Below, piece after piece: positions 1 to 64,000 of a DNA stretch of 64,000 nucleotides. The notes beneath the pieces were generated by a model, which ran no database searches, was not told the DNA's origin, and saw nothing but the letters and a program-made list of their open reading frames with translations. The stretch lies in assembly GCF_011045215.1 (NCBI RefSeq), contig NZ_CP049201.1; one strand, 5' to 3'. The stretch comes from Escherichia coli. GTDB lineage: Bacteria; Pseudomonadota; Gammaproteobacteria; Enterobacterales; Enterobacteriaceae. Within the stretch, counting starts at the first letter, position 1. Every line of letters begins with the position of its first letter. Both the position numbers and the translations under genes were made by a program.

Positions 1-687
1 CACACAGCGCGCGTAAACGCTGCATAAACGCAGGCGTCGCGGCGTAGAAACCGCCTTCGCCCTGAACCGGCTCAATCACGATGGCGGCGATATCTTCCGG
101 CGCGGCGTCATTTTTGAAGATCCGGTGGATGCTGGCGATAGCGTCATCTTCACTGATGCCGTGCAGCGGGCAAGGATAAAGCGCGCGATAAACGTGCCCT
201 GGCATCAGGCCCATGCCCGCAGAGTACGGATTCACCTTGCCGGTCAGCGCCAGCGTGTAATGCGTGCGCCCGTGATACGCGCCGCTAAAAGCGATGGTGC
301 CGCTACGTTTGGTGGCAGCGCGGGCGATTTTCACCGCGTTTTCCACCGCTTCGGAACCCGTGGTGACCAGCAGCGTTTTCTTGGCAAAATCGCCCGGCAC
401 CTTCTGATTCATAATCTCGCACAGCTCCAGATACGGCTCGTAAGCCAGCACCTGGAAGCAGGTGTGCGACAGTTTTTTCAACTGCGCTTCCACCGCCGCA
501 ACCACTTTCGGATGCAGGTGCCCGGTATTGAGCACCGCAATGCCGCCCGCGAAATCAAGATACTCACGGCCTTCAACGTCCCACACCCGGCAGTTTTCCG
601 CGCGGTCAGCGAAAATCGGGTGAATTTGCCCAACGCCACGGGGAATCGCCTGACTGCGGCGCTGCATTAACTCTTTATTGCTGCTCA
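1..687 (-). CDS. gabT: 4-aminobutyrate aminotransferase GabT, N-terminal ~229 codons; gene runs off the window start
   Basis: Reverse-strand translation from ATG at 685-687 reads MSSNKELMQRRSQAIPRGVGQIHPIFADRAENCRVWDVEGREYLDFAGG..., which I recognise as GabT; sits immediately downstream of gabD as in the csiD-lhgO-gabDT operon. Confidence 0.9.
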
Positions 688-701
688 TTCGCGTTCTCCA
701 G

Positions 702-2150
702 TTAAAGACCGATGCACATATATTTGATTTCTAAGTAATCTTCGATGCCATACTTCGAACCTTCACGACCCAGACCCGAGGCTTTGATGCCGCCGAACGG
801 GGCCACTTCATTGGAAATAATGCCGGTATTGATGCCGACGATGCCGTACTCCAGCGCCTCGCCCACGCGGAAGACGCGACTTAAATCACGGGCGTAGAAA
901 TAGGCGGCAAGGCCAAACTCGGTGTCATTGGCCTGCGCAATCACATCGGCTTCATCTTTAAAACGGAACAGTGGGGCTAGGGGGCCGAAGGTCTCTTCTT
1001 TCGACACTTTGGCGTTGGACGGAACGTCCACCAGAATGGTCGGCTGGAAGAAGTTGCCGCCGCGTTCGTGCGCTTTACCGCCGCAAACCACGCGCGCGCC
1101 TTTCTCCAGCGCATCGGCAATATGCTCTTCCACTTTTGCTACCGCTTTTTCATCGATCAGCGGCCCGATGGTGACGTCTTTATCCAGCCCGTCGCCGATA
1201 TGCAGTTTGCTCACCGCCTGCTGCAATTTTTCGGCAAAGCGGTCATACACGCCGTCCTGCACGTATAAACGGTTGGCGCAGACGCAGGTTTGCCCGGCGT
1301 TGCGGAATTTCGAGGCCAGTGCGCCTTCCACGGCTTTATCGAGATCGGCATCGTCAAAGACGATAAACGGCGCGTTGCCGCCCAGCTCCAGCGACACTTT
1401 TTTGATGTCTTTCGCGCACTGTTCCATTAACTGGCGGCCAATTTCGGTCGAGCCGGTAAACGACAGTTTGCGTACCAGCGGGTTGCTGGTCAGTTCATTA
1501 CCCACCGCGCCCGCCGAACCGGTGACCACGTTAAACACGCCAGCCGGAATGCCCGCGCGGATCGCCAGCTCTGCCAGCGCCAGCGCAGAGAACGGCGTCT
1601 GACTGGCGGGCTTCAGCACCATCGTGCAGCCAGCCGCCAGCGCCGGGCCGGCTTTACGGGTAATCATCGCCGCCGGGAAGTTCCACGGCGTGATAGCCGC
1701 GGTGACGCCAATCGGCTGCTTGATAACAATCAGGCGTTTATCGGCCTGATGACCGGGAATGGTGTCGCCATAAATGCGTTTGCCTTCTTCGGCAAACCAC
1801 TCAATAAAGGAGGCGGCGTAGCTGATTTCACCTTTCGCTTCAGCCAGTGGTTTGCCCTGTTCGAGGGTCATCAGGCGCGCTAAATCGTCCTGATGCTCCA
1901 TCATCAAATTGAACCAGTTGCGCAGAATGTTGGCGCGTTCTTTGGCGGTGAGCGCACGCCAGGCGGGCAGGGCGCGGTTGGCGGCGTCGATAGCGGCGCG
2001 GGTTTCATCAGCGCCCATTTTCGGCACGCTACCCAGCTTGTCGCCGTTCGCCGGATTGGTGACGTCGATGACTTCACCATTGTTGGCGTCCAGCCATTCC
2101 CCGTTAATCAACGCCTGCTGGCGGAATAATTTACTGTCGTTAAGTTTCAT
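702..2150 (-). CDS. gabD: Succinate-semialdehyde dehydrogenase (NADP+) GabD
   Basis: 482-aa ORF with aldehyde dehydrogenase motifs (ELGGNAP, GQTCVCANR); recognised as GabD; operon context. Confidence 0.95.
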   Translation of the reverse strand: MKLNDSKLFRQQALINGEWLDANNGEVIDVTNPANGDKLGSVPKMGADETRAAIDAANRALPAWRALTAKERANILRNWFNLMMEHQDDLARLMTLEQGKPLAEAKGEISYAASFIEWFAEEGKRIYGDTIPGHQADKRLIVIKQPIGVTAAITPWNFPAAMITRKAGPALAAGCTMVLKPASQTPFSALALAELAIRAGIPAGVFNVVTGSAGAVGNELTSNPLVRKLSFTGSTEIGRQLMEQCAKDIKKVSLELGGNAPFIVFDDADLDKAVEGALASKFRNAGQTCVCANRLYVQDGVYDRFAEKLQQAVSKLHIGDGLDKDVTIGPLIDEKAVAKVEEHIADALEKGARVVCGGKAHERGGNFFQPTILVDVPSNAKVSKEETFGPLAPLFRFKDEADVIAQANDTEFGLAAYFYARDLSRVFRVGEALEYGIVGINTGIISNEVAPFGGIKASGLGREGSKYGIEDYLEIKYMCIGL

Positions 2151-2172
2151 TGTTACGTCCTGTTTTCAAAGG

Positions 2173-3441
2173 TTATTGATTAAATACGGCGTGTAAGGCA
2201 TCCACACTACGTGCCGCTCGCAGCGTGCGTCCGGGGTTACTCTGGCTTGCCAACAGCGTTTGTACCTTGCTGACAATATGCGCACCAATAGGAATTGCTG
2301 ATGTCGCTGCCGGGGAGGGCGCATTGCAGGTGTGGATCGTGCGCGGGGTGGTGACAAACAGAAAATCGTCAATCAGCTTGCCGTCCGGCGATACCGCCTG
2401 CGCCCGCACACCGGCGGGCCAGGGCTGGAGATCGCTTAACGAAAGCCGGGGACAATACTTTTGCACCAGCCGCAGATAGCCGCTTTTGCACAGCGAGTTT
2501 TTCATCTCGCCCAGTCCTGAGCGTAGATGGTTTTGCAGCACCCGGCGAATCCCCGACGAGCCTAAAATCTCCAGCGTGTCGCTAAATGAGAAGTCGCGCT
2601 TGCGATAGCCTTCGCGTTTGAACGCCAGCACTGCGTTTGGCCCAACGGTGACGCTACCGTCGATCATGCGGGTGAGATGAACGCCCAAAAACGGCATTGC
2701 CGGATCGGGAATGGGGTAAATCAGATGGTTAACAATCTGGTTATGCTCCGGCGCCAGGCGGAAATACTCGCCGCGGAACGGGCAGATAATAAAGCCCGGT
2801 TCGAGGCCGAGCATTTTCACCAGCCGGTCAGCCATCAGCCCGGAACAGCTAATCAGCGTCGATGCTTCATAGTCGCCGCCCTGACGGGTACGTATCACCA
2901 CGCCGCTTTTATGCTCACTAAGGCCGCTGACTTCGGCGTTATAGATAATCTCGCCGCCTCTGGCCTGGAAAATTTTTGCCATCGCCGCCGTTACTTCGCG
3001 GTAGCTGACAATGCCGCTGGACGGCACAAAAATACCGCCAAGCCCGGTGATATTCGGTTCGCGCTCGCGCAGTTCATCGGCGTTTAACCACTCGCGCTCG
3101 ATACCGTTTGCCGCCGTGCGTTCCCACAACGCGCGCATCCGTTCCATTTCGAGTTCAGAGGTGGCGACCAGCATCTTGCCGCAGTTGTCGTAGCGAATGC
3201 CGTTTTGATCGCAAAAGGCTTTGGTGGCGCGGTTTCCCGCCAGGCAAAACTGCGCCTTCAGACTGCCGGGCGTGTAATAAACCCCGGCATGGATCACGCC
3301 GCTGTTGTGGCCCGTCTGGTGACAGGCCGGGCCGGACTCTTTTTCCAGCAACGCAATGCGGGCGTCCGGGTAGACATCAATCAGTTGCATGGCGGTCGAC
3401 ATGCCGATGATGCCGCCGCCAATAATCACAAAATCATACAT
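2173..3441 (-). CDS. lhgO: L-2-hydroxyglutarate oxidase/dehydrogenase LhgO (YgaF)
   Basis: ORF 2173-3507; likely true start at MYDFVIIGGGIIG (FAD-binding GxGxxG) giving ~422 aa; between csiD and gabD. Confidence 0.9.
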   Translation of the reverse strand: MYDFVIIGGGIIGMSTAMQLIDVYPDARIALLEKESGPACHQTGHNSGVIHAGVYYTPGSLKAQFCLAGNRATKAFCDQNGIRYDNCGKMLVATSELEMERMRALWERTAANGIEREWLNADELREREPNITGLGGIFVPSSGIVSYREVTAAMAKIFQARGGEIIYNAEVSGLSEHKSGVVIRTRQGGDYEASTLISCSGLMADRLVKMLGLEPGFIICPFRGEYFRLAPEHNQIVNHLIYPIPDPAMPFLGVHLTRMIDGSVTVGPNAVLAFKREGYRKRDFSFSDTLEILGSSGIRRVLQNHLRSGLGEMKNSLCKSGYLRLVQKYCPRLSLSDLQPWPAGVRAQAVSPDGKLIDDFLFVTTPRTIHTCNAPSPAATSAIPIGAHIVSKVQTLLASQSNPGRTLRAARSVDALHAVFNQ

Positions 3442-3460
3442 CCGCTCAATTCCTTTGCGC

Positions 3461-4552
<1,092 letters not shown>

Positions 4553-4555
4553 TTA

Positions 4556-4575
4556 TTGTGATCAAAAGCAACAAA
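4556..4575. promoter_or_regulatory. Weak CRP-like half-palindrome (TGTGATCAAAAGCAACA) upstream of csiD
   Basis: TGTGA-N6-CAACA in the csiD upstream region; csiD is known to be cAMP-CRP and sigma-S dependent; match is imperfect. Confidence 0.25.
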
Positions 4576-4775
4576 TTGGTAACATTTAACGTAGGGTATT
4601 AAGGCAAAGTGAGACAGGAAATGAATAACTAAAGCAACAGGTTAGGGGGGGGATTACCATCAGAGAACAGATTATCTGGTCGATAAAAAACGGTAAATGG
4701 CTTCACTGCAAAATGACCGCTAGTAAACTAAATATATTATCTGCCCCGTTTTAGCGGGGCAGATATAACATTAAA

Positions 4776-7028
4776 TTACAAATAGAGATAGTTCAGCGGT
4801 TCTCCTGTTCTCCCTAAAAGAAGAGCGCTACGCCCAGGAATATTGATATTTAGAGTTCCGCCTCTAAGCATAAATGCTTTACCAGGGGGGATACTTTTGC
4901 GTGTATTATTAATAATAATGTTAACGCTATTACTCCCCATGTTTTTATATTTTCCAGGTTGCAATTTGTTAGGCCAGGCACCTTCAACTTCTTCGTTTCC
5001 TTTATTTATTATAACTAGTCCATCATGAGGAGAGTGATTAATGTTCACAGAATCCCCACGACTAAAGGCCAGAACGTTTTTAGTTGCAAATACACCCTCA
5101 AATGCGCTCCATATTCCTGCTTTATCTATATATAATGCGTGGAATTCATTGTAGAGCTGCTGATAGGTAGAGCAACCTTTATTAAGCCACGCCTCACCGC
5201 CGACACGCGTCGACCCATCATAATTTTTAATTTCAGTCGTTGATTTTAATACTTGGCCATCCCAGTAAACTAAAGGCCTGCTGAACGGGAGAGCGGCCAT
5301 ATATGCCATTGCTAATTGTTCATCTTGTTGATGGTTAAATAGAAAATCATTGAAAAGATTGCCATTGTTAGGAAAATCATGGTTAATGTTAATCAATATC
5401 CGTCTTTTTGATGGGATGCTTGAGATTGTGGAACCCGGTTTTGATGCAAGGGTTTGGAGATCGCCACCAAATGAAAAAGCTTTTATCGTCTTCATGAGCA
5501 ATGAAAAATCAATGGCGCTTAAATCATCTCTTTCATAAAGCAGCGATGACATTTGTTCTTCATCCAACTGACAAGTTACCAGATATTCCATGTAATTCAT
5601 GACGGCTTTTTCATGATATTTTGGGTTAAATAAGTTAGTATTGTGTAATCGCTCATTATAATTTTTAAGCGGTGGGGTTATTGATCTTTCTATTTGTTCA
5701 TGTTTTGAGTGTTTTGCTGCATCGTAACGTAAACCTCGTACGCCATATTTTCGCATTTCACGAACGTATTGATTTTGCAGCATAATAACCTGGTCACTTT
5801 TGGGGGTTGTTTTAGGCATTCCATTTAAACGCTTTTCTTTTAATGCATGGAGGTTTTCCCATTCATCCTTAGAAATATTATCTTTACTAGCTTCGAAGTC
5901 TTTTGCAGTGAGATGTATATCTTCTGGATGGATTTGTTTACGTTCTTTTGTTACTGGATCGATAATAAATGGAATCAAAACCTGACCTTGCCAATAGCCA
6001 GGGATACCACCTTCTATATCTTTACTGATCTTCGCTCGTATATCAGCAGAGGGATAATCCAGGTCATTTTTACCACTACCCCCGATTCCCATAAAGTTAA
6101 AAGTATAATCAGGAATGATATCGATACCAAATTTTTTAGCATCTTTAACCAATGCGATAAAATCCTGCAAATCTCCCATTGGATTGTGGATGGTACAAAG
6201 ATCTTCGGGTTGATAAGCGTGAAACCAGTAACCTTTTTCTTCTTCGGGAGTTTCTGGTCCGTCGGCACGGAAAGTTGTCACTGGAGGGATTTGTATATAC
6301 CCATAATGGCAACGTGCAAATTCAGACATATTTTCTCTGATCTGCTGGTAGGTGGCATTAAAAGCATGAAGAATCGCTTCGCCAGGTTTTTTGGGGGTGA
6401 TGATTTCACATTGTGATTTCTGAACAGCAGTAAGAGATTTACGCTCAAGTGTTTGCCGTAGATGTTCTGGATTGATTAGTATTTTAAATGTTTCTTGCTG
6501 TCCGGAAGGTGACGTCACGTTAATATTATATACATCGGCTGCCAGCTCATAGTCAGGAATGTTAATAGCATATGCAACATATTTATCTTTTGGGGAGGGT
6601 TTGTCAGATATAATGTGGGTGAAATGTTCAGCAGGACCATACTGGTGAACCCCCTTATTATATTCTCTTTAATTCATTGTATCTCTTTGATAAATCCATG
6701 TTTTTCCTTCTCCTATCCTGTCTGGCGCTGTAATACTACGCTGTGCAGCTTTATTCAGTTCACGGTAAGTTGTATCTGGAAAAAGGGAAATTTTATAATC
6801 GTTTTTTAACAGATCATTAATGATTTTTTCTGCGTGAAAAGTTGATATAATTTCTCTGTCTTTTAAATCCTGAGGATAAACTCCACAAGCATTAATAATA
6901 TTTGTTACACAGTTTAGATATTCTAATGTATTTAATTTGGAATTTAGATCCCCGTCAGTAATGTTCCATGATAACAATGTGGGGTTGTCGATAGGTAAAT
7001 TTCTTGGTCCTGGTTTTATAGAAAACAT
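4776..7028 (-). pseudogene. ygaQ: ygaQ-like alpha-amylase-family gene split by an in-frame TAA (ORFs 6669-7028 and 4776-6518)
   Basis: The 119-aa and 580-aa ORFs are in the same frame, separated only by TAA at 6669-6671 (minus strand) and 50 sense codons; GLRYDAAKH motif resembles alpha-amylase region II (GFRxDAAKH). Confidence 0.6.
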
Positions 7029-7587
7029 AATAACGTTCCTCTAATGGTAGAGTAATATGATGTATACGTAAACATAAAAATGTTTAATTGTTGTGAAAGT
7101 AATTGCAAACAGATGTCCTATTTTTATCCAATATTTATATGGAAAAGGATAATGCTTAAATCTGTTTTTTTAATTATCGATGTGGTCTGGAGAGGCAACT
7201 GTCAAAAATCGCTCATACGAAACTAATTATTAGCAGAATAAGTTCTATAAAAGAATATATTGCTATATGAAGTTTATTTTTATGGAGTGAAAAGTAACAG
7301 ATATCATAATGATGCGAAAACTCTTCAGTTAATGTAATAAACTTATATTATTAGATACAAAATCATTACAAAGTATCATTGAATCGATGATAACTATAGA
7401 TAGTGTTAATTATTAACATTTGCTTGTTGACTGCGAGTATCGACTTTGCGAATGGAGGCGATGTCGGGTTTTATGTCGCATGTATTGACGCCCCAGGATG
7501 GATGAGAACGCATAAAAATCTGTTATTTACATCATAAGATCATCATGTTTATTGCGTGGTTTATAAGTATTGTTATTGCATACTTAA

Positions 7588-7663
7588 GGCCCTTTAGCTC
7601 AGTGGTTAGAGCAGGCGACTCATAATCGCTTAGTCGCTGGTTCAAGTCCAGCAGGGGCCACCA
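7588..7663 (+). tRNA. ileY: tRNA-Ile (anticodon CAU, lysidine-type; ileY/ileX-like)
   Basis: 76-nt sequence GGCCCTTTAGCTCAGTGGTTAGAGCAGGCGACTCATAATCGC...GGGGCCACCA with CAU in the anticodon loop and encoded CCA end; recognised as the E. coli minor tRNA-Ile. Confidence 0.93.
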
Positions 7664-8414
7664 AATCATCATTCATGTATCAGGAAGAGTTAAGGGTACA
7701 AGGGGTACTCGATGGCGGTCTATATTTCATGACTAACGCCATTTAAAGGAAGAAGTGCGGTGGGTGGTTTCGAATGAGGGCTGGTGTTTTGGTACGTGGC
7801 ACGCCACTGCAATGTATTTATCCATCAGTACTCATTCAAAAGTACCTGGAAAAAATGCCCGCTATGCCAAGCGGGCAAATTGCTTACATGTGGAATTAAG
7901 TAATTAACGATAAAGCCAGAGTATTATCATTTATTATACCCATTCATTTAATCAGGTTAATTACTCAAATCACTGAACTATTCTCTGTTCGCTCACTGAT
8001 GATGAGTGAGTACCACAACCAATGTATGTAGAACAATGCCGTAGAGTAAGGATGAAATGTCTCTGCCACGCCTTAAACATCTACTACTGACCAGAACACC
8101 CGCCGCAGGTAGATGAGTTTTGTGAGCGTTACAGGAGCGTGGCTATGCTCATTAACCAACGCTATTGAGATATAAATTTCTAACACTTGAAAAACGATTT
8201 TCACTAATAAATTATAACGGGTGTTTTTTATCATACAGCGAAATAACTTTTTGTTTATTAAATTTAACATTTTTGTGCTAATTTAATTAAAAAGTCCATG
8301 CGTAGCATGTGAAGCAGTTAATGCCAGCAATTGTCTCAAATGAGCGATTTTTTATAGTGACAAACAATAATAACATTAAAAATAGCCATGTAGACATTAA
8401 CTGAGGAATAGACA

Positions 8415-9764
8415 ATGTTAATTAATAAAAGCAACGGATTTAACGCTAGCGCAGTTTTGGGTAGTGGAAGTTATAATGAAAATAAATCTTCTAAACACAT
8501 GGAGCTACTAGCTCATAGTATTGTAAAATTAATTTGTAAGGAAGCTGCATCAGAGACGTATCGCGGTGCTCTTGAAACTTTACAAAAAATGATGTCTGAA
8601 TGTAAATATAAAGAAGGCAACGCCTTTGTCATTATGGGAGCTGGAGGACAATTAAAACGTATTAAATATGATGTTGATGAAAATAAATTAAAAATATTCA
8701 ACATATACTTTGATAATAATTACGAGGTAGTTACTGATGGTGAGCCTGACGTAGTATTTTTAAGCAAGCAGGAGTGGGAAAATCTTCTCATTAAATTAAA
8801 ACCGGAGATTAAAGAAAATGTGTTTTCTGAAAATAACAAATTATCGAGAGAAAATAATTTTGATCAGTATGTTCAATCCGCTAAAAGAAATGAACAGACC
8901 CTTTTCGATAATATAAGAAAAAGTGATTTTCATGTTGGTTCACTTAAGCCAGGTAGTATGAATAATGTTATTTTAGAAATGCCACCAAATGTCTGTATGG
9001 AATCACGTAATTCATATGAAAACCAAATAGATGAGATTTCATCTTTGTCAGAGTCAAAGGAACACCCCATAGATATTCAAGAAAAAACAGATGCGTTTGT
9101 GAATGAGTTCAGGGGGATATTATTTGATCAAAATGGAAGGTCTTCAGAGTTTCTACTTAATTTTTATGAATGTTGCTATGTGTTTTTACCAAGAGCGCAG
9201 CCTCAGGATAAAATCGAAAGCTATAATTCAGCACTGCAAGCTTTTTCCATCTTTTGTTCATCTACGTTGACACATAATAATATAGGCTTTGATTTCAAAT
9301 TATTTCCAGAAGTCAAGCTGTCTGGAGAACATCTTGAAACGGTATTCAAATACAAAAATGGCGATGATGTCCGGGAGATAGCCAAAATTAACATTACTCT
9401 CCAAAAAGAAGAGGGTGGCTTATATAATCTACGTGGATTGGATTTTAAGGGATGCTTCTTTTCTGGACAGAACTTCAGTAACTATGATATTCAATATGTG
9501 AACTGGGGAACGTCATTGTTTGATGTTGATACTCCGTGTATTTTTAATACGCCTGCTAACCATGAGAGTTATGAAAAATCATTAAAACCTGTAAGCGAAA
9601 ACGGTTTAAATGGAGTCTTATCTGATCGTAATAAAAAAATAAAAATGATCACGGGTGTGGCGCCATTCGATGATATTTTATTTATGGATGATGACTTTGA
9701 TGATAACTCCCCTGAGGATGCTCCCATTGAGAATAGTCCTGTTGTGAATAGTCCCCTTGTATGA
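8415..9764 (+). CDS. Pentapeptide-repeat-containing protein (ypjB/ypjC-region gene; EspX-like effector family possible)
   Basis: 449-aa AT-rich ORF; C-terminal stretch LRGLDFKGCFFSGQNFSNYDIQYVNWGTSLFDVD fits a pentapeptide-repeat pattern; acidic C-terminal tail. Confidence 0.55.
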   Translation: MLINKSNGFNASAVLGSGSYNENKSSKHMELLAHSIVKLICKEAASETYRGALETLQKMMSECKYKEGNAFVIMGAGGQLKRIKYDVDENKLKIFNIYFDNNYEVVTDGEPDVVFLSKQEWENLLIKLKPEIKENVFSENNKLSRENNFDQYVQSAKRNEQTLFDNIRKSDFHVGSLKPGSMNNVILEMPPNVCMESRNSYENQIDEISSLSESKEHPIDIQEKTDAFVNEFRGILFDQNGRSSEFLLNFYECCYVFLPRAQPQDKIESYNSALQAFSIFCSSTLTHNNIGFDFKLFPEVKLSGEHLETVFKYKNGDDVREIAKINITLQKEEGGLYNLRGLDFKGCFFSGQNFSNYDIQYVNWGTSLFDVDTPCIFNTPANHESYEKSLKPVSENGLNGVLSDRNKKIKMITGVAPFDDILFMDDDFDDNSPEDAPIENSPVVNSPLV

Positions 9765-10059
9765 AGTTCTAAAAGTAGTTTTCAATGATAAATAAATGGC
9801 TATTTTTACGAAGAGATAATAACGTAGATTGAAACAATATGTATTATTGATTGAGTAAATGGGATTATTCTTCACACTACATCCATTTTAGTGTCACTAC
9901 CAAAGAAAAAGGGGCTACGTTTTCATGTAACCCCTTGATTTATTTGGTGGGCTAGCAGTGACTGAATTGGTGCTGTAATTGGTTGAAATATTTCATCTAA
10001 TGTCTGGTTCAACTTTCCTTAGCTGCCTGAAAGTTTTTTGATCTTACCCAGCAATAACA

Positions 10060-10390
10060 GCGTTACGGTGCACCACGCCTGACTGAAGAACTGCGTGCTC
10101 AGGGTTACCACTTCAACGTAAAACCGTGGCAGGAGGTCCGGACTGAAAAAACTGCTCAGGACATCATCGGCAGGGAACGCACTGCTAGTCTGTAAACTGA
10201 ACCGACTGGGGCGCAGTATGTGGCATCTTGTCGTGCTGTTGGAGGAGCTGTGCGAACGTGGTATTAACTTTCGTGCTCTGGCCCAATCTATATTTGCCCA
10301 ACAATGGGGGGGCGAATGCTGTAAAAGTAAAACAATCTGCGATCTCAAAGTTATTGTGTGATTTTTATGTGAGCAGAAGATATTCATCAG
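10060..10390 (+). pseudogene. Degenerate serine DNA-invertase fragment (pinH-like) fused to a short unidentified upstream piece
   Basis: Frameshifted translation gives ...[52 protein letters not shown]..., matching the central region of Gin/Pin invertases ([30 protein letters not shown]); lacks the catalytic N-terminus and C-terminal HTH. Confidence 0.45.
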
Positions 10391-10699
10391 AAACGATTAT
10401 GTAAATCATTTTATTTTGCCAACGGCCTCATTGTCGAAAGAAAAGAATACGCCCGTGTTTCCTGAATAGATTGACTTTTTTATCCAACCACACTTCAGCG
10501 CACTGCGTTTAAAAAATGCCTCATTCTTATGCGGAATATCATCATTTCATCATGATGTCTTTGATGAGCGGTGAACACAATACACTTGCGCTGTCTCTTC
10601 AGGATGAATCCCCTGGTCTGGTGCCTGTGGGCTGATGTTGCAGCAAAGCTAAGGTCGCTTAAACGCTACTCAGTATTCACTTTTCAGAGGATGAAATTT

Positions 10700-13600
10700 A
10701 TGAACAGGACCAGTCCCTATTATTTTCGCCGCTCAGTACTTTCCTTATTGATATCTGCCTTAATATATGCCCAGCCTGGAGAGGCTGCTTTCACATCAAT
10801 CGTTACTGGTATCGTAAATGGTGAAACTGTTGATGGTGATCAAATAGTAGATGAACGTGGTACAACTAATGATATTCATATCATTAATCACGGCCGCCAG
10901 ACTGTAATTGGTGGGATGTCTAATGGAAGTATTATTGAAGTTGGTGGACAACAAGATGTAGCAAGCCATAATGATTATCAGGGGCAAGCTAATAATACAA
11001 TCCTTCATGGGGGTGCACAGGTAATTTATAATGGCGGGAATTCTACCGGTACGATAATCGAGAGTGGTCATCAGCAAGTTTATAACGGTGGTACCAGCAA
11101 TGGCACGATAATCGAGAGTGGCAATCAGTACGTTTATAAAGATGGTACCAGCAATGGCACGATAATTAAGAATGGTAATTCAGTCGTCGAAGGAGGGAGG
11201 GCGAACGGGACTGTCATCGATGGTGGTAAACAAACAGTAACAACTCAGGGATATGTTGACGGTACGACGATAAATAAGTCCGGTTATCAGGACATCATGC
11301 AAGGAAGTCAGGCAAAGAATACGACAATAGATGGGGGGCGGCAGTATGTGGACTCGAGTTTTGTAGAAACCACCATCATCAAAAATGGGGGCGATCAAAG
11401 AGCATATAAGAGCCATGCGCTGAACACTACGATAGATGGAGGTCGACAGTATATTGATTCAAGTACTGCACAAATAACCACCATTAAAAATGGAGGAACG
11501 CAACAATTAATTGCCAGCCAGGCTATGATCACCTCGATTGAAGGGGGAATGCAGACGCTGGAAAGTTCGTCAATGGCGTACAATACCACGATCTATTCTG
11601 GCGGGAAGCAAATTGTTGATAACACCAGCACCTCGGATGTTATTGAAGTTTATTCCGGTGGCGTGCTTGATGTTAGTGGTGGTACGGCAACAAATGTTAC
11701 CCAGCACGATGGTGCAATTTTAAAAACAAACACTAACGGTACGACGGTGAGCGGTACGAATAGTGAAGGTGCATTCTCCATCCACAATCACGTGGCAGAC
11801 AATGTGTTGCTGGAAAACGGTGGTCATTTAGACATAAACGCATATGGTTCGGCAAACAAGACGATTATTAAAGATAAAGGAACAATGTCAGTTTTAACCA
11901 ATGCTAAAGCTGATGCGACCCGAATAGATAATGGCGGGGTTATGGATGTTGCCGGAAACGCGACCAATACCATAATTAATGGTGGTACACAGAATATTAA
12001 TAATCATGGTATTGCCACGGGCACTAATATCAACAGTGGAACGCAAAATATCAAGAGCGGCGGGAAAGCTGACACGACAAATATATCCTCCGGGAGCCGG
12101 CAGATTGTTGAGAAAGATGGTACGGCAACTGGCAGCAATATTAGCGCTGGAGGCTCGCTGATTGTCTATACCGGCGGTATTGCACATGGGGTTAACCAGG
12201 AGACGGGCAGTGCTTTAGTTGCCAACACGGGTGCAGGGACTGATATCGAAGGATACAACAAGCTCTCTCACTTCACTATTACCGGAGGGGAGGCTAATTA
12301 TGTTGTGCTGGAAAATACCGGCGAACTGACGGTAGTGGCTAAAACCTCGGCGAAAAATACTACCATTGATGCTGGCGGTAAGCTGATTGTCCAGAAGGAG
12401 GCTAAAACAGATAGCACCAGACTTAATAATGGCGGCGTTCTGGAGGTTCAGGACGGTGGTGAGGCTAAGCATGTTGAGCAACAATCCGGCGGCGCATTAA
12501 TTGCTTCCACGACCTCCGGAACACTTATCGAAGGAACCAACAGTTATGGTGATGCTTTCTACATCAGGAATTCAGAAGCTAAAAATGTAGTGCTGGAAAA
12601 CGCTGGCTCATTAACCGTCGTCACTGGTTCCCGGGCAGTTGACACGATTATTAATGCCAACGGCAAAATGGATGTTTATGGAAAAGATGTTGGCACTGTA
12701 CTCAATAGTGCTGGCACCCAAACAATATATGCCAGTGCCACTTCTGATAAAGCAAATATCAAAGGTGGCAAGCAAACGGTATATGGTTTAGCCACTGAAG
12801 CAAATATCGAAAGTGGTGAACAAATTGTTGATGGTGGGTCAACAGAGAAAACACACATCAATGGTGGCACGCAAACCGTTCAGAATTATGGTAAGGCAAT
12901 CAATACCGATATCGTCTCTGGCCTACAACAAATTATGGCAAACGGGACAGCGGAAGGTTCCATTATTAATGGGGGTTCACAGGTAGTTAATGAGGGCGGT
13001 CTGGCTGAAAACTCGGTGCTTAATGACGGCGGCACACTCGATGTGCGGGAGAAAGGCAGCGCAACGGGGATACAGCAGAGTAGCCAGGGCGCTTTGGTTG
13101 CAACCACCAGGGCGACGCGGGTCACAGGAACACGCGCGGATGGCGTCGCGTTCAGCATCGAGCAGGGTGCGGCGAACAATATCCTGCTGGCAAATGGCTG
13201 CGTGTTAACCGTGGAGTCAGACACCACTTCCGCCAAAACACAGGTCAATACGGGCGGGCAGGAGATCGTCAAAACAAAAGCCACTGCGACAGGCACGACG
13301 CTCACCGGCGGCGAACAAATCGTCGAGGGTGTGGCGAATGAGACAACGATTAACGACGGTGGAATACAAACAGTTTCGGCTAACGGAGAGGCAATAAAAA
13401 CAACGATCAATGAAGGCGGTACGCTGACAGTTAACGATAATGGCAAAGCAACAGATATCGTCCAGAACAGCGGTGCCGCTCTCCAGACGAGCACGGCTAA
13501 CGGTATTGAAATCAGCGGTACTCACCAGTACGGCACTTTTTCCATTTCCGGCAATTTAGCGACCAATGCGTTGCTGGAAAATGGCGGTAATTTATTGGTA

Positions 13601-15433
13601 TTAGCAGGCACCGAAGCTCGCGACTCCACGGTTGGCAAGGGTGGTGCAATGCAAAACCTGGGTCAGGACTCCGCCACAAAGGTTAACTCTGGCGGGCAAT
13701 ATACCCTTGGGCGGTCAAAAGATGAGTTTCAGCCTCTGGCCCGGGCAGAAGATCTCCAGGTCGCTGGCGGGACGGCAATCGTCTACGCAGGTACGCTGGC
13801 GGATGCATCGGTCAGTGGCGCGACAGGAAGCCTGTCGTTAATGACGCCACGGGATAATGTTACGCCAGTTAAACTCGAAGGGGCGGTCCGGATTACCGAT
13901 AGCGCGACATTAACTCTGGGAAATGGCGTCGATACAACGCTTGCCGACCTGACGGCTGCCAGCCGGGGCAGTGTCTGGCTTAACAGCAATAATTCCTGTG
14001 CAGGTACCAGCAACTGCGAATATAGAGTAAACAGTTTGCTACTCAACGACGGTGATGTTTATTTATCAGCACAAACAGCAGCGCCTGCCACAACTAACGG
14101 TATCTACAATACGCTGACAACCAATGAACTTTCCGGTAGCGGTAATTTCTACCTGCATACCAACGTTGCAGGCTCCCGGGGCGATCAACTGGTCGTCAAC
14201 AACAACGCCACTGGTAATTTTAAAATCTTTGTTCAGGATACCGGCGTCAGCCCACAGTCTGACGATGCGATGACGCTGGTGAAAACAGGGGGAGGGGATG
14301 CTTCGTTTACGCTGGGCAATACCGGCGGTTTCGTTGATCTTGGGACCTATGAGTATGTCCTGAAAAGTGACGGCAACAGCAACTGGAACCTGACCAATGA
14401 TGTCAAACCCAACCCGGATCCCAACCCAAATCCGAAGCCAGATCCAAAACCAGACCCAAAACCGGATCCGAAACCAGACCCGACTCCCGATCCAACGCCG
14501 ACACCCGTTCCGGAGAAACGCATCACGCCTTCTACGGCAGCCGTACTCAATATGGCTGCAACATTACCGTTGGTATTTGATGCTGAGCTAAACAGTATTC
14601 GCGAGCGGTTGAACATAATGAAAGCGAGTCCACACAACAATAATGTCTGGGGGGCGACGTATAACACCCGTAATAATGTCACCACCGATGCGGGTGCCGG
14701 GTTTGAGCAGACGCTGACCGGAATGACAGTGGGGATCGACAGCCGTAATGATATTCCTGAAGGAATTGCCACGCTGGGCGCTTTTATGGGTTATTCCCAT
14801 TCACATATCGGTTTTGATCGCGGAGGACATGGCAGTGTGGGCAGTTATTCTCTGGGCGGCTATGCCAGTTGGGAACATGAAAGTGGTTTCTATCTGGACG
14901 GTGTCGTGAAGCTGAACCGTTTTGAAAGTAACGTAGCCGGTAAAATGAGCAGCGGTGGAGCCGCCAATGGCAGTTACCACAGCAACGGGCTGGGCGGTCA
15001 CATTGAAACCGGGATGCGATTTACCGATGGTAACTGGAACCTGACGCCGTATGCATCGTTAACGGGGTTCACCGCTGATAACCCCGAATATCATTTATCC
15101 AATGGCATGAAATCGAAATCAGTCGATACCCGCAGTATATATCGTGAACTGGGGGCAACGCTGAGTTACAACATGCGTCTGGGGAACGGTATGGAAGTTG
15201 AGCCGTGGCTGAAGGCGGCTGTGCGCAAAGAATTTGTCGATGATAACCGGGTGAAGGTGAATAATGACGGTAATTTCGTCAATGATTTGTCGGGCAGACG
15301 TGGAATATACCAGGCAGGTATTAAAGCCTCATTCAGCAGTACGTTAAGCGGGCATCTCGGGGTGGGGTATAGCAACGGTGCCGGTGTGGAATCCCCGTGG
15401 AACGCGGTGGCTGGTGTGAACTGGTCGTTCTGA
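10700..15433 (+). CDS. ypjA: AIDA-I-type adhesin-like autotransporter (ypjA-like)
   Basis: ORF 10571-15433; probable start ATG 10700 (MNRTSPYYFRRSVLSLLISALIYAQPGEA signal peptide); passenger built of ~19-aa imperfect repeats (NGTIIESG.QQVYNGG...), PNPDPNPNPKPDPKPDP linker, C-terminal beta-barrel ending ...AGVNWSF. Confidence 0.85.
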   Translation: MNRTSPYYFRRSVLSLLISALIYAQPGEAAFTSIVTGIVNGETVDGDQIVDERGTTNDIHIINHGRQTVIGGMSNGSIIEVGGQQDVASHNDYQGQANNTILHGGAQVIYNGGNSTGTIIESGHQQVYNGGTSNGTIIESGNQYVYKDGTSNGTIIKNGNSVVEGGRANGTVIDGGKQTVTTQGYVDGTTINKSGYQDIMQGSQAKNTTIDGGRQYVDSSFVETTIIKNGGDQRAYKSHALNTTIDGGRQYIDSSTAQITTIKNGGTQQLIASQAMITSIEGGMQTLESSSMAYNTTIYSGGKQIVDNTSTSDVIEVYSGGVLDVSGGTATNVTQHDGAILKTNTNGTTVSGTNSEGAFSIHNHVADNVLLENGGHLDINAYGSANKTIIKDKGTMSVLTNAKADATRIDNGGVMDVAGNATNTIINGGTQNINNHGIATGTNINSGTQNIKSGGKADTTNISSGSRQIVEKDGTATGSNISAGGSLIVYTGGIAHGVNQETGSALVANTGAGTDIEGYNKLSHFTITGGEANYVVLENTGELTVVAKTSAKNTTIDAGGKLIVQKEAKTDSTRLNNGGVLEVQDGGEAKHVEQQSGGALIASTTSGTLIEGTNSYGDAFYIRNSEAKNVVLENAGSLTVVTGSRAVDTIINANGKMDVYGKDVGTVLNSAGTQTIYASATSDKANIKGGKQTVYGLATEANIESGEQIVDGGSTEKTHINGGTQTVQNYGKAINTDIVSGLQQIMANGTAEGSIINGGSQVVNEGGLAENSVLNDGGTLDVREKGSATGIQQSSQGALVATTRATRVTGTRADGVAFSIEQGAANNILLANGCVLTVESDTTSAKTQVNTGGQEIVKTKATATGTTLTGGEQIVEGVANETTINDGGIQTVSANGEAIKTTINEGGTLTVNDNGKATDIVQNSGAALQTSTANGIEISGTHQYGTFSISGNLATNALLENGGNLLVLAGTEARDSTVGKGGAMQNLGQDSATKVNSGGQYTLGRSKDEFQPLARAEDLQVAGGTAIVYAGTLADASVSGATGSLSLMTPRDNVTPVKLEGAVRITDSATLTLGNGVDTTLADLTAASRGSVWLNSNNSCAGTSNCEYRVNSLLLNDGDVYLSAQTAAPATTNGIYNTLTTNELSGSGNFYLHTNVAGSRGDQLVVNNNATGNFKIFVQDTGVSPQSDDAMTLVKTGGGDASFTLGNTGGFVDLGTYEYVLKSDGNSNWNLTNDVKPNPDPNPNPKPDPKPDPKPDPKPDPTPDPTPTPVPEKRITPSTAAVLNMAATLPLVFDAELNSIRERLNIMKASPHNNNVWGATYNTRNNVTTDAGAGFEQTLTGMTVGIDSRNDIPEGIATLGAFMGYSHSHIGFDRGGHGSVGSYSLGGYASWEHESGFYLDGVVKLNRFESNVAGKMSSGGAANGSYHSNGLGGHIETGMRFTDGNWNLTPYASLTGFTADNPEYHLSNGMKSKSVDTRSIYRELGATLSYNMRLGNGMEVEPWLKAAVRKEFVDDNRVKVNNDGNFVNDLSGRRGIYQAGIKASFSSTLSGHLGVGYSNGAGVESPWNAVAGVNWSF

Positions 15434-15443
15434 CCATCAACGA

Positions 15444-15466
15444 AAAAGCCCACATCTGTGGGCTTT
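15444..15466 (+). terminator. Hairpin after ypjA (AAAAAGCCCACATCTGTGGGCTTT)
   Basis: Perfect stem GCCCACA/TGTGGGC immediately 3' of the ypjA stop codon; weak U-tract. Confidence 0.5.
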
Positions 15467-16111
15467 CATGTTACCAGGAGCCGCGGCTCCTTTGCGTATC
15501 CTTTTATGTCTCCTCACCGTCTGGTCGGTGTCCTGCTGAGACTTCTAACTTCCTGTTTTTGTTGGTGTTGTTTTTACACCTTCCAATCATGATTGGTGCT
15601 GGCGTCCCTGTGCTTTTAATTATAGTGTATTGATATTTAATATTTTTGTTTAAATTAATTTCGTTATGGGTTCCAAAAAGGAACCATAAAGTAGAACCAC
15701 AGAACCTCGCATGGTTCCAACATGCCTAGCGACTTCAAAATAACACGCTCTATGGCAAACTAAATGTAAGTGTGGCTGGATATTTAGCGTCTGATTACTG
15801 AGAGGGTCAATAAAAACTGCTCTATCTCAAATACTGTAGTGGCCCATAAACTTGTCCGCTTGAGTCGATGGTGTACCTCGTCCGTTCAGGCCCGGAGTGG
15901 CTAATTAGCAGAGTATTCATGTCTGCTATGAGCGAGGATCGGACGTAAAACAACTGTAAAAAACTATTTAACTCAGGCAGAAATGTCAAGATTCAGTGAA
16001 AATGTCTAATCACTGGTTCGTTAGAAATGCCCATATGTTGAAAAGGCTGCTGCAAAAAAGTCTCTCGCAGCGGCCTCTTTAATATAACGTCATTGTGTGC
16101 ATCATCTTTAA

Positions 16112-17464
16112 TTATGGGTTTAACTCAAACTGTTCCCCGTTTATTAATTTTCGCAATAAGTCAAGTGCCTCAGATGAGTATTTTCCGACACCACTTTTCC
16201 CAGATTTAATGAAAACATGATAATTGTTGTCTGATGCTTTAATGTTGAAGTCGGTTAGTTTTCTTAATTTTTCGAATTCTTGATTAACATAGTGCCACGA
16301 TCCCATGTCGAGAATCCTTGCCAGATCAGACATTGTATATGGGAAACTAGCATTTAGTGCCTGCCCATTATTGAGTTCAGCGATACCATACATTTTTGCT
16401 AATGCATCATCATGCTCTGCAATATTGCGGAACATCTCAAAATCGTATGGAAGTTCTTGTTTAACAAGGGATTCTGATGCGAATGTGTACGTTCTGGCTA
16501 GAAATGCACGCACAAGTTTTGGATTAACGCTAATTTCCGGTGTATTAGATGATAACGCATCAAAAATCCAACCAAAATTATTTGCGTATATCACCTTGAT
16601 TCGAACGCTTTTATTCTCACCAACACCGATTAGCAATTCCTTTTGATGAGAACCAGTGGCCTCGCAGTCCTTACTGAAGGAGACAAGATAAATATTTGGA
16701 ATCAATGCATTATTGGGAGCGATGATTTCATCTATATCAGAGAGAATTGCCTTTATGTTTTCATCATTGATACTGTACCCAAAGAAAAACAAGGGGTGTT
16801 CAGCAAAATATGTTAGCAACTTAGCACTGATATATTTCTTACGTTTATAGAAATCAACATAATCTTCATTTGTAATAACAATACTTTCAACTTCATGACT
16901 GCTACCATGAATTTTCATGATTTCGCCATAAGATGAATAATTCACTTTAACAACGTTATGACCAACTATTGCCTGATAATTGTCAAATATTTTTTCTAAT
17001 GTGTCGTCATAATTTGTTGTGATTATTGCATGAGGTTTTACTTTCCTTAATTTCTGAACTTCCTCTGTATATTCCATGTTCGAGAAATCAACGGAGTTTG
17101 ATAATTCATTCAGAATGGATGCAATTTCATGCTTAATATAAATATCTTTTGGAGTCGTTCCTTCAAAGTATGTCTCTGGATAGCGATCCTTGCCATCATC
17201 CCAAGCCCATTCAGCATAGAAGTCACAAAAATCGCTAGCAATCAAAGGTTTGTTATCACCCTTTGTTTGGCTGTAGTAACCATAAGGGCGTTTGATCAAG
17301 GGGCATATTTCCGCTAGTTGCTTTAATAGACCTTCCCAGTCAGGCGCTTTTATATATCGTTGTGAAATACCTGCACCCATGAATAAAATGGGTTGGACTT
17401 GTAAGTTTTCAAGGCAAGATTTAACATCTTCGATTATTTCTTCTTGATATTCCGTAAAGTCCAT
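16112..17464 (-). CDS. Stand-alone SIR2-family (ThsA-type SIR2_2-like) protein with unknown C-terminal domain; candidate NAD+-depleting anti-phage effector
   Basis: 450-aa AT-rich ORF; sirtuin-like motifs ILFMGAGIS (GAGxS), ITTNYD, KIHGSSHE (HG) and FFFGYSINDENI line up with ThsA SIR2-domain motifs as I recall them; no partner gene within ~0.7-0.9 kb. Confidence 0.7.
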   Translation of the reverse strand: MDFTEYQEEIIEDVKSCLENLQVQPILFMGAGISQRYIKAPDWEGLLKQLAEICPLIKRPYGYYSQTKGDNKPLIASDFCDFYAEWAWDDGKDRYPETYFEGTTPKDIYIKHEIASILNELSNSVDFSNMEYTEEVQKLRKVKPHAIITTNYDDTLEKIFDNYQAIVGHNVVKVNYSSYGEIMKIHGSSHEVESIVITNEDYVDFYKRKKYISAKLLTYFAEHPLFFFGYSINDENIKAILSDIDEIIAPNNALIPNIYLVSFSKDCEATGSHQKELLIGVGENKSVRIKVIYANNFGWIFDALSSNTPEISVNPKLVRAFLARTYTFASESLVKQELPYDFEMFRNIAEHDDALAKMYGIAELNNGQALNASFPYTMSDLARILDMGSWHYVNQEFEKLRKLTDFNIKASDNNYHVFIKSGKSGVGKYSSEALDLLRKLINGEQFELNP

Positions 17465-18352
17465 ATAGTTACCTCAGGGATAGGTGATTGCTATGTGATG
17501 CACCGCGAAACGGTTCGGGGCTTTGTGACACCCAAACTTTACCCCGGTTTCCCAGCGTTTCCTTTGTATATAATATCATTGAAGTTAATTGCGTTTCTCA
17601 GAAATCTTCTTAGGATGTGATTGCAATAACGGCAACACAGCGCACACATCGCGGCTGATCAGTGAGTATGAAGTGGTTTACTGAATTTGGCCGCCTGAAT
17701 CGAGAGACAAAATGTCCGCTCCTGGCACTAAGCAGAAGTTCCCGAACAACGTAAGCTGGCATATGCCCTCGTTCCTCCGTGGGGACTATCGATCTATTTG
17801 CCGGTTGTGTTTAAGCAATATCGCCAGCGGCGTGAGCTCTCAGTGCATTCAATCAAGCTCACAAATCACACAGTCTTTACTTTTTTTAGATTCCCTAATG
17901 GTTTCGCGTCATAGCCTCAGCCAGATAAACCTGAGCTGCTTTAGGGGTATATGCCTTTCCGAGCATAAAGGATACTGTTTCTATGAAAACTGATCGCGAG
18001 AGCACGATTAGGAGATCAGAACCTGATTTGACATTGATACTGGCTATCAGCGATGGGCAGTTCTCGAATACATCTGACAATCATTTACCTCATTAAGTTT
18101 TATTTCCAGAAGTGCCGTGATCCAGCACGAGTGCTGATAATCAATATCACTTGGGTAATGATTGACAAGTTCACTAAACAACGAGCAGATATTTTAAAAT
18201 TGCCTGCAGCTTCCACATCACCAGGCAGAGGCGTCAGACCCTTAGCACCATACGATTCATAGAGTAATTCCCAATATAGTTGATGCTGAATTTCTTTGTT
18301 CATGTTGAGGCAGTATATTGAAACAATGAGAATGAATCACACATATAAGCTC

Positions 18353-19357
18353 TCACAATCTTCCGCCGTTTTTGACTGTTGCAGATATACTTTTAGCAGG
18401 TTTTAAATGCCTGGAGATTTCTTTCTGTTCTCGACGGATTTTGTATGAATTAATTTCTTCATAATCCTTGTGTTTATTTATTTTTGATAAATCAACCAAG
18501 AGATTATTTCTTATCATCCACTTTACAATTCGCTTGTTGATATCTTTATAGAGAGGGCCGCCTTTATATTTATAGAAGTGAATATCATGAATTTCACTGA
18601 TGAAATCAAGTATGGATAAGATTTCTTTATAATCACCAATGTAACTGTTAATGGTGAAATGGTCTTTATTAAGTTCTATTTTGAATCCATGTTCAGAAAG
18701 GTAATACAAGAAAAAGGCTGAGTCGAGATCACAAAAATCTACATGCAGCGTTCTTCTGTCAAATTTATCAATATGCGAGAGAATGATATCATGTAATTCA
18801 TAATCATATACATTTTCAATAAATCCTTTCCCTGAATGATCAATTTGATTGACATTGCATCCAGCATCTATTGCTACGGATAAAACTTCCGGGGAAAGGG
18901 GCATGAAGAGAATATTCATTCCTTTTTTATCGATGTGATTTATATCACAACCAGCATTAATTAATTCTGTCAATCCTTCAGCATTCCTGTAATGTTCAAA
19001 AATGCATGTGTAGCCATTAGTATCCGTATGCGAGGTGTCTAAACCCAGTTCAATCAGTTTCTTCAGTATTTCTGGATTTTTTTGATGAAAGAGCGCATTT
19101 TGCCCATGTCCGTTGATATGGTGTATATTAATTCCATAACTGAGCAGGCAATCCATGGCTTCCAGGGTTCTGCAGGCAAAAATGGCATTGTTGCCGTTAC
19201 TGTTAACAGCATTGATGTCATAGCCTATTTTTAAAGCTTTCTTTATATCATCAGGTGATCTTGCATTGAAGAATGATTCAGAAATGGCAAGGTCTAATGC
19301 CTTTTCTAATAATCCCTTTTGTAATAAGGATATGACTAATTCCATAAACACCCCCAT
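18353..19357 (-). CDS. Ankyrin-repeat protein (paralog 1)
   Basis: 334-aa ORF with repeated G.DIN..D..G.N.LF blocks (~33-aa periodicity) and a C-terminal region shared with ORF 31629-32573 (..VKWMIRNNL../..IKWFIRNDI..). Confidence 0.7.
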   Translation of the reverse strand: MGVFMELVISLLQKGLLEKALDLAISESFFNARSPDDIKKALKIGYDINAVNSNGNNAIFACRTLEAMDCLLSYGINIHHINGHGQNALFHQKNPEILKKLIELGLDTSHTDTNGYTCIFEHYRNAEGLTELINAGCDINHIDKKGMNILFMPLSPEVLSVAIDAGCNVNQIDHSGKGFIENVYDYELHDIILSHIDKFDRRTLHVDFCDLDSAFFLYYLSEHGFKIELNKDHFTINSYIGDYKEILSILDFISEIHDIHFYKYKGGPLYKDINKRIVKWMIRNNLLVDLSKINKHKDYEEINSYKIRREQKEISRHLKPAKSISATVKNGGRL

Positions 19358-19479
19358 GAAAAAATGTTTAAGTCATTAGATATCAGAAATTCTGTGAAAT
19401 GCAACAGCTGGGGAAAGGTGTTCATGATGTGCGGAATAAAAATTTCCACAAACCACCCGTGGATACATCAGAAACACCT

Positions 19480-19960
<481 letters not shown>

Positions 19961-20102
19961 TTCTCAGTTCAACTTCCTTCTGGCTAGGTTAACTTGCAAG
20001 CAGGAAGTGCTTTTCATCGATTAGTGAATACGGTAGTTTTTTCAAACTAACTGAACTCTATTCGTATGACTTAAATCTTTAAGAAGGCAGGAGATTTGAA
20101 TT

Positions 20103-20957
20103 TTGAAAAACTGGTCACCAGAGCATACTAAAGAAATCAAAGCTTGGCTTGACATAGATAACTATCGCAAGCTCGAAGACATCAGTTTAAATGCCTTGTA
20201 TCACGAACTTTGGGCAAGAGCACTTCTGTACAAGCCTGGGCCTACTGACGAAGAAAAGAAAGGGCTATGGGTGTACATGACTGAAATTTTCAGTGGGAAC
20301 CCCCATCTTTTCAAAGGGAAGCATCTCGATTATCCAACAGTTAACGATACTCTCTACAGTCCTCCACACATTTTTATCACGGATATCACCAGGCTTGCTG
20401 AACTTAGTGTGATGGCTCTTAGTGTGAATCTTTTCACCTGGGAGGAAGGAAACGATGAATATTGTGTTAATGCGCCTCATCACGAAGCTTATGTGTCACA
20501 ACTCTTGTCCCCCTTATGTGAGAAAACGGTGTTGCTTGAAATCGATCTTGGTAGTGGTACTGACGATGAAATAGCCGAATCGATAAAAGCGGCCCTGCCA
20601 CAATGGAGATCGGTAAAAGGAGTGGAAGTTAATGAAACCGGTATCGTTCGTTTCGGCTATGGAACCATTAAAAAAATTATAAATTACAGGTTGGTTGCGA
20701 TGCTGGACATCTTACTTTGGGCAAAAAGGAAAGAACTAAGAATCTCAGATGATCGCCTCTCCCGGCTTCTTTATACTGATGAAGATGAAGAAACAACTAC
20801 CCGTTTAGGGTATCACATTAAAGACTCAGATCGTCCGCTTGCGATGAAAGCTGCAACGATAGACTTCATTAGGCAGTTCAATTTTTTCATGAACCGAAAT
20901 CCCCACCTGAAAAACATGAGAGTTTCAGATGTGATGAAACTCTCTGATTCTAACTGA
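20103..20957 (+). CDS. Hypothetical protein (284 aa), upstream of alpA-like gene
   Basis: Long ORF; position before an AlpA-like gene suggests an integrative-element module; no motif recognised. Confidence 0.55.
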   Translation: MKNWSPEHTKEIKAWLDIDNYRKLEDISLNALYHELWARALLYKPGPTDEEKKGLWVYMTEIFSGNPHLFKGKHLDYPTVNDTLYSPPHIFITDITRLAELSVMALSVNLFTWEEGNDEYCVNAPHHEAYVSQLLSPLCEKTVLLEIDLGSGTDDEIAESIKAALPQWRSVKGVEVNETGIVRFGYGTIKKIINYRLVAMLDILLWAKRKELRISDDRLSRLLYTDEDEETTTRLGYHIKDSDRPLAMKAATIDFIRQFNFFMNRNPHLKNMRVSDVMKLSDSN

Positions 20958-21079
20958 TCTCGAATTCCCGAAGTCTACTACTGCAGGGCAGACCGTAACC
21001 CTGCAGTTAGGAAGCTCGCTCCTTTCTTTTCCCAACTGTTCGTATAGTGATCCCATCACAACGACAAAGGGAAAACAAA

Positions 21080-21286
21080 ATGAACAATCAAAATACCCGC
21101 CTAATTCGCTTGCCAGAAGTTATGAACAGAACCGGCTATGGCAAGGCCTGGATTTATCGTCTAATCAACGAAGGTTTATTTCCACAACCAATAAAAATTG
21201 GTTCGCGTGCAATTGCATTTGTCGAAAGCGAAGTAGATGAATGGATCGCATCTGCAATTGAACGTTCACGTAAAAATGCAGCCTGA
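21080..21286 (+). CDS. alpA: AlpA-family (prophage regulatory / excisionase-like) DNA-binding protein
   Basis: ORF 21047-21286; start ATG 21080 preceded by AAGGGA; sequence LIRLPEVMNRTGYGKAWIYRLINEGLFPQPIKIGSRAIAFVESEVDEWI matches the AlpA/MerR-like HTH pattern. Confidence 0.7.
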   Translation: MNNQNTRLIRLPEVMNRTGYGKAWIYRLINEGLFPQPIKIGSRAIAFVESEVDEWIASAIERSRKNAA

Positions 21287-21490
21287 TTACGGGGCTAATG
21301 ATGAGTGTATTAAATTTGGTGTGTAAAAATAAATGGTGCTATTCAACAATGAGCCGAGGGCCGCCTGATATTTTATAAGTAGTATTAGGTTAGGCTTTGG
21401 TATTAAGAAGTAATAACAATAGTCATTGGTGGAGATTATGATGGCATTTTTACCGTGACATTATAAATTAATAAGTACAGGAGATTTAAA

Positions 21491-21766
21491 ATGAATAATT
21501 CAATCAGAGTACCGGAAGATAAAGATTTTGTATGTGCATTTGTGACTTCACCGGATAGCTTGTATGAGGCTATTGAAACCTATCGTAATTATGTAGATCC
21601 AGTCGAAGAGATAGAGTTTGAGCACGTCCTTCTTTATTTGTTGTGTTCTATACTGGTCGAAGGTGCTACAGATGTTACCATTAATGATGAAGTACGAATG
21701 TGTATTGAGCACCTTGTCAATGAAAAAAATATTATCAGAAAGAATAATGCAGGTAAAAAGGTGTAA
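21491..21766 (+). CDS. Hypothetical small protein (91 aa)
   Basis: ORF in AT-rich island segment; ATG preceded by GGAG; no recognised domain. Confidence 0.4.
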   Translation: MNNSIRVPEDKDFVCAFVTSPDSLYEAIETYRNYVDPVEEIEFEHVLLYLLCSILVEGATDVTINDEVRMCIEHLVNEKNIIRKNNAGKKV

Positions 21767-21939
21767 AGTCTGTAATAAATTATCATGGGTACAGACAGCA
21801 CAAGTCTGTACCTTCTTATTTTAATCCTACTGGTAATGATATATAAAAATTATGTGCTTTTGATAGCGGTCATGTGGTTTTGCTATAGTAAGCATTGCAG
21901 GATAGGAATATCCTAAACTTTCATTCTCTGCCCTTTGTT

Positions 21940-22245
21940 TTATTTAAGATAACTGAAAAATACAGGGTTTAAACGATACTGGTATTTGAACTCAGTAGGT
22001 ATAATAACATTCGTATCAATCAGTTCATCGATGGCCCGATAAAATCGGGCTGGCGTAATATGTATATCTTCCTGCTGTGCGATGGATGTTGCACGGTGAA
22101 AGTTCAGGTAAACAGTGTTTTTATCTGGTGTGTATGAAGCGATTAATGTGAGAAGCCAAAACACATAGTGAGCAGTATTGTTCAGATTGCGTTGTTCATC
22201 TGATAATTTATTCTGGTAAAGGTAAGCAGGGAGTCTTTGCTTCAT
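21940..22245 (-). CDS. Hypothetical small protein (101 aa)
   Basis: ORF immediately downstream of the wHTH gene on the same strand; no recognised domain. Confidence 0.4.
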   Translation of the reverse strand: MKQRLPAYLYQNKLSDEQRNLNNTAHYVFWLLTLIASYTPDKNTVYLNFHRATSIAQQEDIHITPARFYRAIDELIDTNVIIPTEFKYQYRLNPVFFSYLK

Positions 22246-22314
22246 AAAGATATCCTTTGTTTTATTAAGTTTTTCGCTGGTGTGGGGCGTAAAATCACCG
22301 CGCTGTTATGTCTT

Positions 22315-22878
22315 TTAAAAGGGAATGCCGTCAGTTGGATATCTGTTTCTGGATTTTTTTACAGGCTTTGTTTTGCGCCCTGCGCGATAAAAGTTGAATG
22401 AAGTGGCAAAATCTTCAGTCTCAAGTCTGGATTTACTGAATTTATCCATCAGATCTTCATTGAAACGATGAGGAATACCTTTTACGCATAAATTAGAATT
22501 CAGGTAAACCTGACCGTCTTCAGCGTTACGGATCAGTATTTTCCTCTCAAATAATTCTCTGAATGCACGTGAAACATTCGATTTATTCAGTCCTAACTCT
22601 CTGGCAGTACGTGACTGTGAAAAGTCAGGGATAATATTTCCATAATCAATGACTGAGAAAAGATAAAGAACAATTCTGAATGCCGTTGGTGTCAGATCCA
22701 TTCGGGCGAGTGTGGCCGTATTATCTTTAAAGACCATCGAAAAATCGTCACGAAAGGATGTCTTTTTACAGGCACTTGCTTTAACTTTTATTTCTTCCAG
22801 ATCTTCGGGCATAACATCTAATGCTTCTGCAATGATTGCTTTTTGTTCTTTAGTTAACATAACACTTGTGTTTGACAT
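22315..22878 (-). CDS. Winged-HTH protein, replication-initiator-like or regulator
   Basis: 187-aa ORF with probable HTH (TARELGLNKSNVSRAFRELFERKIL); lies next to a direct/inverted-repeat-rich noncoding region (23.3-23.7 kb). Confidence 0.55.
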   Translation of the reverse strand: MSNTSVMLTKEQKAIIAEALDVMPEDLEEIKVKASACKKTSFRDDFSMVFKDNTATLARMDLTPTAFRIVLYLFSVIDYGNIIPDFSQSRTARELGLNKSNVSRAFRELFERKILIRNAEDGQVYLNSNLCVKGIPHRFNEDLMDKFSKSRLETEDFATSFNFYRAGRKTKPVKKSRNRYPTDGIPF

Positions 22879-23341
22879 AATGGCTCCTTTTTTATTATTG
22901 TGATAACAGATATGGCATATTAAATTTGTTTGTCAATATTATTAGTAATAAAAATTTTAAAATATTATATTTATTGCTCTGTGATTATTTTTTTAGTGAA
23001 ATATTAAGGGTTGTCAGAGTTATTACGAAGGGTGCTAAATTTCACCATCACCCGTTATGTCATTAATAATTTTTGGTTCTGAAAGATACAACCAATATTC
23101 TATCTTAACTTGTTGATGTAATTGATTAATTTTCTTTTTGTATTTGCAAGATAAAAGAGTGATAAAGAAACAAGAAACCGAAATTTAGCTTTAGACTGAC
23201 ACAAAATTCCATTGTACACAGTTTGATAAACACTGCTATTGCTGATTTTCCTTCGTAATATTATTCCTTAAGTGAAGCCTGCGCACCTGTATGTTGCGCC
23301 ACTGGGCTTCAGAACATTGCTATAGTGTTTAACTGTCAGTA

Positions 23342-23439
23342 GAAATACGCTTCGCGCAGGAGTTCAGACAGTTGGGTTTAGCTCTCAGCACAAATACGCT
23401 TCGCGCAGAGATTCAGACTGCTGAGTTTAGCGAAAGAGT
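23342..23439. repeat. Two tandem ~49-bp direct repeats (AAATACGCTTCGCGCAG.AG.TTCAGAC.G.TG.GTTTAGC)
   Basis: Read directly: 23342-23390 and 23391-23439 are near-identical; followed by nested inverted repeats (GGCTCACGCCGG at 23475-23486 vs GGCGTGAGCC near 23618-23630). Confidence 0.7.
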
Positions 23440-24151
23440 GGACCCGACTACATGATTTACCCGTTAACTTAATACGGCTCACGCCGGAACCCCTTCGGAA
23501 AAATCCTTTCTGCTTCAGCGAGTGAGTGCTGTGGGCACTCAGCGGCGCTGCAAGAGGGATTAAACGTTGGGTTTTCATCTGACGGGTAAAAATAATCTAC
23601 ATATATCTGTCGTCGGGGGCGTGAGCCGGTGCGTAGCACTCTCTCAGAAAAATTCCTGAAGGGGTTTTATCTGAAATCTGGAAACTACCTGGCTTTTGAA
23701 AAAAGGAAGTGGTAATGCAATCGATCGGACTCAACATTGCAACAGCGTAAGCTGTTTCCAGTATTAAAAGAATAAATAGTTGTCATTTTAAAATAAAATA
23801 TTTTCAATTTTGTATTGATTTAAATTTTAAAGCTGATAGTACTTAATTATAAAAACAAAAAAGGAGAGGGTTATGAGTAATATTTTTGTTTCTTCTCAGG
23901 AAGAAAAGTTTATATTTGTTGTTGATAAATATATAACACAGCATCGCGACAGTGTTAATAACAATATTTTTTACAGAAAACTTTATGTGCTTTTCGCTGG
24001 ATACCATCTGAAGTATTTTTATTCACGGGCGCAATATCGCAATTCGTGTTATTGCGTATTCCGCTCTATTCGATCACGGATTGGCATCGAAGTTCGATCA
24101 GCGATTCGCATCCATTCGATCAACCGGGAACTTAACTTTTTCTACCGCTTT

Positions 24152-24907
24152 TTAACTCGTTTTTTCGCTGCTTTCCACTGTCGGGGGATTTTTCCTCAGG
24201 GACTCTCCCTGAAGGACCACTCTGTGTGAGTTATGTACCAGTCTGTCCAGGATGGCATCTGCTGTTGTTGGGTTCTCCATCAGACCATGCCATTTATCTA
24301 CCGGGAACTGGCTTACCACTATCGTGCTGCTTTGTCCGTAACGATCCTCTGTGATCTCCAGAAGGTCATTACACTGGGCGTTACTTAACTGTTCCAGCCC
24401 CAGATCGTCCAGGATTAGAACCTGTATTTTTTGCAACTGTTTCAGATATTTCAGCCAACTGCCATCAACACGTCCCTGAGCCAACTGTTCCAGTAATCGC
24501 CCGGTTCTACAGTACCGGACGCTGTATTTCTGTCGACATGCCTGTTCGCCCAGCGCATTGGCTATCCAGCTCTTACCGCATCCTGTCGGACCGGTTATCA
24601 GTAGGTTTTTCCTGTGGATTATGTAGTGGCCGTTCAGCAGTTCCCTCATCTGTTCAGCCCGCAGACCTCTTGAGGCCGGATAACGCAGCCCTTCCGGTGT
24701 TGCCTGATATTTCAGGCAGGCATTTTTTCTCAACCGTGCCACACGACTGTTTTCTCTGCTCAGAAGCTCGTCATCAACCAGCAGTGTCAGCCTTTCCTCG
24801 AACGACAGTTCGTCGTAAGTCTGAGGCGTTTCCCGTTGCCGTATCAGGCTCCCGGCCATCGCCGGGAGTTTCAGTTGGGTCAGTTTGTTTAACAGATTAT
24901 CACTCAT
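24152..24907 (-). CDS. istB: IS21-family helper ATPase IstB
   Basis: ORF 24152-25150; likely start MSDNLLNKL (24907); Walker A GPTGCGKS and typical IstB layout; overlaps the end of istA. Confidence 0.85.
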   Translation of the reverse strand: MSDNLLNKLTQLKLPAMAGSLIRQRETPQTYDELSFEERLTLLVDDELLSRENSRVARLRKNACLKYQATPEGLRYPASRGLRAEQMRELLNGHYIIHRKNLLITGPTGCGKSWIANALGEQACRQKYSVRYCRTGRLLEQLAQGRVDGSWLKYLKQLQKIQVLILDDLGLEQLSNAQCNDLLEITEDRYGQSSTIVVSQFPVDKWHGLMENPTTADAILDRLVHNSHRVVLQGESLRKNPPTVESSEKTS

Positions 24908-24923
24908 ACGGTTGTTCCTTCTG

Positions 24924-26489
24924 TCAGTGGTAGTAGCCAGGACCACGCAGGTTTTCATGCTCTGAAGCATATGCCGGATGTTGTTCGCCCTGGCGGGATA
25001 ACGGAAGCTCAACGTTATCCCGATGATGACGCAGCAGATTGTCGATAAAGCGTCTGTCCGGGGCGTTATAGTGCAGGGCAACGTAACAGGCCTTTTCCAG
25101 CCGTTCCGGGCCGTATTTTTTCTGAAGTGCCAGCAGACCCAGGACTGCACGGTAAGCCAGCTCCGGATGGGGTTTGGCTTTCAGCATGGATTCAACCACC
25201 CGGCCTGTGGACGGACCTGTACGGTTTCCCTGCTCGATAAGGCGTTCCGGTGTCCATGTCCCATGCCGCCGGTGGCGTTCTGGCATGTGAAGCGGATTGG
25301 TTGTGTGTTTATATTCATGTGTGCTGCGCGGATGTTGCGCCACACACTGCCCCTTGTGCCAGAGCTGTACCACCGACTGCCCCACCTTCAGTGACAGACG
25401 CTGACCGACCAGTTCGTGTGGAACGGAGTACCAGTGACGGGCATATTCAACGTGGTAGTCAGGGCCAACCTTCACGGCTTTGTATTCCGTGTATTCATAA
25501 GGCTCCAGAGGCAGCGGAGAGAGTGCTGGTGCATCCAGCATGCGGAAGCGTTCTGCGCGGGTTTGATTACCGTATCCCTTCATTGGTCGGTTATTCATGT
25601 CCGTCAGCAACTCCCGAAGGCGTGCATTCAGCGCCCTGAGCGTGTGGAAGGTTTCATTACGGATGCGGGCAAGAAGCCATCGCTCGACGATGAGGACGCC
25701 GTTTTCTGCTTTTGGTTTATCTTTAGGTTTGCGCGGGCGGGCCGGGATAATAACCGTGCCATAGTGCTCAGCCAGCGCCTGATAACTGTCGTTGATGACA
25801 GGCTCATAGCGATCGGCTTTTTTCACTGCGCTTCTGAGGTTATCGGGGATGAGCAGCTTCGGTACGCCGCCCAGGAAGGTCAGGCAACGGCTGTGGGCAT
25901 TTAACCATGACATCATGTCCTGACCTTCGCACGCTTCAACATAGGTATAGTTGGACGCCCCCATTACAGCCACGAAGATTGCCACGCGGCGTATCTCTCC
26001 GGTGTCCGGATTAATAACAGGGACCGTAGGACCACAGAAGTCGATAAAGAGCTTTTCGCCAGCACGATGCTCCTGTCGCATGGAGAGGCGTCGCGTTTTT
26101 TTCCACTTCCGGTAGCAACGGCAGAAGTGTGAGTATCCCATCGCTTTGTCACCCGCCTGTGCCTTGTATTCCATCCACAACAGTTGGCGCGTCACGCCAG
26201 GTTTTCTCATTTCCGTATCGAAGTACAGCATGTCAGGCATAACAAGCTCTGACGCAGAGGTGTCTTTGGGCGGGAAAATGAGTTTCTCCAGCGTGTCATG
26301 GGATATATCAGCAGGTAATGGCCATGACAGAGAAGAGGCTTTGAAGCGGGCAAGAACCTCAAAAACGGTTGAGGCGCTGATGTGTAACGTCAGTCCGATA
26401 CAACGGTTAGTCAGCTTCTTATCGAACTTGAGCTGAAGGATCTTAAAACAAGTTTCCATAGTGCTCCTGGATTTTCTCTTTTTGGACAT
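24924..26489 (-). CDS. istA: IS21-family transposase IstA
   Basis: ORF 24924-26591; likely start MSKKRKS (26489); N-terminal HTH followed by integrase-like catalytic core; paired with istB. Confidence 0.8.
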   Translation of the reverse strand: MSKKRKSRSTMETCFKILQLKFDKKLTNRCIGLTLHISASTVFEVLARFKASSLSWPLPADISHDTLEKLIFPPKDTSASELVMPDMLYFDTEMRKPGVTRQLLWMEYKAQAGDKAMGYSHFCRCYRKWKKTRRLSMRQEHRAGEKLFIDFCGPTVPVINPDTGEIRRVAIFVAVMGASNYTYVEACEGQDMMSWLNAHSRCLTFLGGVPKLLIPDNLRSAVKKADRYEPVINDSYQALAEHYGTVIIPARPRKPKDKPKAENGVLIVERWLLARIRNETFHTLRALNARLRELLTDMNNRPMKGYGNQTRAERFRMLDAPALSPLPLEPYEYTEYKAVKVGPDYHVEYARHWYSVPHELVGQRLSLKVGQSVVQLWHKGQCVAQHPRSTHEYKHTTNPLHMPERHRRHGTWTPERLIEQGNRTGPSTGRVVESMLKAKPHPELAYRAVLGLLALQKKYGPERLEKACYVALHYNAPDRRFIDNLLRHHRDNVELPLSRQGEQHPAYASEHENLRGPGYYH

Positions 26490-26625
26490 TGACGTCTCCA
26501 CTGGTTTAAACACGGCAATGGAGACTGTGGTGAAAAGAGTTAATTCCCGGAGTGACTGGCGAATTCCAATCAATGATCGGAAGTATGCCAAATCGTGATC
26601 GATTGTGATGCCAACATATCCTTAC

Positions 26626-28100
26626 CCATAAATCCGAGTGATGTTATTCTGTTGATAAATTAACCATAATTTAGAGGAACTATGGAAAACTGGGTTATTA
26701 AGGAGCTGGAATCTCTGAATGTTGGTGATATCAGGCTCGAAAAGCGAATAAAGCACGTTCTCAGTGTGCTTAGCCGTTCACCAAAGGAAAGTATTCCCGT
26801 ATCCTGCCGTACCTGGAGTGAGACAAAAGCTGCTTATCGTTGCTTTTCCAGTGATAAAATTTCAGCCGATAAAATCATGGCTCCCCATAAGAAAAATATC
26901 ATCGAAAGGACTAAACAGTTTAAACGGGCTCTGGTTTTACAGGATACGACTGAACTAAATTATTCTGGTCAAAAAAAGAAACAGGGCGTCGGTCCCAGAC
27001 GACATGAAAATGAGCGAGATTTGTTTATTCACCCTCAATTGGTTATAAGTGATTCAGGTATTTGCTTAGGGGTTTATGATGATTATCAATGGTTCAGAAA
27101 AGAACTCAAAACTCAGAAACAAAGTCGTAAAGAAATAACTAATGATTCACTTCACAGGAAACATATCAGTGAGAAAGAAACAGGACGGTGGATAGAAGGA
27201 TATAAAAAAGCAACAGAACTGGCTAGGTCCTGTCCTGATACCCAGATAATTTCTGTTTCAGACCGTGAAGGTGATATTTACGACCTCTTTGAGAGTGCAG
27301 AAAATGAAAGTGGGATAAAGGCTGACTGGCTCGTAAGAATGAAGAGCATTAACCGGGCTATACTGAATTCATCAGGAAAAAGAGACTCATTACTCCTGAA
27401 TGAAAAAATGATGCAGATTTTGCCACAGCAGATAATTGAGTTTACCCTTCCGGAAGGACGAGGACAACCTTCCCGCAAAGTCCAGCAGGAGCTACGCTTA
27501 GCAAGGTTGACGCTACATCCACCCACCGGTCGAAGAGGAAAGTTACGTTGTTCTCCGGTAACGGTAACTGTATTACTTGCAAAGGAAATAAATGCTCCAG
27601 AAAGTGTCCAGCCATTAGTATGGTGGCTAATGAGTAGTGTACCTCCAGAAAAGCTGACGGAACCCGCACAGCTTATTCAATGGTATTTATTACGCTGGCA
27701 GATTGAAGTTTTCTTTAAGGTATTAAAAAGCGGATGTCAGGTTGAGAAATTACAACTTGAGACATTTGAACGCACAAGGAACTGTCTGGCCTTATACCTT
27801 ATAATCTCATGGAGAATACTTTATCTTAGCTCATTGTATAAAATGGTTCCGGAGGAACCCTGTGATTTAATTTTCGAAAAGAAAGAATATGAGTATCTCT
27901 GGATATTGGTAGAGAATACGCCTCCACCTGAAAACATACCGAATATAAGAACGGCGGTTTTAATGCTTGCAAGATTAGGAGGATATCTGGCAAGAAAAAA
28001 TGATTCGCCTCCAGGCCCTAAGACTATATGGTCAGGATTAACACAATTAATGCTGTCAATTAATGCCATAGAAATAGCCCAGAAAACTTGTGGGTAAGGG
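26626..28100 (+). mobile_element. IS4-family insertion sequence nested in the IS21-family left end
   Basis: Single transposase ORF flanked by imperfect terminal inverted repeats (CCTTACCCATAA... / ...TTGTGGGTAAGG); both flanks carry IS21-type repeat motifs; boundaries approximate. Confidence 0.6.
26682..28097 (+). CDS. IS4-family DDE transposase
   Basis: 471-aa ORF containing the IS4 Y-x2-R-x3-E-x6-K signature (YLLRWQIEVFFKVLK). Confidence 0.85.
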   Translation: MENWVIKELESLNVGDIRLEKRIKHVLSVLSRSPKESIPVSCRTWSETKAAYRCFSSDKISADKIMAPHKKNIIERTKQFKRALVLQDTTELNYSGQKKKQGVGPRRHENERDLFIHPQLVISDSGICLGVYDDYQWFRKELKTQKQSRKEITNDSLHRKHISEKETGRWIEGYKKATELARSCPDTQIISVSDREGDIYDLFESAENESGIKADWLVRMKSINRAILNSSGKRDSLLLNEKMMQILPQQIIEFTLPEGRGQPSRKVQQELRLARLTLHPPTGRRGKLRCSPVTVTVLLAKEINAPESVQPLVWWLMSSVPPEKLTEPAQLIQWYLLRWQIEVFFKVLKSGCQVEKLQLETFERTRNCLALYLIISWRILYLSSLYKMVPEEPCDLIFEKKEYEYLWILVENTPPPENIPNIRTAVLMLARLGGYLARKNDSPPGPKTIWSGLTQLMLSINAIEIAQKTCG

Positions 28101-28195
28101 TATGTGATGCCAAACTGTGATCGGAGATGGATGCCAAATCATGATCGATTCGAATGCCAAACTGCGATCGATTCAGATGCCATTTTGCAGTTATC
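28100..28195. repeat. Displaced IS21-family subterminal repeat block (3-4 copies of ATGCCAAA..TGATCGATT)
   Basis: Read directly: GTGATGCCAAACTGTGATCGG, GGATGCCAAATCATGATCGATT, CGAATGCCAAACTGCGATCGATT, CAGATGCCA. Confidence 0.6.
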
Positions 28196-28576
28196 ACGTT
28201 GATAATATCATGCAGATGTTTATGGGTGTCGTTTCTACCCTGAAGGCCCCTCTGCTCAGGCAACTCGCAAACAGTGACACATTACTGCATTGCCTGAATT
28301 CGCTCGTGAATTATATTTCAGGCAATCTGGATGAAGCAGAGCACATTTATGCTGATTTACTGGCACAGTATGAAAAGAAACGCATTGCACGTTCTCTGGC
28401 TTATACACCACCAGGATCCGTGGTCAGGAAAAGGCTGTGAGGCAGCGGATACGTACTGGACAGGGGATGGCAGAGTGACATAAAAGCAGTCGTTTCCCGC
28501 AAGACATTACCGGGCATTAAAAAGGCAGGAGCCACCGGTCTGGTGTCCTGCCTGGCGGGATTGTTTTACTGTGGTC

Positions 28577-28897
28577 TTACTTATCAATGACCTGCCAGCC
28601 ATCATCCGTTTTGATCAGCCTGACAGCCGCTGTGCGTTTTTCGTTATCGACAACAGCTGTTACATTGCATTTATAGCTTTTATCCGATAGTTTTTCGCAG
28701 TCATGCTTTTTGACAGATTTTAATTCCCGCAGTGCGTCTTTCGGGACATCTTTACCTGCTATGGATTTAACGATGGCATTCGTCTGCTCCATGACCTTAT
28801 TCATCGCAGTGTAAATATCCTGCTCAGACGGTTCACCGGTACAGCCACTCAGCAAAAAAATGGACGCAATGAGTGTGGTAAATGCATATGTTTTCAT
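28577..28897 (-). CDS. Small lipoprotein (106 aa)
   Basis: N-terminal signal peptide with lipobox LLSGC (MKTYAFTTLIASIFLLSGCTG). Confidence 0.6.
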   Translation of the reverse strand: MKTYAFTTLIASIFLLSGCTGEPSEQDIYTAMNKVMEQTNAIVKSIAGKDVPKDALRELKSVKKHDCEKLSDKSYKCNVTAVVDNEKRTAAVRLIKTDDGWQVIDK

Positions 28898-28923
28898 AAA
28901 ATAATCCCAGACTGTAGAGTACG

Positions 28924-29322
28924 TTATTGAATAAGGCCGGTTTTCATCTTGCTGTTGTTTTCAGAGATCGTCCACTTACTGACCGTTTCGCCTTTAAATT
29001 CGATTTCCAGCGTTTTGGCCTGCGTCTGTGAACCGCCTGTCAGCAACCCGACCACTGGAATGAATGTGGTGGCATCAAACTGATTGTTATCCATCGAATA
29101 AGTCCATTCTTCATTGCCACTATCAAGTGTAGTTTTGGTTTCGGGCTCACCTAATGCGGTAATGATTTCTGATTTCGTTGTTTTATTTTTTATAATTTTC
29201 GACTGCAGACTTTGTGCTGTTTCTTTTTTTAGATGCTGGTTGCCTGATGTTGAACAACCAGAAATAAGGAAAGCAGAAATAAAAAACACAGAAATCATGA
29301 ATCTGTTCATAAGTTCTCTCAT
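28924..29322 (-). CDS. Small lipoprotein (132 aa)
   Basis: Signal peptide with lipobox LISGC (MISVFFISAFLISGCSTSG); alternative start MNRFMIS possible. Confidence 0.6.
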   Translation of the reverse strand: MRELMNRFMISVFFISAFLISGCSTSGNQHLKKETAQSLQSKIIKNKTTKSEIITALGEPETKTTLDSGNEEWTYSMDNNQFDATTFIPVVGLLTGGSQTQAKTLEIEFKGETVSKWTISENNSKMKTGLIQ

Positions 29323-29359
29323 ATTAATTTTTTATGTTTGCGGTGGTATGAAATTAATA

Positions 29360-29635
29360 TCACCGTATAAAAACAACTCTGTCTGCATATTTCTTTTTAA
29401 TAATGCAGATAAGAATAATGACGCTGGCAAAAAACGTAATGACTGAGACAGGAGTGCTGCCGGTCAATGAAAATACTAACCAGGCGAGAGCTAATGCCAC
29501 GAATTGAAACAGGAATGCCACACTGAGCGGACTCTCACCGTAGGCGACTTTTGCATGGCAGCCTTTGCAAATCCGCACGCCGTGCGGGCTTTGTGTAAAG
29601 CAGAAGGGGCAGCTAATCGTTTTATTATCCATCAT
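29360..29635 (-). CDS. Zinc-ribbon membrane protein (91 aa)
   Basis: N-terminal CPFC...CKGC four-cysteine motif followed by two hydrophobic segments. Confidence 0.5.
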   Translation of the reverse strand: MMDNKTISCPFCFTQSPHGVRICKGCHAKVAYGESPLSVAFLFQFVALALAWLVFSLTGSTPVSVITFFASVIILICIIKKKYADRVVFIR

Positions 29636-29820
29636 GACTCCGTGGCCTGATTTAAGGTGATGTATTTTTGAACATTTTCGATGAATGATCCGCTTTAGTA
29701 AAATTGCTTGTACCGATCGATGGATCTCTGTTGATAGGTTATAACTATCATAACAAGATTATCGATCTATATAAACGATCAATATTTTATTGACTATCAC
29801 TAAAATATGGATTAGTTAAC

Positions 29821-31050
29821 TTATGGTGCAGGATAGGGGTTATTTTTAACTAATTGTTCTTTAATGGGATTTGTTGTCATGGAATGACAGGGTGTCAGAA
29901 GATGCAGGTGCAGGATTTGGTGGAAAGGATGTGCAGTGGCATGTAACAGAGACATGCCCCTGCGCCTGAGAAGTGCCACAATATGGCCGAGCAATACAAA
30001 CCACGAATGCAGACGACGCTGGCGGGGTATCTGACGAGCTGTATTGTGCAGTTTGCTCCTGAGTTGAATGACACCCACTGTTTCCTGTTGTCTTTCCAGA
30101 CGAATTTTTTCTTCAAGCTGAAGGATTTTCTCCAGAATCGTTTCCCGGTTTGCAGCCTGTTCTTCAGGCTCGCATGATGGCACTGGCACTGGCACTGGCA
30201 CTGGCACTGGCACTGGCACTGGCACTGGCACAGTCTGCTGTTGCTCTTTTTTCAGTAAAGCCAGGTGCTCTGGTGTAAAATCAATCTGTGTTTGCAGAGA
30301 AGACCAGCCATACTTTTTTCCAAGCTGAGACGCTTTAAAGGCAATGCCCTGGTACTGAAATGAAAAGCCGTTCATTTTTCCCGTTGAGGCGATATTAGGT
30401 TTACAGTTCACGCCTTCCTTTTCCAGCATAGTGATAAAAGTCAGCAAATCAGGGCGGCCGGTTAACGCATTATCAATCAGGCTCTGCAGAGTGGACCTGG
30501 GGCAGGGAGTTGTCGTTCTTTCAGCCATCATCAGCTCGTTGCGGGAAGGCTTTCTTTTCTCCTGACTATGACTACTGATTGCAGATGTGGTTTGAGTGAG
30601 TTTGTGGACTTTCTCCAGCTCGCTGATAATCCGGGTACTGATAAGATTTTCATTTTTCCCAAGGTACAGCTTCCCACCGACCATGTTAATTCTGTTAGCT
30701 ATTATATGGATATGCTGCCCGTCCGAATCATCGTGCATGATATAGCAGCGAAGATGGGTTTCAGTGAATCCCATCCGGGTCATATAATCGTCAGCGAATG
30801 CCGCCCATTGTCTGACTGACAGTGTTTCTCCCTTTGGCAGGCGAAGCGAATTATGCCAGACAGGTTTGGCGACACCGGGGCGCAGTAGTCTTGTGCCTTC
30901 AAATTCACTGATAAGTTCAGCAGCAGTGCTTCCCGTCATGTTGCCACCGATAATATAAGGCGTGATTTTGTGGTGAGATCCTGACTTAAGGCTATAGAGA
31001 ACAACACCTGCGAACTGTTTACCCCGCTTTATTTTCTGCATACCTTTCAT
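29821..31050 (-). CDS. Mobilization relaxase (MobA/MobL-like) with internal (VP)n linker; C-terminal tail of doubtful authenticity
   Basis: Three-histidine relaxase-type motif HDDSDGQHIHIIANR; start overlaps the mobC-like stop (ATGA at 31047-31050); low-complexity tail after the VP repeat. Confidence 0.65.
   Translation of the reverse strand: MKGMQKIKRGKQFAGVVLYSLKSGSHHKITPYIIGGNMTGSTAAELISEFEGTRLLRPGVAKPVWHNSLRLPKGETLSVRQWAAFADDYMTRMGFTETHLRCYIMHDDSDGQHIHIIANRINMVGGKLYLGKNENLISTRIISELEKVHKLTQTTSAISSHSQEKRKPSRNELMMAERTTTPCPRSTLQSLIDNALTGRPDLLTFITMLEKEGVNCKPNIASTGKMNGFSFQYQGIAFKASQLGKKYGWSSLQTQIDFTPEHLALLKKEQQQTVPVPVPVPVPVPVPVPVPSCEPEEQAANRETILEKILQLEEKIRLERQQETVGVIQLRSKLHNTARQIPRQRRLHSWFVLLGHIVALLRRRGMSLLHATAHPFHQILHLHLLTPCHSMTTNPIKEQLVKNNPYPAP
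30178..30231. repeat. Perfect hexanucleotide tandem repeat (TGGCAC)x9 inside the relaxase gene
   Basis: Read directly; encodes a run of 8-9 Val-Pro dipeptides on the minus strand. Confidence 0.95.
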
Positions 31051-31451
31051 TGAGTTGGCTCCAGAAAGGTTGATGGAATAAGGTGATCCCTGAGAGTTTT
31101 GATTTGTCTGCGCAGGGCGAAGAGTTCTGTACGGGTCAGTTCGCTGTCAGGGCTTTTGCTGTCGAGATGATTCAGCAGGCGGTTTAAATGCTGTGAAAGG
31201 TTGCCGAGTTTAATCCATGCTTCACGATTGATTTCAGGTAATACCGGTGGGAGTTTGTTGAGGGATGCCATTCTTAGCCATTCCCCTTTTTTATAAGGGC
31301 CTCTTTTACTATCGAGAATAGATAATTCTTCTTCGTTTAACCGAACGCTGACGCAGTGAGTTCGAACTTCATTAGGTGAATATTTTGCTGTATGGAATTT
31401 ACCTCTTCTTGAGCGTCTTGATAGATCTTCTTTACTTTCATTTTTATGCAT
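31047..31451 (-). CDS. MobC-like relaxosome accessory protein
   Basis: 134-aa basic protein immediately upstream of and overlapping the relaxase gene; typical mobC-mobA arrangement. Confidence 0.5.
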   Translation of the reverse strand: MHKNESKEDLSRRSRRGKFHTAKYSPNEVRTHCVSVRLNEEELSILDSKRGPYKKGEWLRMASLNKLPPVLPEINREAWIKLGNLSQHLNRLLNHLDSKSPDSELTRTELFALRRQIKTLRDHLIPSTFLEPTQ

Positions 31452-31628
31452 ATCTAACCTTTTTTAAAATGTGTTCATGATCTACAGTTAGCGCATTGGT
31501 AAAATAAGTCAAGGCAGTGTCGAAATTTATAAATAAGATAGGTGGAGCAGATTGCTAATTAGGTAATCTGCTCTGGGTAAAAATAGGGTTCATATTAAAT
31601 TCATTATGACAGTGAGGAGGGGCGGAGG

Positions 31629-32573
31629 TTACAATCTACGTTTTACTGGCATTAAAGAGATTGTTTGTTTCATAATTTCGCTAAGTTTCTTTTTCTCATG
31701 TTCTGCTATATATTTACAAATCTCATCATGTCGAATATGCTGTTCCAGTTGTTTTTTATCCATTTTGATGTCATTGCGGATAAACCATTTAATGGTTTCA
31801 ATGTCCCCGCGTAAATCATAACCTCGCAGTACAATATGGCGAAAATGTGTGTTGCTGATATCTGTCTTCTTCTTTAGTTCACTGAAGAAAGAGCTCATTT
31901 CATTTTCATTGGCACTTAGATAAACCTGGCAGTTATCAGAGATAGTAAAGTTAAGGTTTTTCTTCTGAAGCAAATCCATTATCTGCAGACTTTCGCTGTT
32001 GAGGTAGTTGAAAATTACTGGACTGCTATCCTTCATACTAATATGACGAATGAGCATTTTGGCTTTGAAATCGCCTAATGAATAGCAAATTTCAAAAATA
32101 CCGTGACCCTGGTTATCTCTGTGGTTTATATCGCAACCGGCCTGTACCATCAAATCAAAGATAGAGTGATTTTTTACGTAAAAAAGTATTGTTCTTCCGC
32201 ATTTATCCACATTGTTGACATTAATTCCAGCATTGATCAGGGTTTTGCAACAGGATATATTATCAGCTAACGAGCATAAACAGGTTTGGCCGAGACCATT
32301 TTTATGGTGTATATCTACGCCGGAATCAATCAATTTTTTCAGTATGTGAGGATTTCGCTGGTTAAACAAAACATTGTGACCATAGTTGTCAGCATGGTTA
32401 AAATCTATTCCTGCTTTAACCAGAGTGTCAATCATTCTTGGGTTTTTACAGTAAAACAGTATATTTCTTCCAAACGAATCCAGTGTATTAATATCGGAGC
32501 CTGCATTAATGCAAGCCTGAATGTCTTTTGGAGTTTTACAAGAGAGTAATGTATTTATTGCGTTGTTATTCAT
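31629..32573 (-). CDS. Ankyrin-repeat protein (paralog 2)
   Basis: 314-aa ORF with ankyrin-like repeats (GSDINTLDSFGRNILFY..., GIDFNHADNYGHNVLF...) and the shared C-terminal region; 16 bp downstream of ORF 32589-33029. Confidence 0.7.
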   Translation of the reverse strand: MNNNAINTLLSCKTPKDIQACINAGSDINTLDSFGRNILFYCKNPRMIDTLVKAGIDFNHADNYGHNVLFNQRNPHILKKLIDSGVDIHHKNGLGQTCLCSLADNISCCKTLINAGINVNNVDKCGRTILFYVKNHSIFDLMVQAGCDINHRDNQGHGIFEICYSLGDFKAKMLIRHISMKDSSPVIFNYLNSESLQIMDLLQKKNLNFTISDNCQVYLSANENEMSSFFSELKKKTDISNTHFRHIVLRGYDLRGDIETIKWFIRNDIKMDKKQLEQHIRHDEICKYIAEHEKKKLSEIMKQTISLMPVKRRL

Positions 32574-32588
32574 AATTTTTCTCCTCTG

Positions 32589-33029
32589 TTAAGCGACTAA
32601 TCTGATATAGTTGTCATGGTTGGTTTTATATTCCTTTATTTTTTTAATGTCTTCGTAAATTCGAGCGAGTGAAAACCATGAGATCTCTTTCAACATGTTT
32701 TTGTTGCTTACATACAAAATGTTACCACCGCGAAATGAAAAAGCATTATGGAATGTACTTTCATTCGTCGTTTTGAGAAATCGAATGAAATTTTTTATTG
32801 TCTCTTTTTTGTTCATGTTATAAGAGGTGAATGTATAGATAGAGAATACGGTTAAAATATTTCTCTTCGAGACCATATGTCTTGAGAAATAATCGAAATA
32901 AAATCTTTGCTCCTGAGTGTCACTTTTGCAGAAAAAAGAAAATTGTGGATTATATAATCTATAAAGATCTGCGTTCTTTTTTGTTTTGGCGAGATAGTTA
33001 GTCAGGCTTGGATATTTTGTTTTATTCAT
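32589..33029 (-). CDS. Hypothetical protein (146 aa), probably co-transcribed with ankyrin paralog 2
   Basis: ORF ends 16 bp upstream of the ankyrin gene start on the same strand; no recognised domain. Confidence 0.45.
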   Translation of the reverse strand: MNKTKYPSLTNYLAKTKKNADLYRLYNPQFSFFCKSDTQEQRFYFDYFSRHMVSKRNILTVFSIYTFTSYNMNKKETIKNFIRFLKTTNESTFHNAFSFRGGNILYVSNKNMLKEISWFSLARIYEDIKKIKEYKTNHDNYIRLVA

Positions 33030-33389
33030 TTTAGTTCTCCTTTATTTAATTAACAAAGGAAATATATATTATTAAATAAACAAAATGCAAATATATTTTT
33101 ATATTTATTTAATTAAATAGTTATATTTTTATTATATTTCATATAAGGTGTTGTTTTTCATTGTTATTTTATTTTTATCAAAAAGTGCTGTGTTTTATTT
33201 GATTGATTTGGTTTGAGAGTAGTGATTGATATAGTATGAATTGGCGATGAGGGTGTTTTAAAAAATAAATTTATCAAAGTGCAAAGGTGCAATGTGGGGC
33301 TTTGTATTAAATTAATGATGTTAGCGCCCCTTGGCTATCTAACTAAAGGTTAAAGCCAAGGGGAGAGTGTTCAGGCAGATTCAATTCAT

Positions 33390-34371
33390 AATCTTTTTTT
33401 TGTAATTGCTTTACAGGTAACTGGTTGAAGCGTTGTTCGTAAAACCTTTTGCTCTCTCTGTAATTTGTCCTGGAGGATTTCTTCATAAAAGTAGCGTTCT
33501 TTTAGCGATTCTATATCAACTTTTATATCATTACGTATTAACCATTTAATTAGCAGTCTTCCTGCATAGTGCGTCAGTAGATATGTACTGCTTATGTAAA
33601 ACCAAACATGACTAATGTCTGTCAGCTTCTTTAGTTGTAAAATTAATTTTTTAGCGTCGGCATTTGTTGGTGTTATGATACATTTATCACTTATCTCAAA
33701 TTCATTTTTTGTTTTATAAGCAATGACAACAGCTCAATTGATTTAAATGTAATGTTCTTGAGTACAATTTTTGAACTATTTGTAAGGTGAATATTACGGA
33801 TAAAAAAGCGCATGTAGTTATCATTTTTAGATTCCCAGTGCGTATATTTACCAACTATGCTATTATTTTCTGACTGCCAGTGATCGAATGCTGTCTGTCC
33901 ACTTATATTTTTATGATTAATGTCGCAACCAGCCTCAATTAGTGCATCGTACACATATCCTTCAAATGGAATGAAAAGAAAGGAATTGCCATATCTATCT
34001 TTGGTATGGATATCTAGTCCTGCTTTGATAAGATATTTTACTAACCCTGGTGAAACATCAATATGTTGAATCGCAAGGGTGCCTGACTTATTCCGGTGGT
34101 TAACATTAATACCATTGCTGACAAGAAGTTCCACTGTTTCAACATTTTGAGCATAGAATAATGCATTATTACCGTCATTATCCAAGTGGTGAATGTCAAT
34201 GTCAGCGTCAATCATTGCCTGTATAGCTTCAGGTACATTACAGGTAAAAAGAGCAGTTTGACCTTTACTATTGCACATATTTATATCCATGCCAGCCTTA
34301 AGGCAACGAAGGACACCATTTTTAGACTTTACACGGAATAGGTTATTTTTATTATTTTCTCTTGATATCAT
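33390..34371 (-). pseudogene. Ankyrin-repeat paralog 3, frameshifted at a homopolymer tract
   Basis: 226-aa ORF stops at 33691-33693; the paralog-consistent C-terminal region (...KNEFEISDKCIITPTNADAKK...LLIKWLIRNDIKVD...) continues in another frame; shift maps to the T6 tract at 33705-33710; 3' end approximate. Confidence 0.55.
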
Positions 34372-34890
34372 TGTTTATCTCCTTTTTTGTTGTTTTCAAG
34401 ATATTAATGACACCAGATTTTACGGTATTCAAATTTATTTTTGTTTTATTAGGGGGTATCTGATTTGGTTTGCTTAAGGTTATTCTTAACTTAATGGAAC
34501 ATAGGGACTTTAAGGTTATCCTATGTGATGTGGATTAACCATTTTCACAAGAATATTTATCCATATTGGAGCTAATCTGTATAAAGGAGATAATTAGAGG
34601 CTCAGATATTAATACTATAGAGAGTAATGCTATAGGATATGGAAAAGATCATGTAATATAATGGTGGTTATTAATGTTCATCTTAATTTTGGAAATTAAA
34701 TGAGTAGTGTTTTTTATGAGGTTTTTTGCTGTTGATAATTCTTATTAAAATTTGAAGAGCATCCTTTAAGTTATTCGGCTTGAGGATGCTCATTTAAAAT
34801 TTAAGCAGCGTAGTCTTTTTCAACAGCCAGGAAGGGGTGATGCTGCCAACTTACTGATTTAGTGTATGATGGTGTTTTTGAGGTGCTCCA

Positions 34891-35133
34891 GTGGCTTCTG
34901 TTTATATCAGCTGTCCCTCCTGTTCAGCTACTGACGGGATGGTGCGTAACGGTAAAAGTACTGCCGGACATCAGCGCTATCTCTGCTCTCACTGCCGTAA
35001 AACATGGCAACTGCAGTTCACTTACACCGCTTCTCAACCCGGTACGCACCAGAAAATCATTGATGTGGCCATGAATGGCGTTGGCCTCAACACGATTTTA
35101 CGTCACTTAAAAAACTCAGGCCGCAGTCGGTAA
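34891..35133 (+). CDS. insA: IS1 InsA (deletion variant, 80 aa)
   Basis: [80 protein letters not shown]. Confidence 0.85.
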
Positions 35134-35177
35134 CCTCGCGCATATAGCCGGGCAGTGACATCATCGTCTGCGCGGAA

Positions 35178-35555
35178 ATGGACGAACAGTGGGGCTACGT
35201 CGGGGCTAAATCGCGGCAGCGCTGGCTGTTTTACGCGTATGACAGGCTCTGGAAGACGGTTGTTGCGCACGTATTCGGTGAACGCACTATAGCGACGCTG
35301 GAGCGTCTTATGAGCCTGCTGTCACCCTTTGACGTGGTGATATGGATGACGGATGGCTGGCCGCTGTATGAATCCCGCCTGAAGGGAAAGCTGCATGTAA
35401 TCAGCAAGCGATATACGCAGCGAATTGAGCGGCATAACCTGAATCTGAGGCAGCATCTGGCACGGCTGGGACGGAAGTCGCTGTCGTTCTCAAAATCGGT
35501 GGAGCTGCATGACAAAGTAATCGGGCATTATCTGAACATAAAACACTATCAATAA
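35178..35555 (+). CDS. insB: IS1 InsB segment (expressed as InsAB' by -1 frameshift)
   Basis: [22 protein letters not shown]...[15 protein letters not shown] matches the IS1 InsB C-terminal region. Confidence 0.85.
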
Positions 35556-35600
35556 GTTGGGACCATTACCAAATAGTTTATATGCTAAAAATTTAGGGAA

Positions 35601-38600
35601 TCATTTTCCTAATTCTCCAGCTAAAAGTTCAGCCTGCTTCAAAACAGTCTCTGTGGCGAGCAATGACATATCAGGCGGATAACCATATTTTTTGAGCAGA
35701 CGTTTTACCACCACGCGAATTTTTGCTCTTGCTGCTTCTTTCACTGTCCAGTCAAGACTGACATTGTTGCGGATAGCCTCCGTAAGTACGACTGCCAGTT
35801 CTCGTAGTTTTTCCTTTTCCATTAACTCGCGAGCACTGTCGTTATCTGCAACAGCAGAATAGAAGGCATATTCATAAGCGCTGAGGTTTAACTGGCTGGC
35901 AAGGCTGTCAGATTCCTGGATAGTCTTGGCAAGCTTGATTAGCTCATCAATTACCTCCGCTGCTGTCAGTACCTTGTTCTGGTAGCCATTGATTGCAGAG
36001 GTCAGCATATCAATCAGTTTTTTGCCTTGGGTGATACTTTGATTCGAGCGAACTTTAATCTCGTCAGAAAGCAGTTTTTTAAGCGTTTCCAAAGCAATAT
36101 TTCTGTGTTGGTAATCCTTCATTTCCTGAAGGAATTCTTCAGAAAGAACGGAAATATCTGGCTTTTGTATCCCAGCAGCGTCAAAAATATCAACAACTTT
36201 ATCGGTAACCAGAGCCTGATCGATAGTCTGTTTTACCCGAACTTCCAGACTGTCATTGTGTTCTTCTTCTGATCCGTCTGAGTTTTCAGTAAATTTATTC
36301 AGTCTGGCTTTTACTGCCTGGAAGAATGCTACTTCGGGTGCCGCTTCCATTGCTTTATCGTGCGGTGTCGCCAATGCAAATGCCTGCGACAAGGCTGCAA
36401 CCGCAGCCAGGAAACGCATTTTACCTTTACCGTTATCCAGCCCTAAAATATGGTTTTCTGATTCAAGAATAATTGTCAGGCGTTGTGAAGTAGTTGCGGC
36501 AAAGTAAGCTTTGTAATCGTAGCCATGCATCATGCCTTCCAGGATTTCCAGCTTTTCCTGCATGAGCGTTACAGCTTCTTCCTGAACCTCAGCAGGATCT
36601 CCACGTCCACCTGCATCAGAGTAAAAGGAGAGGGCTTCTTTTAAATCAGAGGCAATGCCCAGATAGTCAACAACCAGACCGCCTATCTTATCTTTATACA
36701 CACGGTTCACACGGGCAATTGCCTGCATGAGGTTGTGGCCTTTCATTGGTTTGTCGATATACAGCGTATGCATGCTGGGAGCGTCGAAGCCGGTTAACCA
36801 CATATCACGCACTATCACCAGTTTCAGCTTGTCGTCGTCATCCTTCATACGATTAGCCAGAACCTGACGTTCTTTTTTTGTGGTGTGGTGTTTAGCGATT
36901 TCTGGTCCGTCAGCAGCAGAAGAGGTCATGACGACTTTAATCACGCCATCATTTAGATTATCGCTGTGCCATTCAGGTTTTAACTCTATGATTTCTTTAT
37001 AAAGTTCAGCAGCAATACGACGGGACATGGTGACAATCATGCCCTTGCCATGATCGGCATTAGATTTTAAGCGCTGTTCAAAGTGCTGAACCATATCCGC
37101 CGCAATAGCTTTAATACGTTTTGAACTGCCAATCAAACCTTCGATTCTGGCCCATTTAGACCGTTCTTTCTGGGTAAGCGTCAGCTCGTCTTCGTTAAAC
37201 TCATCGTCGAAGTCTTCAATTAGCTGGCGACCTTCGTCACTGATGGCAATTTTGGCAAGACGGCTTTCATAGAAGATACGCACGGTTGCACCGTCTTCTA
37301 CGGCCTGTGAGATATCGTAGATATCAACGTAGTTACCAAAAACAGCAGGTGTGTTTACGTCCGTTTTTTCTATGGGGGTTCCGGTAAAGCCAAGATAGGT
37401 AGCATTGGGCAAGGCATCACGCATATATTTGGCAAAGCCGTAAACGGTGCGTTTACCTGTTACGTTGCCTTCGCTGTCTTTCACGTCAACTTCTTTGGCG
37501 CTGAAACCGTATTGTGAACGGTGGGCTTCATCAGCGATAACGACAATATTGGTTCTGTCTGACAACAACTCATAGATATTGCTGCCATCATTAGGCTGGA
37601 ATTTTTGAATAGTGGTAAACACCACACCACCAGAGGCTACGCGCAAATATTCTTTGAGTTCTTCCCGGTTGTCGGCCTGTTTTGGTGTCTGACGAAGTAG
37701 CTAGGTCGCGGAAGAGAACGTACCGAATAGCTGATCATCCAAATCGTTACGGTCAGTAATCACAACAACTGTCGGATTATCCAGCGCCAGCACAATTTTC
37801 CCGGTATAAAACACCATCGAAAGCGATTTACCGGAACCCTGAGTATGCCAGACTACGCCCGCTTTGCGATCTCCGGTTTTTTGCGCATTAACAAGATCTT
37901 TACTGTTACGTCCCTGCTGGCGCAGTGCCACTTCGGCAGAGGGGGAGTCCGCATTCACCGCTGAGGCACGAATAGTGGAAAGAACTGCTGCATTGACCGC
38001 GTAGTACTGGTGATAAGCCGCCATTTTTTTAACAGTACGGATACTGATAATCCCTTTGCTGTCTTCATGTTTGCTGGCCTCAAACACGATAAAGTGGCGG
38101 ATCATATCCAGCAGCGTTACAGGATTAAGCAACCCCTGTAATAAAACTTCAAGCTGTGGTTGGGTACTGGTGGCTTGCGTTTTACCGTTAGCAGTTTTCC
38201 ACGTCATATAACGACTGAAATCGGCAGAAACCGTCCCCGCTTTGGCTTCCAGCCCGTCAGATATCACATTAAAAGCATTGTAGTTAAACAGACCGGGGAT
38301 TTGGTTCTGATAGGTTTTAATCTGATTATAGGCACCTGTTACCGTAGCATTTTCGTCAGCGGCATTTTTAAGTTCGATAACGACTAATGGCAGGCCGTTG
38401 ATGAATAAAATAAGATCAGGTCGGCGGGTATGATTGCCTTCTTTGATGGTGAGCTGATTAATGACCAGAAATTCATTATTAGTGGGATCGTTAAAGTCGA
38501 TCAGGCAGGCCAGCTCTCCTTGTGTATTACCATCCTTACTGACTTCGATATTGATCCCTTCGGTCAACAGGCGATGAAAGGCCAGATTGTTTGCCATTAG

Positions 38601-38840
38601 ATCAGGTGTGCTGATCTGCATCACCTGTTTCAGGGCTTCCTCACACTTCTGTTCACTAAGGTGCGGATTCAGGCGTTGTAGAGCAATACGCACCTTATCT
38701 TCAAGGATAACCTGCTGATAGCTACGTAACGGATTGATTCCACTGGGTTCAATGTCCGGGCCGTAAACATACTCATAGCCCAGCCCTTGCAGGTGCTCAA
38801 TTGCCATTACTTCAATATCGGATTCGGTCATCTTTGCCAT
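35601..38840 (-). pseudogene. hsdR: Type I restriction enzyme R subunit HsdR interrupted by an in-frame amber codon
   Basis: ORFs 37701-38840 (N-terminal, helicase motif I GSGKS) and 35601-37646 (C-terminal) are in the same frame, separated by a single TAG at 37701-37703 (...[33 protein letters not shown]...). Confidence 0.8.
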
Positions 38841-38898
38841 GCGTACTGTCCTTATTGCCGCTTAACCAGAGAGCGGGCTGTACACCCGCATAATTATT

Positions 38899-40050
38899 TT
38901 ATGCTACTGATGCGATTGCTTCTTCTGCATACTGAACCCGTACTTCACCGCTCATCAGTTTGGGAAGTAAGGTATCGCGGAGTTTTTCTAAGCTATCAAT
39001 TTGTTTTGAGTTGTTAATAAGTTTACTTTCAAATGAATCTAATAACTCATTAATTATACGTAGGGAAGCTTCTGTTGGCAGATTAACATTGAACTTCTTA
39101 AGATGATCCAAGTTAACTCGTTGTCTGCCACTTGAACCTTCCATACAGCTTTCTGCATATTCTTTGAAGTCCGGGTTTCGGCACATGATATATGAGATAA
39201 AAGGATGGATTTCTTTTTTAGGACGCATAACTATGAATTCGGTAGAACCCCATCCAGTTTCATTGTCGTCTAAAAAATCAATATAGGCCGCTTTCCCATT
39301 TTCTAAACATGGGGTAATTCTGGCTAGCAAGGTATCTCGTTTAGTAAATTTAGTTCCTGAAGAAAATGGACGTCTGTAATATCCATTTGCACGAAAATTA
39401 ACAGTGCTCAGTCCAGCCATGTCCAAATAAGTAGCGTCTTGGCTTTTAATTAAAGTTCGCTTTGGATTAAAGTCAATTATCTGATCTATACTAACTGATA
39501 CACCAGTGCTATCTAAAATAAACCACTGCCTAAACAGGGTTTCAGCCATAGATTCTAGTGTTTTATTCTGGCAATGAAGCAGGTCTATTTTGTCTTTAAG
39601 AGAGGACAAAATAGAGGCGATGGCTTTTTGTTCAGATTCATCAATTGGTAAGTAAAGAGGAATCAAATTTAGCGATGCTTTATTTAATTTTGGTTGAGCA
39701 GCACCTGTTAAATAAGGAGATAGATCAAGTTGTGAAAAATATTGGATTATCAATGCCGTTAAATGGGGCTTTTTAGCTTTAAGGACATGAGCGTGATTAT
39801 TAACCCAAAATTTTCCAGTAGCTTCAAATGCTATAGGTGTTTTTCTGGAATTTAAGTTTTCTCCATCTTCAGAAATAAGGATGTAGCTGCCATCAAAAAT
39901 ATAATTGTCGATATAATCGACAATTCCTGACGCTCCATAATATGGAAAATTTCCTTTCTTATGGGCTCGTTCCATAGCACTCAAAGGAATTCTTTGTGCG
40001 TTGCAAAAATCTGCTAATTCAGTTATACAAAAATTTCTCCACCTACTCAT
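38899..40050 (-). CDS. hsdS: Type I R-M specificity subunit HsdS
   Basis: 383-aa ORF between hsdR and hsdM, start overlapping the hsdM stop; two-TRD architecture with conserved central and C-terminal helical regions. Confidence 0.75.
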
Positions 40051-41594
40051 AAAACCACCTTCGCCAGATTATCAACGATGGCTCTGTTCAGACGCGCCTC
40101 TTCTTCCAGTTGCGCTTCAAACTCAGCTTTAAGAGCCGTAAAGCGTTCTTTAAAGTCGAAATCGTCTTCTTCATCAGCAAGACCAACATAACGGCCAGGT
40201 GTCAGCACATAATCGAGTTTAGCAACTTCAGCAATGTCTACTGACGCACAGAAACCAGCGACGTCTTCGTAGTCGCCACCTTTGTTACGCCAGTTATGGT
40301 AGGTATCGGCTATGGTTTTAATATCGTAGTCAGACAGGACTTTGGTTCGACGATTAATTAAATGGCCTAAATTCCGGGCATCAATAAACAGAATTTCTTT
40401 ACTGCGATCACGATATTGGCTGCTATTTTCACGATCACGACGCATAAACCATAACGCCGCAGGGATCTGGGTGTTCAGGAACAGTTTTGCAGGTAAATTT
40501 ACGATACAGTCAATCACATTGGCATCTTTTACCAGTGCGGCACGGATATCACCTTCACCAGAACTTTTAGATGTTAAAGCCCCTTTTGCCAGTACAACAC
40601 CAGCCTGACCTTTTGGCGACAGGTGATACAGAAAATGCTGCATCCAGGCAAAGTTAGCATTCCCGGTAGGTGGGATACCGTATTGCCAACGGGCATCGCC
40701 ACGAAGCTGCTCACCGGACCAGTCAGACACGTTAAACGGTGGATTGGCAATGATAAAATCAGATTTTAGATCTTTGTGGGCATCGTTAAGGAATGAGCCT
40801 TCACTGTTCCAGCGGACGTGTTCTGAATTGATACCCCGGATAGCCAGGTTCATTTTTGCCAGACGCCAGGTGGTCTGGTTGGATTCCTGACCGTAAATCG
40901 AAATATCGTCAATATTTCCCTGATGCGCTTCAACAAATTTTTCTGACTGAACGAACATACCACCGGAACCGCAGCAAGGGTCAAAGACTCGGCCTTTATA
41001 GGGTTCCAGCATGTTAACCAGCAGGCTTACGATGGATTTTGGCGTATAGAACTGACCGCCCTGTTTGCCTTCTGCCAGTGCAAATTCACCAAGGAAGTAT
41101 TCGAATACGTGGCCTAATACATCAGCAGAACGCGCTTTGGCATCTCCCAGTGCAATGTTGCCAATCAGATCTATCAGTTCACCCAGCACAGTTGCGTCGA
41201 GGTTCTGGCGAGCGTAGACTTTCGGCAGCACACCTTTTAGCTGTGGGTTACCCGCTTCGATAAGCTCCATAGCATCATCAACCAGCTTACCGATTTCGGG
41301 TAGCTTTGCCTTAGATATTAGATAGTTCCAGCGTGCAAGCTCAGGGACAAAGAAAATGTTGTAAGCGGTGTACTCGTCTCTATCTTCCGGGTCAGCGCCT
41401 GCGAACTCGCCTTCACCAGCCTTCAGCAACTCATAATGAGATTCAAAAGAATCAGAAATATACTTAAGGAAAATCAGGCCCAGCACGACATGCTTGTACT
41501 CGGCTGCATCAATGTTCTTACGTAGCTTGTCAGCCGCTTTCCACAGGATGACCTCTAACGGGTCTGTTTTGATTTCTTTAGGTTTTCTGGCCAT
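40047..41594 (-). CDS. hsdM: Type I R-M N6-adenine DNA methyltransferase HsdM
   Basis: 515-aa ORF with AdoMet-binding motif [10 protein letters not shown] and catalytic NPPF. Confidence 0.9.
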
Positions 41595-41754
41595 TAGCGT
41601 AACTTTGTGAAGGTGGAAGATGGCCCTATTTTGCCTTAAAGTTCCGCTTGTTACGAGCTTATACAGCGATTAATTATTATCTGGTTTTAGTGTGTTCGTG
41701 TAGCTCAGCAAGTGCAATGACTCATGGAGTAAATGCTTTGTAGCGGGATTGTAG

Positions 41755-42070
41755 ATGTCAGGTCATTGCCGTCAATGGAGCCAGTGTCATTGGCATAATT
41801 GCTGCACAGCCGATGCCACGCGCACATTCGCTAGTTCACTGTGGTTCATCGTGTGTACTACACCAGTACGCAGTCCGGGAAGTAACGGCATGGCAGAATC
41901 GTTTGTAAAGACGTTCAAGCGGGATTATGTGTACGTAGATGATCTGCTGGATGCAGTCTAAATGATGGAAACAATGGCAGAATAGATAGAGGATTATAAT
42001 AATCTGCATCCACACAAGGGGTTGAACATGAAATCGCCACGCGAATATCGTGATGCCATATTAGCAGTTA
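41755..42070 (+). pseudogene. IS3-family (IS2-group-like) transposase OrfB C-terminal remnant with internal stops
   Basis: ...NGMAESFVKTFKRDYVYV...IEDYNNLHPHKGLNMKSPREYR... resembles the IS2 InsD C-terminus (NGIAESFVKTIKRDYI...HYNEWHPHSALGYRSPREY). Confidence 0.55.
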
Positions 42071-42515
42071 ATTAGCCGTGTCCGTTTTAGCAGGGACAAC
42101 TCCAGTATTCAAAAAAGCTTTCTTAGTGCATATGCATGAGGTGAATAGATGTACAGGCTATGACAAACCATAGTTGTAATTTTTAATGTTTAAAATTCTC
42201 CGTTACAGTAGGACACTCCTTGTACATTAAATTCCATCTAAGGTTGAATTTTTAATTTAATAAGGTCGCAATCTAAAATGATGTGTATGGGGTTATTTGT
42301 AAGATGATTTTTTATGTTTGATAGTGGTGATTAAGGGAGCGGGTAATGTTTGTCTATTCAAAAATATAGAGATTCAAGGTTGGTAGCAGTTTGGCTTCTT
42401 TTCTAACCGAAGGGCAGAAAAGCAAGGGGAACTCGAAGAAGCAAGCGCAGCGGCTTCGCAGAGTTAGCCCTTGCTTCTCTTATAATTGGCATTATTCATT
42501 CAAGAACAATAGGAT

Positions 42516-42535
42516 CTTCGCTTGTACAAGCGAAG
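42516..42535. repeat. 20-bp perfect palindrome CTTCGCTTGTACAAGCGAAG
   Basis: Read directly; lies in a 1.1-kb AT-rich intergenic region upstream of the ParB-like/recombinase module, near a second inverted repeat (42414-42479). Confidence 0.8.
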
Positions 42536-43189
42536 CTATAATAAAAACAATCAATTAATTATTTTAAAAGTATTAAACAAGAACCTATTGACATTCATAA
42601 AATACAAGTTATTTATAATGTATGCCATAAATAAAAAGTTTTATGTCATATGTATCCTGCACTATGTGCAGTTAATGTACCACTTGTCCCATAGATGGGA
42701 ATATTGGAAAGGTTACTTTGTTTTGAAGTAGCCTTTCGTCCTTCAATATTAACGATTACTTATTGCTATTACCAAGTCCAGTCGAATCGAAGAACATCTT
42801 TTATCTGAAACGACTCCTAATACCCGGTTAAAGCCACAATAACTCTCGCATACGTAGACCAAAGAAAAATTATGATATTAAATATGTGATTTTTTTTAGT
42901 GTTAAGTTGAATAATTAAATACTGGAGAGTTTTCTGTGCACTACCAATTGCTGGTTCATCTGTTCTGCCGCTGATGTTTCTGACGAATCTCCCGGTGACA
43001 CAGAACTGTCCCTCTCTACCAGCCTTTATTCGACTCAATGTCCGGCTGCTGATACGCAGTTATCCCTTCGTATCAATGACTGACACTTAAACGTAATGCT
43101 TTGGTTGCTGGCGTATCTGACAGCTTCTTCGGCGTGAAGGTCGTTGTGTAAGTATACTTCTTGGTTTATTTAGGCTATATAAAACATGA

Positions 43190-44086
43190 CTATGACTTGC
43201 TGTTTTCAGTAAGAGTCTTATCATCCAAAGAATTTATTCTAGAAATTCTTTTTAACTCATTAAGATAATCAACCTCGTTTTCTAAGAACCAATGAAGAAC
43301 TTTAGAATTGCCAAGTAATTTATTAATATATGACTGGATTATAACGAATTTCAACATATCTGAACCATACTCGGTTTGAAGCTTTTTCGTTTCTTCCGAA
43401 GTTGTTGCCATTTCTTGTTCCAGACGAAGTATGGTTTTTTTTATATCCTTTTTATAGGGAGTGTTTTTCCCTTTATTTACTATCATCGATGCCGGTGTTG
43501 CATCCAAGATGCTCATTGCAAATTTTTTACTATAATTATCAAAATTAATCATTGTACCGACTGCTTCAATTTGGCGAATTGGCTTCATTTTCCTCAAAAC
43601 GTCAAATGTAGCCTTAGGTATAGGTTTATCAGAAAGTTTCGCAATTACACTTGGATCTATGCCGTTCATCACATTCGCTTTATCTTTTATGGCATCAACA
43701 GATATGCCCAAAGCAGCACTAAGTTTTTCAATTGATACTTTTGCCAGAGACTTAATTATCATTCTATGTTCTTCAACTACATTTATATGATTCACTTGTT
43801 TGTTAGGAGTGAAAGCATCATCTATGCTCGAAAGTATACATGGAGCTTTTTCTATACCTAAGTCTTTTAAAGCCTCAACCCTTAAATGGCCATCAAGTAT
43901 CTTAGTGACATCTTTATCTTTGTCATAGAATACTATTATTGGTTCAATAATACCTAAGCTTTCGATAGAGGTAACTATTTGATGATATTTATGGCTTCGC
44001 TTTACGTTTTCTAATAATTCCTTAGATGGAATTAACTTATTAGTTTCCAGGTAAATAAAATTATCGCCAAAACGTATCTGAATCAT
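43190..44086 (-). CDS. ParB-N-terminal-domain (ParB/Srx-fold) protein, paralog B
   Basis: 298-aa AT-rich ORF; ILDGHLRVEALKDLG resembles the ParB arginine-patch box (GERRxRA); start overlaps upstream stop (ATGA). Confidence 0.65.
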   Translation of the reverse strand: MIQIRFGDNFIYLETNKLIPSKELLENVKRSHKYHQIVTSIESLGIIEPIIVFYDKDKDVTKILDGHLRVEALKDLGIEKAPCILSSIDDAFTPNKQVNHINVVEEHRMIIKSLAKVSIEKLSAALGISVDAIKDKANVMNGIDPSVIAKLSDKPIPKATFDVLRKMKPIRQIEAVGTMINFDNYSKKFAMSILDATPASMIVNKGKNTPYKKDIKKTILRLEQEMATTSEETKKLQTEYGSDMLKFVIIQSYINKLLGNSKVLHWFLENEVDYLNELKRISRINSLDDKTLTENSKS

Positions 44087-44979
44087 TTTAATACCTCTTT
44101 GTTTACTGGGGTTAATATCTGAGATGGTAGTTCTGAAAGATTCTCTTGTTCAAGTATATGTTGAAAGCTTTTATTCATCATTATGATGTTAAAAATCTCA
44201 TTTACTATTAGTAGGTTGGTTTTTATGAATTTTGAGTTGTTATAAACAGATTTATGTTCAGCGATACTATTTTCATAAAGCTCAATCAACTCCTCTGCAG
44301 TCATCCTTTTTGATGGTTTGTGATAATAAAATCCGGCTGCTTTTGCACCTTTATTCCCAACTGTTCTTTGATTTAGAATGTGTTTTATCTTTATAATGTC
44401 CCGACTTTTTATTAATTTTTTATCATATGCTTCGGTAAGAATATCTTGTGCTTCCTCAGTTTCACATCTTGCAAATTGCACTGCGAGATACAGAGGCAAA
44501 TTACCCCGTTCGACTGCTGAGAGAAGTTTATGCTCTCCCTTATCAAGTAGCATATTAATACTGCTCACCCAGTTCGATGAATATCCAGTAATCTCACTTA
44601 TTTCGGAGTCTGAAAGTCCTCTGATTTTCATGTCTTTAATCACCTGTAATAACTCATTAGAACGTGGTCTTCTCCTTGCAATGTTTTCAACTAAACTCAT
44701 AACGTAAGCATCTTCTTCTGATACATCTCTTATAATTGCTGGAATAATAGTTTCACCTAATGCAACGAGAGCCTCTATTCTCCCTTGACCACAAATTAAA
44801 GCATATTTGAAATCGCCTTCATCAATAGCTCTTACGCTTATAGGCTTGCTTAATCCTCTTTTTTTTATGCTTTCCTTTATTTCTTCATGCACTAACTTAT
44901 TTCTTGTTCGTGGGTTAAGAAATTTTATTTTTGCAATCTCAATTTGAATTATTGGGAATTCATTTTTTTCAGGCAGCAT
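44083..44979 (-). CDS. ParB-N-terminal-domain (ParB/Srx-fold) protein, paralog A
   Basis: 298-aa ORF; LICGQGRIEALVALG ParB-box-like motif; start overlaps the recombinase gene end. Confidence 0.65.
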   Translation of the reverse strand: MLPEKNEFPIIQIEIAKIKFLNPRTRNKLVHEEIKESIKKRGLSKPISVRAIDEGDFKYALICGQGRIEALVALGETIIPAIIRDVSEEDAYVMSLVENIARRRPRSNELLQVIKDMKIRGLSDSEISEITGYSSNWVSSINMLLDKGEHKLLSAVERGNLPLYLAVQFARCETEEAQDILTEAYDKKLIKSRDIIKIKHILNQRTVGNKGAKAAGFYYHKPSKRMTAEELIELYENSIAEHKSVYNNSKFIKTNLLIVNEIFNIIMMNKSFQHILEQENLSELPSQILTPVNKEVLK

Positions 44980-46525
44980 ATAGTTCCCTCACTTTCATGC
45001 GAGTAATAATTTGTAGAAGTTTATCAAGATTATCAAATCTATAGAGATCTAATCGAATGTTGTTTGTTTCCGTCATGCACATTTTATTATATTCGTTTTC
45101 AATCTTTGGTATGATATAAAAATCAAGAGGTGAAATATTTTGTGAATTCATTCGTATAACAATTGTTATGTCTGCTTTCTGTGAGTTATCAAACCGGACT
45201 TTCCATCTAAGTTTACCTGATTTCATATGTATGCATTTAGTAACAAGGACGGAAATTAAAAACTCATCATTGATGTAAAGCATTGGGGCATATTTATACT
45301 CGTCTATATGACAGTTACTTTTTAAAATTTCACCCTTAAAATCCTCAATTATCTCTGAGTGAAATGATCTTAGTGCTTCATTTATTTTGAGATAGCTGTA
45401 ATCATGTTCTGGCTTATAACCAATCAAAGTATATGCTCTTAAAAGACCACCAAATCGGGTTCTATAAACAGAAGATGAAGGGCCTGTATCATCTTCATCA
45501 ATGATAAAGCCTGATAGTTTTCCATTAGATTCTAATTTTTGTTTTAGTTTTTCTAATAGATCTTCATTAGTCAAATGAATGGATCGGAGCTGAATTATTT
45601 CTTGAGCTTTATTGTATTTTTTCTTTGAAATAATAGGTTTATATGCCTTGTCACATCTAACCCATTCATGTTTGGGGTTTTTTACAAGCCTACTTTTTAA
45701 TTTAGATGAGGTTTTGTTATATATGTTGTTTCCAATATATTTTTCATTTGTCAAAATTTGATGTATTTTTGCACGAGTCCATAATGTTCCATTTTCTGCA
45801 GGTATGTTCTGTTCATTTAATCTCTCAGCAATAATGAATTCTGGGACGTTATTATCTATAAAGAGATCATATATTCTATTTACAATTTTTATTTCATTTT
45901 TTGGTCCCGGAATTAATATTACCCTATCTGTTTGAATACTCTTTCTTTTGCGGAAACTCAATATTTCTTTAGCTATGCCATTTTCGTCTACTAAAAGACG
46001 TCTCAGCCCATAACCAGCCATACCGCCTTGATGATAACCAAGCTTTATTAAATTTACTTGCCCTATAAATACCTTTTCAGATAAATTCCTGCTGTGATAT
46101 GCAGCACTAGATCTTTTTATATTCAGTATAACAGAGGACTCTAAAGGGAAATCTTTAGTGGGTATAGGTTCGGAACAATATATAAGATCTACACCATTTC
46201 TCTCAAATAGAAAGGAATAATATGCCGCTTCATCACTATTTTGAAAACGACCAAAACGGCTCACATCATAAAATAATACAGCCTGTATATCTATTTTCTT
46301 TTGTTCTACATCGCTAAGTAACTGCTGCAAAGAATGCCTGCCTACGATACTGACTCCGCTCTTACCTGCATCATCGTAGGTATAAGCGATTTCCATATTG
46401 TTCTTTTCAGCATAATCTTTGATATATTCGGACTGATTATGTAAAGAATATTGCTGATGGTCGGTAGACATCCTCAAGTACTGCGCGACCCTAACTCTAT
46501 GATTTTTGTCATTTTCGCTAGCCAT
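44969..46525 (-). CDS. Large serine recombinase (resolvase catalytic domain plus recombinase domain)
   Basis: 518-aa ORF; N-terminal YLRMSTDHQ (catalytic Ser motif) ... DVSRFGR typical of the serine recombinase fold; length indicates the large-serine-recombinase class. Confidence 0.8.
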   Translation of the reverse strand: MASENDKNHRVRVAQYLRMSTDHQQYSLHNQSEYIKDYAEKNNMEIAYTYDDAGKSGVSIVGRHSLQQLLSDVEQKKIDIQAVLFYDVSRFGRFQNSDEAAYYSFLFERNGVDLIYCSEPIPTKDFPLESSVILNIKRSSAAYHSRNLSEKVFIGQVNLIKLGYHQGGMAGYGLRRLLVDENGIAKEILSFRKRKSIQTDRVILIPGPKNEIKIVNRIYDLFIDNNVPEFIIAERLNEQNIPAENGTLWTRAKIHQILTNEKYIGNNIYNKTSSKLKSRLVKNPKHEWVRCDKAYKPIISKKKYNKAQEIIQLRSIHLTNEDLLEKLKQKLESNGKLSGFIIDEDDTGPSSSVYRTRFGGLLRAYTLIGYKPEHDYSYLKINEALRSFHSEIIEDFKGEILKSNCHIDEYKYAPMLYINDEFLISVLVTKCIHMKSGKLRWKVRFDNSQKADITIVIRMNSQNISPLDFYIIPKIENEYNKMCMTETNNIRLDLYRFDNLDKLLQIITRMKVRELYAA

Positions 46526-46807
46526 GCACGAAACCTCATGGGTGATTCAATACAATGTAGAGGATAAAATTGATCAAATTTTAACCGAATTCAACTGTTT
46601 TATCATTGATTAGAGCGAATTTGGTAGATCTTCGAGGTGTATGATAATCGAGAAGAGATGTGAATTATTTAGCTGATATGACCGACAGCTTTCGTTATGT
46701 GGACTCAATGTCCCCATTTGTAAATGGCTATGCTTAGTCCACATAGGTTAATGGTGTGATTATTAATTCTTTAACTAAATCAAGATAGTTAATCCATCAT
46801 GGGAGAG

Positions 46808-48037
46808 TTATGCGGCAATAACTTTGCATTTTTGAGACGAAACATAGTCACTCCACCATTGCATGAGAACCACCCGTTCAGTGAGATACTCTGCACGATT
46901 GTAGGCTGCAATTATTTCATCTTTCTTCGAGTGGGCAAGGGCGGCTTCTAAGACATCAGTCCTAAACTTGCCAGACTCCTCAGCAGCCGTTCTAGCAATG
47001 GATCGCATACCGTGAGCTACAAGCTCACCTCCGAAACCCATACGGATTATGGCCGCATTAGCTGTTTGTTCATGCATGTGATTGAGTGGAGCTTTGATAC
47101 TGGGGAACACCCACTCTCTATGCCCGCTGATGACTTTCATTAAATCCAAAACTCGCAAAGCTTCTTTGCTCAGTGGAACTTTGTGAGGCTTCTTCATTTT
47201 CATAAACTCCGCCGGGATGTTCCACATGCCAGTTTCAATATCAATATCTGACCATCTTGTGCGAACAGCTTCACCTGGGCGAACCCATGTGAGAAGTTGC
47301 CACTCAATCAGTAGCCTTGTTTCCAAACGGATAGAAGCATTGTTTAGAGCAACCAAGAAGCGAGGGAGTTCGGAAGGGGGTAATGCTGGCATATTCTGTT
47401 TTTTTGGCTTGCTGAACCGTTGCCCCAGGTTGTCTGCCGGGTTGAATTCTATGAGTTCTTCTGTTGCTGCATAGCGGAAAATTTCATTCAGGCGGGATAT
47501 GATGCGGCGAAGTGTTTCAAGGACACCTCGTTTTTCTATGGGTTCTAAATGCTGTTTAAGCATTTTAGGGCGAATCTCCTTAATTGGGGTATCACCCAAT
47601 GTGGAAAAGATATTTCTCTCTAGGCTTCGCCAGATGTCGTTAGCATGATCTTGGGAGATGCCTGACGTTTTGACTTTCTCATCAAGCCACTTCTTGGCTA
47701 CTGCTTGAAATGTATGTTCCGTGGCATCTTTCAGTGCATTGGCTTTTTGGTTGTTATGAACTTGGGGGTCTATACCATTTGTAAGCAACGACAAGTATTC
47801 ATCACGTAAAGCTCGTGCCTTCGCAAGTGTAAGGTGAGGATAGGTTCCTAAGCTCACCTTAGTTCGCTTTTTGGTCACAGGCACTGCATATCTGAAATAC
47901 CAATTTTTCTTCCCTCCCTTCGCCAGGGGAGCGATTCGCAACAGCAAACCATCGCCGTCAAAAAGGTTAACCTCTTTTTCGGCAGGTTTGGTGCTTTTGA
48001 TTTCAGTGTCAGTGAGCTTCTTAGCGATTTTGGCCAT
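46808..48037 (-). CDS. P4-type tyrosine integrase
   Basis: ORF 46808-48118; likely start MAKIAKKLTDTEIK (48037, ~409 aa); C-terminal catalytic-domain residues (...HGMRSIARTAAEE...); located 166 bp from the ssrA 3' end, same orientation. Confidence 0.85.
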   Translation of the reverse strand: MAKIAKKLTDTEIKSTKPAEKEVNLFDGDGLLLRIAPLAKGGKKNWYFRYAVPVTKKRTKVSLGTYPHLTLAKARALRDEYLSLLTNGIDPQVHNNQKANALKDATEHTFQAVAKKWLDEKVKTSGISQDHANDIWRSLERNIFSTLGDTPIKEIRPKMLKQHLEPIEKRGVLETLRRIISRLNEIFRYAATEELIEFNPADNLGQRFSKPKKQNMPALPPSELPRFLVALNNASIRLETRLLIEWQLLTWVRPGEAVRTRWSDIDIETGMWNIPAEFMKMKKPHKVPLSKEALRVLDLMKVISGHREWVFPSIKAPLNHMHEQTANAAIIRMGFGGELVAHGMRSIARTAAEESGKFRTDVLEAALAHSKKDEIIAAYNRAEYLTERVVLMQWWSDYVSSQKCKVIAA

Positions 48038-48203
48038 GTTTGGGACCCTCGATTTTAGGACCCATCTTCGTGGGTCCCATTCAGGGTGCCATAACTCGTA
48101 GTTCTCAGCAATTCTCACTAGACTACAATAGACGTAAAAAAGCCCGCAGAGCTTGTGCTGTGCGGGCTTAGTAGACTTTACTGAACTTCAGTACATCAAT
48201 ATT

Positions 48204-48566
48204 TGGTGGAGCTGGCGGGAGTTGAACCCGCGTCCGAAATTCCTACATCCTCGGTACTACATGCTTAGTCAGTCTTTACATTCGCTTGCCAGCTGCGGAC
48301 GGACACGCCACTAACAAACTAGCCTGATTAAGTTTTAACGCTTCAACCCCAGGCAGGGCTTCCACGCGATCTCTTTTGGGTTTGACCTCTCTTGATCCCC
48401 GTCCTAAGAGCGGAGGCTAGGGAGAGAGGGCTCTAAGCAGGTTATTAAGCTGCTAAAGCGTAGTTTTCGTCGTTTGCGACTATTTTTTGCGGCTTTTTAC
48501 GAGGCCAACCGCCCCTCGGCATGCACCTTGGGTTTCGCAAATCCCGTCGAATCCAGAATCAGCCCC
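48204..48566 (-). ncRNA. ssrA: tmRNA (SsrA)
   Basis: Reverse complement reads GGGGCTGATTCTGGATTCGACGGGATTTGCGAAACCCAAGGTGCATGCCGAGGGGCGGTTGGCCTCGTAAAAAGCCGCAAAAAATAGTCGCAAACGACGAAAACTACGCTTTAGCAGCTTAA...GCTCCACCA, i.e. E. coli tmRNA including the ANDENYALAA tag-encoding segment; 363 nt. Confidence 0.97.
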
Positions 48567-48780
48567 AATGTGTAAAGGTAAGTATACCAGATTTATGAGC
48601 GCCATGACCAGCCTCAATGGCGTTATCGTTAAAGATTTAGCACCCATGTAGCCTGATTTTTATTCGATTAAGCAATGGGATGGCAACATTTGTGTCGGAT
48701 GTGATAGCCAATAAGATGTTCATTCGCGCCGCCGGAGAGGGAGGCGCGGTGAGGAACTGGTCAATAATTGGAGTGCAGGT

Positions 48781-49263
48781 TTAACGGTGGGCGTTTTTCA
48801 TGATACGTGCTTTATCCACCTGCCATTCGCGTTCTTTGATATCTGAACGTTTATCGTGCTGTTTCTTACCTTTGGCGACGCCGATTTTCACTTTGCACCA
48901 GGCATTTTTCCAGTACAGGGAGAGCGCCACTACGGTATAGCCTTCTCGATTGACGCGACCGTACAATGAGTCCAGTTCGCGCTGGTTGAGAAGTAACTTG
49001 CGGGTACGGGTAGGATCGCACACCACATGCGTGGAGGCCACGGCCATTGGCGTGATGTTAGCGCCAAACAGAAATGCCTCTCCGTCACGCAGAAGGACGT
49101 AGCTGTCGCTGATATTGGCTTTTCCTGCGCGCAGGGATTTAACTTCCCAGCCTTGCAGGGCAAGTCCCGCTTCGAACTCTTCTTCGATAAAGTATTCGTG
49201 ACGGGCGCGCTTGTTAAGCGCGATGGTCGCTGAACCAGGTTTATGTGCTTTTTTCTTCGTCAT
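48781..49263 (-). CDS. smpB: SsrA-binding protein SmpB
   Basis: 160-aa [36 protein letters not shown]... recognised as SmpB; directly upstream of ssrA. Confidence 0.95.
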
Positions 49264-49394
49264 AAGCGTCGTGAATCATCGGTAATCTGAAATCGAAAAC
49301 ACCCCATATCAATCCTGCGGGGGACAAGGCTCTATCTTAGCATGAACCCGATGTTACCCAGCGCCGGGATAGCGTTTTTTTTACAGCAGGATAA

Positions 49395-49871
49395 ATGATA
49401 TTATTTGTTGGATTTTTGTTGATGGAAATTGTTATGCCTCAGATTAGCCGGACCGCACTGGTACCCTACAGCGCGGAGCAAATGTATCAGTTAGTGAATG
49501 ACGTTCAGTCTTATCCTCAGTTTTTGCCGGGTTGTACCGGAAGTCGGATTCTGGAGTCCACTCCTGGGCAGATGACTGCGGCGGTAGATGTCTCTAAGGC
49601 TGGGATCAGCAAAACGTTTACTACCCGCAACCAGTTGACCAGTAACCAAAGTATTCTTATGAATCTGGTGGATGGGCCGTTCAAGAAATTGATTGGTGGA
49701 TGGAAGTTTACGCCGCTGAGCCAGGAGGCGTGTCGTATCGAGTTTCATCTCGACTTTGAGTTTACCAATAAGTTGATTGAGCTCGCCTTTGGTCGCGTGT
49801 TTAAAGAGCTGGCGTCTAATATGGTCCAGGCTTTTACGGTTCGTGCGAAAGAGGTTTACAGTGCCAGGTAA
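49395..49871 (+). CDS. ratA: Ribosome-association toxin RatA (SRPBCC family, YfjG)
   Basis: 158-aa ORF; conserved smpB-ratA-ratB neighbourhood. Confidence 0.85.
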
Positions 49872-50151
49872 AATTGCCGTTGAGGTGGCTTATGCGCTAC
49901 CTGAGAAGCAGTACCTGCAGCGCGTGACGCTGCAGGAGGGCGCGACGGTTGAAGAAGCTATTCGCGCCAGTGGCTTGCTGGAATTGCGTACCGATATCGA
50001 TTTAACTAAAAACAAAGTCGGCATTTACAGCCGTCCGACAAAACTAAGCGATAGTGTGCATGATGGCGATCGGGTGGAGATTTATCGCCCTCTCATTGCC
50101 GATCCGAAAGAGCTTCGCAGGCAACGAGCAGAAAAATCAGCGAATAAATAA
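49861..50151 (+). CDS. ratB: RatB (YfjF), probable GTG start overlapping the ratA stop
   Basis: ORF 49777-50151; GTG at 49861 gives ~96 aa ([16 protein letters not shown]...). Confidence 0.75.
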
Positions 50152-50157
50152 CGGACA

Positions 50158-50188
50158 GAAAAAAGGTGCTCATTGAGCACCTTTTTTA
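50158..50188. terminator. Bidirectional rho-independent terminator between ratB and bamE
   Basis: AAAAAGGTGCTCATTGAGCACCTTTTTT: GC stem flanked by A-tract and T-tract. Confidence 0.7.
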
Positions 50189-50212
50189 ACGTCTTTGAGA
50201 GCAACTTTATTA

Positions 50213-50554
50213 TTAGTTACCACTCAGCGCAGGTTTGTTATCAATATTGGTCAACACACCGCTACTGTTAAAGGTTAGCGTCAGCGTTTGCTGCGTTACA
50301 CCTTCATGACCTGGTTGCTGGCGGAAGACATAGAACCAGGTATTCGTACCAAATGGATCGGACATCAGCGGTGTACCCAATGCGTACGCAACTTGTTGTT
50401 GCGTCATGCCAACACGTATTTTGGATACGTCGTTAGCGGTCAGATAGTTCCCCTGGTTGATGTCAGGACGGTAAACCACTCGCTCCAGAGTGGAACAGCC
50501 TGCGGTCAACATCAATAGTACTGCTGCTGCAGCAGTCAGCGTTTTACAGCGCAT
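50213..50554 (-). CDS. bamE: Outer membrane protein assembly factor BamE (SmpA)
   Basis: 113-aa lipoprotein (lipobox LTAGC); recognised BamE sequence. Confidence 0.9.
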
Positions 50555-50702
50555 AGTGATTTGATTCCTTTTCGGGCCCGAGCAGTACGTGGCTCATCTG
50601 TAATATGCCGATGATAATAGACCTTTCATCACTTTAAAACCTTTTGCTTTCCGGTCTTACGGCGTTTTGCTGTTTACTCTGACCGTGAAGCAGGAAAAAA
50701 GT

Positions 50703-52364
50703 TTACGCCGCAAGCAGTTCTTTCGCATTCGCCAGTGTGTTACGTGTGACTTCACTGCCACCAAGCAGGCGCGCCAGTTCTTGTAACCGCGCTTTTTTAT
50801 CCAGAGATTGCATATGCGTTTCTGTCATCGCACCATCGGTTTCTTTGCTGACAAAATAGTGTTGATGACCACATCCCGCGACTTGTGGCAGGTGGGTAAC
50901 ACACATCACCTGAGTTGATTCGCCGAGTTGACGCAGCAGTTTGCCGACAACTGCCGCTGTTGGACCGCTAATCCCTACATCCACTTCATCAAAAATCAGT
51001 GCCGGGGTTTCCATTTTACGCGCCGTGATGACCTGGATTGCCAGTGCGATGCGGGACAATTCACCACCGGATGCGACTTTGGCAATAGGCTGCATTGGCT
51101 GACCTGGGTTGGTGGTTACCCGAAACTCAATACGATCGGCACCGTCAGCGCCCAGGTGATGCTCGTCAAATTTAACATCGATCGTAAACTGCCCATGCGG
51201 CATTGAGAGCGCATGCATACTGTCGGTGATCAGCTGTGCAAGTTCTTCTGCATATTGCTGGCGTTGTTGGTGTAATGCGCGCGCGGTTTCCAGTGCCTGC
51301 TGATGATGTTTCGTTACCGCCAGCGCGAGCGTTTCTTGTGAGTCGGCCTGATCGTCCAGTTGCTGCTGTTCTTCCAGTAGCGACTGGTAATACTGTGGTA
51401 ATGCCTCAGGGCTGACGTGATGTTTACGTGCCAGCGAAATCTGTTTTGAGATGCGTTGTTCAAGTTCAAACAGCCGGTTGGGATCGAGATCCAAACGATC
51501 GCAGTAGTGGCGCAGTTCGTCGCTGGCTTCAGCAATCTGGATGGTAGCTTCTTCCAGCATATCAAGTACGCCGGACAGTTTGCTGTCCATGTCAATCAAT
51601 TCGCTCACCAGTTGTTTAGCCGTGTAAAGCTGACTTTGCAGGTTTGCGTCTTCACCGTCGGCCATTAATGCCAATGCATTCTGGCTGGTGGTCAGCAATT
51701 GACCGCTGTTCGCCAGACGTTTGTACTCTTCGTCGATTTGCTCAAACTCTCCGGGCTGCGGATTAAATTCGTTAAGTTCTTTTAATTGGTATTGCAGCAG
51801 TTCCGCACGGGCGGCGCGTTCCTGACTTAACTGTTGATGATGCGCGAGGTCACGGCAGCTTTGATGCCACAACTGATAACGTGCGGTCATTTCCTGAAGT
51901 AGAGAGGTTTCATTGGCATAGCCATCAACCTGGAATTTTTGGTGCTCGGGTTTGGTGAGTAACTGATGAGCGTGCTGACCATGGATCTGAATCAGCAACT
52001 GACCCAGTTCGCGCAGTTGTGACAGAGGAACAGCTGTACCGTTGATGAAACCACGGGAGCGACCATCGCTGCTGATCACGCGACGAAGCAAACATTCATG
52101 CCCGTCTTCAAGCTGGTTTTCTTCCAGCCAGCGCAGAGCCGCTGGCGTATCTTTCAGAGAAAAACGGGCGCACAGGTCAGCGCGAGCAGCGCCGGTACGC
52201 ACCATGTCGGCTTCAGCGCGACCACCGAGACAAAGACCGAGGGCATCTATTGCAATAGATTTACCCGCGCCGGTCTCGCCAGTTATTACGGTCATGCCGC
52301 TATGAAAATCAATCTCAAGCTCACGAACGATAGCAAAGTTGCTGATGGTCAGTTGTGCCAACAT
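50703..52364 (-). CDS. recN: DNA repair protein RecN
   Basis: 553-aa ORF with SMC-like Walker A (GETGAGKS) and coiled-coil middle region. Confidence 0.95.
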
Positions 52365-52375
52365 AGTCGTTTTCC

Positions 52376-52434
52376 TGTATGAAAAACCATTACTGTTATT
52401 GCGTACAGTATAAACTGGTTTTATATACAGTAAA
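52376..52434. promoter_or_regulatory. LexA (SOS) boxes in the recN promoter
   Basis: CTG-N10-CAG motifs read directly: TACTGTTATTGCGTACAGTA (52393-52412), ACTGGTTTTATATACAGT (52416-52433), weaker CCTGTATGAAAAACCAT (52376-52392); recN is a known LexA target. Confidence 0.7.
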
Positions 52435-52449
52435 GAGGCTGGCGTAAAA

Positions 52450-53328
52450 TTAGAATAATTTTTTTGACCAGCCGAGCTTGGTGCTTAATGTGTTGAAATA
52501 ACTGTAATCTTTCGGATGAATCAGATTCAGATGGTAATCACAGCGACGAATCAGGACATCTTCACCTTCCTGAATCGGCAGTGCTATCTGGCTGTCGCAA
52601 CTGATTTCCAGGTCGTTACGGCGATGCGAAAAACGCAGACGGATCGTGCTGCTGCTGTTTATGACCAGTGGTCGTGCTGACAACGTATGCGGGAACATGG
52701 GCACCAGGGTAATCGCATCCAGAGAGGGGGTCAGAATAGGACCGCCCGCAGAGAGGGAATAGGCGGTGGAGCCTGTTGGCGTCGAAATAATTAGCCCATC
52801 AGATCGCTGAGAAAACGCAAAGATCTCGTCGATATACACTTCGAACTCTATCATATGCGCCACTTTGCCTGGATGAAGTACCACTTCATTTATCGCGGTG
52901 CTGATGCGCTTTTGGCAATCTTGCTGACAGACTTGCGCTTCCAGCAAAAAACGTTTCTCGCTGATGTAGTGACCTTCCAGCACATCGGCTAATTGTTGCT
53001 GGGCGTTATCGGGGTCAAGGTCAGTCAGGAAACCCAGGTTGCCACGGTTGATTCCAATAACTTTAATATCGTAACGGGCGAGCGTGCGCGCCGCGCCCAG
53101 CATATTACCGTCGCCACCAACGACTACCGCGAGATCAGCCAGTTGCCCAATCTCCGCGAGCGTGCCAGTTTTCACATTCTTCAGTTGCAGTTCGTGAGCG
53201 ATTTGTTGCTCAACGATGACCTCGTAACCTTTTGTGCACAGCCAGCGGTAGAGCATTTCATGTGTTGTCAGTGCAGTAGGGTGCCGTGGGTGTCCCACAA
53301 TGCCAATACACTTGAAATGATTATTCAT
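52450..53328 (-). CDS. nadK: NAD kinase NadK
   Basis: 292-aa ORF with GGDG motif ([14 protein letters not shown]). Confidence 0.95.
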
Positions 53329-53374
53329 TTTTCCGAGGTCCTTGTTGCGAAGATTGATGACAATGTGAGTGCTT

Positions 53375-53405
53375 CCCTTGAAACCCTGAAACTGATCCCC
53401 ATAAT
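53375..53405 (+). promoter_or_regulatory. Sigma-32 heat-shock promoter of grpE
   Basis: CCCTTGAAA (-35) and CCCCATAAT (-10) with ~13-bp spacer upstream of grpE. Confidence 0.65.
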
Positions 53406-53417
53406 AAGCGAAGTTAG

Positions 53418-54044
<627 letters not shown>

Positions 54045-54065
54045 TTTCTGTTTTCGTAATAATTC

Positions 54066-54100
54066 ACGGCCCTGCATGCGAATGTCGGGCCGTTTTCGTT
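54066..54100. terminator. Hairpin between convergent grpE and yfjD
   Basis: ACGGCCC-N14-GGGCCGT followed by TTTTCGTT. Confidence 0.5.
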
Positions 54101-55385
54101 ACTCCGCCACACTCTCGCGCAGCGGTTTCACAGGAAAAACTTTTACCTGCTTAATCATATTGTCCTGTACGTCGAGAATATCGATATCGTACTCGCCAAT
54201 ACGCACGCGGGTGCCTGCGACAGGAATCTCTTCCAGTGCCTCAAGAATGACGCCATTAACCGTGCGGGCATCATCTTCCGGTAGATGCCAGTTAAAGGCT
54301 TTGTTGATTTCCCGCACGTTGGCAGTGCCATCAATAATCACCGAACCGTCGTTTTGCGGCGTGACCTCTTCGGCAAGTGTTGGCGACATCGACGTGGTGA
54401 AATCACCAACTATCTCTTCCAGAATATCTTCAACCGTCACCAGCCCCTGAATGTCTCCATACTCGTTGACGACCAGGCCGACTTTCTTTTTGTTGCGCTG
54501 AAACTTAACCAACTGCGTGCTGAGGGGCGTACCTTCCGGGACAAAATAGATCTCGTCCGCGGCGCGCAGCATGGTTTCTTTGGTGAACTCTTTTTTCTCC
54601 GACATCAACCGCCAGGCTTCACGTACTCGCAGCATACTGATGGCGTCGTCCAGCGAATCACGGTAGAGCACGATGCGCCCGTGAGGTGAGTGGGAGAGTT
54701 GGCGCAGAATCGATTTCCAGTCATCGTTGATATCAATACCGATAATTTCACTGCGCGGCACCATGATGTCATCAACGGTCATTTTTTCCAGATCGAGCAC
54801 CGACAGCAGCATATCCTGATTGCGACGGGAAATTTGTGAGCGCGATTCATGCACGATAGTGCGCAACTCTTCTTTGCTCAAAGAGCCGCTGACCACGATA
54901 TCGGTTTTGATGCCCATCATGCGCATTAACATGCGGGTGATAGCGTTCAGCAACCAGACCAGCGGCATCATCAAAATTTGCAGCGGTGCTAACAGAATAC
55001 TACTCGGATAAGCGACTTTTTCCGGGTATAGCGCAGCGATAGTTTTCGGCAACACTTCGGCAAAAACCAGCACCACAAAGGTCAGCACACCAGTCGCAAT
55101 TGCCACGCCCGCATCGCCGTACAAACGCATCCCAACAATAGTGCCGAGCGCGGAGGCAAGAATATTGACCAGGTTATTGCCGATTAACACCAGGCTTATC
55201 AGCCGGTCTGGCTTACGCAGCAATTTTTCGACGCGTTTGGCCGAGCGATTACCCTGTTTCGCCATATGTCGCAGACGATAGCGGTTGAGGGTCATCATTC
55301 CGGTTTCGGACCCGGAGAAATAGGCTGAAATGACCACCATGATGATCAGAATAATGATCAACGTAGTAGTAGAAATGTGTTCCAG
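54099..55385 (-). CDS. yfjD: CNNM/CorC-family inner-membrane protein YfjD (UPF0053); start codon uncertain (CTG at 55385 or TTG at 55361)
   Basis: DUF21 TM domain plus CBS pair plus CorC/HlyC C-terminal domain; AAGGAG lies 7 nt upstream of an in-frame CTG; no in-frame ATG or GTG upstream of the TTG used by the ORF track. Confidence 0.8.
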   Translation of the reverse strand: MEHISTTTLIIILIIMVVISAYFSGSETGMMTLNRYRLRHMAKQGNRSAKRVEKLLRKPDRLISLVLIGNNLVNILASALGTIVGMRLYGDAGVAIATGVLTFVVLVFAEVLPKTIAALYPEKVAYPSSILLAPLQILMMPLVWLLNAITRMLMRMMGIKTDIVVSGSLSKEELRTIVHESRSQISRRNQDMLLSVLDLEKMTVDDIMVPRSEIIGIDINDDWKSILRQLSHSPHGRIVLYRDSLDDAISMLRVREAWRLMSEKKEFTKETMLRAADEIYFVPEGTPLSTQLVKFQRNKKKVGLVVNEYGDIQGLVTVEDILEEIVGDFTTSMSPTLAEEVTPQNDGSVIIDGTANVREINKAFNWHLPEDDARTVNGVILEALEEIPVAGTRVRIGEYDIDILDVQDNMIKQVKVFPVKPLRESVAE

Positions 55386-55405
55386 GGGAAACTCCTTTTC
55401 TGGGT

Positions 55406-56197
55406 TTAGCTGATTAACTGCTGGACAATTCGGCTGCCGAAGTAGGCCAGTGTCAGAATGACTGCACCCGCAACGTTAAACCAGACGACGCGGCGTCCAC
55501 GCCATCCTTCATGATAATGTCCCCACAGCAGCACAATATAGACAAACCACGCCACGATAGAGAGCACAGCCTTGTCGATATTTTCCATGCTAAATAAGTT
55601 GTGCTTGTAGAACAGGCCAGTGCAAAGCGTGAGCGTTAGCAGCACTACGCCAATCTGCGTGATGTGGAACATTTTACGCTCGATACTCATCAATGGCGGC
55701 ATTTCCTGGTTAAACGCCAGCTTCTTGTTCTTCAGTTGGTAATCAATCCACGCCAGTTGCAGCGCGTACAGGGCGGCGATAATTAGCGTGGCATAGGAAA
55801 AGAGCGATAAGCCAATGTGCACCAGCATCCTAGGCGTAGCTTCCAGATGGGTGATGTATTCATTGGGCATGAAGGTTGCCAGCGCCAGGTTGATAAGCGC
55901 AAAGGCATAGACAATGGGTAGCAGCAACCAGCCACGATTGCGAGAAGCCACAATGGTCATTACCGTACAGATCATCAAACTGACCAATGAACCAACGTTC
56001 AGCAGGCTGAGGTTTTGTCCGCTATCACCGTCGGGCAGGATGCGGGCTTCCAGAGCGATTGCGTGGCAGACCAGCGCAATGACCGCAGAAATAATAGCCA
56101 TGCGCCGCCAGCCGCCGTTTTTTTGCAGCAGACCGGGAACAATCAGCGCAAGACTGACGGAGTAGGCGACAAGCGCGAGCAGAGCAAAAACGGGCAT
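55406..56197 (-). CDS. ypjD: Inner-membrane protein YpjD (cytochrome c assembly-like)
   Basis: ORF 55406-56272; likely start MPVFALLALVAYS (56197, ~263 aa); multi-TM. Confidence 0.8.
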   Translation of the reverse strand: MPVFALLALVAYSVSLALIVPGLLQKNGGWRRMAIISAVIALVCHAIALEARILPDGDSGQNLSLLNVGSLVSLMICTVMTIVASRNRGWLLLPIVYAFALINLALATFMPNEYITHLEATPRMLVHIGLSLFSYATLIIAALYALQLAWIDYQLKNKKLAFNQEMPPLMSIERKMFHITQIGVVLLTLTLCTGLFYKHNLFSMENIDKAVLSIVAWFVYIVLLWGHYHEGWRGRRVVWFNVAGAVILTLAYFGSRIVQQLIS

Positions 56198-56363
56198 AGT
56201 AATGTCGACAGTTTGAGCAATAAGAAAGAGAAGCAGTATAGCGTCAGGTGAACGCTGCTCCAACCGTTGCATAACAACAAAGACGCCTTCATGTTATACT
56301 GCGGCAAAATACTGATGATGTGTCGCGATTGCGGCCAACCGTTTCCACCCCAGGCGAGAGACA

Positions 56364-57725
56364 ATGTTTGATAATTTAACCGATCGTTTGTCGCGCACGC
56401 TGCGCAATATCAGTGGCCGTGGACGCCTCACTGAAGACAACGTAAAAGATACGCTGCGCGAAGTGCGCATGGCGCTGCTGGAGGCGGACGTCGCTCTGCC
56501 GGTAGTGCGTGAGTTTATCAATCGCGTAAAAGAGAAAGCGGTTGGTCATGAAGTTAATAAGAGCCTGACGCCGGGGCAGGAGTTCGTCAAAATCGTCCGT
56601 AACGAACTGGTTGCGGCGATGGGCGAAGAGAACCAGACCCTGAACCTGGCTGCGCAACCGCCTGCGGTCGTACTGATGGCGGGCCTGCAAGGTGCCGGTA
56701 AAACAACCAGCGTTGGTAAACTCGGTAAGTTCCTGCGCGAGAAGCACAAGAAGAAAGTGCTGGTGGTTTCTGCCGACGTTTATCGCCCGGCGGCAATCAA
56801 ACAGCTTGAGACGCTGGCAGAGCAGGTGGGCGTTGATTTCTTCCCTTCTGATGTTGGTCAGAAGCCGGTAGATATCGTTAACGCGGCGCTGAAAGAAGCC
56901 AAACTGAAATTCTACGACGTGCTGCTGGTGGATACCGCTGGTCGTCTGCACGTTGACGAAGCGATGATGGACGAGATCAAACAAGTCCATGCGTCGATTA
57001 ACCCGGTTGAAACCCTGTTTGTGGTTGACGCCATGACCGGTCAGGATGCGGCCAATACGGCAAAAGCATTCAATGAAGCGTTACCGCTTACCGGCGTAGT
57101 GTTGACCAAAGTGGACGGCGATGCCCGCGGCGGTGCGGCGCTCTCTATTCGTCACATCACTGGCAAACCGATCAAGTTCCTCGGTGTTGGCGAGAAAACT
57201 GAGGCGCTGGAGCCGTTCCATCCGGACCGCATCGCGTCGCGTATTCTCGGCATGGGCGACGTACTGTCGCTGATCGAAGATATCGAAAGCAAAGTTGACC
57301 GCGCGCAGGCAGAGAAATTAGCCAGCAAGCTGAAAAAAGGTGACGGCTTCGATCTCAACGACTTTCTTGAGCAGCTGCGCCAGATGAAAAATATGGGCGG
57401 CATGGCTAGCCTGATGGGCAAGCTGCCGGGCATGGGGCAGATCCCGGATAACGTCAAGTCACAGATGGACGATAAAGTGCTGGTGCGTATGGAAGCCATC
57501 ATCAACTCGATGACGATGAAAGAGCGCGCTAAGCCAGAAATCATCAAAGGTTCGCGTAAACGCCGTATTGCTGCCGGTTGCGGTATGCAGGTGCAGGACG
57601 TTAACCGTCTTCTGAAACAGTTCGACGACATGCAGCGCATGATGAAGAAAATGAAGAAGGGCGGAATGGCGAAGATGATGAGAAGCCTGAAGGGGATGAT
57701 GCCGCCGGGATTTCCTGGTCGCTAA
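56364..57725 (+). CDS. ffh: Signal recognition particle protein Ffh
   Basis: 453-aa ORF with GTPase motifs (GLQGAGKTT, DTAGR) and Met-rich C-terminal M domain. Confidence 0.95.
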   Translation: MFDNLTDRLSRTLRNISGRGRLTEDNVKDTLREVRMALLEADVALPVVREFINRVKEKAVGHEVNKSLTPGQEFVKIVRNELVAAMGEENQTLNLAAQPPAVVLMAGLQGAGKTTSVGKLGKFLREKHKKKVLVVSADVYRPAAIKQLETLAEQVGVDFFPSDVGQKPVDIVNAALKEAKLKFYDVLLVDTAGRLHVDEAMMDEIKQVHASINPVETLFVVDAMTGQDAANTAKAFNEALPLTGVVLTKVDGDARGGAALSIRHITGKPIKFLGVGEKTEALEPFHPDRIASRILGMGDVLSLIEDIESKVDRAQAEKLASKLKKGDGFDLNDFLEQLRQMKNMGGMASLMGKLPGMGQIPDNVKSQMDDKVLVRMEAIINSMTMKERAKPEIIKGSRKRRIAAGCGMQVQDVNRLLKQFDDMQRMMKKMKKGGMAKMMRSLKGMMPPGFPGR

Positions 57726-57783
57726 ATGACCTTATGCGACAGAGTTATTAACTGCTGATTGCATTTTCTCCAGAAATCAGTAA

Positions 57784-58110
<327 letters not shown>

Positions 58111-58128
58111 TCTGTCACGGTGGTCATG

Positions 58129-58677
58129 ATGAGCAAACAACTCACCGCGCAAGCACCTGTTGATCCCATCGTTTTGGGAAAAATGGGTTCGTCTTACGGT
58201 ATTCGTGGGTGGCTCAGAGTGTTTTCTTCCACCGAAGACGCCGAAAGCATTTTTGACTATCAGCCCTGGTTTATCCAGAAGGCGGGTCAGTGGCAGCAAG
58301 TCCAGCTGGAAAGCTGGAAGCACCACAATCAGGACATGATCATCAAGCTGAAAGGCGTTGACGATCGTGATGCGGCGAACCTGCTGACAAATTGTGAAAT
58401 TGTCGTGGATTCATCGCAGCTGCCTCAGCTTGAAGAGGGTGACTACTACTGGAAAGACCTGATGGGCTGCCAGGTAGTAACCACTGAAGGCTACGATCTC
58501 GGTAAAGTCGTCGATATGATGGAAACCGGATCCAATGACGTTCTCGTCATTAAGGCAAACCTGAAAGATGCGTTTGGTATCAAGGAACGTCTCGTACCGT
58601 TCCTCGATGGGCAGGTTATCAAGAAAGTCGATCTCACTACTCGTTCAATCGAAGTAGATTGGGATCCTGGTTTTTAA
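58129..58677 (+). CDS. rimM: Ribosome maturation factor RimM
   Basis: ORF 58120-58677; start at [10 protein letters not shown] gives 182 aa. Confidence 0.9.
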
Positions 58678-58707
58678 ACCACCGGATAAACGGTAAAAGA
58701 CGGCGCT

Positions 58708-59475
58708 ATGTGGATTGGCATAATTAGCCTGTTTCCTGAAATGTTCCGCGCAATTACCGATTACGGGGTAACTGGCCGGGCAGTTAAAAATGGCCTGCTG
58801 AGCATCCAGAGCTGGAGTCCTCGCGATTTCACGCATGACCGGCACCGTACCGTGGACGATCGTCCTTACGGCGGCGGACCGGGGATGTTAATGATGGTGC
58901 AACCCTTGCGGGACGCCATTCATGCAGCAAAAGCCGCGGCGGGTGAAGGCGCAAAGGTGATTTATCTTTCACCACAGGGACGCAAGCTTGATCAAGCGGG
59001 CGTCAGCGAACTGGCAACGAATCAAAAATTGATTCTGGTGTGCGGTCGCTACGAAGGTATAGATGAGCGCGTGATCCAAACCGAAATTGACGAAGAATGG
59101 TCAATCGGCGATTACGTTCTCAGTGGTGGTGAGTTACCAGCAATGACGCTGATTGACTCCGTTTCCCGGTTTATTCCGGGAGTACTGGGACATGAAGCCT
59201 CGGCAACGGAAGATTCCTTTGCTGAAGGATTGCTGGATTGCCCGCACTATACGCGGCCTGAGGTGTTAGAAGGGATGGAAGTTCCGCCAGTGTTACTGTC
59301 GGGCAACCATGCCGAGATACGTCGCTGGCGTTTGAAACAGTCGCTGGGCCGTACCTGGCTTAGAAGACCTGAACTTCTGGAAAACCTGGCTCTGACTGAA
59401 GAGCAAGCAAGGTTGCTGGCGGAGTTCAAAACGGAACACGCACAACAGCAACATAAACATGATGGGATGGCGTAA
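58708..59475 (+). CDS. trmD: tRNA (guanine37-N1)-methyltransferase TrmD
   Basis: 255-aa [33 protein letters not shown]... recognised as TrmD. Confidence 0.95.
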
Positions 59476-59513
59476 GCCCCCGAGATATCAGTTTACCCAG
59501 GATAAGAGATTAA

Positions 59514-59864
<351 letters not shown>

Positions 59865-59892
59865 GATTTCGCTTAAGCGACATCCTGTTAAG

Positions 59893-59925
59893 AAGGGCTG
59901 GCCAATTGGCTGGCCCTTTTTTTAT
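59893..59925. terminator. Rho-independent terminator after rplS
   Basis: AGGGCTGGCCAATTGGCTGGCCCTTTTTTT: perfect GC-rich hairpin plus T7 tract. Confidence 0.8.
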
Positions 59926-59940
59926 CTGTTTGCTCGTGTT

Positions 59941-60423
59941 TTAAGGGGTAGTAATCACCACTGCGACGCGGCGGTTCTCGGCGCGGCCCTGGGCGGTCTT
60001 GTTACTGGCTATGGGATATTTTTTTCCTAAACCCTGTGTGGTGAGATTGCTGCGCGGAATTTGTCCACCCATAGCCCATGCATCGGCCACGACATTCGCC
60101 CGTTTCAATGATAAGCCTTCGTTGTAACTGTCTTCACCATAGTTATCGGTGTGTCCATCCATACGGGCATGTGTTAGCCCTGTCGAGGCCAATTTGGCTG
60201 CCATGGTTTGGATCTGTTGCTGGCTTTCCGGGAGCAATTTGTAGTCATTTTTTGCGAACAGAATGGCATCTGATAAGCCCAGCGACCAGTCGCCGGCGGA
60301 TTCAGTAAATCCATAAGATTGCATAGCGGCGACTTGCTCAGGAGTAAACTTTCCCTGAGGGGACTGGCAGCCAGTCAGTATTAGTGAGGTGAAAATCAGG
60401 GGTGCTACCAGGTGCTTTATCAT
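59941..60423 (-). CDS. yfiB: OmpA-family lipoprotein YfiB
   Basis: 160-aa ORF with lipobox (LTGCQS) and OmpA-like C-terminal domain; yfiR-yfiN-yfiB operon context. Confidence 0.9.
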   Translation of the reverse strand: MIKHLVAPLIFTSLILTGCQSPQGKFTPEQVAAMQSYGFTESAGDWSLGLSDAILFAKNDYKLLPESQQQIQTMAAKLASTGLTHARMDGHTDNYGEDSYNEGLSLKRANVVADAWAMGGQIPRSNLTTQGLGKKYPIASNKTAQGRAENRRVAVVITTP

Positions 60424-60438
60424 ATCGATATATCCTTG

Positions 60439-61665
60439 TTATCTCACCAGCTTTTCGGCACGCTGGTGTTTGGCCTGATACATATTGTGATCGGCAAGCT
60501 CTTGTAATTTTTCCGCAGAGGCGTGCTCAATGGTCATCGCGTAACCAATGCTTAATGTCATGGTGGTCTGATGGCCATTATGAAGATCAAACGGGAGATT
60601 AAAGATTTGTGTCAGTGCTGAGCATATCTGCTGCACTTCAGATTCCGACTGTACACCATAGAGCACCATCGCGAATTCATCGCCGCCCAGGCGGTATGCT
60701 TTATGTCGCAGCCCGCCAAATTCAGCTAACCGTTTTGCGATTTCAATCAAGACTCTATCGCCCGTCGCATGACCCCAGGTATCATTGATATATTTGAAAT
60801 TATCGCCATCAAGAAATAGTAACGCCGACGTTTTTCGGGCATCGGAATTGTTCATCAACGTATTGATGCCGCTACGAAACGCTGCGCGGTTAGCCAGCCC
60901 GGTTAATGGGTCATGTAGCGCGGTACGCAGAAGCTGCGCATTTTTGGCCTGTAAACGAAGCTGCCACTCTTCCATTTCATCCAGCAGACTGTTGAAGTCG
61001 AGAGCGAAGCGGTGAAACTCAGCGATACGTTCTTCCGAAACTCGTCGGGAAAAATTGCGGTTGGAACGCACATCATGTACGACATCGGTGATATTTTTCA
61101 GTGCTTCCACCAGGCCATTGTGCAAATGGCGGGTGAGGGTAATTGCGATTCCTGATGCCAGCAGAATACAACCGGTCAGTACGGCGAGCGAAAACCAGAT
61201 AAAATGGCTGATTGAACTGTCGCGAGCGGTTAAGCGTACTTCGCCAATGGTTTCGCCATTGTGACGAATCGGCTGAATGATGGGCGCAGGGAAGAGCCAG
61301 TGGCTTATGAAATTGCTGAAAGTATCGCCTGGATCCTTACGGGTGTAATGCCAGGATGCCAGAATATTTTGCTGCTTATCACGTACTTCTGCAGTTGAAA
61401 ATTGCCCTTGCTGGCCCAGCGCTGCCAGTGTTTCAGTTGCTGCAGGGCCATCGGCAAAAACGACAGCTGCTTCCAGACTGTAAGTCATTGTTGCTGCTGT
61501 CAGTGCCAGGTTTTTTTGCGCGTACTGTTTCAGGGTCAGCACCGAGGTCACGGAAAGCAGCAACCAGATCAGCATCATAGTGATAAATATGCTGGTCATA
61601 CTGATGTTGCGTAATGCTCTTTTAAACGTGGGGCGCTTATTAAGAGAATTATCGTTATCCATCAT
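60439..61665 (-). CDS. dgcN: Diguanylate cyclase DgcN (YfiN)
   Basis: 408-aa ORF with N-terminal TM/periplasmic region, HAMP and a GGDEF domain (RLGGDEF). Confidence 0.9.
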
Positions 61666-62173
61666 TTTTCTTCCGTGCGAGCATTAAGACATCCGGGTTG
61701 ACCTTTACACCGCTACGCGATAAGGCATCCAGGTTTACGGCAAATCTGACGTCATTATTGTGGATGATCAGACAAAAGGCGCTACCAATAATGCACTCGG
61801 TATTTTGTTCGGCAATTAATAATAACGCCTTTGACGGATATTGTTCGGTTAATTCCATCTGGAATGTCGGTGACTCGTTGCCAAAATAAAAACCATTGCA
61901 GCCTGAAATCATCGCCTCTTGTTGAGTGTGAATGATGACAGGCAGATAAGGCAAAGATGTCGCGGCATTCTCTTGTAGGGCGGTACTAAAACGTGAAGAT
62001 GAAAAGATACATAACTTTGGTGGCCCTGATAGCGCAGGCCAGCGGGTGTAACTGACAATACCGGAAACCATCATACGCACGTTTTTCGCAACGTCAGAAG
62101 GCTCCAGAGCGAGTATTGGTGCTCCCGTCAGCAGGAGAATCAGCAGTAAGAACAGTCGGTGAGAAAAACGCAT
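61655..62173 (-). CDS. yfiR: Periplasmic DgcN inhibitor YfiR
   Basis: 172-aa secreted protein; start overlaps the dgcN region; conserved operon order. Confidence 0.9.
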
Positions 62174-62322
62174 TCAGGGATCCCCACCATCTTCGCTCGA
62201 AATGCATCGATATTTTTTCAGAATGCTCATTAAAATATCATTTTTTCATGCGACCGTCATCAATGTGAGAAATAAAACACAATGAGCCAAATCTTATGTT
62301 TAATTTATTTGTGGGGTTTTAA

Positions 62323-62688
62323 TTAATTTAATCGTATTGTGCTGGCATTTTCATCAGCCCCTTTTTGCCATACTTCATGCAGTTGGCTGGCATTTTCAAC
62401 ATTGTTGCAGCTGGCAGGAAAGCTTTTACCGGAAAGTCCCCGGGCATAAGTAAAATCGGTCTGGCAAGTTTTCTTTTGTCCTTCGGCATATCCTTTAAGG
62501 TATAGACCGCGATCCGCCTGTGAATCGCTAAATGCATCGTCATCTTTTATGGCGCTGCCCGATATCGCATCTTCCATACCGACATCATACCAGTCGGTGC
62601 TGGTCAAGGTTGGCGCGTGAGTATAAGGATCAATCTGACATCCGCTAACCAGTAAAGCCAACAAGGGGGCGATAAACTTTTTCATCAT
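62323..62688 (-). CDS. yfiL: Lipoprotein YfiL
   Basis: ORF 62323-62706; probable start ATGATG (MMKKFIAPLLALLVSGC) with AAGGAG 7 nt upstream; lipobox LVSGC. Confidence 0.8.
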   Translation of the reverse strand: MMKKFIAPLLALLVSGCQIDPYTHAPTLTSTDWYDVGMEDAISGSAIKDDDAFSDSQADRGLYLKGYAEGQKKTCQTDFTYARGLSGKSFPASCNNVENASQLHEVWQKGADENASTIRLN

Positions 62689-62733
62689 TTCTTTCTCCTT
62701 TTTCAAAGCATAGCGGATTGTTTTTAAAGGAGG

Positions 62734-62802
62734 TGTAAATTTATTTGTACGAAATAAGCATCAAAAGCGCGAGTAAATTGTTTCTGTAAAGAAAAATGTA
62801 CG
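62734..62802. promoter_or_regulatory. TyrR boxes in the aroF-tyrA promoter region
   Basis: TGTAAA-N6-TGTACG at 62734-62751 and 62785-62802 (TyrR consensus TGTAAA-N6-TTTACA); aroF is a classic TyrR-repressed promoter. Confidence 0.65.
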
Positions 62803-62896
62803 AAATATGGATTGAAAACTTTACTTTATGTGTTATCGTTACGTCATCCTCGCTGAGGATCAACTATCGCAAACGAGCATAAACAGGATCGCCATC

Positions 62897-63967
62897 ATGC
62901 AAAAAGACGCGCTGAATAACGTACATATTACCGACGAACAGGTTTTAATGACTCCGGCACAACTGAAGGCCGCTTTTCCATTAAGCCTGCAACAAGAAGC
63001 CCAGATTGCTGACTCGCGTAAAACCATTTCAGATATTATCGCCGGGCGCGATCCTCGTCTGCTGGTAGTATGTGGTCCTTGTTCCATTCATGATCCGGAA
63101 ACTGCTCTGGAATATGCTCGTCGATTTAAAGCCCTTGCCGCAGAGGTCAGCGATAGCCTCTATCTGGTAATGCGCGTCTATTTTGAAAAACCCCGTACCA
63201 CTGTCGGCTGGAAAGGGTTAATTAACGATCCCCATATGGATGGCTCTTTTGATGTAGAAGCCGGGCTGCAGATCGCGCGTAAATTGCTGCTTGAGCTGGT
63301 GAATATGGGACTGCCACTGGCGACGGAAGCGTTAGATCCGAATAGCCCGCAATACCTGGGCGATCTGTTTAGCTGGTCAGCCATTGGTGCTCGTACAACG
63401 GAATCGCAAACTCACCGTGAAATGGCCTCCGGGCTTTCCATGCCGGTTGGTTTTAAAAACGGCACCGATGGCAGTCTGGCAACGGCAATTAACGCTATGC
63501 GCGCCGCCGCCCAGCCGCACCGTTTTGTTGGCATTAACCAGGCAGGGCAGGTTGCGTTGCTACAAACTCAGGGGAATCCGGACGGGCATGTCATCCTGCG
63601 CGGTGGTAAAGCGCCGAACTATAGCCCTGCGGATGTTGCGCAATGTGAAAAAGAGATGGAACAGGCGGGACTGCGCCCGTCTCTGATGGTAGATTGCAGC
63701 CACGGTAATTCCAATAAAGATTATCGCCGTCAGCCTGCGGTGGCAGAATCCGTGGTTGCTCAAATCAAAGATGGCAATCGCTCAATTATTGGTCTGATGA
63801 TCGAAAGTAATATCCACGAGGGCAATCAGTCTTCCGAGCAACCGCGCAGTGAAATGAAATACGGTGTATCCGTAACCGATGCCTGCATTAGCTGGGAAAT
63901 GACTGATGCCTTGCTGCGTGAGATCCATCATGATCTCAAAGGGCAACTGACGGCGCGCGTGGCTTAA
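62897..63967 (+). CDS. aroF: DAHP synthase, Tyr-sensitive (AroF)
   Basis: ORF 62828-63967; start at MQKDALNNVHITDEQVLMTPAQLK gives 356 aa; recognised AroF sequence. Confidence 0.95.
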   Translation: MQKDALNNVHITDEQVLMTPAQLKAAFPLSLQQEAQIADSRKTISDIIAGRDPRLLVVCGPCSIHDPETALEYARRFKALAAEVSDSLYLVMRVYFEKPRTTVGWKGLINDPHMDGSFDVEAGLQIARKLLLELVNMGLPLATEALDPNSPQYLGDLFSWSAIGARTTESQTHREMASGLSMPVGFKNGTDGSLATAINAMRAAAQPHRFVGINQAGQVALLQTQGNPDGHVILRGGKAPNYSPADVAQCEKEMEQAGLRPSLMVDCSHGNSNKDYRRQPAVAESVVAQIKDGNRSIIGLMIESNIHEGNQSSEQPRSEMKYGVSVTDACISWEMTDALLREIHHDLKGQLTARVA

Positions 63968-63977
63968 GAGGTTTATT

Positions 63978-64000
63978 ATGGTTGCTGAATTGACCGCATT
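63978..64000 (+). CDS. tyrA: Chorismate mutase/prephenate dehydrogenase TyrA, first codons only
   Basis: ATG at 63978 followed by MVAELTA...; 10 bp downstream of the aroF stop as in the aroF-tyrA operon. Confidence 0.8.

Follow-up and report, generated by a model that had tools for sequence, protein, structure and literature searches.

A conserved GGTTCC/GGAACC dyad in the integrase-distal att arm of an ssrA-inserted defense island of Escherichia coli: candidate arm-type integrase sites

RESULTS

An island of about 32.6 kb (positions 15605-48203) is inserted at the 3' end of ssrA in the window, the 64,000-nt stretch of Escherichia coli DNA analyzed here. The tmRNA gene itself was placed at 48204-48566 on the minus strand by a Rfam tmRNA match (295.8 bits) and by junction alignment. 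Adjoining it is the gene for a P4-family tyrosine integrase of 409 aa (46808-48037, minus strand), in which the Pfam domains Arm-DNA-bind_3 (E = 5.6e-23), Phage_int_M, and Phage_integrase were recognized, and which shares 35% identity with P4 Int and 48% with K-12 IntA. The element is a mobilizable defense island, a separate ssrA island rather than CP4-57 itself. Among its other genes are those for a 68-aa AlpA-family protein (21080-21286, plus strand; Pfam Phage_AlpA, E = 2.3e-20), which is a candidate excisionase or recombination directionality factor of the island, a 187-aa helix-turn-helix (HTH) protein (22315-22878; one of several HTH genes), a relaxase (29821-31050), a NikA-like gene (31047-31451), and a large serine recombinase (44969-46525).

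The integrase-distal att core copy, TTGGTG^CTGGCG, was located at 15593-15604 by aligning the empty site with the distal and ssrA junctions. It is an imperfect repeat, with a 3-bp deletion, of the ssrA 3' end TTGGTGGAGCTGGCG; the integrase-proximal copy is the ssrA 3' end itself, which reads TGGTGGAGCTGGCG on the plus strand at 48204-48217 in the junction alignment. GCTGGCG (15598-15604) is the invariant part of the core and the likely crossover region. In the sampled E. coli genomes with an empty site, the sequence corresponding to 15434-15598 lies directly against the ssrA 3' end, which means that the island begins at about 15605 and that the motif cluster described below lies 61-119 bp inside it. 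The autotransporter gene ypjA is thus chromosomal flank and not island cargo.

The cluster occupies the non-coding gap between two convergent genes, ypjA (end at 15433) and a SIR2 gene (end at 16112), in agreement with the earlier sequence-only reading, which had drawn attention to several GGTTCC/GGAACC motifs lying within 60 bp in this gap. It consists of ATGGGTTCCAAAAAGGAACCAT (15666-15687), GAACC copies at 15694 and 15702, and ATGGTTCCAACAT (15711-15723). Five GAACC/GGTTC pentamers fall within 60 bp, where their density over the window would predict 0.09, and no other 60-bp stretch of the 64 kb is as dense in them. The dyad GGTTCC-N5-GGAACC (15669-15685), allowing at most one mismatch, occurs only once in the window, where 0.03 occurrences would be expected. 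Its description as a perfect hairpin was too generous, as the stem is perfect over only 6 bp (GGTTCC/GGAACC) and reaches 10 bp only if a G at 15668 is bulged out. The proposal that the cluster is a recombination site marking the island junction was partly right: the cluster belongs to the att region but is neither the junction nor the crossover. The junction lies at 15593-15604, and 64 bp separate the dyad from the GCTGGCG core on its left. The cluster itself lies within the island, at the integrase-distal end, as an accessory element of the arm.

A genome-wide search of 5,426 E. coli genomes found the cluster region in 57, at a single place in each, which disposes of the concern that the motif might be a REP-like repeat scattered through the genome. 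Across 100,044 species genomes, nine stretches contain the exact 18-mer; three of them come from homologous island ends in enterobacteria, and the six non-enterobacterial matches are close to chance level (approximately nine expected in 298 Gb by our estimate). A search for an excised or plasmid-borne attP among PLSDB plasmids and INPHARED phages returned no match to the distal arm.

The distal (attR) arm could be divided into blocks by their conservation among relatives, including 12 arm representatives (metagenomic loci and E. coli arms less than 85% identical to one another). The first island-specific bases, TCCCTGT (15605-15611, plus strand), are kept next to the core in all 12 representatives and in A3 and are possibly part of a core-type integrase site. 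Halfway between core and dyad, the block TTGATATTTAA (15630-15640) is kept as the pattern 'ttgat.TTtaa' in an anchored stack of the 12 diverged arms and may mark the position of a bending protein, as a candidate IHF-like half-site; the full IHF consensus WATCARNNNNTTR has no match in either arm, only this conserved TTGAT.TTTAA block being present. The left half of the dyad, ATGGGTTCCAAAAA (site 1, 15666-15679, plus strand), is a proposed arm-type integrase site that is invariant in 85%-identical relatives and retains GGTTCY in the diverged arm of strain 7784. The right half, GGAACCATAAA (site 2, 15680-15690), follows 11 bp after site 1, a spacing conserved among relatives, and can be read on both strands, giving ATGGTTCC on the minus strand; its GGAACC(A/T)TAAA is invariant in all relatives, strain 7784 included. 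The two GAACC copies in GAACCACAGAACC (15694-15706, plus strand) are lineage-specific, with TAACCTCAGCACG or TAACTACAGCACG in their place in relatives, and are probably degenerate or non-functional sites. Site 3, ATGGTTCCAACAT (15711-15723, plus strand), is a proposed third arm-type site under looser constraint, appearing across relatives as GGTTCT, GGTCCT, or GGCTCC and being unalignable in strain 7784. The last conserved block (TTCAAAATAACA...) lies at 15734-15748 in alignments of relatives, and BLAST matches to H68-H70 stop at query position 150, equivalent to window position 15748. Homology with sister islands carrying other cargo stops at this position, which sets the inner boundary of the roughly 150-bp attR arm.

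Conservation across diverged relatives was limited to the dyad and, under looser constraint, the third site ATGGTTC. Arms with an overall identity of about 85% all share an unchanged 19-bp stretch, TGGGTTCCAAAAAGGAACC. In strain 7784, whose arm is otherwise unalignable, GGTTCTATAAAGGAACCATAAA is kept at an equal distance from the core, and the alignment needs just a 1-nt gap for the core-dyad spacing. A metagenome scan with GGTTCYAWAAAGGAACCWTAAA recovered 46 loci, all of which carry a GCTGGCG-type core 63-65 bp upstream (exact in 44), while the flanks of the dyad fall into several diverged families.

The integrase-proximal arm carries the repeats ATGGCACCCTGAA, ATGGGACCCACGA, TGGGTCCTAAAAT, and AGGGTCCCAAACA (48037-48092, minus strand, towards int), which are kept in 873.10, 99COLEC, and the phi467 record. 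The latter, a 'phage' record, contains an adjacent island integrase with an att repeat and no continuous attP. The motifs of this arm, ATGGCACCC, ATGGGACCCA, ATGGGTCCTAAAA, and GAGGGTCCCAAAC, run up to the int ATG. The last repeat ends at the ATG and also holds the likely Shine-Dalgarno sequence, and because of this overlap with a likely ribosome-binding site its conservation may have another cause.

The motifs of the two arms are similar, not identical, being GGTTCC (GGTTCCA) in the distal arm and GGGTCC/GGGACC (GGGTCCY/GGGACCC) in the proximal arm. A matrix built from the proximal arm only, in an alignment register chosen with both arms already seen, placed the distal-arm positions 15667 (site 1) and 15711 (site 3) at ranks 5 and 8 of approximately 128,000 positions, that is, second and fifth among the matches outside the training set. 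Between the arms, 29 near-matching 10-mers were counted, a number reached by none of 300 mononucleotide shuffles; in P4, used as a positive control, the corresponding number was 36, reached by 8 of 300 shuffles. The best single 10-mer or 12-mer match between the arms was by itself not significant against mononucleotide shuffles. When a matrix of the CP4-57 type was run over the window, the proximal arm emerged as the densest cluster, but the distal GGTTCC cluster was not ranked, which counts against direct motif identity between the island families.

DISCUSSION

The location of the cluster in an island end, its fixed spacing from the att core, its conservation against diverged flanks, the presence of related motifs in both arms, and a layout of the P4/CP4-57 type are all directly observed. 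We consider it probable, from the sequence comparisons, that the cluster represents arm-type integrase-binding sites of attR, the accessory arm of the approximately 32.6-kb ssrA island. The dyad at 15669-15685 would most likely provide arm-type sites for the N-terminal domain of the island integrase, and ATGGTTCC at 15711 is probably a further site of this kind. The integrase indeed possesses an N-terminal arm-DNA-binding domain, and its gene adjoins the att core; integrase N-domains are known from the literature to bind arm-type sites. We infer that this domain rather than AlpA is the binder and that the sites are required for recombination. According to the proposed mechanism, integrase bound to the dyad would bridge to the GCTGGCG core over the intervening 64 bp, an A/T-rich and presumably bent spacer, and this bridging would build the intasome needed for excision (attL x attR) and, once the island is circular, for integration (attP x attB). 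The related sites upstream of the int ATG would constitute the other arm, where integrase may repress its own promoter. The resemblance to a hairpin would in that case simply follow from the adjacency of two sites whose GGWWCC core is quasi-palindromic.

A point counting against this reading is the geometry: the distal pairs in other family members are direct repeats spaced 12 bp apart, whereas the pair here is a dyad at 11 bp, which would suit a dimeric protein too. The dyad could be viewed as a site for the AlpA-family directionality factor, or as a composite of integrase and AlpA sites, at which attR would be bent toward excision while the sites at the int promoter would give AlpA control; we regard this as unlikely. 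An AlpA-family gene is present in the window and is kept beside the dyad in every relative examined. The island remnant in strain 7784 has retained this gene and lost the P4-type integrase next to ssrA, a co-retention that simple proximity explains, as alpA and the dyad are about 1.2 kb apart. The island protein shares its family with P4 Vis and K-12 AlpA, and an 11-bp-spaced dyad would suit a dimer. Directionality factors do bind att arms: RdfS binds attP as well as attL upstream of intS, whose transcription it stimulates (PMC11963761), and a regulatory role of AlpA toward the CP4-57 integrase has been described (PMC9376610). Since AlpA is reported to activate intA, motifs common to the int promoter and attR could be AlpA sites. 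However, such factors usually act on head-to-tail repeats in one arm only, whereas the motifs here occur in several copies on both arms; moreover, the P4 annotation gives arm repeats at the homologous positions, and direct binding of Int near the start of P4 int has been reported. The two proteins have diverged in parallel, with AlpA sharing 34% identity with its K-12 counterpart and 71% with that of strain 7784, and Int sharing 48% with K-12, so that covariation favors neither of them as the binder. Papers on Shewanella CP4So, GIsul2, and Pf4 give no binding-site sequences for AlpA/Vis or IntA. Less probable still is that GGTTCY-N5-GGAACC is a dedicated site of a dimeric island factor (AlpA or a different conserved backbone protein, for example DUF6387) common to diverged families of ssrA islands. 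As ssrA islands accumulate in tandem, the proteins of one island might use such a common arm site to excise or mobilize neighboring islands, and, if true, this would imply cross-talk or hijacking between tandem islands.

A regulatory operator, as suggested by the sequence-only reading, might be bound by another dimeric island regulator, such as the 187-aa HTH protein (22315-22878), and might control transcription at the island end; the conserved dyad symmetry of GGTTCC-N5-GGAACC and the several HTH genes of the island would agree with this. Nevertheless, the site is surrounded by convergent gene ends with no gene start nearby, and a promoter scan of 15400-16150 found no sigma-70-like promoter, making such a role very unlikely. 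Furthermore, the core distance is fixed in all 46 metagenomic loci while the neighboring cargo differs, which ties the site to att and not to a gene. An RNA hairpin at the island end, serving either as a terminator or within a small RNA, was also raised previously and gains some credit from the folding of a 31-nt hairpin (-9.8 kcal/mol on the plus strand and -10.3 kcal/mol on the minus strand; z-scores of -3.0 and -4.5) and from a weak terminator-like pattern on the minus strand at 15719-15692. Yet the stem of 6-10 bp (about -10 kcal/mol) is not followed by a U-tract on either strand, and the 76-nt region folds no better than its shuffles (z of about -1.8 to -1.9). A terminator scan of 15400-15799 returned two terminator-like sites, the dyad not among them, and a Rfam scan of the whole window at gathering thresholds found only tmRNA and one tRNA, with nothing at the cluster. 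Both neighboring genes have structures of their own, a strong terminator-like GC hairpin with a T-run for ypjA (approximately 15447-15471) and another hairpin for the SIR2 gene (approximately 16034-16078). In strain 7784 the stem is imperfect (GGTTCT/GGAACC) and the loop is conserved, a pattern unexpected of a simple RNA stem, so that an RNA function appears highly improbable. The palindromic sequence, together with the relaxase and the large serine recombinase encoded by the island, might finally bring to mind a REP-like dispersed repeat, a chance cluster, an oriT, or a serine recombinase site, the most improbable group of all. The single location per genome in the 57 carriers and the lone occurrence of the dyad in the window speak against a repeat or chance. 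An oriT was rejected because 14 kb separate the dyad from the relaxase and the NikA-like gene and because the strain 7784 remnant, in which no relaxase is annotated, still has the dyad; a serine recombinase site was rejected because 99COLEC has the dyad but no serine recombinase gene between hsdM and int.

Under the preferred reading of arm-type integrase sites, the feature is of a kind ordinary for such elements and reveals no new mechanism, and the importance of the result is modest. It establishes the true boundary of a defense-gene island of E. coli C-like strains and identifies its functional end, an attR arm of roughly 150 bp (15598-15748). It also offers a candidate consensus, approximately GG[T/G]YCYA(A/T)A, arranged as adjacent pairs with 11-12 bp spacing at about 60-100 bp from GCTGGCG, which would describe the accessory sites of ssrA-targeting P4-family integrases, K-12 CP4-57 included; in the literature searched, we found no published definition of these sites. 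Such sites could be used to delimit islands, to predict the excision ability of degraded islands, and to build mini-islands.

Several characterized recombination systems provide a framework for this interpretation. The P-arm of lambda attP, with its P1 and P2 sites and its IHF and Xis sites, resembles the arm described here in being served by a heterobivalent integrase with arm sites on both arms, in its A/T-rich spacer between core and arm sites, and in its arm length of about 150 bp (PMC2951348). It differs in that the integrase subfamily and the motif are unrelated and the int promoter does not lie inside the att arm. In KplE1 (IntS/TorI) and ICEMlSymR7A (IntS/RdfS), by comparison, the att arm overlaps the int promoter, leading to integrase autoregulation; each has several arm-type motifs, and the int-proximal arm of att is bound by the directionality factor (PMC2951348, PMC11963761). 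The P4-family IntS of ICEMlSymR7A has five arm-type motifs, all of which are required (PMC11963761). Its motif is TGKTGGTATC, and both of these elements target tRNA genes and have experimentally tested sites, whereas the sites reported here were derived from sequence.

The closest parallels are found in P4 and the CP4-57 group. The integrase of P4 has the domain architecture found here, at the identity of 35% given above, and its AlpA-family partner is Vis. P4 targets the 3' end of a tRNA gene, and both P4 and this island therefore insert at the 3' end of a small RNA gene, although the target here is ssrA and the element is a 32-kb mobilizable defense island rather than a satellite phage. The P4 record (NC_001609) annotates 12-mers as 'attP arm sequence repeat', of which an adjacent pair lies 53 bp beyond the core in the integrase-distal arm; the other arm has a second annotated pair and, at the int start, an inverted copy. 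Both elements thus have a distal pair of roughly 12-bp repeats some 55-85 bp past the core and additional proximal copies that reach the int start. The P4 motif is TTGGGGGCAT, compared with GGTTCC/GGGTCC in this island, and the distal pair of P4 is a direct repeat with 12-bp spacing instead of a dyad with 11-bp spacing. CP4-57 and the CP4-57-like ssrA islands share the target at the ssrA 3' end, the flank on the ypjA side, and the GCTGGCG core. Their distal arm has a repeat pair at 75-105 bp from the core, and three copies precede the intA ATG, but their motif, TTAGGCCCA or TTGGTCCYA, is arranged in direct repeats, unlike here. CP4-57 also differs in its cargo, its AlpA is only 34% identical, and its arm sequence is otherwise unrelated. 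In K-12, CP4-57 has an adjacent pair at the corresponding place, with a motif of its own. The second island of 873.10 has a similar layout and again its own motif, TTAGGCCCAACGATAGGCCCAATT in the distal arm and TTAGGCCCATTGATAGGCCCAACG in the proximal arm. Taken together, P4, CP4-57, and the second island of 873.10 match the present island in layout, each combining an adjacent pair in the distal arm with proximal copies that extend to the start of int.

Results

The GGTTCC/GGAACC cluster downstream of ypjA was found where the sequence-only reading had placed it, with the sequence described there. Its left part, TTATGGGTTCCAAAAAGGAACCATAA (15664-15689), contains the dyad GGTTCC-N5-GGAACC (15669-15685), GAACC copies at 15694 and 15702 occupy the middle, and a third site, ATGGTTCCAACAT, is at 15711-15723. 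Within 60 bp there are five GAACC/GGTTC pentamers, where their density in the window predicts 0.09; no other 60-bp stretch of the 64 kb has as many, and the dyad, with up to one mismatch allowed, occurs once in the window against 0.03 expected. The cluster is real and non-random. Calling the dyad a perfect hairpin overstated it: the perfect stem is 6 bp, and 10 bp is reached only with a bulged G at 15668. A second palindrome, GGTTCC-N3-GGAACC (27845-27859), falls inside the Tn5-like gene and seems to be there by chance.

Of 5426 E. coli genomes, 57 carry the 232-bp island end, each as a single copy; E. coli C is one of the 57, and none of the copies is on a plasmid. Across 100,044 species genomes the exact 18-mer turned up in just 9 stretches. 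Those in Citrobacter, Phytobacter and Kluyvera are homologous island ends; the other six are about the number expected by chance by our own estimate. The distal arm (the attR side, near ypjA) had no match in PLSDB plasmids or the phage collection. A common REP-like repeat, scattered and devoid of positional meaning, which the sequence-only reading had named as what would refute it, was ruled out by the single copy per genome and the rarity of the 18-mer.

When the 678-base ypjA-SIR2 gap was searched by BLAST in 5426 complete E. coli genomes, 4162 gave a match but only 35 covered most of the gap; matches mostly ended near query position 165-178. The next annotated feature in sampled matches ending at position 165 was ssrA, and in the empty-site strain AR216.2b the downstream flank of ypjA joins the tmRNA 3' end directly. 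Three-way alignment gave the att core, the crossover repeat of the ssrA 3' end, as TTGGTGGAGCTGGCG; its integrase-distal copy (15593-15604) has a 3-bp deletion and keeps GCTGGCG (15598-15604). Because the ypjA flank adjoins ssrA in empty sites and the cores align, ~15605-48203 is an inserted island. On one side ypjA (10571-15433, + strand) is followed by the gap and then by island genes, and on the other stand the P4-type integrase (46808-48037, - strand) and ssrA (48204-48566, - strand); a tRNA gene lies at 7588-7660. The cluster is 61-119 bp inside the integrase-distal island end.

The island cargo includes a SIR2-like gene, ankyrin-repeat genes and a type I restriction system, and the island also encodes a MobA/VirD2-type relaxase, a 68-aa AlpA-family protein (21080-21286), transposase insertions and a large serine recombinase. 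The serine recombinase gene (Resolvase and Recombinase domains; 44969-46525, - strand) and two 298-aa ORFs (43190-44979, - strand) stand between the type I restriction genes and the tyrosine integrase; 99COLEC lacks the recombinase gene at the equivalent position, and the region may be a separate small mobile insertion. Relative to strain 81, the island backbone is split by a Mu-like transposase (rve and Mu-transpos_C_2; 24924-26591, - strand) and a Tn5/IS4-like transposase (26682-28097, + strand). A perfect IHF-consensus match, TATCAATAAGTTG (35547-35567), overlaps an arm-like motif (TTGGGACCATTA / ATGGTCCCAAC) directly upstream of a type I R-subunit gene truncated to 681 aa, where strain 81 has an ORF of ~1079 aa. 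Another att arm may have left this match behind, or it could be the junction of an internal rearrangement. Citrobacter sp. R56 (locus L009, 4128-4270) carries an Rfam isrN small-RNA match (144.7 bits) ~1 kb from its island end; no isrN equivalent was detected in the window.

Sister arms in E. coli 873.10, E. coli 99COLEC and Phytobacter are ~85% identical to the window's arm. All three keep TGGGTTCCAAAAAGGAACC invariant and retain CATGGT, and the middle GAACCACAGAACC is not conserved, being TAACCTCAGCACG there. Homology with these islands, whose cargo differs, ends at 15748, which marks the inner edge of a ~150-bp arm. The arm of strain 7784 (O157-like context, same DUF6387 and AlpA backbone) is much more diverged and otherwise unalignable, yet keeps GCTGGCGTCCCTGT and, at equal distance, GGTTCTATAAAGGAACCATAAA. 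In a metagenome collection scanned with the pattern GGTTCYAWAAAGGAACCWTAAA, each of the 46 loci returned carried a GCTGGCG-type core upstream of the dyad at a distance of 63-65 bp; 44 of these cores were exact and the other two had one substitution. Since the core was absent from the search pattern, this constant distance independently supports the dyad as a positional part of the att site. These loci and the E. coli arms reduced to 12 representatives less than 85% identical to each other. A TTGAT.TTTAA block (15630-15640), midway between core and dyad, is conserved in all 12 diverged families and is a candidate bending-protein site; it contains no full IHF consensus.

The integrase-distal core differs from ssrA TGGTGGAGCTGGCG by a small deletion that varies from strain to strain: 3 bp in the window, 1 bp in 873.10 and K-12, and larger in 99COLEC, strain 7784 and Citrobacter, with GCTGGCG intact in every distal core compared (comparison loci L002, ~5995-6010; L003; L017, strain 7784, ~1660-1670; L004, K-12, 22573-22586, psaA). 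Strain 7784-type and related arm families (L017, ~1840-1856; L028, L036, L047, L053) carry CAGTTCAACTCCC or TTGGTTCAACTTCC ~75-90 nt after the dyad; these resemble the ssrA T-arm segment GGTTCAACTCCCGCC and may be what remains of a second, older att site, unless the likeness is coincidental. At 15835-15850, ~235 bp from the core and outside the conserved 150-bp arm, GTGGCCCATAAA (ATGGGCCAC on the other strand) is rated highly by the arm-site matrices and is similar to the CP4-57-type motif TAGGCCCAT.

The proximal arm (the attL side, between ssrA and the int ATG) begins at the ssrA 3' end with an island-supplied terminator hairpin, followed towards int by ATGGCACCCTGA, ATGGGACCCACGA, ATGGGTCCTAAAAT and GAGGGTCCCAAAC. 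The fourth repeat extends into the int ATG, and the set is also conserved in 873.10, 99COLEC and the phi467 record. A weight matrix built from the proximal sites alone and scanned over both strands of the 64-kb window ranked TGGGTTCCAAAAA (15667) 5th, or 2nd among non-training sites, and ATGGTTCCAACAT (15711) 8th, or 5th among non-training sites. An alignment-free count gave 29 near-identical 10-mers between the arms, reached in 0 of 300 shuffles that kept mononucleotide composition only; the same count in the P4 positive control was 36, reached in 8 of 300. The best single cross-arm match was not significant alone against mononucleotide-composition shuffles. With a matrix from CP4-57-type sites alone, the window's proximal arm was the densest cluster in the window and the GGTTCC sites were not picked up, so the proximal motif class is shared more clearly than the distal one by both island families.

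Discussion

With its position, comparative pattern and architecture observed directly, the cluster very probably serves as an accessory protein-binding part of the att arm, and integrase arm-type sites are its likely, if less assured, identity; the binding protein and the need for the sites in recombination are what we infer here. The serious alternative is that AlpA binds the dyad, which we consider rather improbable: AlpA is encoded in every relative examined and reportedly controls intA, and a dyadic site fits a dimeric protein, but related motifs recur in several copies on both arms and the P4 precedent favors the integrase. Covariation does not separate the two proteins because both diverge in parallel. 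An operator for another regulator, which the sequence-only reading had offered, is unlikely given the convergent gene ends and the lack of any promoter-like site. Its proposal of a terminator or small RNA region is likewise not supported: no U-tract follows the stem (about -10 kcal/mol), shuffled sequences fold as well as the 76-nt region, Rfam gives no match, and strain 7784 conserves the loop with an imperfect stem. Readings as an oriT or a serine-recombinase site failed direct checks. The third option of the sequence-only reading, a recombination site marking the island junction, came nearest, in that the cluster is an att arm element, but it is not the junction itself.

Under the integrase reading, the dyad, and probably the third site, would be arm-type sites of attR to which the island integrase binds through its N-terminal domain. 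With their catalytic domain the same molecules would engage the core, 64 bp distant, over an A/T-rich spacer that a host protein probably bends. Directionality would be set by AlpA, and the proximal repeats would play the same role in attL while also repressing int. Integrase N-domains bind arm-type sites in intasome assembly, att arms overlapping the int promoter give negative autoregulation, and P4 Int autoregulates via direct DNA binding near the int start (PMC2951348); in ICEMlSymR7A, none of the five arm-type motifs is dispensable for the P4-family IntS (PMC11963761). The cluster is nothing out of the ordinary for a P4-family att site; its main uses are in setting the limits of the island and in giving ssrA-targeting integrases a site definition that can be tested.

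Islands stand in tandem at ssrA, with a partial ssrA 3'-end repeat between each. In 873.10 (L005, 1-50000) the order is window-type island, CP4-57-like island, P2-like prophage; in Phytobacter (L011, ~3380-3460) and Kluyvera (L013, ~8960-9040) a window-type distal arm adjoins a CP4-57-type integrase-proximal arm, in reversed order. The phi467 "phage" record (L007, 32800-33000) takes in a neighboring island integrase. In K-12 CP4-57 (L004, 22490-22520 versus 690-760), the ypjA-side repeats TTGGTCCCA and TTGGTCCTAAAAG resemble the window island's proximal site ATGGGTCCTAAAA and are unlike its own intA-proximal TAGGCCCA, so this island may have a chimeric or partly mismatched arm pair.

The P4 record lists six 12-bp "attP arm sequence repeats", (T/A)(T/G)GGGGGCA(T/C)A(T/A), of which two lie side by side on the distal arm, 53 bp past the core. 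The other arm also has an adjacent pair, along with an inverted copy that overlaps the start of int, and the sixth repeat is within the int gene. P4 Int has the same three domains as the window integrase (35% identical), and P4 Vis belongs to the AlpA family, as does the window's 68-aa protein. K-12 CP4-57, whose IntA is 48% identical to the window integrase, has the pair TTGGTCCCATTG and TTGGTCCTAAAAG on its ypjA-side arm, at ~80-105 bp from the core; ahead of the intA ATG it has TTAGGCCCATTG and ATAGGCCCAACG together with a copy in inverted orientation. The CP4-57-like island of 873.10 has nearly the same pair on both arms (TTAGGCCCAACGATAGGCCCAATT versus TTAGGCCCATTGATAGGCCCAACG). The layout is thus common to the family: on the distal arm, two adjacent sites spaced 11-12 bp apart lie 55-105 bp from the core, and on the proximal arm several copies extend up to the int start. 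The motif itself differs by lineage (GGGGGC, GGCCC, GGTCC and GGTTCC).

Follow-up and report, generated by a model that had tools for sequence, protein, structure and literature searches.

A sirtuin-like gene that stands by itself at the edge of a genomic island raises the question whether it encodes a housekeeping enzyme, a displaced part of a known immune system or a defence module of its own. NADases of the SIR2 type turn up repeatedly as effectors of bacterial immunity. The gene considered here lies in a 64,000-nucleotide stretch of Escherichia coli DNA, called the window in the following. The original prediction, made from the letters of this DNA, had placed an open reading frame of 450 aa with the motifs GAGIS, TTNYD and HG at 16112-17464 and regarded it as a stand-alone, ThsA-type SIR2 protein. 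All three motifs were present in the translation (G30-A31-G32-I33-S34, T149-T150-N151-Y152-D153 and H186-G187), and the gene is real, intact and well delimited (Table 1). Its product is identical to WP_023317204.1, a protein also encoded in E. coli C, for which RefSeq gives the product name 'SIR2 family NAD-dependent protein deacylase'.

Table 1. Features of the SIR2 locus. Positions refer to the window; residue numbers refer to the 450-aa protein.
Feature	Position	Strand	Remarks
SIR2 gene	16112..17464	-	complete, 450 aa, ATG start, stop codon included
SIR2 (SIR2_2) catalytic domain, residues 1-305	16550..17464	-	from Pfam, AF2, Foldseek and alignment
Helical linker, residues 306-371	16352..16549	-	low-confidence model; partly common with PDC-S25 profiles
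C-terminal winged-helix domain, residues 372-450	16115..16351	-	predicted model, topology H-b-H-H-b-b-H
Minimal cassette	15984..17664	-	gene with ~130 bp 3' and ~200 bp 5'; blastn against loci L010, L014, L015, L016, L018 and L019
Promoter-like region and leader, co-travelling	17465..17734	-	read from the sequence, putative
Intrinsic-terminator-like hairpin, then UUUUC	16041..16079	-	starts 33 nt past the stop codon
tmRNA gene (ssrA)	48204-48566		

On its distal side the ssrA island closes with the SIR2 gene. With a GC content of 36.1% versus 49.9% in the core genes beyond ssrA, this gene is AT-rich, and the island-borne position at the tmRNA gene that had been proposed was borne out. According to the RefSeq annotation of near-identical E. 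coli loci, the island contains between ssrA and the SIR2 gene an integrase, a recombinase, two ParB genes, a type I restriction-modification system, a relaxase and three ankyrin-repeat genes. The flanks measured 678 bp (15434-16111), bordered by the ypjA/ehaD autotransporter gene with its stop at 15433, and 888 bp (17465-18352), bordered by an ankyrin-repeat gene (18353-19357). They held short ORFs only, in agreement with the ~0.7-0.9 kb of noncoding DNA originally described, and yielded no Rfam matches. The bordering ankyrin-repeat gene was considered as a partner and rejected: it is linked to the SIR2 gene only in E. coli and Kluyvera, and it is missing from the cassette common to Citrobacter freundii, Dryocola, Erwinia and Pantoea as well as from the distant loci.

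Among 5426 complete E. coli genomes, this allele was present in 42 and a 74%-identical allele, located at another island site, in 221, together less than 5%. The second allele adjoins hipBA. Proteins of 100% identity were found in E. coli C, Citrobacter sp. R56 and Kluyvera cryocrescens, of 99% identity in Citrobacter freundii and Dryocola, and of 94-95% identity in Pantoea and Candidatus Erwinia dacicola. In the closest pairs the stretch shared in blastn extended over 15921-17734, that is, the gene with up to ~270 bp on the 5' side and up to ~190 bp on the 3' side, and the minimal cassette was common to several genera and to both E. coli alleles. Judged by these nucleotide comparisons, the SIR2 gene appears to be a self-sufficient, horizontally mobile one-gene cassette of ~1.7 kb. 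Only the cassette is common to the relatives; most of the noncoding flank belongs to the surrounding island and not to the module. In Citrobacter, Dryocola, Erwinia and Pantoea, and likewise in the second E. coli allele, conservation extended from the gene into the 5' region. It carries an extended -10-like element, TGaTATTAT at 17578-17570, kept in six of seven sequences and not flagged by a promoter consensus scan, and a Shine-Dalgarno sequence, GAGG, at 17475-17472. A structured RNA in the 5' leader was unsupported: RNAalifold returned a weak hairpin with little covariation, the single-sequence fold of the leader was no better than that of its shuffles (z -0.74), and Rfam gave no match. On the other side of the gene, the terminator-like hairpin is situated inside the co-transferred 3' flank and folded in the RNA prediction with -21.7 kcal/mol (z = -5.4, none of 200 shuffles as stable).

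The search for homologues gave 746 matches. Nearly all of the best 120 were ~450 aa long and aligned with 96-100% coverage and 43-55% identity; about ten truncated or chimeric near-identical copies were the exceptions. Four longer or shorter homologues (P0018, P0066, P0041 and P0012) were considered as C-terminal domain swaps and rejected as not natural-looking variants. In P0066 and P0041 the same unrelated segment replaces part of the protein, while in P0018 and P0012 the N- or C-terminus is unrelated. These copies probably represent gene disruption; an ISNCY transposase adjoins the allele concerned. In a scan of one genome per species the 450-aa architecture was kept in at least 147 species, archaea included, and at 36-55% identity it was found in Proteobacteria, Firmicutes, Planctomycetota, Bacteroidota and archaea. 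Homologues were also seen on 37 IMG/VR contigs.

Gene neighbourhoods were examined at 79 loci from Gamma-, Beta- and Alphaproteobacteria, Firmicutes, Planctomycetota, Bacteroidota and the archaea Methanococcoides and Natrinema, by calling ORFs within ±8 kb and clustering them into families. No neighbour family recurred in more than six of the 79 loci, and the recurring ones were ABC ATPases, integrases, dehydrogenases and LepA, so that the description of the protein as stand-alone was upheld. Many loci have a same-strand ORF 35-190 bp upstream; a conserved upstream gene was rejected, because these ORFs were unrelated to each other in BLASTP and phmmer. The surroundings of single homologues were diverse: on Vibrio plasmids the homologue occurs alongside integrase, primase and NERD genes, in Acinetobacter an AbiJ-NTD3 ATPase and in Paenibacillus a RelA/SpoT gene adjoins it.

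The two flanking ORFs at each of 25 loci were also compared with the PADLOC models. At 11 of the 25 loci (~44%), a directly flanking ORF gave a strong, mostly full-length defence match: AriB, dGTPase, AbiEi, DruE, PD-T7-3, a type I REase, a type IIG RM, ShosA, PD-Lambda-3_B, PDC-M19A and PDC-M65A. Two of these 11 are PADLOC candidates only, and two further matches were ambiguous. The control, ten core genes from the window, produced only a generic RecN/mad3 match and no specific one; neighbour matches to mad3 and mad8 were discounted, since RecN gave the same match. With flanking defence genes, a patchy occurrence and horizontal transfer, the 450-aa family is defence-island-associated by operational definition. 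Neighbourhood, mobility and patchiness make a defence role of the family fairly likely.

The catalytic part of the protein is of the defence type. SIR2_2 (PF13289; residues 146-262, E=1.5e-23), the domain anticipated in the original prediction, was the single Pfam domain detected. The GxG loop for NAD binding (G30, G32), the catalytic Asn151 in TTNYD and the catalytic His186 in IHGS were identified, and in an alignment of 80 sequences reaching down to ~30% identity G30, H186, G187 and D201 were invariant and N151 was kept in 79. The AlphaFold2 (AF2) model of the full protein, built on 40 homologues, had pLDDT values of mostly 83-95 to ~residue 170 and of 59-92, more variable, from there to residue 305. 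As the SIR2 fold runs to ~residue 305, the unassigned part shrank to ~145 residues; it had been taken for a C-terminal half of ~200. Foldseek against the PDB placed the SIR2 domain close to KomC, DSR2, BcThsA and EcThsA (E 2e-9 to 7e-8, among the 50 matches listed). The nearest PDB matches by sequence were DSR2 (E 1.8e-7), a streptococcal ThsA-like protein, KomC and ThsA. In the alignment to DSR2, N151 corresponds to N133 and H186 to H171, the residue changed in the deposited H171A structures. Thus the nearest solved relatives by sequence and fold (DSR2, ThsA, KomC) are all defence NADases. The homology to NAD+-depleting enzymes and the conserved Asn/His pair suggest, by analogy, that the effector chemistry is rather probably NAD+ depletion.

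For the part behind the SIR2 fold, Pfam returned nothing, a profile search against the PDB gave only non-significant matches to ScpB, PadR and TraM, and beyond residue ~338 no Pfam or PADLOC match was obtained, which confirms the lack of a SLOG/STALD-like motif. A structure prediction of the C-terminal half had been proposed together with the original prediction. For residues 308-450, modelled on a 60-sequence alignment, a winged helix is predicted that is followed by one more helix at the C-terminus. Block-mean pLDDT values reached 86-96 over the final ~73 residues (378-450); linker residues 322-368 were poorly modelled by AF2. In fold, the predicted domain is likened to numerous MerR-family regulators, to GlnR/TnrA, excisionases and small terminases. 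A sequence relationship to MerR-, excisionase- or RacA-type domains was not detectable, and MerR-type regulators are free proteins with a coiled-coil or effector domain, whereas the winged helix is here fused to an enzyme and has neither. Outside the active site, conservation is highest in the wing: N413-x-Y415-H416 and Y429-S430 were kept in 75-78 of 80 sequences, and both motifs, the second extended to K428-Y429-S430 in the E. coli protein, are nearly invariant. Positions 409, 414, 428 and 438 are conserved as basic. The family median of the pI is 8.7 for the winged-helix domain versus 4.9 for the SIR2 domain; the winged helix of this E. coli protein has a net charge of 0 and a pI of 6.97. 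When residues 257-450 were searched with phmmer in 1.84 billion representatives, 157 proteins matched at E ≤ 0.001, and nearly all among the 150 matches listed were SIR2 proteins of ~450 aa with the module in the same C-terminal position, or fragments thereof. A search of AFDB50 with the C-terminal module retrieved the same family only, named 'SIR2 family' or uncharacterised. A widely used sensor domain was rejected on these two results, and in the databases searched the winged-helix module appears to be exclusive to the 450-aa SIR2 family.

A stand-alone, island-borne protein with defence neighbours and a defence-type SIR2_2 domain is best read as a single-gene NAD+-depleting module. For the proposal in full, a self-contained, horizontally mobile one-protein module against phages or mobile elements that couples a SIR2 NADase effector to a winged-helix nucleic-acid sensor, we see the scales evenly balanced. 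We infer NADase activity, an abortive outcome, a DNA trigger and activation by assembly. The N-terminal SIR2 domain would be the effector and, once activated, would hydrolyse NAD+ via Asn151 and His186. Deprived of NAD+, the infected cell would starve and the replication of the phage would be aborted, a course known from ThsA, DSR1/2, SIR2-HerA and KomC. Sensing or regulation may fall to the MerR/excisionase-like winged helix at the C-terminus. Its most likely ligand would be nucleic acid, namely DNA of the invading phage or an intermediate of replication or packaging, and binding may drive oligomerisation or lift an autoinhibition of the SIR2 domain. It is the match in fold that points to DNA as the trigger, and the assignment of the predicted winged helix as nucleic-acid sensor is tentative. 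The neutral winged helix of the E. coli protein speaks against the proposal. The alternative offered in the original prediction, a protein that reads signals made by other systems, found no support, the C-terminus being by prediction a winged helix of the DNA-binding type and not a known second-messenger sensor. E. coli C, a carrier of the identical protein, is a classic phage-permissive laboratory host; any protection would probably be narrow, conditional or poorly expressed. Somewhat unlikely, in our estimate, is a minimal one-polypeptide nucleic-acid-sensing NADase that works without helicase, Argonaute, STAND or second messenger, or a winged helix that directs an NAD+-dependent modification to DNA-bound targets. 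If true, bacterial sirtuins would have a sensor-effector coupling of a new type, found from E. coli to archaea.

The winged helix could have another task in the same defence NADase. Bound to its own promoter or leader or to chromosomal DNA, it might repress or tether the toxic enzyme, while the trigger would be sensed elsewhere, e.g., by the linker or by a SIR2 surface that binds a phage protein. The leader does contain a palindrome with the core ATTGCAAT (17617-17630), but it was only partly conserved even among close relatives. Moreover, the wing is nearly invariant from E. coli to archaea, whereas the upstream regions are unrelated outside the Enterobacterales, which argues against a co-evolving operator. 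We consider such a repression or tethering improbable. Likewise improbable is a reuse of the winged helix for the recognition of a phage protein or of a small nucleotide-type ligand in place of DNA; the domain has only ~80 residues without a recognisable pocket-forming family, and no signal-producing partner gene is conserved nearby.

The chemistry of the effector may also differ from NAD+ depletion. The SIR2 domain could ADP-ribosylate or deacylate a DNA-bound target, protein or DNA, to which the winged helix would guide it. Some bacterial sirtuin-family enzymes are ADP-ribosyltransferases, and a targeted modifier could well be built as such a fusion with a DNA-binding-type domain. However, the closest relatives in structure and in sequence all hydrolyse NAD+ in defence systems, and the protein had neither a match to the classical sirtuin Pfam domain SIR2 (PF02146) nor a CxxC motif for the zinc module, both typical of deacylases. 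A targeted modification is hence quite improbable, and NAD+ hydrolysis remains the preferred activity. The same two negative results, together with the lack of any NCBIfam model reaching its cut-off, render the RefSeq name generic. This name is what speaks for a housekeeping deacylase. CobB-type sirtuin deacylases combine PF02146 with a Cys4 zinc module and are encoded by a broadly conserved housekeeping gene; the AT-rich, horizontally transferred SIR2_2 gene, found at two island sites in a small minority of E. coli genomes, agrees in none of these traits. A housekeeping deacetylase, which the original prediction had itself named as a competing identity, is therefore effectively excluded. The same holds for an orphan Thoeris ThsA or DSR-type protein with its partner or sensor elsewhere in the genome: the PADLOC models of ThsA, LmuA and Dsr1 do match (E 2e-17 to 1e-7), but only in the SIR2 core (residues ~108-252), the predicted C-terminal fold is a winged helix and not SLOG/STALD, the NCBIfam Dsr2 model scored 18.8 bits at a cut-off of 1400, and no TIR, LmuB/C, HerA or pAgo gene recurred near the homologues in the 79 loci.

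The closest known group is PDC-S25 (PDLC04968), the best PADLOC model for the protein with E 4.1e-77 over residues 10-338. This single-gene candidate was derived by 'guilt by embedding' and belongs to a set of 145 'phage defence candidates' which were described by the authors as untested (Payne et al., bioRxiv 10.1101/2024.01.29.577857). The other mention found in the literature is one PADLOC call in an O157:H7 strain. The match covers only positions 10-332 of the 517 in the profile. In every member of the 450-aa family tested it ended at ~332-378; some members aligned up to position ~360-378, i.e., into the linker. Viral contigs yielded two genuine PDC-S25 proteins, of 547 and 519 aa, which matched profile positions 10-515. 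Identity to one full-length PDC-S25 protein amounted to 35% over residues 12-248, and hhalign of the two C-termini gave a probability of 0.1%. Both groups consist of single-gene, stand-alone SIR2 proteins associated with defence or mobile elements and have a homologous SIR2 core and first linker part, but PDC-S25 proteins are longer (~520-550 aa) with a C-terminal domain of ~150-180 residues in the place of the unrelated ~80-residue winged helix. From the partial profile match and the unrelated C-termini, the 450-aa family and PDC-S25 appear as sister groups that differ in the C-terminal module. The gene had been proposed as a candidate for an undescribed module. This has to be restricted for the SIR2 core, which groups with a computational candidate. 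No functional study of the 450-aa family or PDC-S25 was found in the searchable literature, queries for SIR2 with winged helix and for the SIR2 protein of E. coli C included. Due to the deacylase name in RefSeq and the partial match to a PADLOC candidate, inventories of E. coli defence systems may mislabel or miss the family.

With Thoeris ThsA the protein has in common an N-terminal SIR2_2 NADase domain of similar size, at ~16-17% identity by structural alignment. ThsA differs by a C-terminal SLOG/STALD (or Macro) domain that binds gcADPR from the adjacent TIR protein ThsB. Both domain and partner are absent here; a TIR-domain ThsB gene was found neither within the window nor in the annotated homologous E. 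coli loci, and the PADLOC ThsA model matched residues 128-249 only (E 2e-17). The label 'ThsA-type' had consequently to be given up, while the statement that no TIR, HerA or Argonaute partner is adjacent proved correct. DSR2 of Bacillus subtilis is likewise a single-protein SIR2 NADase of defence, the best PDB match by sequence, with aligned catalytic Asn and His and the SIR2 fold. However, it has ~1000 aa and a large C-terminal sensor for phage tail tube protein. Membership in DSR1/DSR2 calls for ~1000-1200 aa and a full-length model match; the protein has 450 aa, and the PADLOC models Dsr1 and Dsr2 matched its SIR2 core only. KomC of Kongming is a compact SIR2 NADase and resembles the SIR2 domain more closely in structure than any other match (TM 0.68 with normalisation to KomC), but with 264-278 aa it lacks a C-terminal domain and acts, as the titles of PDB entries indicate, in a KomB-KomC complex with dITP, for which partners are absent here. 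SIR2-HerA (Nezha), SPARSA, Lamassu-SIR2 and Kongming need HerA, a short pAgo, LmuB/LmuC or KomA/KomB, respectively, in the operon, and the SIR2 gene has none of these. As each system fails in a defining domain or partner, the 450-aa family belongs to none of ThsA, DSR, SIR2-HerA, SPARSA, Lamassu and Kongming. To our knowledge, all known SIR2 NADase systems depend either on a large sensor domain or on partner proteins. If our reading is true, 450 aa with a winged helix of ~80 residues as sole extra module would be among the simplest sensor-effector units, and could reveal how a small DNA-binding-type domain gates NAD+ hydrolysis. In comparison with the known systems the effector logic is familiar; new is the family-specific winged-helix C-terminus on a defence-type SIR2 effector.

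The hypervariable region containing the SIR2 gene has its other border at a tRNA gene, which ARAGORN called as tRNA-Met. The counterpart of this gene in E. coli C is a tRNA-Ile in RefSeq. Such a tRNA-Ile is of the lysidine-modified ileY type. The mechanical call of the YpjA/EhaD autotransporter gene yielded 1620 aa, the RefSeq gene of E. coli C comprises 4581 bp (1526 aa), thus translation probably begins at an ATG inside the ORF.

Relative to the island of strain 19AR1724, a GC-rich insertion of 4.1 kb was observed; the rest of the island is 99 % identical. The insertion codes for two transposases, one from the IS21 family, accompanied by its helper IstB, and one from the IS4 family. A premature stop (Gln380 to stop) interrupts hsdR, which encodes the restriction subunit of the type I system; it is a one-base change compared to the intact 1079-aa gene of 19AR1724. 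In the source strain, the type I system of the island probably lacks restriction activity; hsdS and hsdM look intact.

The leader that travels with the SIR2 gene contains a palindrome with the core ATTGCAAT and a conserved block of about 45 nt (AAGTTYGGGTGTCACA.A.CCCCGAACCG.TTCGCGG), which is retained in Yersinia rohdei even with a different promoter. The predicted fold of the leader RNA was no better than that of shuffled controls, therefore the conserved element might rather be a protein-binding site.

Coordinates of features in the window and in two loci with SIR2 homologues (L010, E. coli EC42405; L034, Pseudomonas viridiflava)
Feature	Location	Strand	Remark
tRNA-Met	window 7588-7663	+	anticodon CAT
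YpjA/EhaD ORF	window 10571-15433	+	GTG start
Conserved leader block	within window 17465-17570	-	
Leader palindrome	window 17617-17630		
Ankyrin-repeat genes	window 18353-19357 and 31629-32573	-	island
Insertion	window 24053-28189		
hsdR	window 35601-38840	-	island
hsdR stop codon	window 37701-37703		
hsdS, hsdM	window 38899-41594		island
Ankyrin-repeat gene	L010 1878-3833		
Second SIR2 allele	L010 12001-13353		
Second SIR2-family ORF	L034 9363-10493		377 aa

Ankyrin proteins are uncommon in E. coli. Besides the genes of the island, for which RefSeq annotates three in the corresponding island of related strains, one was seen at another chromosomal site, about 8 kb away from the second SIR2 allele located there; no conserved pairing of ankyrin-repeat genes with SIR2 homologues was found in other genera. 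In P. viridiflava, the tblastn match of the homologue ends at 9332, and a distinct ORF on the same strand, recognised by the PADLOC 'SIR2' models with E 2e-11, begins about 30 bp further on; the two may be sirtuin genes in tandem. Some database copies of the E. coli SIR2 gene (P0041, P0066) are chimeric or truncated; in these, an unrelated stretch has taken the place of a portion of the protein.

The second E. coli allele, present in EC42405 and 220 further complete genomes, shares 80 % protein and 74 % DNA identity with the window allele. It occupies a different locus, flanked by an ISNCY transposase and hipBA. Since a pseudogene of an ECSE_1600-family autotransporter is located close by, both alleles adjoin autotransporter genes.

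Follow-up and report, generated by a model that had tools for sequence, protein, structure and literature searches.

The window analysed here is a 64,000-nt stretch of an Escherichia coli genome (NZ_CP049201.1), in which a noncoding gap of ~1 kb between genes (22879-23872) lies in an integrative mobilizable element (IME), next to a gene for a 187-aa wHTH protein. What is this region for, and what is the role of the repeats and hairpins in its distal part? The initial annotation, which was confined to 23342-23700, offered either a plasmid or satellite replication origin with iterons or a structured RNA. As a separate observation, which the initial annotation missed, a conserved noncoding element spans the entire gap.

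The rep gene and its plasmid relatives

22315-22878, minus strand: rep gene, 187-aa wHTH protein of the pHW126-like Rep family (by BLASTP/tblastn homology)

The gene is encoded on the minus strand and is transcribed away from the repeat region, as had been described. By BLASTP, its product shares 40% identity over 131 aa with RepM of pIGMS31 (E 1e-32). A tblastn search with the same protein matched 61 plasmids, nearly all of 2.3-3.7 kb, including pIGMS31 (E 2e-23), pHW126 (2e-8) and pIGRK (2e-7). Relatives at 45-48% identity are found on ~3 kb plasmids whose other content is a Mob gene or nothing annotated, and on plasmids of 2.3-3.2 kb the Rep relatives are the sole replication candidates. 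Pfam returned weak matches to Cro, HTH_36, Rep3_N and Phage_rep_O, and a MarR-type HTH match was also obtained; for the homologues, HTH_36 is the precomputed assignment, with RepL in a few. Judged by this homology, the 187-aa gene is the Rep of the pHW126-like small-plasmid family. A 68% identical Rep is also encoded on the 3672-bp ‘plasmid’ OX345049.1; since this record is a linear contig whose sequence begins 63 nt ahead of the gene, it was set aside as uninformative on the noncoding element.

The noncoding element is inherited and lost with rep

The rep module is present in 182 of 5426 complete E. coli genomes (~3.4%). The noncoding element occurs in 181 complete genomes of this species and the relaxase family in 380. 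All E. coli occurrences (185/185 places) are chromosomal and within an integrase-bearing island, and the module is also found in genomes of Citrobacter, Pseudocitrobacter, Superficieibacter, Phytobacter, Salmonella and Yersinia. The islands carry Kiwa, type I restriction-modification, SIR2 and ankyrin genes. When metagenome and viral loci were sought by the core first, rep sat at a fixed offset in 34 of the 35 with enough flank. Conversely, two sister islands that have the common backbone without rep retain no trace of the element; these rep-less islands provide a natural, built-in control. The noncoding element is thus inherited with rep and lost with rep. The proposal of a replication-origin region adjacent to Rep therefore holds as far as the Rep family and this co-occurrence are concerned, whereas the part that took the 49-bp repeats for iterons finds no support (see below).

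A type III toxin-antitoxin locus was also considered and rejected. Such a system requires a ToxN-like gene that immediately follows the repeats and is co-inherited with them, and the downstream 141-aa protein has no match in Pfam, NCBIfam or PHROGs; moreover, its gene lies ~450 nt from the repeats and is retained in islands that lack them.

Candidate origin elements next to rep

22908-22936, minus strand: candidate rep promoter, TTGACA (22936-22931), 17-nt spacer, ATATCT (22913-22908), from sequence reading
23008-23093: four degenerate 22-bp units, at the position of plasmid IT1-4 in the MAFFT alignment
23105-23119: ATCAACAnnTTA motif on the rep-sense strand, in conserved alignment columns
23146-23179: near-invariant purine tract GCAAGATAAAAGAGTGATAAAGAAACAAGAAACC, putative equivalent of the plasmid CR, from conservation and blastn-short

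Plasmids of the pHW126 family have the order ssi-like palindrome, CR, IT1-4, IR and rep, with four near-identical iterons of 20-22 bp (PMC6854812; bioRxiv 10.1101/2022.12.05.519187). Several short candidate elements of the island follow the same order. Across the IME lineages the TTGACA of the candidate promoter is kept, as it is in the three plasmid origins of Klebsiella type that the alignment contains; the pIGMS31 segment included there ends short of the promoter. MAFFT aligns the 22-bp units with the ATTATGAAAATCATAAT iterons of the small plasmids, of which there are likewise four. By nhmmer, two of the units were aligned to two plasmid iterons with E-values of only 1-7, and a hand count shows three of the four to be mutually identical at only ~8-12 of 22 positions. 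The alignment is no more than suggestive of a correspondence between 23008-23093 and the plasmid iterons. The ATCAACAnnTTA motif is common to the small-plasmid origins, where it directly precedes the first iteron (MAFFT alignment), and its ATCAACA forms part of the layout agreement between island and plasmid origins.

The tract at 23146-23179, which is pyrimidine-rich when read on the rep-sense strand, shows few changes across all loci, Yersinia included. With blastn-short, GGTTTCTTCTTTCTT in the tract was matched to GGTTTCTTGTTTCTT in the CR of a Klebsiella 2674-bp plasmid at E ~0.03, a value from a very small database; the matches to Klebsiella small plasmids measure 15-23 nt. The tract and the plasmid CR have the same orientation relative to rep and similar distances to its ATG (~300 nt in the island, ~290 nt in the plasmids). 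A plasmid-origin profile searched against the islands by nhmmer gave no significant hit (E 0.04-1), with the reverse-strand control scoring equally well. Going by layout and short motifs only, 22908-23179 would follow the plasmid order, with the promoter of rep, a set of four degenerate units resembling iterons and a tract resembling CR. All three lie outside the distal segment, 23267-23700.

Repeats and hairpins of the distal module

23274-23310: conserved two-step hairpin/palindrome, GAAGCC-T-GCGCA ... TGCGC-CACTG-GGCTTC, from compensatory changes
23327-23431: tandem 49-bp repeats, each with AAATACGCTTCGCGCAG (GCGAAGC on the rep-sense strand), from TRF and repeat search
23456-23666: accessory-module core, two interleaved long-range inverted repeats around two conserved blocks, from repeat coordinates
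23513-23551: conserved block CTTCAGCGAGTGAGTGCTGTGGGCACTCAGCGGCGCTGC, stems CAGCG/CGCTG and GAGTGC/GCACTC with a variable loop, from the alignment
23616-23639: conserved block GGGGCGTGAGCCGGTGCGTAGCAC, the 3' arm of the first long-range repeat plus the hairpin GTGC-GTA-GCAC, from the alignment

The tandem direct repeats noted initially were recovered by TRF at 23327-23431 (period 49, 2.1 copies, 84% matches) and by a repeat search as copies at 23327-23375 and 23376-23424 with 80% identity; the start at 23342 given before describes the same array in a different phase. On the minus strand, GCGAAGC is located at 23349-23355 and 23398-23404. The evidence does not favour these repeats as the iterons. 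Their copy number is 1, 2 or 3 depending on the lineage, they have degenerated in two clades that retain the core and a Rep of 63-69% identity, and the units aligned with plasmid iterons are located elsewhere, at 23008-23093. The repeats are not insertion sequence (IS) debris either, because they occupy the same place in ~60 loci; six genera with them came from the species-genome scan alone. GCGAAGC is also found upstream of CR in pIGMS31, pIGRK and pHW126, and the exact motif is absent from the three Klebsiella-type plasmids closest to the island Rep. We rejected it as a diagnostic motif: the choice was post hoc, the window has 10 occurrences vs 8.7 expected by chance, and it is a lead only.

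The inverted repeats of the core were confirmed as well. The arms CGGCTCACGCC and GGCGTGAGCCG (23475-23485 and 23618-23628) are complementary at 11/11 positions, AACCCCTTCGGAAA and TTCCTGAAGGGGTT (23488-23501 and 23653-23666) are 86% complementary, and the palindrome GAGTGC-TGTGG-GCACTC sits at 23524-23540. The long-range repeats had been described as nested; their arms in fact run A B A' B', so the repeats are interleaved and can therefore form only as alternative pairings or a pseudoknot. In the CTTCAGCGAGTGAGTGCTGTGGGCACTCAGCGGCGCTGC block, the stem columns are invariant in 23/23 representatives, including 10 loci found by protein alone.

An extra hairpin at 23274-23310 had been overlooked. 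It carries two independent compensatory changes, from C-G to T-A in the outer step (3 representatives) and from A-T to C-G in the inner step (2 representatives), a pattern equally expected from a symmetric protein-binding site. By eye, we also dropped a Xer/cer site (GGTGCGTAGCA resembles the XerC arm and no XerD arm was seen), a sigma-54 promoter of the wrong spacing, and DnaA boxes, IHF sites and the MOBQ/MOBP nick consensus.

Coding, folding and transcription signals

The distal segment is noncoding. No ORF of at least 30 aa is common to the 23 representatives, one of which has no such ORF, and a 48-52-aa plus-strand ORF present in some lineages is left with only 6 codons in the window. When the region and its core were searched by blastn against plasmids and phages up to E = 10, no match was obtained.

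The plus strand of the 446-nt segment folds with -155 kcal/mol (z = -5.2, 0/100 shuffles as good) and the minus strand with -131 kcal/mol (z = -2.8). Among the 23 representatives, folded with RNA and DNA parameters, z-scores are not uniformly low and no strand preference was found; values are -4 to -5 in the clade of the window and in a Yersinia-type clade, and about -1 in the largest clade. Core pairing amounts to 86.9% vs 86.0% in shuffles, and double-change pairs to 9 vs 8.2 (199/500). The covariation score is 0.080 vs 0.062 in shuffles (2/500), an excess that relatedness alone can yield, and RNAalifold gives a covariation term of -0.28 with two covarying pairs. Some long-range pairs show compensatory changes (23480/23623, 23499/23654 and 23460/23586, 125-155 nt apart). 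Among wobble-type changes, one stem favours the minus strand and others the plus strand. In the conserved hairpins the stem sequence is fixed and the loops vary, a pattern that sequence-specific binding of a protein would explain no less well than a plain structural signal would.

A search of 20000-27000 with the Rfam 15 covariance models on both strands at E <= 1 returned nothing relevant, apart from a chance snoRNA match elsewhere. A sigma-70 promoter scan, also projected on the alignment, picked up only weak AT-rich matches; the terminator scan, likewise extended to the alignment, found no plus-strand terminator-like site, and its two minus-strand ‘terminators’ are the repeat motif itself. 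No positive support was thus obtained for the structured RNA offered initially as an alternative: an Rfam match, a convincing promoter and a plus-strand terminator are lacking and covariation is weak. The retron msr/msd that had been considered is likewise not borne out, since the annotated neighbouring genes in the carrier strain E24377A and in the other islands include no reverse transcriptase.

Alternative explanations

Fixed stems bring up the possibility that the 49-bp repeats and the palindromes (GCGCAAC..GTTGCGC, GAGTGC..GCACTC and GTGC..GCAC) are duplex sites for Rep dimers or another island protein. Close to the earlier iteron idea, such sites could act as extra iterons, as incompatibility or titration sites setting copy number, or in coupling replication to excision. 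We regard this as unlikely, although several points favour it: stems and half-sites are invariant with variable loops and spacers, compensatory changes within the 23274-23310 hairpin are all of the symmetric kind that a dimer site demands, neither folding nor wobble pairs prefer a strand, and the repeat copy number varies. The plasmids agree with it too, in that inverted repeats are the strongest binding targets of RepM, which recognises several unrelated sequences, and that ssi or CR fragments from pIGRK and pHW126 show incompatibility (bioRxiv 10.1101/2022.12.05.519187). Against it, the palindromes are unlike one another and unlike the iteron-like units near rep, the 49-bp repeats decay where the core and rep persist, their spacing and 1-3 copies depart from the four 20-22-bp iterons of the family, and compensatory changes 125-155 nt apart would be unexpected. 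A plus-strand RNA, more doubtful still in our estimate, could account for the better fold of that strand in the window. Its 5' end would fall close to the iteron/CR region or immediately ahead of the 23274 hairpin, and its 3' end at the U-rich tract beyond 23666; such an RNA would prime or regulate replication, or else regulate transfer. In every lineage the plus strand does have a T-rich tract following the 3' arm, weak promoter-like sites point in that direction at ~23065, 23101 and 23256 in 12-18 of the 23 representatives, and pIGMS31 has additional promoters, close to CR and antisense to that of rep, that are active experimentally. However, Rfam, promoter and terminator searches gave the negative results above, the alignment offers only two covarying pairs, the largest clade has no folding excess, and in the main long-range stem the two mismatches seen most often read C.A on the plus strand.

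For an oriT of the island's MOBP-like relaxase, one would point out that no other conserved noncoding stretch of the backbone is as large as the one holding 23267-23700, where hairpins lie beside conserved sequence, and that little is conserved upstream of the mob operon apart from a promoter-like TTGACT. We nevertheless reject this reading as very improbable, because linkage fails and a better candidate exists. Sister islands with the relaxase family, the 141-aa gene and the lipoprotein genes are wholly without the element, the relaxase family is in 380 genomes vs 181 for the element, and no similarity to plasmid sequences was found. The better candidate lies elsewhere and is common to islands with and without rep:

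29692-29722, between the relaxase and the 90-aa gene: oriT candidate, inverted repeats plus invariant CATCGATCGGTACAAGCAATTTTACTAAAGC

The region upstream of the mob operon was itself dismissed as an oriT, since it is poorly conserved and its hairpins, which differ between lineages, look like terminators.

Proposed function

The reading we prefer, at somewhat less than even confidence, is that a pHW126-type replicon resides in the IME and has its cis-acting replication region at 22879-23872, with 23267-23700 as the counterpart of the plasmid ssi. For the distal segment, the most likely assignment, ahead of the iterons and of an RNA gene, is a single-strand-initiation or accessory element that is specific to the lineage and adjoins the true origin. 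From position and hairpin content, we infer that it corresponds to the ssi-like element of the plasmids. That element is dispensable there, and its deletion leads to a higher copy number and to multimers (PMC6854812; bioRxiv 10.1101/2022.12.05.519187).

Replication of the island is proposed here from homology and layout, and could proceed as follows. The island would excise as a circle, and Rep would bind and nick its rep-sense strand directly upstream of the CR-like tract, by analogy with pIGMS31, in which a nick on this strand has been mapped immediately before CR (PMC6854812; bioRxiv 10.1101/2022.12.05.519187). Leading-strand synthesis would then displace the rep-sense strand, with 23267-23700 becoming single-stranded last because it is just upstream of the expected nick. 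Once exposed, the segment could fold into the 23274-23310 hairpin, a GCGAAGC mini-hairpin per 49-nt repeat, and the GAGTGC/GCACTC and GTGC/GCAC hairpins. These would recruit host priming enzymes to start the complementary strand, and such a start would limit single-stranded DNA, copy-number overshoot and multimers. Priming on the same strand might also take place after conjugative entry; sso elements in pMV158-type plasmids are also required for establishment following conjugative transfer.

A more novel function for the 430-bp module is possible but would surprise us more: it may be an undescribed single-strand-active element (an sso or ssDNA promoter, with GCGAAGC mini-hairpins in variable number and a pseudoknot-like core) or a new structured RNA controlling replication. 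If the single-strand-active reading is true, the module would serve rolling-circle replication and post-conjugation establishment in widespread enterobacterial islands that carry defence genes.

Returning to the pHW126-type replication region that we favour, replicons of this type have so far been known as tiny cryptic plasmids only, and here their Rep family is fixed in chromosomal mobilizable islands. Should the island replicate after excision, the region would set its copy number, its stability and probably its establishment in new hosts. Being conserved, unannotated and absent from the plasmids searched, the distal module also makes a specific marker for this island family.

Comparison with known systems

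Islands that replicate after excision have precedents. PIMEs (repA/oriV, bioRxiv 10.64898/2026.01.12.698999) and SGI1 excise, replicate via their own oriV and Rep, are helper-mobilised and carry defence genes. PIMEs have trbJ, trbL, luxR and repA; the present island has instead a pHW126-type Rep, from an unrelated Rep family, and a MOBP-like relaxase. PIMEs and the ICEKp258.2/EARL islands were set aside as different island families.

The iteron theta origins of R6K, pSC101 and lambda (lambda O/ori-lambda) resemble the locus in having a wHTH initiator beside direct repeats and an AT-rich stretch. However, the Rep3_N and Phage_rep_O matches of the island Rep are far under the family thresholds, and its 49-bp repeats are too long, few and variable for iterons of that type.

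The single-strand origin (sso) and ssi signals of rolling-circle plasmids and ssDNA phages (Nomura et al. 1991, as cited in PMC6854812) are noncoding and hairpin-rich, like the module. The latter is likewise just upstream of an expected nick, and its counterpart is dispensable in related plasmids. It differs in that no defining motif was found in the module and the excess structure is missing in some lineages; an activity and its strand are putative.

The closest comparison is with the pHW126-like plasmids, pHW126 of Rahnella and pIGRK and pIGMS31 of Klebsiella pneumoniae, whose Rep is homologous to the island's wHTH Rep. The region may correspond to their REP module in layout, with a strong-looking candidate rep promoter, four iteron-like units in 22-bp phase, a CR-like pyrimidine-rich tract and a hairpin-rich noncoding stretch beyond. 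The likeness of the origins at the DNA level is nevertheless below statistical significance, and the iteron-like units of the island have diverged from each other, whereas those of the plasmids are near-identical. A pHW126-like replicon is an autonomous 2-3 kb plasmid with REP and MOB only; the island rep sits instead in the chromosome, within a large island with integrase, mob and defence genes. Beyond the CR-like tract, the island has a distal module of ~430 bp with a variable number of 49-bp repeats, which lack a counterpart in the described plasmids. No sequence similarity was found between the distal segment and the ssi regions of six plasmids; with the ssi-like element of the family it agrees in position and in hairpin content.

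Genomic setting

The repeat- and hairpin-rich noncoding segment considered here (23267-23700) lies in a gap of about 1 kb (22879-23872), with the 187-aa HTH gene (rep, minus strand) on one side and a 141-aa gene (plus strand) on the other. The window comes from an E. coli chromosome and shares 99.9% identity with E24377A along the stretch concerned. The gap is part of an integrative mobilizable element with a backbone recognized by pooling related islands:

Island backbone, first part: integrase, DUF6387 gene, AlpA-like excisionase or regulator, HTH gene, gap
Island backbone, second part: 141-aa gene, three small genes, MOBP-like relaxase with its 134-aa partner, then cargo
23873-24052 and 28190 onward, plus strand: 141-aa gene (L001:15974-16399 in a compared locus)

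Some of the small genes are lipoprotein-like, and among the cargo are genes for ankyrin-repeat proteins, SIR2, Kiwa and type I restriction-modification. The 141-aa protein matched no family in Pfam, NCBIfam or PHROGs; its gene is retained in every island of this backbone, rep-less ones included, and its start codon is preceded, at a distance of about 17 nt, by conserved CTGATAGTACTTAATTATAAAAAC (23833-23856). In the window it is disrupted after about 60 codons by a 4.1-kb insertion (24053-28189), absent from E24377A, that carries istA/istB of the IS21 family together with a 471-aa ORF (26682-28097); the alignments flanking it share 5 bases, resembling a target-site duplication.

A pHW126-family Rep and its probable origin

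The HTH gene encodes a pHW126-family Rep. Pfam and NCBIfam gave weak wHTH or initiator-type matches only, and homologues found by protein search carry HTH_36 and sometimes RepL domains. Those of 45-48% identity reside on plasmids of ~3 kb (one assembled as a 2943-bp tandem) whose other genes are only a Mob_Pre relaxase and a 59-aa ORF, and on a circular 2674-bp Klebsiella plasmid the rep homologue is the sole annotated gene. A tblastn search of PLSDB returned 61 plasmids, nearly all of 2.3-3.7 kb, with pIGMS31, pIGRK and pHW126 among them; BLASTP against RepM of pIGMS31 gave E 1e-32, with 40% identity across 131 aa.

In this family, which is known from experimental work (PMC2831885, PMC6854812, bioRxiv 10.1101/2022.12.05.519187), the REP module comprises, in order, an ssi-like (single-strand initiation) palindrome, a conserved region (CR) of ~20 bp, four iteron-like repeats of 20-22 bp, inverted-repeat operators and rep. 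The origin consists of CR plus iterons, and the minimal origin of pIGMS31 takes in the inverted repeat IR1 as well; RepM nicks the rep-sense strand immediately upstream of CR; the ssi is non-essential, its absence raising copy number and causing rapid multimerisation; and replication has both rolling-circle and theta features (same sources).

Taken along the rep-sense strand, the 330 nt that precede rep align with the plasmid origins:

23179-23146, minus strand: pyrimidine tract GGTTTCTTGTTTCTTTATCACTCTTTTATCTTGC, corresponding to plasmid GGTTTCTTCTTTCTTATTTTCTTAC
Next after the tract, minus strand: motif ATCAACAnnTTA
23093-23008, minus strand: four units in 22-bp phase, opposite the plasmid iterons
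After the four units, minus strand: TTGACA promoter candidate

From the start of the tract to the ATG is 301 nt in the window versus 292 nt in the 2674-bp Klebsiella plasmid. The DNA-level match is not statistically secure: blastn-short found the correctly oriented tract at E ~0.03 with a very small database, and nhmmer gave E 0.04-7, with a reverse-strand control scoring equally. Unlike true iterons, moreover, the island's four units have diverged from one another. For these two reasons the proximal 300 bp is only the probable origin proper, an assignment made mainly on Rep homology, position, order and spacing.

Two other loci deserve mention. The 3672-bp linear Salmonella 'plasmid' contig OX345049.1 in PLSDB, whose Rep is 68% identical and starts at base 64, is probably a chromosomal-island fragment filed as a plasmid. 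A more distant Rep homologue (48% identity) is encoded on a metagenome scaffold that resembles an island and has a MobA_MobL relaxase (L062, 4157-6000); the scaffold carries six clean 22-bp iterons (AAATTATGAAATTCATAATTAA) and, about 1.8 kb off, a second RepL-like gene with 21-bp repeats of its own.

Conservation and linkage to rep

A one-genome-per-species scan with the HTH protein yielded 10 loci, from Pseudocitrobacter (two species), Citrobacter (two), Superficieibacter (two genomes, three loci), Phytobacter, Salmonella enterica subsp. diarizonae and Yersinia pekkanenii, and the noncoding element was present in all 10. Searches with the core DNA pattern and the purine tract added 44 metagenome and 2 viral-collection loci, respectively. 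The pooled loci comprise 50 distinct sequences (23 clusters at 97%; identity to the window down to 55%), and their conservation is blocky:

rep promoter
Around 23030-23095
23146-23179: purine tract, nearly invariant
23274-23310: hairpin
49-bp repeats: 1, 2 or 3 copies, degenerate in two clades
23513-23551 and 23616-23639: core blocks

Among complete E. coli genomes, 182 have rep, 181 the element and 380 the relaxase family. Where flanks sufficed, rep lay at a fixed offset in 34 of 35 core-found loci, the single exception being a rearranged contig. ETEC H10407 (L073) and one other strain (L074) have the same backbone, including the 141-aa gene, small genes and relaxase, with rep and the entire gap replaced (L073 1952-6723, L074 1816-6587) by a pair of tyrosine recombinase genes plus two further genes; neither sister island retains a trace of the element. 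The element is thus inherited with rep: co-occurrence, joint loss and fixed offset assign it to rep rather than to the 141-aa gene or the relaxase.

The replacement in L073 and L074 is a naturally occurring exchange of modules at the same site: the two recombinase genes are adjacent, and the other two products are a DNA-binding protein of 624 aa and a protein of 128 aa. In the metagenome contig L034, compared with L030, the core is kept without rep and homology ends about 410 nt rep-side, in the AT-rich origin part; the contig is either rearranged or chimeric.

Sequence features and alternative roles of the segment

With the element tied to rep, it is most improbable that the segment is the oriT. 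A much better candidate, the best of the island, is the highly conserved spacer of ~190 nt that separates the relaxase gene from a 90-aa gene and is common to islands with and without rep:

L001:19721-19908 (alignment A6): relaxase/90-aa spacer, with inverted repeats GATAG..CTATC and ATCG-rich
29692-29722, minus strand: invariant 31-mer CATCGATCGGTACAAGCAATTTTACTAAAGC in this spacer

The spacer upstream of the mob operon (L001:21534-21710 and equivalents, A5) was rejected as oriT, its hairpin resembling a terminator of the upstream ankyrin gene; the hairpin sequence is lineage-dependent (GAGCAGATT..AATCTGCTC versus GGGTATAC..GGTATACC, then TTTTTT).

A structured plus-strand RNA is quite unlikely; the initial annotation had offered a structured ncRNA as the alternative to an iteron origin. 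Folding 23255-23700 as a single strand gave -155 kcal/mol (z -5.2 against shuffles) for the plus and -131 kcal/mol (z -2.8) for the minus strand; across clades, z was -4 to -5 in the window and Yersinia-type clades and about -1 in the largest, with no strand preference. The segment is noncoding, matched no Rfam family, and showed no convincing promoter and, on the plus strand, no terminator-like site. A plus-strand ORF of 48-52 aa from the ATG of ACATGATTTACCCG (23452 onward; equivalents in L002, L003, L011, L018, L032 and L040) is probably fortuitous, since it has only 6 codons in the window and is missing from other lineages.

The repeats reported initially are real: the tandem 49-bp units (period 49, 23327-23431, 2.1 copies, 84% matches by TRF), the palindrome GAGTGC-TGTGG-GCACTC (23524-40) and the inverted repeats, which are interleaved (A B A' B') rather than nested:

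23475-85/23618-28: long-range inverted repeat 1, 11/11 complementary
23488-501/23653-66: long-range inverted repeat 2, 86% complementary

These two are either mutually exclusive alternatives or a pseudoknot. Two-sided changes occur at long-range pairs 23480/23623 (C-G to T-A), 23499/23654 (A-T to G-C) and 23460/23586 (C-G to T-A). The RNAalifold consensus retains local hairpins only (covariation term -0.28). In a seven-helix model, 86.9% of cells are paired versus 86.0% in shuffles, double-change pairs number 9 versus 8.2 expected, and the covariation score of 0.080 versus 0.062 (2/500 shuffles) is a level that relatedness alone can yield. Taken together, the structure tests are equivocal. The conserved hairpins vary in their loops and keep their stem sequence, which points to sequence-specific recognition. 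We consider a duplex protein-binding or incompatibility array unlikely.

Proposed role and relation to known replicons

We conclude that the segment very probably belongs to the pHW126-type replication region of the island and acts in cis. It is on the far side of the CR-like tract, in the position that the ssi-like element occupies in plasmids; it has no detectable sequence similarity to plasmid ssi-like elements, or to the plasmid and phage records searched. We infer a lineage-specific equivalent of the ssi or accessory element of the plasmids, and only tentatively a specific ssi/sso-like role. With the published polarity of nicking, Rep would cleave the rep-sense strand (minus strand of the window) immediately to the right of 23179, and the leading strand would be extended toward rep. 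Of the displaced strand, 23267-23700 would be the last part exposed, which is where a single-strand origin classically lies.

Each 49-nt unit bears, on the rep-sense strand, GCGAAGC, a DNA mini-hairpin of unusual stability. The motif also occurs upstream of CR on that strand in pIGMS31, pIGRK and pHW126; the closest Klebsiella plasmids do not have it, and the window has it no more often than expected by chance, so that it is a lead rather than a test.

Our literature search turned up no account of either a pHW126-type replicon within chromosomal islands or the distal module (23267-23700). An oriV of their own is already known from other island families, and the kind of element is familiar. Compared with its plasmid relatives, the island replicon appears to be a small-plasmid replicon that has become domesticated, with iterons that have degenerated and a conserved region of putative accessory function that has expanded.

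Follow-up and report, generated by a model that had tools for sequence, protein, structure and literature searches.

At one locus of the 64-kb stretch of Escherichia coli DNA analysed here (the window), an IS4-family insertion sequence (IS) lies in the left end of an IS21-family element which itself interrupts a small gene. The question is whether this nesting is an accident, the product of a composite that moved as a unit, or the outcome of an insertion aimed at the IS21-family end. We consider it very probable that ISSso4, the IS21-family element, entered a 141-aa gene and that a Tn5-like IS was then inserted, in a targeted manner, into the fourth repeat (L4) of its left-end array. The features concerned are listed in Table 1.

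Table 1. Features of the nested insertion, in window coordinates
Feature	Position	Strand	Remarks
5′ part of 141-aa hypothetical gene	23873..24052	+	codons 1-60
Left GTTAT, ISSso4 5-bp target-site duplication	24048..24052	.	empty site has one GTTAT
ISSso4 right end (IRR)	24053..24122	-	tip TGCGTATTCC and three putative IstA-type repeats, GATC-containing, ~23-24 bp apart
istB, IS21-type AAA+ helper ATPase, 251 aa, intact	24152..24907	-	PF01695 5e-60; NF038214 5.5e-75
istA, IS21-family DDE transposase, intact	24924..26459	-	rve + Mu-transpos_C_2; NF033546 1.4e-85
Inner left-end array	26563..26614	-	L6 (26563-26579), L5 (26585-26604), inner copy of split L4 core
Left copy of 9-bp duplication TGATGCCAA	26606..26614	.	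single copy in intact ISSso4
IS4-family (Tn5/IS50-like) IS, 1490 bp	26615..28104	+	imperfect terminal inverted repeats CATATCCTTACCCA / CATACCCTTACCCA
Transposase gene of this IS, 471 aa, intact	26682..28097	+	Tnp_DNA_bind + DDE_Tnp_1 + Dimer_Tnp_Tn5; NF033590 1.5e-103
Right copy of 9-bp duplication TGATGCCAA	28105..28113	.
Outer left end	28114..28189	-	L4 remainder, complete L3 (28131-28150), L2 (28154-28173), terminal L1 (28177-28189, tip ...TTTTGCA)
Right GTTAT, ISSso4 5-bp target-site duplication	28190..28194	.
3′ part of 141-aa gene	28195..28440	+	codons 61-141 and stop

Two nested elements and an interrupted gene

The nested feature that the sequence-only reading had placed at 24055-28195 is real, and the limits of its IS21-family element are corrected here to 24053-28189. 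This interval is a copy of ISSso4 on the minus strand, with the tips TGCG...TGCA, intact istA and istB genes and GTTAT on either side. As in other IS21-family members, Pfam and NCBIfam models identify consecutive genes for IstA (HTH and DDE transposase) and IstB (AAA+ helper), the termini are CA-3′, six left and three right repeats, putative binding sites of the transposase, lie at a spacing of 22-24 bp, and the duplication, present once in the empty site, falls in the range of 4-8 bp. The IstA protein has 511 aa with the PGAP start and 521 aa from an upstream ATG at 26489, istB matches the WP_001282649.1-type ISSso4 IstB annotation, and the right end has the same sequence as in copies that PGAP labels ISSso4. 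Over 2562 nt the body differs from the copy on Shigella sonnei pINV (L003) by one mismatch (99.96% identity), and since the compared copies at this identity bear the PGAP label ‘ISSso4 family’, the name ISSso4 rests on these labels. Intact ISSso4, for example on pINV, is 2639 bp long with all repeats uninterrupted; it has the same ends, istA and istB as the window copy, which differs in carrying a foreign 1490-bp IS in the left-end repeat L4. Other host copies of ISSso4 each have their own perfect duplication of 5-7 bp, a range that includes the 5 bp found here.

The two parts of the interrupted gene, when joined, give a 141-aa ORF with 140 of 141 residues identical to WP_000065074.1. In E. 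coli 19AR1724 the site is empty, with the intact gene for this protein and a single GTTAT, and reads ...TTCGTGTTATCACGTTG...; the 141-aa protein has no Pfam match. The gene is thus disrupted by the IS21-family element, as had been claimed for an ORF at 23873-24229, but it is not merely truncated, because its reading continues at 28195-28440, and positions 24053-24229 of that ORF are read-through into the IS. Against the plasmid collection the left flank gave weak, irrelevant matches only, and the window is chromosomal and of E. coli type.

The inner element ends in CATATCC...GGGTATG and shows the ends of the IS4/IS50 subgroup, with 18-nt arms that are 89% complementary and 9 bp (TGATGCCAA) duplicated at its borders. 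Its transposase combines a DDE domain (PF01609), in which YLLRWQIEVFFKVLK reads as the Y(2)R(3)E(6)K motif, with a Tn5-type N-terminal DNA-binding domain (PF14706, 1.2e-16) and a C-terminal dimerisation domain (PF02281, 5e-14). Like IS50/Tn5, the element has this transposase architecture with the YREK signature, only one ORF, terminal repeats that are short and imperfect, and a 9-bp duplication; the repeats themselves are unrelated to the OE and IE of Tn5. PGAP names the protein generically, as ‘IS4 family transposase’.

To which of the two elements do the repeats belong? The motif ATGCCAAANNNTGATCGATT, with up to three mismatches, has five matches in the 64-kb window, all within the feature (26585, 28107, 28131 and 28154 on the plus strand and 24068 on the minus strand), compared with 0.33 expected from shuffles, and none of 100 shuffles reached five. 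A repeat search returned the same family at 22-24 bp spacing with inverted copies past istB, so that the earlier observation of IS21-type repeats on both sides of the IS4-family element, and inverted beyond istB, is borne out by both searches. In intact ISSso4 (L003) 26563-26614 and 28114-28189 are uninterrupted. Because intact ISSso4 copies, taken as reference, carry all of the repeats contiguously, the repeats are part of the IS21-family element, not of the IS4-family one. We also rejected a single composite element, given that intact ISSso4 has every repeat and that the IS4-family element occurs with other flanks. Hence the claim that an IS4-family element sits within the subterminal array of an IS21-family left end holds, and each element has its own duplication.

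Recurrent insertion into IS21-family ends

Copies of the inner IS that are 100% identical over a 1489-bp query (26615-28103) are present in E. coli C5, 357900 and 52F4, and the exact 471-aa transposase occurs in 364 blocks of the collection. The element is absent from the species representatives and nearly absent from plasmids (four fragments), while a composite query against plasmids returned ~500 records, the best of which are ISSso4. When a 26-nt degenerate pattern of the IS ends was searched in one genome per species, the one match, in Leptospira, had no IS behind it and was taken as chance.

We compared the contexts of this IS among copies that are 100% identical to the window element except for one old copy at 96.9%. 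Thirteen contexts are IS21-family arrays and one is not (L010). These arrays are those of ISSso4, where L2 or L4 is hit in either orientation, and of ISEc12, where the homologous repeat is hit. Thus the IS lies in L4 and divergent from istA in the window and L017, in L4 and co-directional with istA in L016, and in L2 and co-directional in L002, L015 and L004/L022/L025; it joins a left junction in L4 to a right junction in L2 in L001/L009/L011 and in L024+L019, has inverted L2 tips on both sides in L012, and occupies the ISEc12 repeat in L008, L013/L014 and L026. Diverged relatives have similar addresses. A relative of 84% identity lies in an ISSso4-like array (L034), one of 57% occupies an AT-rich IS21-family left end in five of six places and in both orientations (L027-L032), and relatives of 60%, 55%, 52% and 50% are found within or beside IS21-type tips or an istA gene (L036-L047); several unnamed environmental IS21-family elements are also among the targets of this IS and its relatives. 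Not every Tn5-like element follows this pattern, as a relative of 40% identity (P0107, L035) has neither the terminal repeats of the clade nor an IS21 or GATC context.

This recurrence bears on the simplest alternative, a chance insertion into an IS21-family left terminus that inactivated that end, an inactivation which the sequence-only reading had called probable. Such a reading rightly describes the nested anatomy, with two elements and separate duplications, but the same two repeats are occupied in 13 contexts, diverged relatives behave likewise in other IS21-family elements, and the arrays make up only ~1e-4 of a genome; we therefore regard it as highly improbable. The inner IS recurs at one position in another element's end at different host loci, and judged from these comparisons the second insertion is targeted, not random. 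Survivorship, in which insertions elsewhere are purged, must nevertheless contribute to the enrichment.

As to inactivation, IstA of IS5376 requires two complete terminal repeats, and its repeats are phased at 23 bp (PMC10122671), a phasing with which the repeat spacing in ISSso4 agrees. The insertions in L2 (L002, L015, L004) part the terminal repeat from the second, and by the IS5376 benchmark such ends should be crippled. The window insertion occupies the fourth of six IstA-type repeats counted from the tip; because three complete repeats remain joined to the tip (28114-28189), the left end is by analogy probably still recognisable by IstA, and the suggested loss of function is not upheld. 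The insertion also shifts istAB 1.5 kb from the left tip. The left tip of IS21 contributes to a junction promoter; at the junctions in the window, a scan for promoter and terminator consensus sequences found promoters no better than in shuffles, and gave nothing reliable on istA expression.

A second alternative is that ISSso4 acquired the IS4-family element elsewhere and that IstA and IstB then moved the 4137-bp ISSso4::IS4 composite as a unit to its site in the 141-aa gene. In its favour, the perfect GTTAT duplication bounds the composite and three terminal repeats are retained at its tip; moreover, L017, at a different locus, shows the same configuration (L4, divergent) between duplicated TGCAGT, and an idiosyncratic form with ~47 bp deleted is found at at least two loci with perfect duplications (L001, CAGCAT; L024+L019, ACTGTA). 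However, the ISSso4 alleles of the window and L017 differ by two SNPs despite the shared configuration, and in the genome that carries L017 (GCA_014105865.1) one ISSso4 allele is present three times, each time with a different insertion configuration. One allele with three configurations, and the window on a different allele, therefore indicate independent hits, that is, repeated de novo insertion. Gene conversion among IS copies or IS4-IS4 recombination could also spread a configuration, and the scarcity of the IS4-family element on plasmids, against the ~500 records for the composite query, likewise speaks against a travelling unit. The duplications are compatible with either history and, as far as these sequences go, the SNPs point towards independent hits; gene conversion or transposition of the composite may have occurred, and for the window we think a move as a unit unlikely.

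A GATC register at the insertion sites

The targeted insertions share a fixed register, GATC-N5-[duplicated bases]-N5-GATC. In 15 of 24 distinct half-sites the distance between GATC and the end of the IS is exactly 14 nt, and once the 7- and 8-bp duplications of two relatives are allowed for, N5 fits 19 of the 24, where the chance of GATC at a fixed place is 1/256 per half-site and the half-sites, lying mostly in IS21 arrays with periodic GATC, are not fully independent. In the left array of ISSso4, GATC-N19-GATC can be read only at L2 and L4, and every other GATC pair in the array at either end has the spacing N18 or N20 and holds no insertion; in the window copy, the empty N19 site of the outer left end lies at 28143-28169. 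Outside IS21-family elements the rule is kept at a few half-sites (the atoE side of L010, and L044) and broken at the other side of L010, at L033 and at the far sides of L044 and L045. Two further GATC-N19-GATC pairs in the window (9624 and 45559), which imply ~100-200 per genome, are unoccupied, and ISEc12 has additional N19 pairs at which no insertion was observed. Therefore, the GATC pair is not the whole signal.

Under the account we prefer, ISSso4 transposed into a chromosomal island of E. coli type, within the 141-aa gene, and left the 5-bp duplication; the 1490-bp IS then entered L4 by cut-and-paste with a 9-bp staggered cut. The comparison shows that this second step was targeted, as the same IS and its relatives down to ~50% transposase identity recur in IS21 left-end arrays. 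A dimeric Tn5-like transposase may recognise GATC ~5 bp outside either target cut, and the GATC-bearing, putatively IstA-binding repeats of the IS21 subgroup of ISSso4, phased at ~23 bp, may supply the paired half-sites; the arrays would then be harmless landing places in which the element builds up, a safe harbour. Generalised to the clade (~45-100% identity, terminal repeats CAYATCSTTACCCAYAA), the idea is that targets are picked through GATC 5 bp outside each cut, that a stagger of 7, 8 or 9 bp is set by the GATC spacing, that Dam methylation is perhaps sensed, and that the clade consists of obligate ‘hyperparasites’ of IstA-binding arrays. We put this forward tentatively, as something that could well prove wrong; if true, it would provide a naturally site-selective relative of Tn5 and an undescribed element-on-element relationship.

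Alternatively, the transposase might be drawn to bent DNA bound by IstA or IstB, with the GATC register merely mirroring the position of IstA. In favour of guidance by protein, the place of insertion within the IstA repeat unit stays the same although the duplicated bases vary widely (among them TTGGCATCA, ATAACATCG, ATAATTA and TAACGGCTG), there is no visible use of bare GATC-N19-GATC pairs elsewhere, and IstA-bound ends are strongly curved (PMC10122671). Yet GATC-N5 half-sites exist outside IS21 arrays (the atoE side of L010; L044, a relative of 45% identity), only N19 pairs are hit in the left array of ISSso4 although IstA should bind every repeat, and the transposase consists of the Tn5 set of domains with nothing added. 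Weighing these points, we find guidance by bound protein rather improbable as the explanation of the register.

Relation to known end-targeting elements

The target consensus of Tn5 is reportedly weak and located within and adjoining the 9 bp (Goryshin et al. 1998, cited in PMC2266710); in the clade of the inner IS, by comparison, the register relative to flanking GATC is fixed and residence in IS21-type end arrays is nearly exclusive. IS5075 and IS4321 use a single site in another element's ends, apart from occasional chromosomal look-alikes of that site, a behaviour that has been read as a safe harbour (PMC8269217, which cites Partridge and Hall 2003). The inner IS resembles them in targeting the ends of another element, a likeness of behaviour only. 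They are DEDD elements that produce no duplication and insert in a single orientation into Tn3-family inverted repeats, whereas the clade described here has DDE transposases, 7-9 bp duplications, both orientations and IS21-family subterminal repeats as targets; with a Tn5-like DDE transposase instead of a DEDD enzyme, the inner IS does not belong to IS1111/IS110. IS231A, of the IS4 family, favours the ends of Tn4430, a preference reportedly linked to a consensus and to DNA bending in the work of Hallet et al. (1991, 1994), which PMC2266710 cites. Like IS231A, the inner IS is an IS4-family cut-and-paste element that inserts with marked preference at the ends of another transposon. The two differ in subgroup and consensus, and IS231A, which duplicates 10-12 bp, is not known to be associated with IS21-family elements or with GATC. 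In the part of the literature covered, no description of IS4-family targeting of IS21 ends was found; a conserved habit of seeking these ends appears to be undescribed, although the inner IS may already have a name and a recorded target specificity in ISfinder.

Seen as annotation, nothing about the locus is unusual: two IS of known kinds, one nested in the other, disrupt a small gene. The comparative result is a clade of Tn5-like IS which seems to follow a strict and simple target rule and to have a conserved way of settling in IS21-family ends. This would explain the recurring annotation ‘IS4 family transposase’ beside istA, and would add a DDE, Tn5-type case to the few elements that seek the ends of other elements. 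The natural L2 and L4 insertions bear on the number of terminal repeats that IstA needs in vivo, and the inner IS may offer mechanistic and engineering work a natural relative of Tn5 with built-in site selectivity.

Order of the two insertions and the disrupted gene

Megablast with 23800-28500 matched hundreds of unbroken 2639-bp copies, which the NCBI pipeline names 'IS21-like element ISSso4', and by this naming the outer element is ISSso4; over 2562 bases its body has a single mismatch to the intact S. sonnei pINV copy (L003). In L003 the position equivalent to 26614 joins 28114 directly. The inner IS has TGATGCCAA at each side, a 9-mer that occurs once only in intact ISSso4. Because of this single 9-mer and the contiguous junction, the terminal repeats are ISSso4's own, and the IS4-family element, which made a duplication for itself, is a distinct unit. 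Thus the nesting of an IS4-family element in an IS21-family left end, as proposed by the sequence-only reading, is borne out, and the alternative that the repeats belong to the IS4-family element or to a single composite is refuted by intact ISSso4 copies, which carry them without the inner IS. Two successive transposition events took place, each with one duplication. The repeat motif of that reading has five matches in the 64-kb window, all inside the feature (shuffled expectation 0.33; five or more in 0 of 100 shuffles), and a repeat search gave a spacing of 22-24 bp with inverted copies past istB. By every feature tested, the inner element belongs to the IS50 subgroup of the IS4 family: its transposase has Tn5 architecture in Pfam and NCBIfam, and the YREK signature is visible in the translation.

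Coordinates of the nested elements and the interrupted gene
Feature	Position	Strand	Details
ISSso4 copy	24053-28189		TGCGTATTCC...CCATTTTGCA; limits by comparison with L003
ISSso4 target duplication	24048-24052 and 28190-28194		GTTAT on both sides of the outer element
Inner IS, 1490 bp	26615-28104		ends CATATCCTTACCC...GGGTAAGGGTATG
IstB-type ATPase, 251 aa	24152-24907	minus	ORF list; PF01695, NF038214
IstA-type transposase, 511 aa	24924-26459	minus	ORF list; rve, Mu-transpos_C_2, NF033546; alternative start possible at 26489
Inner-IS transposase, 471 aa	26682-28097	plus	Tnp_DNA_bind, DDE_Tnp_1, Dimer_Tnp_Tn5; NF033590
Interrupted 141-aa hypothetical gene	from 23873 (first 60 codons); remainder 28195-28440		

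The same island in E. coli 19AR1724 has one GTTAT and an unbroken 141-aa hypothetical gene, whose product has no Pfam match, and it is 99.8% identical to the reconstructed window junction across 1058 bp. The gene is disrupted by the IS21-family element as suggested, but the supposed truncated ORF at 23873-24229 consists of 60 codons plus read-through into the IS, and the rest of the gene lies beyond ISSso4. The setting is an E. coli-type chromosomal island with an AIDA-type autotransporter, a SIR2-like protein, ankyrin proteins, a relaxase and type I restriction genes. In the same island, the R subunit of a type I restriction system (HSDR_N, SWI2_SNF2 and T1RH-like_C; 35601-38840, minus strand) is spread over two ORFs in one frame, 37701-38840 and 35601-37646, and so looks like a pseudogene broken by an in-frame stop. 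About 250 bp at about 19494-19741, with about 85% identity to istB of ISSen3, another IS21-family element, are probably an IS remnant, and the relaxase-domain ORF (29821-31050, minus strand) has a (Pro-Val)n run that probably varies by one unit (409 aa in the window, 407 aa in 19AR1724).

Residence of the inner IS and its relatives

The inner IS is rare, with any match in 79 of 5,426 complete E. coli genomes and only fragments on plasmids, and it almost always resides in an IS21-type left end. Copies were taken as the same element at 100% identity over the 1489-bp query, with one old copy at 96.9%; homologues of the transposase were traced back to their contigs.

Locations of the inner IS and relatives (L1-L6, ISSso4 left-end repeats from the tip; three-digit numbers, comparison loci)
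Element	Location	Loci
Inner IS	L4, divergent from istA	window, L017
Inner IS	L4, co-directional with istA	L016
Inner IS	L2, co-directional	L002, L015; old copy in afa/dra island (L004, L022, L025)
Inner IS	left junction L4, right junction L2, ~47 bp missing	L001/L009/L011; L024+L019
Inner IS	L4 left junction, third location	L023
Inner IS	between two inverted L2 tips	L012
Inner IS	homologous repeat of ISEc12, a different IS21-family element	L008, L013/L014, L026
84% relative	ISSso4-like array; duplication TGATGCCAG	L034
74% relative	E. coli hchA locus, ISSso4-like flank	L005, L020
60%, 55%, 50% relatives	adjoin IS21-type tips or phased GATC repeats	L039-L047
57% relative	environmental metagenomes; left-end array of AT-rich IS21-family element (IstA 518 aa, IstB 240 aa) in 5/6 places, both orientations	L027-L032
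52% relative	inside IS21-type end, directly upstream of an istA	L036-L038
45% relative	GATC offset kept on one side; adjoins IS3-family end	L044

Every ISSso4 copy that hosts the inner IS is flanked by a perfect 5-7 bp duplication of its own. In GCA_014105865.1, the allele 26022A/26024G is common to three ISSso4 copies with three different insert configurations; the window copy has a different allele, yet its configuration is identical to that of L017. Because one allele goes with three configurations and two alleles with one, these are independent hits rather than copies of one ancestral composite, and, as judged from sequence, the inner IS nests in IS21-type arrays recurrently and in a fixed register. 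Movement of the 4137-bp composite as a unit could also account for identical configurations found at separate loci between perfect duplications, and so could repeated targeting or gene conversion; the SNPs somewhat favour repeated targeting. The L4-left/L2-right composite, a derived form, occurs at two or more loci, in two ISSso4 variants, with a perfect outer duplication each; composite transposition, gene conversion and recurrent recombination are candidate origins.

At L012 (3896-5461) the inner IS lies between two 38-bp tips of the ISSso4 left end in inverted orientation, beyond which there is no duplication, resembling a pseudo-element with an IS21-type left end at either side; it is probably a recombination product of oppositely oriented copies. 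The sole context outside an IS21 array, L010 (3934-5423), links add/ydgJ-side DNA to atoE, lacks a duplication and has GATC at 14 nt on one of two flanks; it stems either from a rearrangement that joined two insertions outside IS21 elements or from chimeric assembly of a metagenome contig.

GATC spacing and the insertion register

Among half-sites with distinct flank sequences, the IS end was exactly 14 nt from GATC (GATC-N5-[9-bp duplication]) in 15 of 24, where the chance of GATC at a given offset is 1/256 per half-site. A relative with a 7-bp duplication has 12 nt to GATC and one with an 8-bp duplication has 13 nt; allowing for these, a constant N5 offset fits 19 of the 24. Complete sites read GATC-N5-duplication-N5-GATC, and the duplicated bases vary widely from target to target. 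The GATC spacings of the ISSso4 left array are, in order, N19 (L2), N20 (L3), N19 (L4) and N18 (L5), and those of the right array N20 and N18; as read off the sequences, only the two N19 sites are occupied, and a search for N19 pairs picks out the L2 pair as well. L2 (28143-28169), the second preferred target, is empty in the window copy. Elsewhere in the window, GATC-N19-GATC pairs at 9624 and 45559 are likewise unoccupied, and ISEc12 also has N19 pairs without insertion; hence a GATC pair is insufficient to define the target, and purifying selection against insertions elsewhere must add to the enrichment in IS21 arrays. Among relatives the duplication is 7, 8 or 9 bp (57% relative, L028/L029; 50% relative, L045), and because the GATC-to-duplication distance stays 5 nt, the stagger may track the GATC spacing of the target.

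We suggest that a dimeric Tn5-like transposase would touch one GATC ~5 bp outside each cut, and that the IstA-binding repeats, which are phased in this IS21 subgroup, would offer it paired half-sites. Alternatively, the inner IS could be drawn to curved, IstA-bound DNA, which agrees with its constant position within the repeat unit; the N19-only selectivity inside the left-end array, and half-sites obeying the GATC rule outside IS21 elements, agree less well with such recruitment.

Consequences for ISSso4 and the IS50-like clade

In IS21, abutted ends create a junction promoter that drives istAB, and because of this istAB is probably no longer coupled to the left tip, from which the insert separates it by 1.5 kb. 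A consensus scan around the junctions scored promoters no better than shuffled sequence did. The view that the insertion inactivated the left end is not supported, because L1-L3 remain joined to the tip. IS5376 IstA requires two complete terminal repeats, with catalytic subunits on the first and structural subunits on the second at 23-bp phasing (PMC10122671); by analogy, the L2 insertions of other genomes would break up this essential pair.

IS5075/IS4321 in Tn21 ends and IS231A in Tn4430 ends behave similarly, but the former differ from the inner IS in enzyme class, target and rule, and the latter in subgroup, target and rule. IS21-type arrays may likewise be host-harmless DNA and a safe harbour for the inner IS, as proposed for IS5075 in Tn21 ends (PMC8269217). 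The IS4-family review (PMC2266710) nowhere mentions IS21, and a literature search, ISfinder entries aside, found no account of IS21-end targeting by this IS. The 40% relative (L035) has neither IS21-end residence nor the GATC pattern at its locus; among the closer relatives, settling in IS21-type ends is conserved in the clade. The locus itself is ordinary; what stands out is a target rule that is simple and conserved in the clade.

Follow-up and report, generated by a model that had tools for sequence, protein, structure and literature searches.

Conservation of a three-gene envelope operon beside mobilization genes

Three small genes in the analysed stretch of Escherichia coli DNA (the window, 64,000 nucleotides), here called A, B and C, are real and intact, and they form a conserved operon beside the transfer genes of mobilizable islands in enterobacteria. 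Their open reading frames lie on the minus strand, exactly inside positions 28577..29635. The genes and their surroundings are as follows.

29360..29635, minus strand: gene A, 91-aa ORF (90 aa in RefSeq)
28924..29322, minus strand: gene B, 132-aa ORF (128 aa from M5 in RefSeq), probable start at 29310
28577..28897, minus strand: gene C, 106-aa ORF
29821..31050, minus strand: relaxase with a MobA/VirD2 nuclease domain (PF03432, E 1.4e-22, above the cut-off)
31047..31451, minus strand: NikA-like accessory protein (E 7.9e-4; 20 bits, under the cut-off of 27)
28524..28560, no strand assigned: GC-rich hairpin with T-runs on both strands, between the stop codon of C and that of the convergent 141-aa gene
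28190..28440, plus strand: 3' part of a gene for a 141-aa cytoplasmic protein, converging on C (5' part at about 23873..24050)
about 24051..28189: IS21-like and IS4-like insertion that splits the 141-aa gene (junctions from blastn and tblastn)

The original prediction, which had been made from the sequence alone, located these genes between an IS cluster and a mobilization module, and this is right: the IS21-like and IS4-like elements lie on one side, and the relaxase and NikA-like genes lie on the other, directly upstream of A and on the same strand. Judged by their domains, the latter two genes appear to make up a MOBP-type module, as defined by a relaxase nuclease domain and a NikA-type protein; MOBP-type matches were also obtained in NCBIfam, although every equivalog cut-off was missed and the relaxase is therefore assigned to no subfamily. 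The predicted association between the trio and the mobilization genes is both real and conserved, since about 30 related loci, spread over at least 12 genera, share the order NikA-like gene, relaxase, conserved intergenic block, A, B, C. The hairpin at 28524..28560, where terminator-like matches were found on both strands, probably acts as a bidirectional terminator at the end of the operon. The 141-aa gene is intact in another locus (L001) and adjoins C, or A where the lipoprotein genes are absent, in nearly all loci; we consider it a neighbour of the trio and no part of it.

Full-length homologs with equal lengths were found across many genera. The median pairwise dN/dS values are 0.16 for A, 0.12 for B and 0.15 for C (0.19 for the adjoining mobilization genes), and each of the three genes is under purifying selection. 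Fragmentation of a larger gene, which the original prediction had named as an outcome that would speak against it, was therefore not what we found. Although the region borders a double IS insertion, the idea that the trio represents chance ORFs or leftovers of a gene disrupted near the IS cluster can be dismissed with near certainty, because dozens of loci without an IS have these genes at the same lengths and in the same order, because dN/dS is as low as 0.12-0.16, and because the insertion disrupts the adjoining 141-aa gene and spares the trio. Lack of conservation as a unit, the other such outcome, was not found either, as the gene order is kept in the loci mentioned above. B and C are, however, missing from two of them (L005 and L014), whose islands are otherwise near-identical, and a Dickeya locus has A and C without B. 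A itself was retained in all related loci compared, including those without B and C. The trio is no obligate three-part unit.

In E. coli the trio sits in a chromosomal island at ssrA, and across the loci the integration sites vary (ssrA, mutS-ygbA). The islands of this family carry a P4-type or other tyrosine integrase, AlpA, DUF6387, the NikA-like protein and the relaxase, together with variable defence cargo that includes Kiwa, Abi_2 with an OLD-like TOPRIM protein, type I RM and SIR2. We read A-B-C as an accessory 'envelope' operon that belongs to the conserved backbone shared by a family of integrative mobilizable islands. The operon is found in pathogens and also in genera from the environment and from plants. 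A search for near-identical DNA on plasmids returned a single match, a 3.6-kb linear Salmonella 'plasmid' contig that is a fragment of the same island type.

Gene A and its lipoprotein partners

The predicted layout of the A protein is as follows.

29360..29635, minus strand: N-terminal cytoplasmic zinc ribbon, YGE motif, two-helix transmembrane hairpin, basic C-terminal tail KKKYADRVVFIR

A had been described beforehand as a membrane protein with a four-cysteine zinc ribbon and two transmembrane helices, and the sequence analysis agrees with this description: C9/C12 and C23/C26 are invariant in 18 homologs, as is a YG motif, and two hydrophobic segments are present at about residues 34-60 and 58-81. 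The ribbon is predicted from the pattern CxxC-N10-CxxC (here CPFC-N10-CKGC), which is also kept across the wider A family; the score against the Pfam zinc ribbon DZR (PF12773)/DZR_2 was 17.2 bits, with a cut-off of 27.3. The hydrophobic segments and the K/R residues at both termini (hydropathy and charge) predict an N-in/C-in hairpin, so that A would be an inner-membrane protein with its zinc ribbon and its conserved basic tail on the cytoplasmic side. RefSeq starts the protein at the second ATG (29632, giving 90 aa), for which the GGAG spacing is better.

Among 1.84 billion proteins the wider A family comprises 133 clusters of like architecture. In the Pasteurellaceae, A-like genes are chromosomal orphans without a mobilization neighbour. 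The phage search for the A family gave nothing beyond one short zinc-knuckle match, and just two contigs in IMG/VR carry A. Both A and C occur as divergent allele classes that are shuffled relative to the relaxase clade, the divergence of A being concentrated in the transmembrane hairpin; across the related loci, the alleles of A did not evidently vary together with those of C or with the clades of the relaxase.

Genes of the A family also occur in other elements. In the CFT073 serU island, which is of the ROD21/EARL type, a lipoprotein gene is followed after a 10-nt gap by a 91-aa A homolog (37% identity, E 3e-17), and in 31-33 kb plasmids of Klebsiella and Citrobacter a gene for a 99-aa lipoprotein is followed by an A homolog after 5 nt. 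A homologs directly beside a lipoprotein gene were likewise found in Cedecea, on plasmid pF17EC0245-1 and in two of three remote metagenomic contexts. A lipoprotein, rather than the relaxase, is the consistent partner of A across element types. These partner lipoproteins have no homology to B or C; a kinship of C (or B) with the SEN1982-type or the plasmid 99-aa lipoprotein was considered and rejected, the likeness spanning the signal peptides alone.

Genes B and C encode predicted outer-membrane lipoproteins

Two small lipoproteins with clear lipoboxes had been predicted on the same strand as A, and both sequences agree with this. The lipobox of B is ISGC, with the cysteine at position 19 of the 128-aa form and Ser at +2, and its N-terminus (MNRF..FLISGC) fits the lipoprotein signal rule [LVI][ASTVI][GAS]C. 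In C the lipobox is LSGC (N-terminus MKTY..FLLSGC), with Cys19 followed by Thr at +2. The lipobox cysteine is invariant in both alignments, and C has two further invariant cysteines, C67 and C77. As neither protein has Asp at +2, the E. coli +2 rule for the Lol pathway points to sorting to the outer membrane; B and C are thus predicted to be exported, lipidated and outer-membrane sorted.

B shows a mean column identity of 82% and carries a conserved hydrophobic Gly-rich loop, FIPVVGLLTGGS. It is 100% identical by tblastn to RefSeq WP_001079016.1, which is labelled 'SEN1984 family lipoprotein'; no SEN1984-type model of NCBIfam release 20 matched B. The fold of B is weakly BamE/BLIP-like according to its AlphaFold model (pLDDT 68.7), which BamE chains match in Foldseek at TMt 0.57 with a non-significant E of 0.2-0.5. 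Membership in the BamE family was not borne out, since residues 45-117 matched BamE/SmpA_OmlA (PF04355) at E 0.016 with 15.4 bits, which is below the gathering cut-off of 23.2, and the fold likeness is weak. Some annotations name B homologs bamE. In the PHROG collection B matches phrog_3135 (E 1.3e-22), and full-length homologs with 37-39% identity are morons of temperate phages, located directly after cI in PhiR26_1, between cI and N in S107, and among the tail genes in other phages. The position beside cI is where lambda carries rexAB. Homologs of B are also present on Burkholderia conjugative plasmids.

C is predicted to fold as one helix packed on a four-stranded curved sheet, a cystatin/NTF2-like cone. 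No C homolog was found in the phages searched. C was considered as a relative of the Cor superinfection-exclusion protein, and this was rejected as the PHROG match (E 1.6e-4) spans residues 7-40, the signal peptide; a TraV match obtained in NCBIfam for the trio was set aside likewise, being signal-peptide driven or far under the cut-off. NCBI labels C a 'cell wall-binding protein', for which the tests run here gave no support.

Searches of Pfam, NCBIfam, PHROGs, PADLOC and PDB matched none of the three proteins to a known entry-exclusion, immunity, defence or toxin family. Specifically, PADLOC-DB v2 gave no match at E <= 0.01, the PDB gave nothing meaningful for the profiles of A, B and C or for the relaxase, and none of the known exclusion proteins (TraT, TraS, TrbK, Eex, Cor and others) was matched by the trio at E <= 0.1 in Pfam/NCBIfam.

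A conserved intergenic element upstream of A

The DNA between the relaxase gene and A contains the following features.

29636..29820, minus strand: conserved intergenic element upstream of A, 185 nt (alignment of 18 loci)
29775..29747, minus strand: promoter-like TTTATA-17-TATGAT with extended TG (promoter scan)
29715..29767: imperfect 53-nt inverted repeat GATCGAT..GATAG-N7-CTATC..ATCGATC (hairpin z about -2)
29693..29721: invariant 29-mer, exact in 26 loci

This block is the most conserved DNA of the whole module. The 29-mer is kept exactly in the 26 loci even though their relaxases share just 46-58% identity, and it is present in a single copy in the window (0 expected by chance). The element contains five GATC sites, a density in the top 0.3% of windows. 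The block was found in 344 of the 5426 complete E. coli genomes (about 6%), every time in the chromosome. No Rfam family matched in 28400..31700, which includes the element, or in 41500..43300. From its sequence, the element is a candidate oriT or Dam-sensitive promoter.

Two other sites were considered and rejected. Upstream of nikA, an inverted repeat at 31545..31573 is followed by CACCTATCTTA, recalling the RP4 nick region, as might be expected of an oriT; in the 18 loci, however, this repeat differs per lineage. Given this lineage specificity and the T-runs that follow the repeat in other loci, it is read as the terminator of the upstream ankyrin gene. The relaxase gene carries ATCCTGC at its 3' end, and this sequence is not conserved in the 18-locus alignment.

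Possible functions of the operon

The original prediction had suggested that the trio serves in entry exclusion, in immunity, or as a small membrane-acting defence or toxin module. The position of the genes and an analogy to TraS/TraT, TrbK, Cor and Llp lead us to propose tentatively that A-B-C may be a two-layer envelope exclusion module with TraS/TraT-like logic, a reading that we favour over those below without regarding it as probable. With the operon, a cell that carries the island would be poorly receptive to DNA from outside, being guarded at two layers: B and C in the outer membrane would impede a mating apparatus or phage in making contact or penetrating, and A in the inner membrane would act at the cytoplasmic face, where DNA enters. 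The A-type protein would be the constant part, and its lipoprotein partner would be exchangeable. An exclusion or barrier role at the level of the envelope is compatible with the predicted outer-membrane lipoproteins, with the location of B homologs at prophage immunity/moron positions and with the recurrent pairing of A with a lipoprotein. The gene order kept beside the relaxase despite differing integration sites and cargo, the B homologs on conjugative plasmids and the divergent, shuffled allele classes of A and C also speak in its favour. Several points stand against exclusion. The proteins show no sequence or significant structural likeness to known exclusion proteins. A has almost no periplasmic exposure and therefore no obvious contact with the donor's periplasmic parts or with the outer-membrane lipoproteins. 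As B and C are dispensable in some islands and A-like orphans exist in the Pasteurellaceae, the three proteins may act independently. Moreover, a mobilizable element would have to target the transfer apparatus of its helper, and recombination alone can shuffle alleles.

More speculative, and in our view doubtful, is a wider version of this proposal, in which the A family and an exchangeable neighbouring lipoprotein would constitute an unrecognised two-component envelope system that controls DNA entry through conjugation or phage exclusion or through recipient-side establishment. Such a system would be common to this island family, to ROD21/EARL including ICEKp258.2 of K. pneumoniae ST258 and to small enterobacterial plasmids, and the hairpin with the 29-mer would be a hitherto undescribed oriT, or else a switch under Dam control that sets when the operon is expressed.

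Surface-altering factors such as lambda Bor, Iss and TraT offer a different precedent, in which the genes would encode host-fitness or virulence factors of the envelope: cargo of the lysogenic-conversion type that modifies the cell surface, for instance in its resistance to serum or complement, in the robustness of the envelope or in the assembly of outer-membrane proteins, with no role in DNA traffic. The classical moron positions of B homologs in temperate phages agree with this, as does the weak BamE-like fold of B, which was also reported for SEN1984 on the basis of Phyre2 (PMC10655114). In addition, ROD21 SEN1982, the lipoprotein gene beside the A homolog, was among the genes that a transposon screen found to be needed for mouse organ colonisation (PMC10655114, PMC6968874). 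We nevertheless consider this explanation unlikely, because the operon is part of the conserved transfer backbone and lies outside the variable cargo, because the most conserved DNA of the module directly precedes it, and because it is also found in environmental and plant-associated genera; a zinc-ribbon protein facing the cytoplasm would moreover be left unexplained.

A could alternatively be a mobilization accessory, a membrane-bound tether through which the relaxosome, or the relaxase-DNA complex entering a cell, reaches the membrane or the coupling protein, with B and C as unrelated downstream morons. This would fit with the finding that A directly follows the relaxase in every locus with this relaxase type and stays where B and C are absent, with the predicted exposure of its ribbon and basic tail to the cytoplasm, and with a possible oriT immediately upstream. 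Yet in EARL-type islands and the 31-33 kb plasmids the A homolog adjoins a lipoprotein gene and not the relaxase, in CFT073 it lies several genes past a MobQ relaxase on the opposite strand, the Pasteurellaceae orphans have no mobilization neighbour at all, and the A alleles do not follow the relaxase clades, which makes this role quite improbable.

Least well placed among the functional readings, and very unlikely in our judgement, is a sensor-effector defence or toxin system. In such a system a lipoprotein in the periplasm would act as the sensor of a phage or pilus attacking the envelope, and A would be the effector, forming oligomers that depolarise the inner membrane (abortive infection); alternatively, A would be a membrane toxin kept in check by another factor. 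A small protein with two transmembrane segments next to a variable lipoprotein would suit a sensor of exchangeable specificity, and defence cargo is abundant in these islands. Against this, PADLOC gave no match, the gene lies in the backbone outside the cargo region, the membrane predicted for A is not the outer membrane to which its partners would be sorted, and the A-like orphans of the Pasteurellaceae are apparently harmless.

The tentative proposal of an exclusion module bears on islands that move anti-phage defence and restriction systems between strains. Beyond the share of E. coli genomes given above for its intergenic block, the module is present in many other Enterobacterales. If the operon governs the receipt of DNA, it would be a new determinant of the spread of islands and helper plasmids, and its products would add a novel type to the exclusion proteins. 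For the transfer origin of the island family, the invariant element upstream of A is a concrete candidate.

Comparison with known systems

BamE is a lipoprotein of a size like that of B, and the model of B superposes at a TM of about 0.57 relative to BamE; B differs in having an extra conserved hydrophobic loop and in being carried by mobile elements in hosts that have a bamE of their own. TrbK of RP4, Eex of pKM101/R388, Cor of phi80/N15 and Llp of T5 are, like B, small lipoproteins of mobile elements at moron or transfer-module positions, whereas the sole likeness in sequence is that of the signal peptide of C to the Cor PHROG.

The F plasmid carries adjacent exclusion genes, traS for an inner-membrane protein and traT for an outer-membrane lipoprotein. 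The trio resembles these in consisting of adjacent, co-oriented genes in a transfer module, in combining a small inner-membrane protein with outer-membrane lipoproteins as predicted here, and in the diversity of alleles. It differs from them in lacking homology in the Pfam/NCBIfam scans, which were the sole sequence comparison, in the predicted cytoplasmic zinc ribbon of A, which TraS does not have, and in encoding two small lipoproteins, of 106 and 128 aa, where F has a single one of about 25 kDa. The island, furthermore, is mobilizable only and lacks a mating apparatus of its own that could be recognised.

A close parallel is found in the ROD21/EARL islands (SEN1981A-SEN1982-SEN1983-SEN1984 in Salmonella Enteritidis; CFT073 serU; ICEKp258.2). 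These differ from the present island in their MobQ/MobA-MobL relaxase, as opposed to a PF03432-type relaxase with a NikA-like partner, in the absence of the invariant 29-mer, and in the lipoprotein next to the A homolog, which is of the SEN1982 type, has 176 aa and is unrelated to B and C; in CFT073 this lipoprotein gene precedes A, and the pair lies several genes away from the relaxase on the opposite strand. The ROD21 and ICEKp258.2 counterpart genes are still annotated as 'hypothetical'. What the two kinds of element share is a mobilizable island with an integrase, an AlpA-type regulator, DUF6387 and a relaxase, in which a lipoprotein gene abuts an A-type gene; the 91-aa CFT073 counterpart of SEN1981A is the A homolog, and 'SEN1984 family' is the RefSeq label of the protein identical to B. 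Part of the module recurs in ROD21 and, judged by published ORF sizes and spacing alone, in ICEKp258.2 of epidemic K. pneumoniae ST258.

Three envelope genes under purifying selection

The ORFs that we refer to as A, B and C are consecutive on the minus strand of the window, and the original prediction, which had placed here a zinc-ribbon protein with two TM helices and two proteins with lipoboxes, was accurate in both description and coordinates.

Features of the trio and its surroundings in the window
23873..24050 and 28190..28440: 141-aa gene, split, with an IS cluster between its parts (about 24051..28189)
28577..28897, minus strand: gene C
28924..29322, minus strand: gene B
29360..29635, minus strand: gene A
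29636..29820: conserved intergenic element, 185 nt, from the relaxase stop to A
29693..29721: invariant 29-mer ATCGATCGGTACAAGCAATTTTACTAAAG, exact in 26 loci
29715..29767: imperfect inverted repeat, 53 nt, z about −2, abutting the 29-mer
overlapping the 53-nt repeat: promoter-like site TTTATA-17-TATGAT with extended TG
31629..33029, same strand as nikA and upstream of it: genes for an ankyrin-repeat protein (314 aa) and a 146-aa protein
48204..48566: tmRNA gene, beside the island

In A, the motif CPFC-N10-CKGC is followed by two hydrophobic segments, and the Lys/Arg residues lie at both ends. B and C have classical lipoprotein signal peptides with lipoboxes ISGC (Ser at +2) and LSGC (Thr at +2), respectively. 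At a near-identical E. coli locus (99.8% identity across the 1.4-kb query) RefSeq annotates A as hypothetical (90 aa), B as 'SEN1984 family lipoprotein' (128 aa) and C as hypothetical (106 aa). Median dN/dS values of 0.16 (A), 0.12 (B) and 0.15 (C), compared to 0.19 for the adjoining mob genes, indicate that purifying selection acts on all three; spurious ORFs or gene fragments are excluded as an explanation.

No family in Pfam or NCBIfam matched A above the cut-offs. When 1.84 billion representatives were searched exhaustively with a profile, only 133 clusters of its family emerged, nearly all of 89-120 aa and sharing the plan CPxC..VCxGCxA..YG, two TM helices and an RVVFxR tail. B matches phrog_3135 (E 1.3e-22); its Pfam match to BamE is below threshold, its structural model is mediocre (pLDDT 68.7) and superposes weakly on BamE. 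The confident model of C (pLDDT 82.7), a four-stranded curved sheet with one helix on top, has the appearance of a cystatin/NTF2-like cone whose structural neighbours are all generic, and the NCBI name 'cell wall-binding protein' found no support in any analysis run. A search of the PDB gave no sequence relative with a solved structure for A, B or C. Coverage in the literature that we found is limited to SEN1982 and SEN1984, as predicted lipoproteins, and to a Phyre2 resemblance to BamE (PMC10655114). These gene families are already catalogued and functionally blank.

A constant gene order in variable islands

A scan of species-representative genomes seeded with A returned 22 loci, and look-ups in E. 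coli and Salmonella supplied further ones. Mapping by tblastn revealed a constant order in about 30 loci: a NikA-like gene, the relaxase gene, the intergenic element, A, B, C and, on the opposite strand, the 141-aa gene. It was observed in Escherichia, Salmonella, Citrobacter, Klebsiella-related genera, Phytobacter, Pseudocitrobacter, Kluyvera, Superficieibacter, Enterobacter, Pluralibacter, Photorhabdus and Dickeya. While this order is kept, the chromosomal sites of the related islands differ (ssrA; mutS-ygbA), as does the cargo beside nikA (Kiwa; Abi_2 with an OLD-like TOPRIM protein; an ATP-dependent nuclease with a UvrD helicase; DUF4209), which argues that the trio is backbone and not cargo. 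The trio is conserved as a unit in its order and less strictly in its content: A was found in all mapped loci, in some of them unannotated, whereas B and C are absent from L005 and L014, two islands otherwise very similar, and a Dickeya contig has A and C only. Conservation of B is uniform (69-96% identity), whereas A falls into identity classes of about 80-100%, 54% and 44%, and C into classes of about 70-94% and 35-41%, the classes of A and C being shuffled relative to the relaxase clades. Within A it is the TM hairpin that diverges, the zinc ribbon and the C-terminal tail being conserved.

The nikA-side slot (L003, L004, L005, L031-L036) is a variable hotspot of defence-type cargo, with KwaA/KwaB, Abi_2 plus OLD-like TOPRIM, ATP-dependent nuclease plus UvrD helicase, a TacA-family antitoxin with its acetyltransferase, HxsD with a radical SAM protein, DUF4209 or a Sll1717-type ATPase. 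Some related islands have an extra block of two tyrosine recombinase genes and one for a DNA-binding protein.

The window itself holds an E. coli chromosomal island adjoining the tmRNA gene, and the island locus matches NZ_OZ546938 among others. The annotation of L001, the near-identical locus with an intact 141-aa gene, lists an integrase, a serine recombinase, two ParB-family genes, a type I restriction system, ankyrin-repeat proteins, the NikA-like gene, the relaxase, the trio, the convergent 141-aa gene, an HTH protein, AlpA, DUF6387 and a SIR2 protein. The 141-aa gene, which encodes a cytoplasmic protein and converges on C in nearly all related islands, is split in the window by an IS21-like element that itself bears an IS4-like insertion; the trio and a probable hairpin terminator 3' of C were left intact.

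Several further features of the island were noted. The relaxase gene encodes a (Pro-Val)9 repeat (30150..30210), whose number may vary from strain to strain, since the relaxase of L001 is 10 codons longer than its near-identical counterpart (1260 versus 1230 nt). Many related loci keep the ankyrin-repeat and 146-aa genes upstream of nikA. Ankyrin genes are present, too, on the 31-33 kb plasmids bearing A homologs, and the 314-aa protein weakly matches the PADLOC model PDC-M72A (E 1.5e-10). A non-coding block at 42390..42893, with no convincing ORF and no match in Rfam, aligns at about 84% identity with the right end of the mutS-ygbA islands (L003 13147..13622, L005, L014). It is possibly an att-proximal arm, a partition site or an oriT, and its internal position, between type I RM genes and two ParB genes, suggests that the island is composite.

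A candidate transfer origin upstream of A

No DNA of the module is more conserved than the 185-nt spacer that separates the relaxase gene from A. The 26 loci sharing the exact 29-mer have relaxases just 46-58% identical to that of the window, in which the 29-mer occurs once, chance expectation being none. Transfer origins are usually built this way, with a hairpin and then an invariant sequence next to a relaxase gene, and we regard the element as a candidate oriT. It also contains five GATC sites, three of them invariant, a density in the top 0.3% of windows, and the GATC-flanked promoter could equally render the operon responsive to its Dam methylation state. The element is present in 344 of 5426 complete E. 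coli genomes, chromosomal every time, and was found on no plasmid except one mis-binned contig. L002 (OX345050.1, 3582 bp), a database entry for a linear Salmonella 'plasmid', comprises part of a trio-type island (146-aa gene, ankyrin, NikA-like, relaxase, intergenic element, 5' part of A), and is probably a mis-assigned chromosomal contig.

Relatives of A and B in other elements

The contexts of the A family in other elements are the most informative result. In the CFT073 serU island (ROD21/EARL-type, MobQ relaxase) a 91-aa A homolog (37% identity, E 3e-17) lies 10 nt downstream of a SEN1982-type 176-aa lipoprotein gene, and the same pair occurs in Cedecea and, next to a MobA/MobL gene, on plasmid pF17EC0245-1. 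Judged from published coordinates, ROD21 (SEN1981A, 264 bp, then SEN1982) and ICEKp258.2 (ORF16, 91 aa, then ORF17, 183 aa) fit this arrangement. On 31-33 kb plasmids of Klebsiella, Citrobacter and Enterobacter, which also encode pilins, a DotA/TraY-family protein and H-NS, the A homolog begins 5 nt after a 99-aa lipoprotein gene; two of three remote metagenomic members have a lipoprotein gene as immediate neighbour. The similarity of these partner lipoproteins to B, C or one another is limited to the signal peptide. By a rough count, pairing with a lipoprotein occurs in five of eight independent contexts, far above the expectation from a few-percent lipoprotein content of genomes.

Pasteurellaceae A-like genes are chromosomal orphans. 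The relatives in Haemophilus and Actinobacillus (L026 6909..7259, L027 9980..10342) are longer (113-120 aa), single genes with neither a lipoprotein nor a mob neighbour; the Haemophilus gene adjoins the end of a cluster that, by eye, resembles a filamentous prophage (Zot-like and secretin-like ORFs).

B homologs are morons in temperate phages: PhiR26_1 has the gene directly 3' of cI, S107 between cI and N, a Klebsiella phage among its tail genes and an Alteromonas phage between those for head and tape-measure proteins; Burkholderia conjugative plasmids also carry such homologs. The A-B-C operon has moron-like relatives in prophages and, in mobilizable islands, a fixed place in the transfer backbone.

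Possible functions of the operon

A is a predicted inner-membrane hairpin protein with its conserved parts facing the cytoplasm, to which the operon adds one or two lipoproteins with predicted outer-membrane sorting. We tentatively propose that the operon would guard the carrier cell at its envelope from incoming DNA. That the trio encodes surface or fitness factors of the Bor/Iss/TraT kind seems unlikely, although SEN1982, the neighbour in ROD21, was a hit in a mouse colonisation screen (PMC10655114, PMC6968874). Somewhat less likely still, A might serve as an adaptor for the relaxosome or the membrane, B and C being unrelated morons, a reading weakened by the observation that in other elements A follows lipoproteins rather than relaxases. 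A sensor-effector abortive module is improbable, and A, B and C matched no PADLOC defence model.

The module is widespread, clinically adjacent and open to direct testing, and a specialist would find nothing astonishing in the evidence. If it is an exclusion system, it would be a variant whose protein families have no relation to the exclusion proteins known so far. In F, traS and traT are adjacent and act as one layer in each membrane. By analogy, envelope protection by the A-B-C operon might likewise comprise two layers, one per membrane, the trio also being divided, by prediction, over the two membranes.
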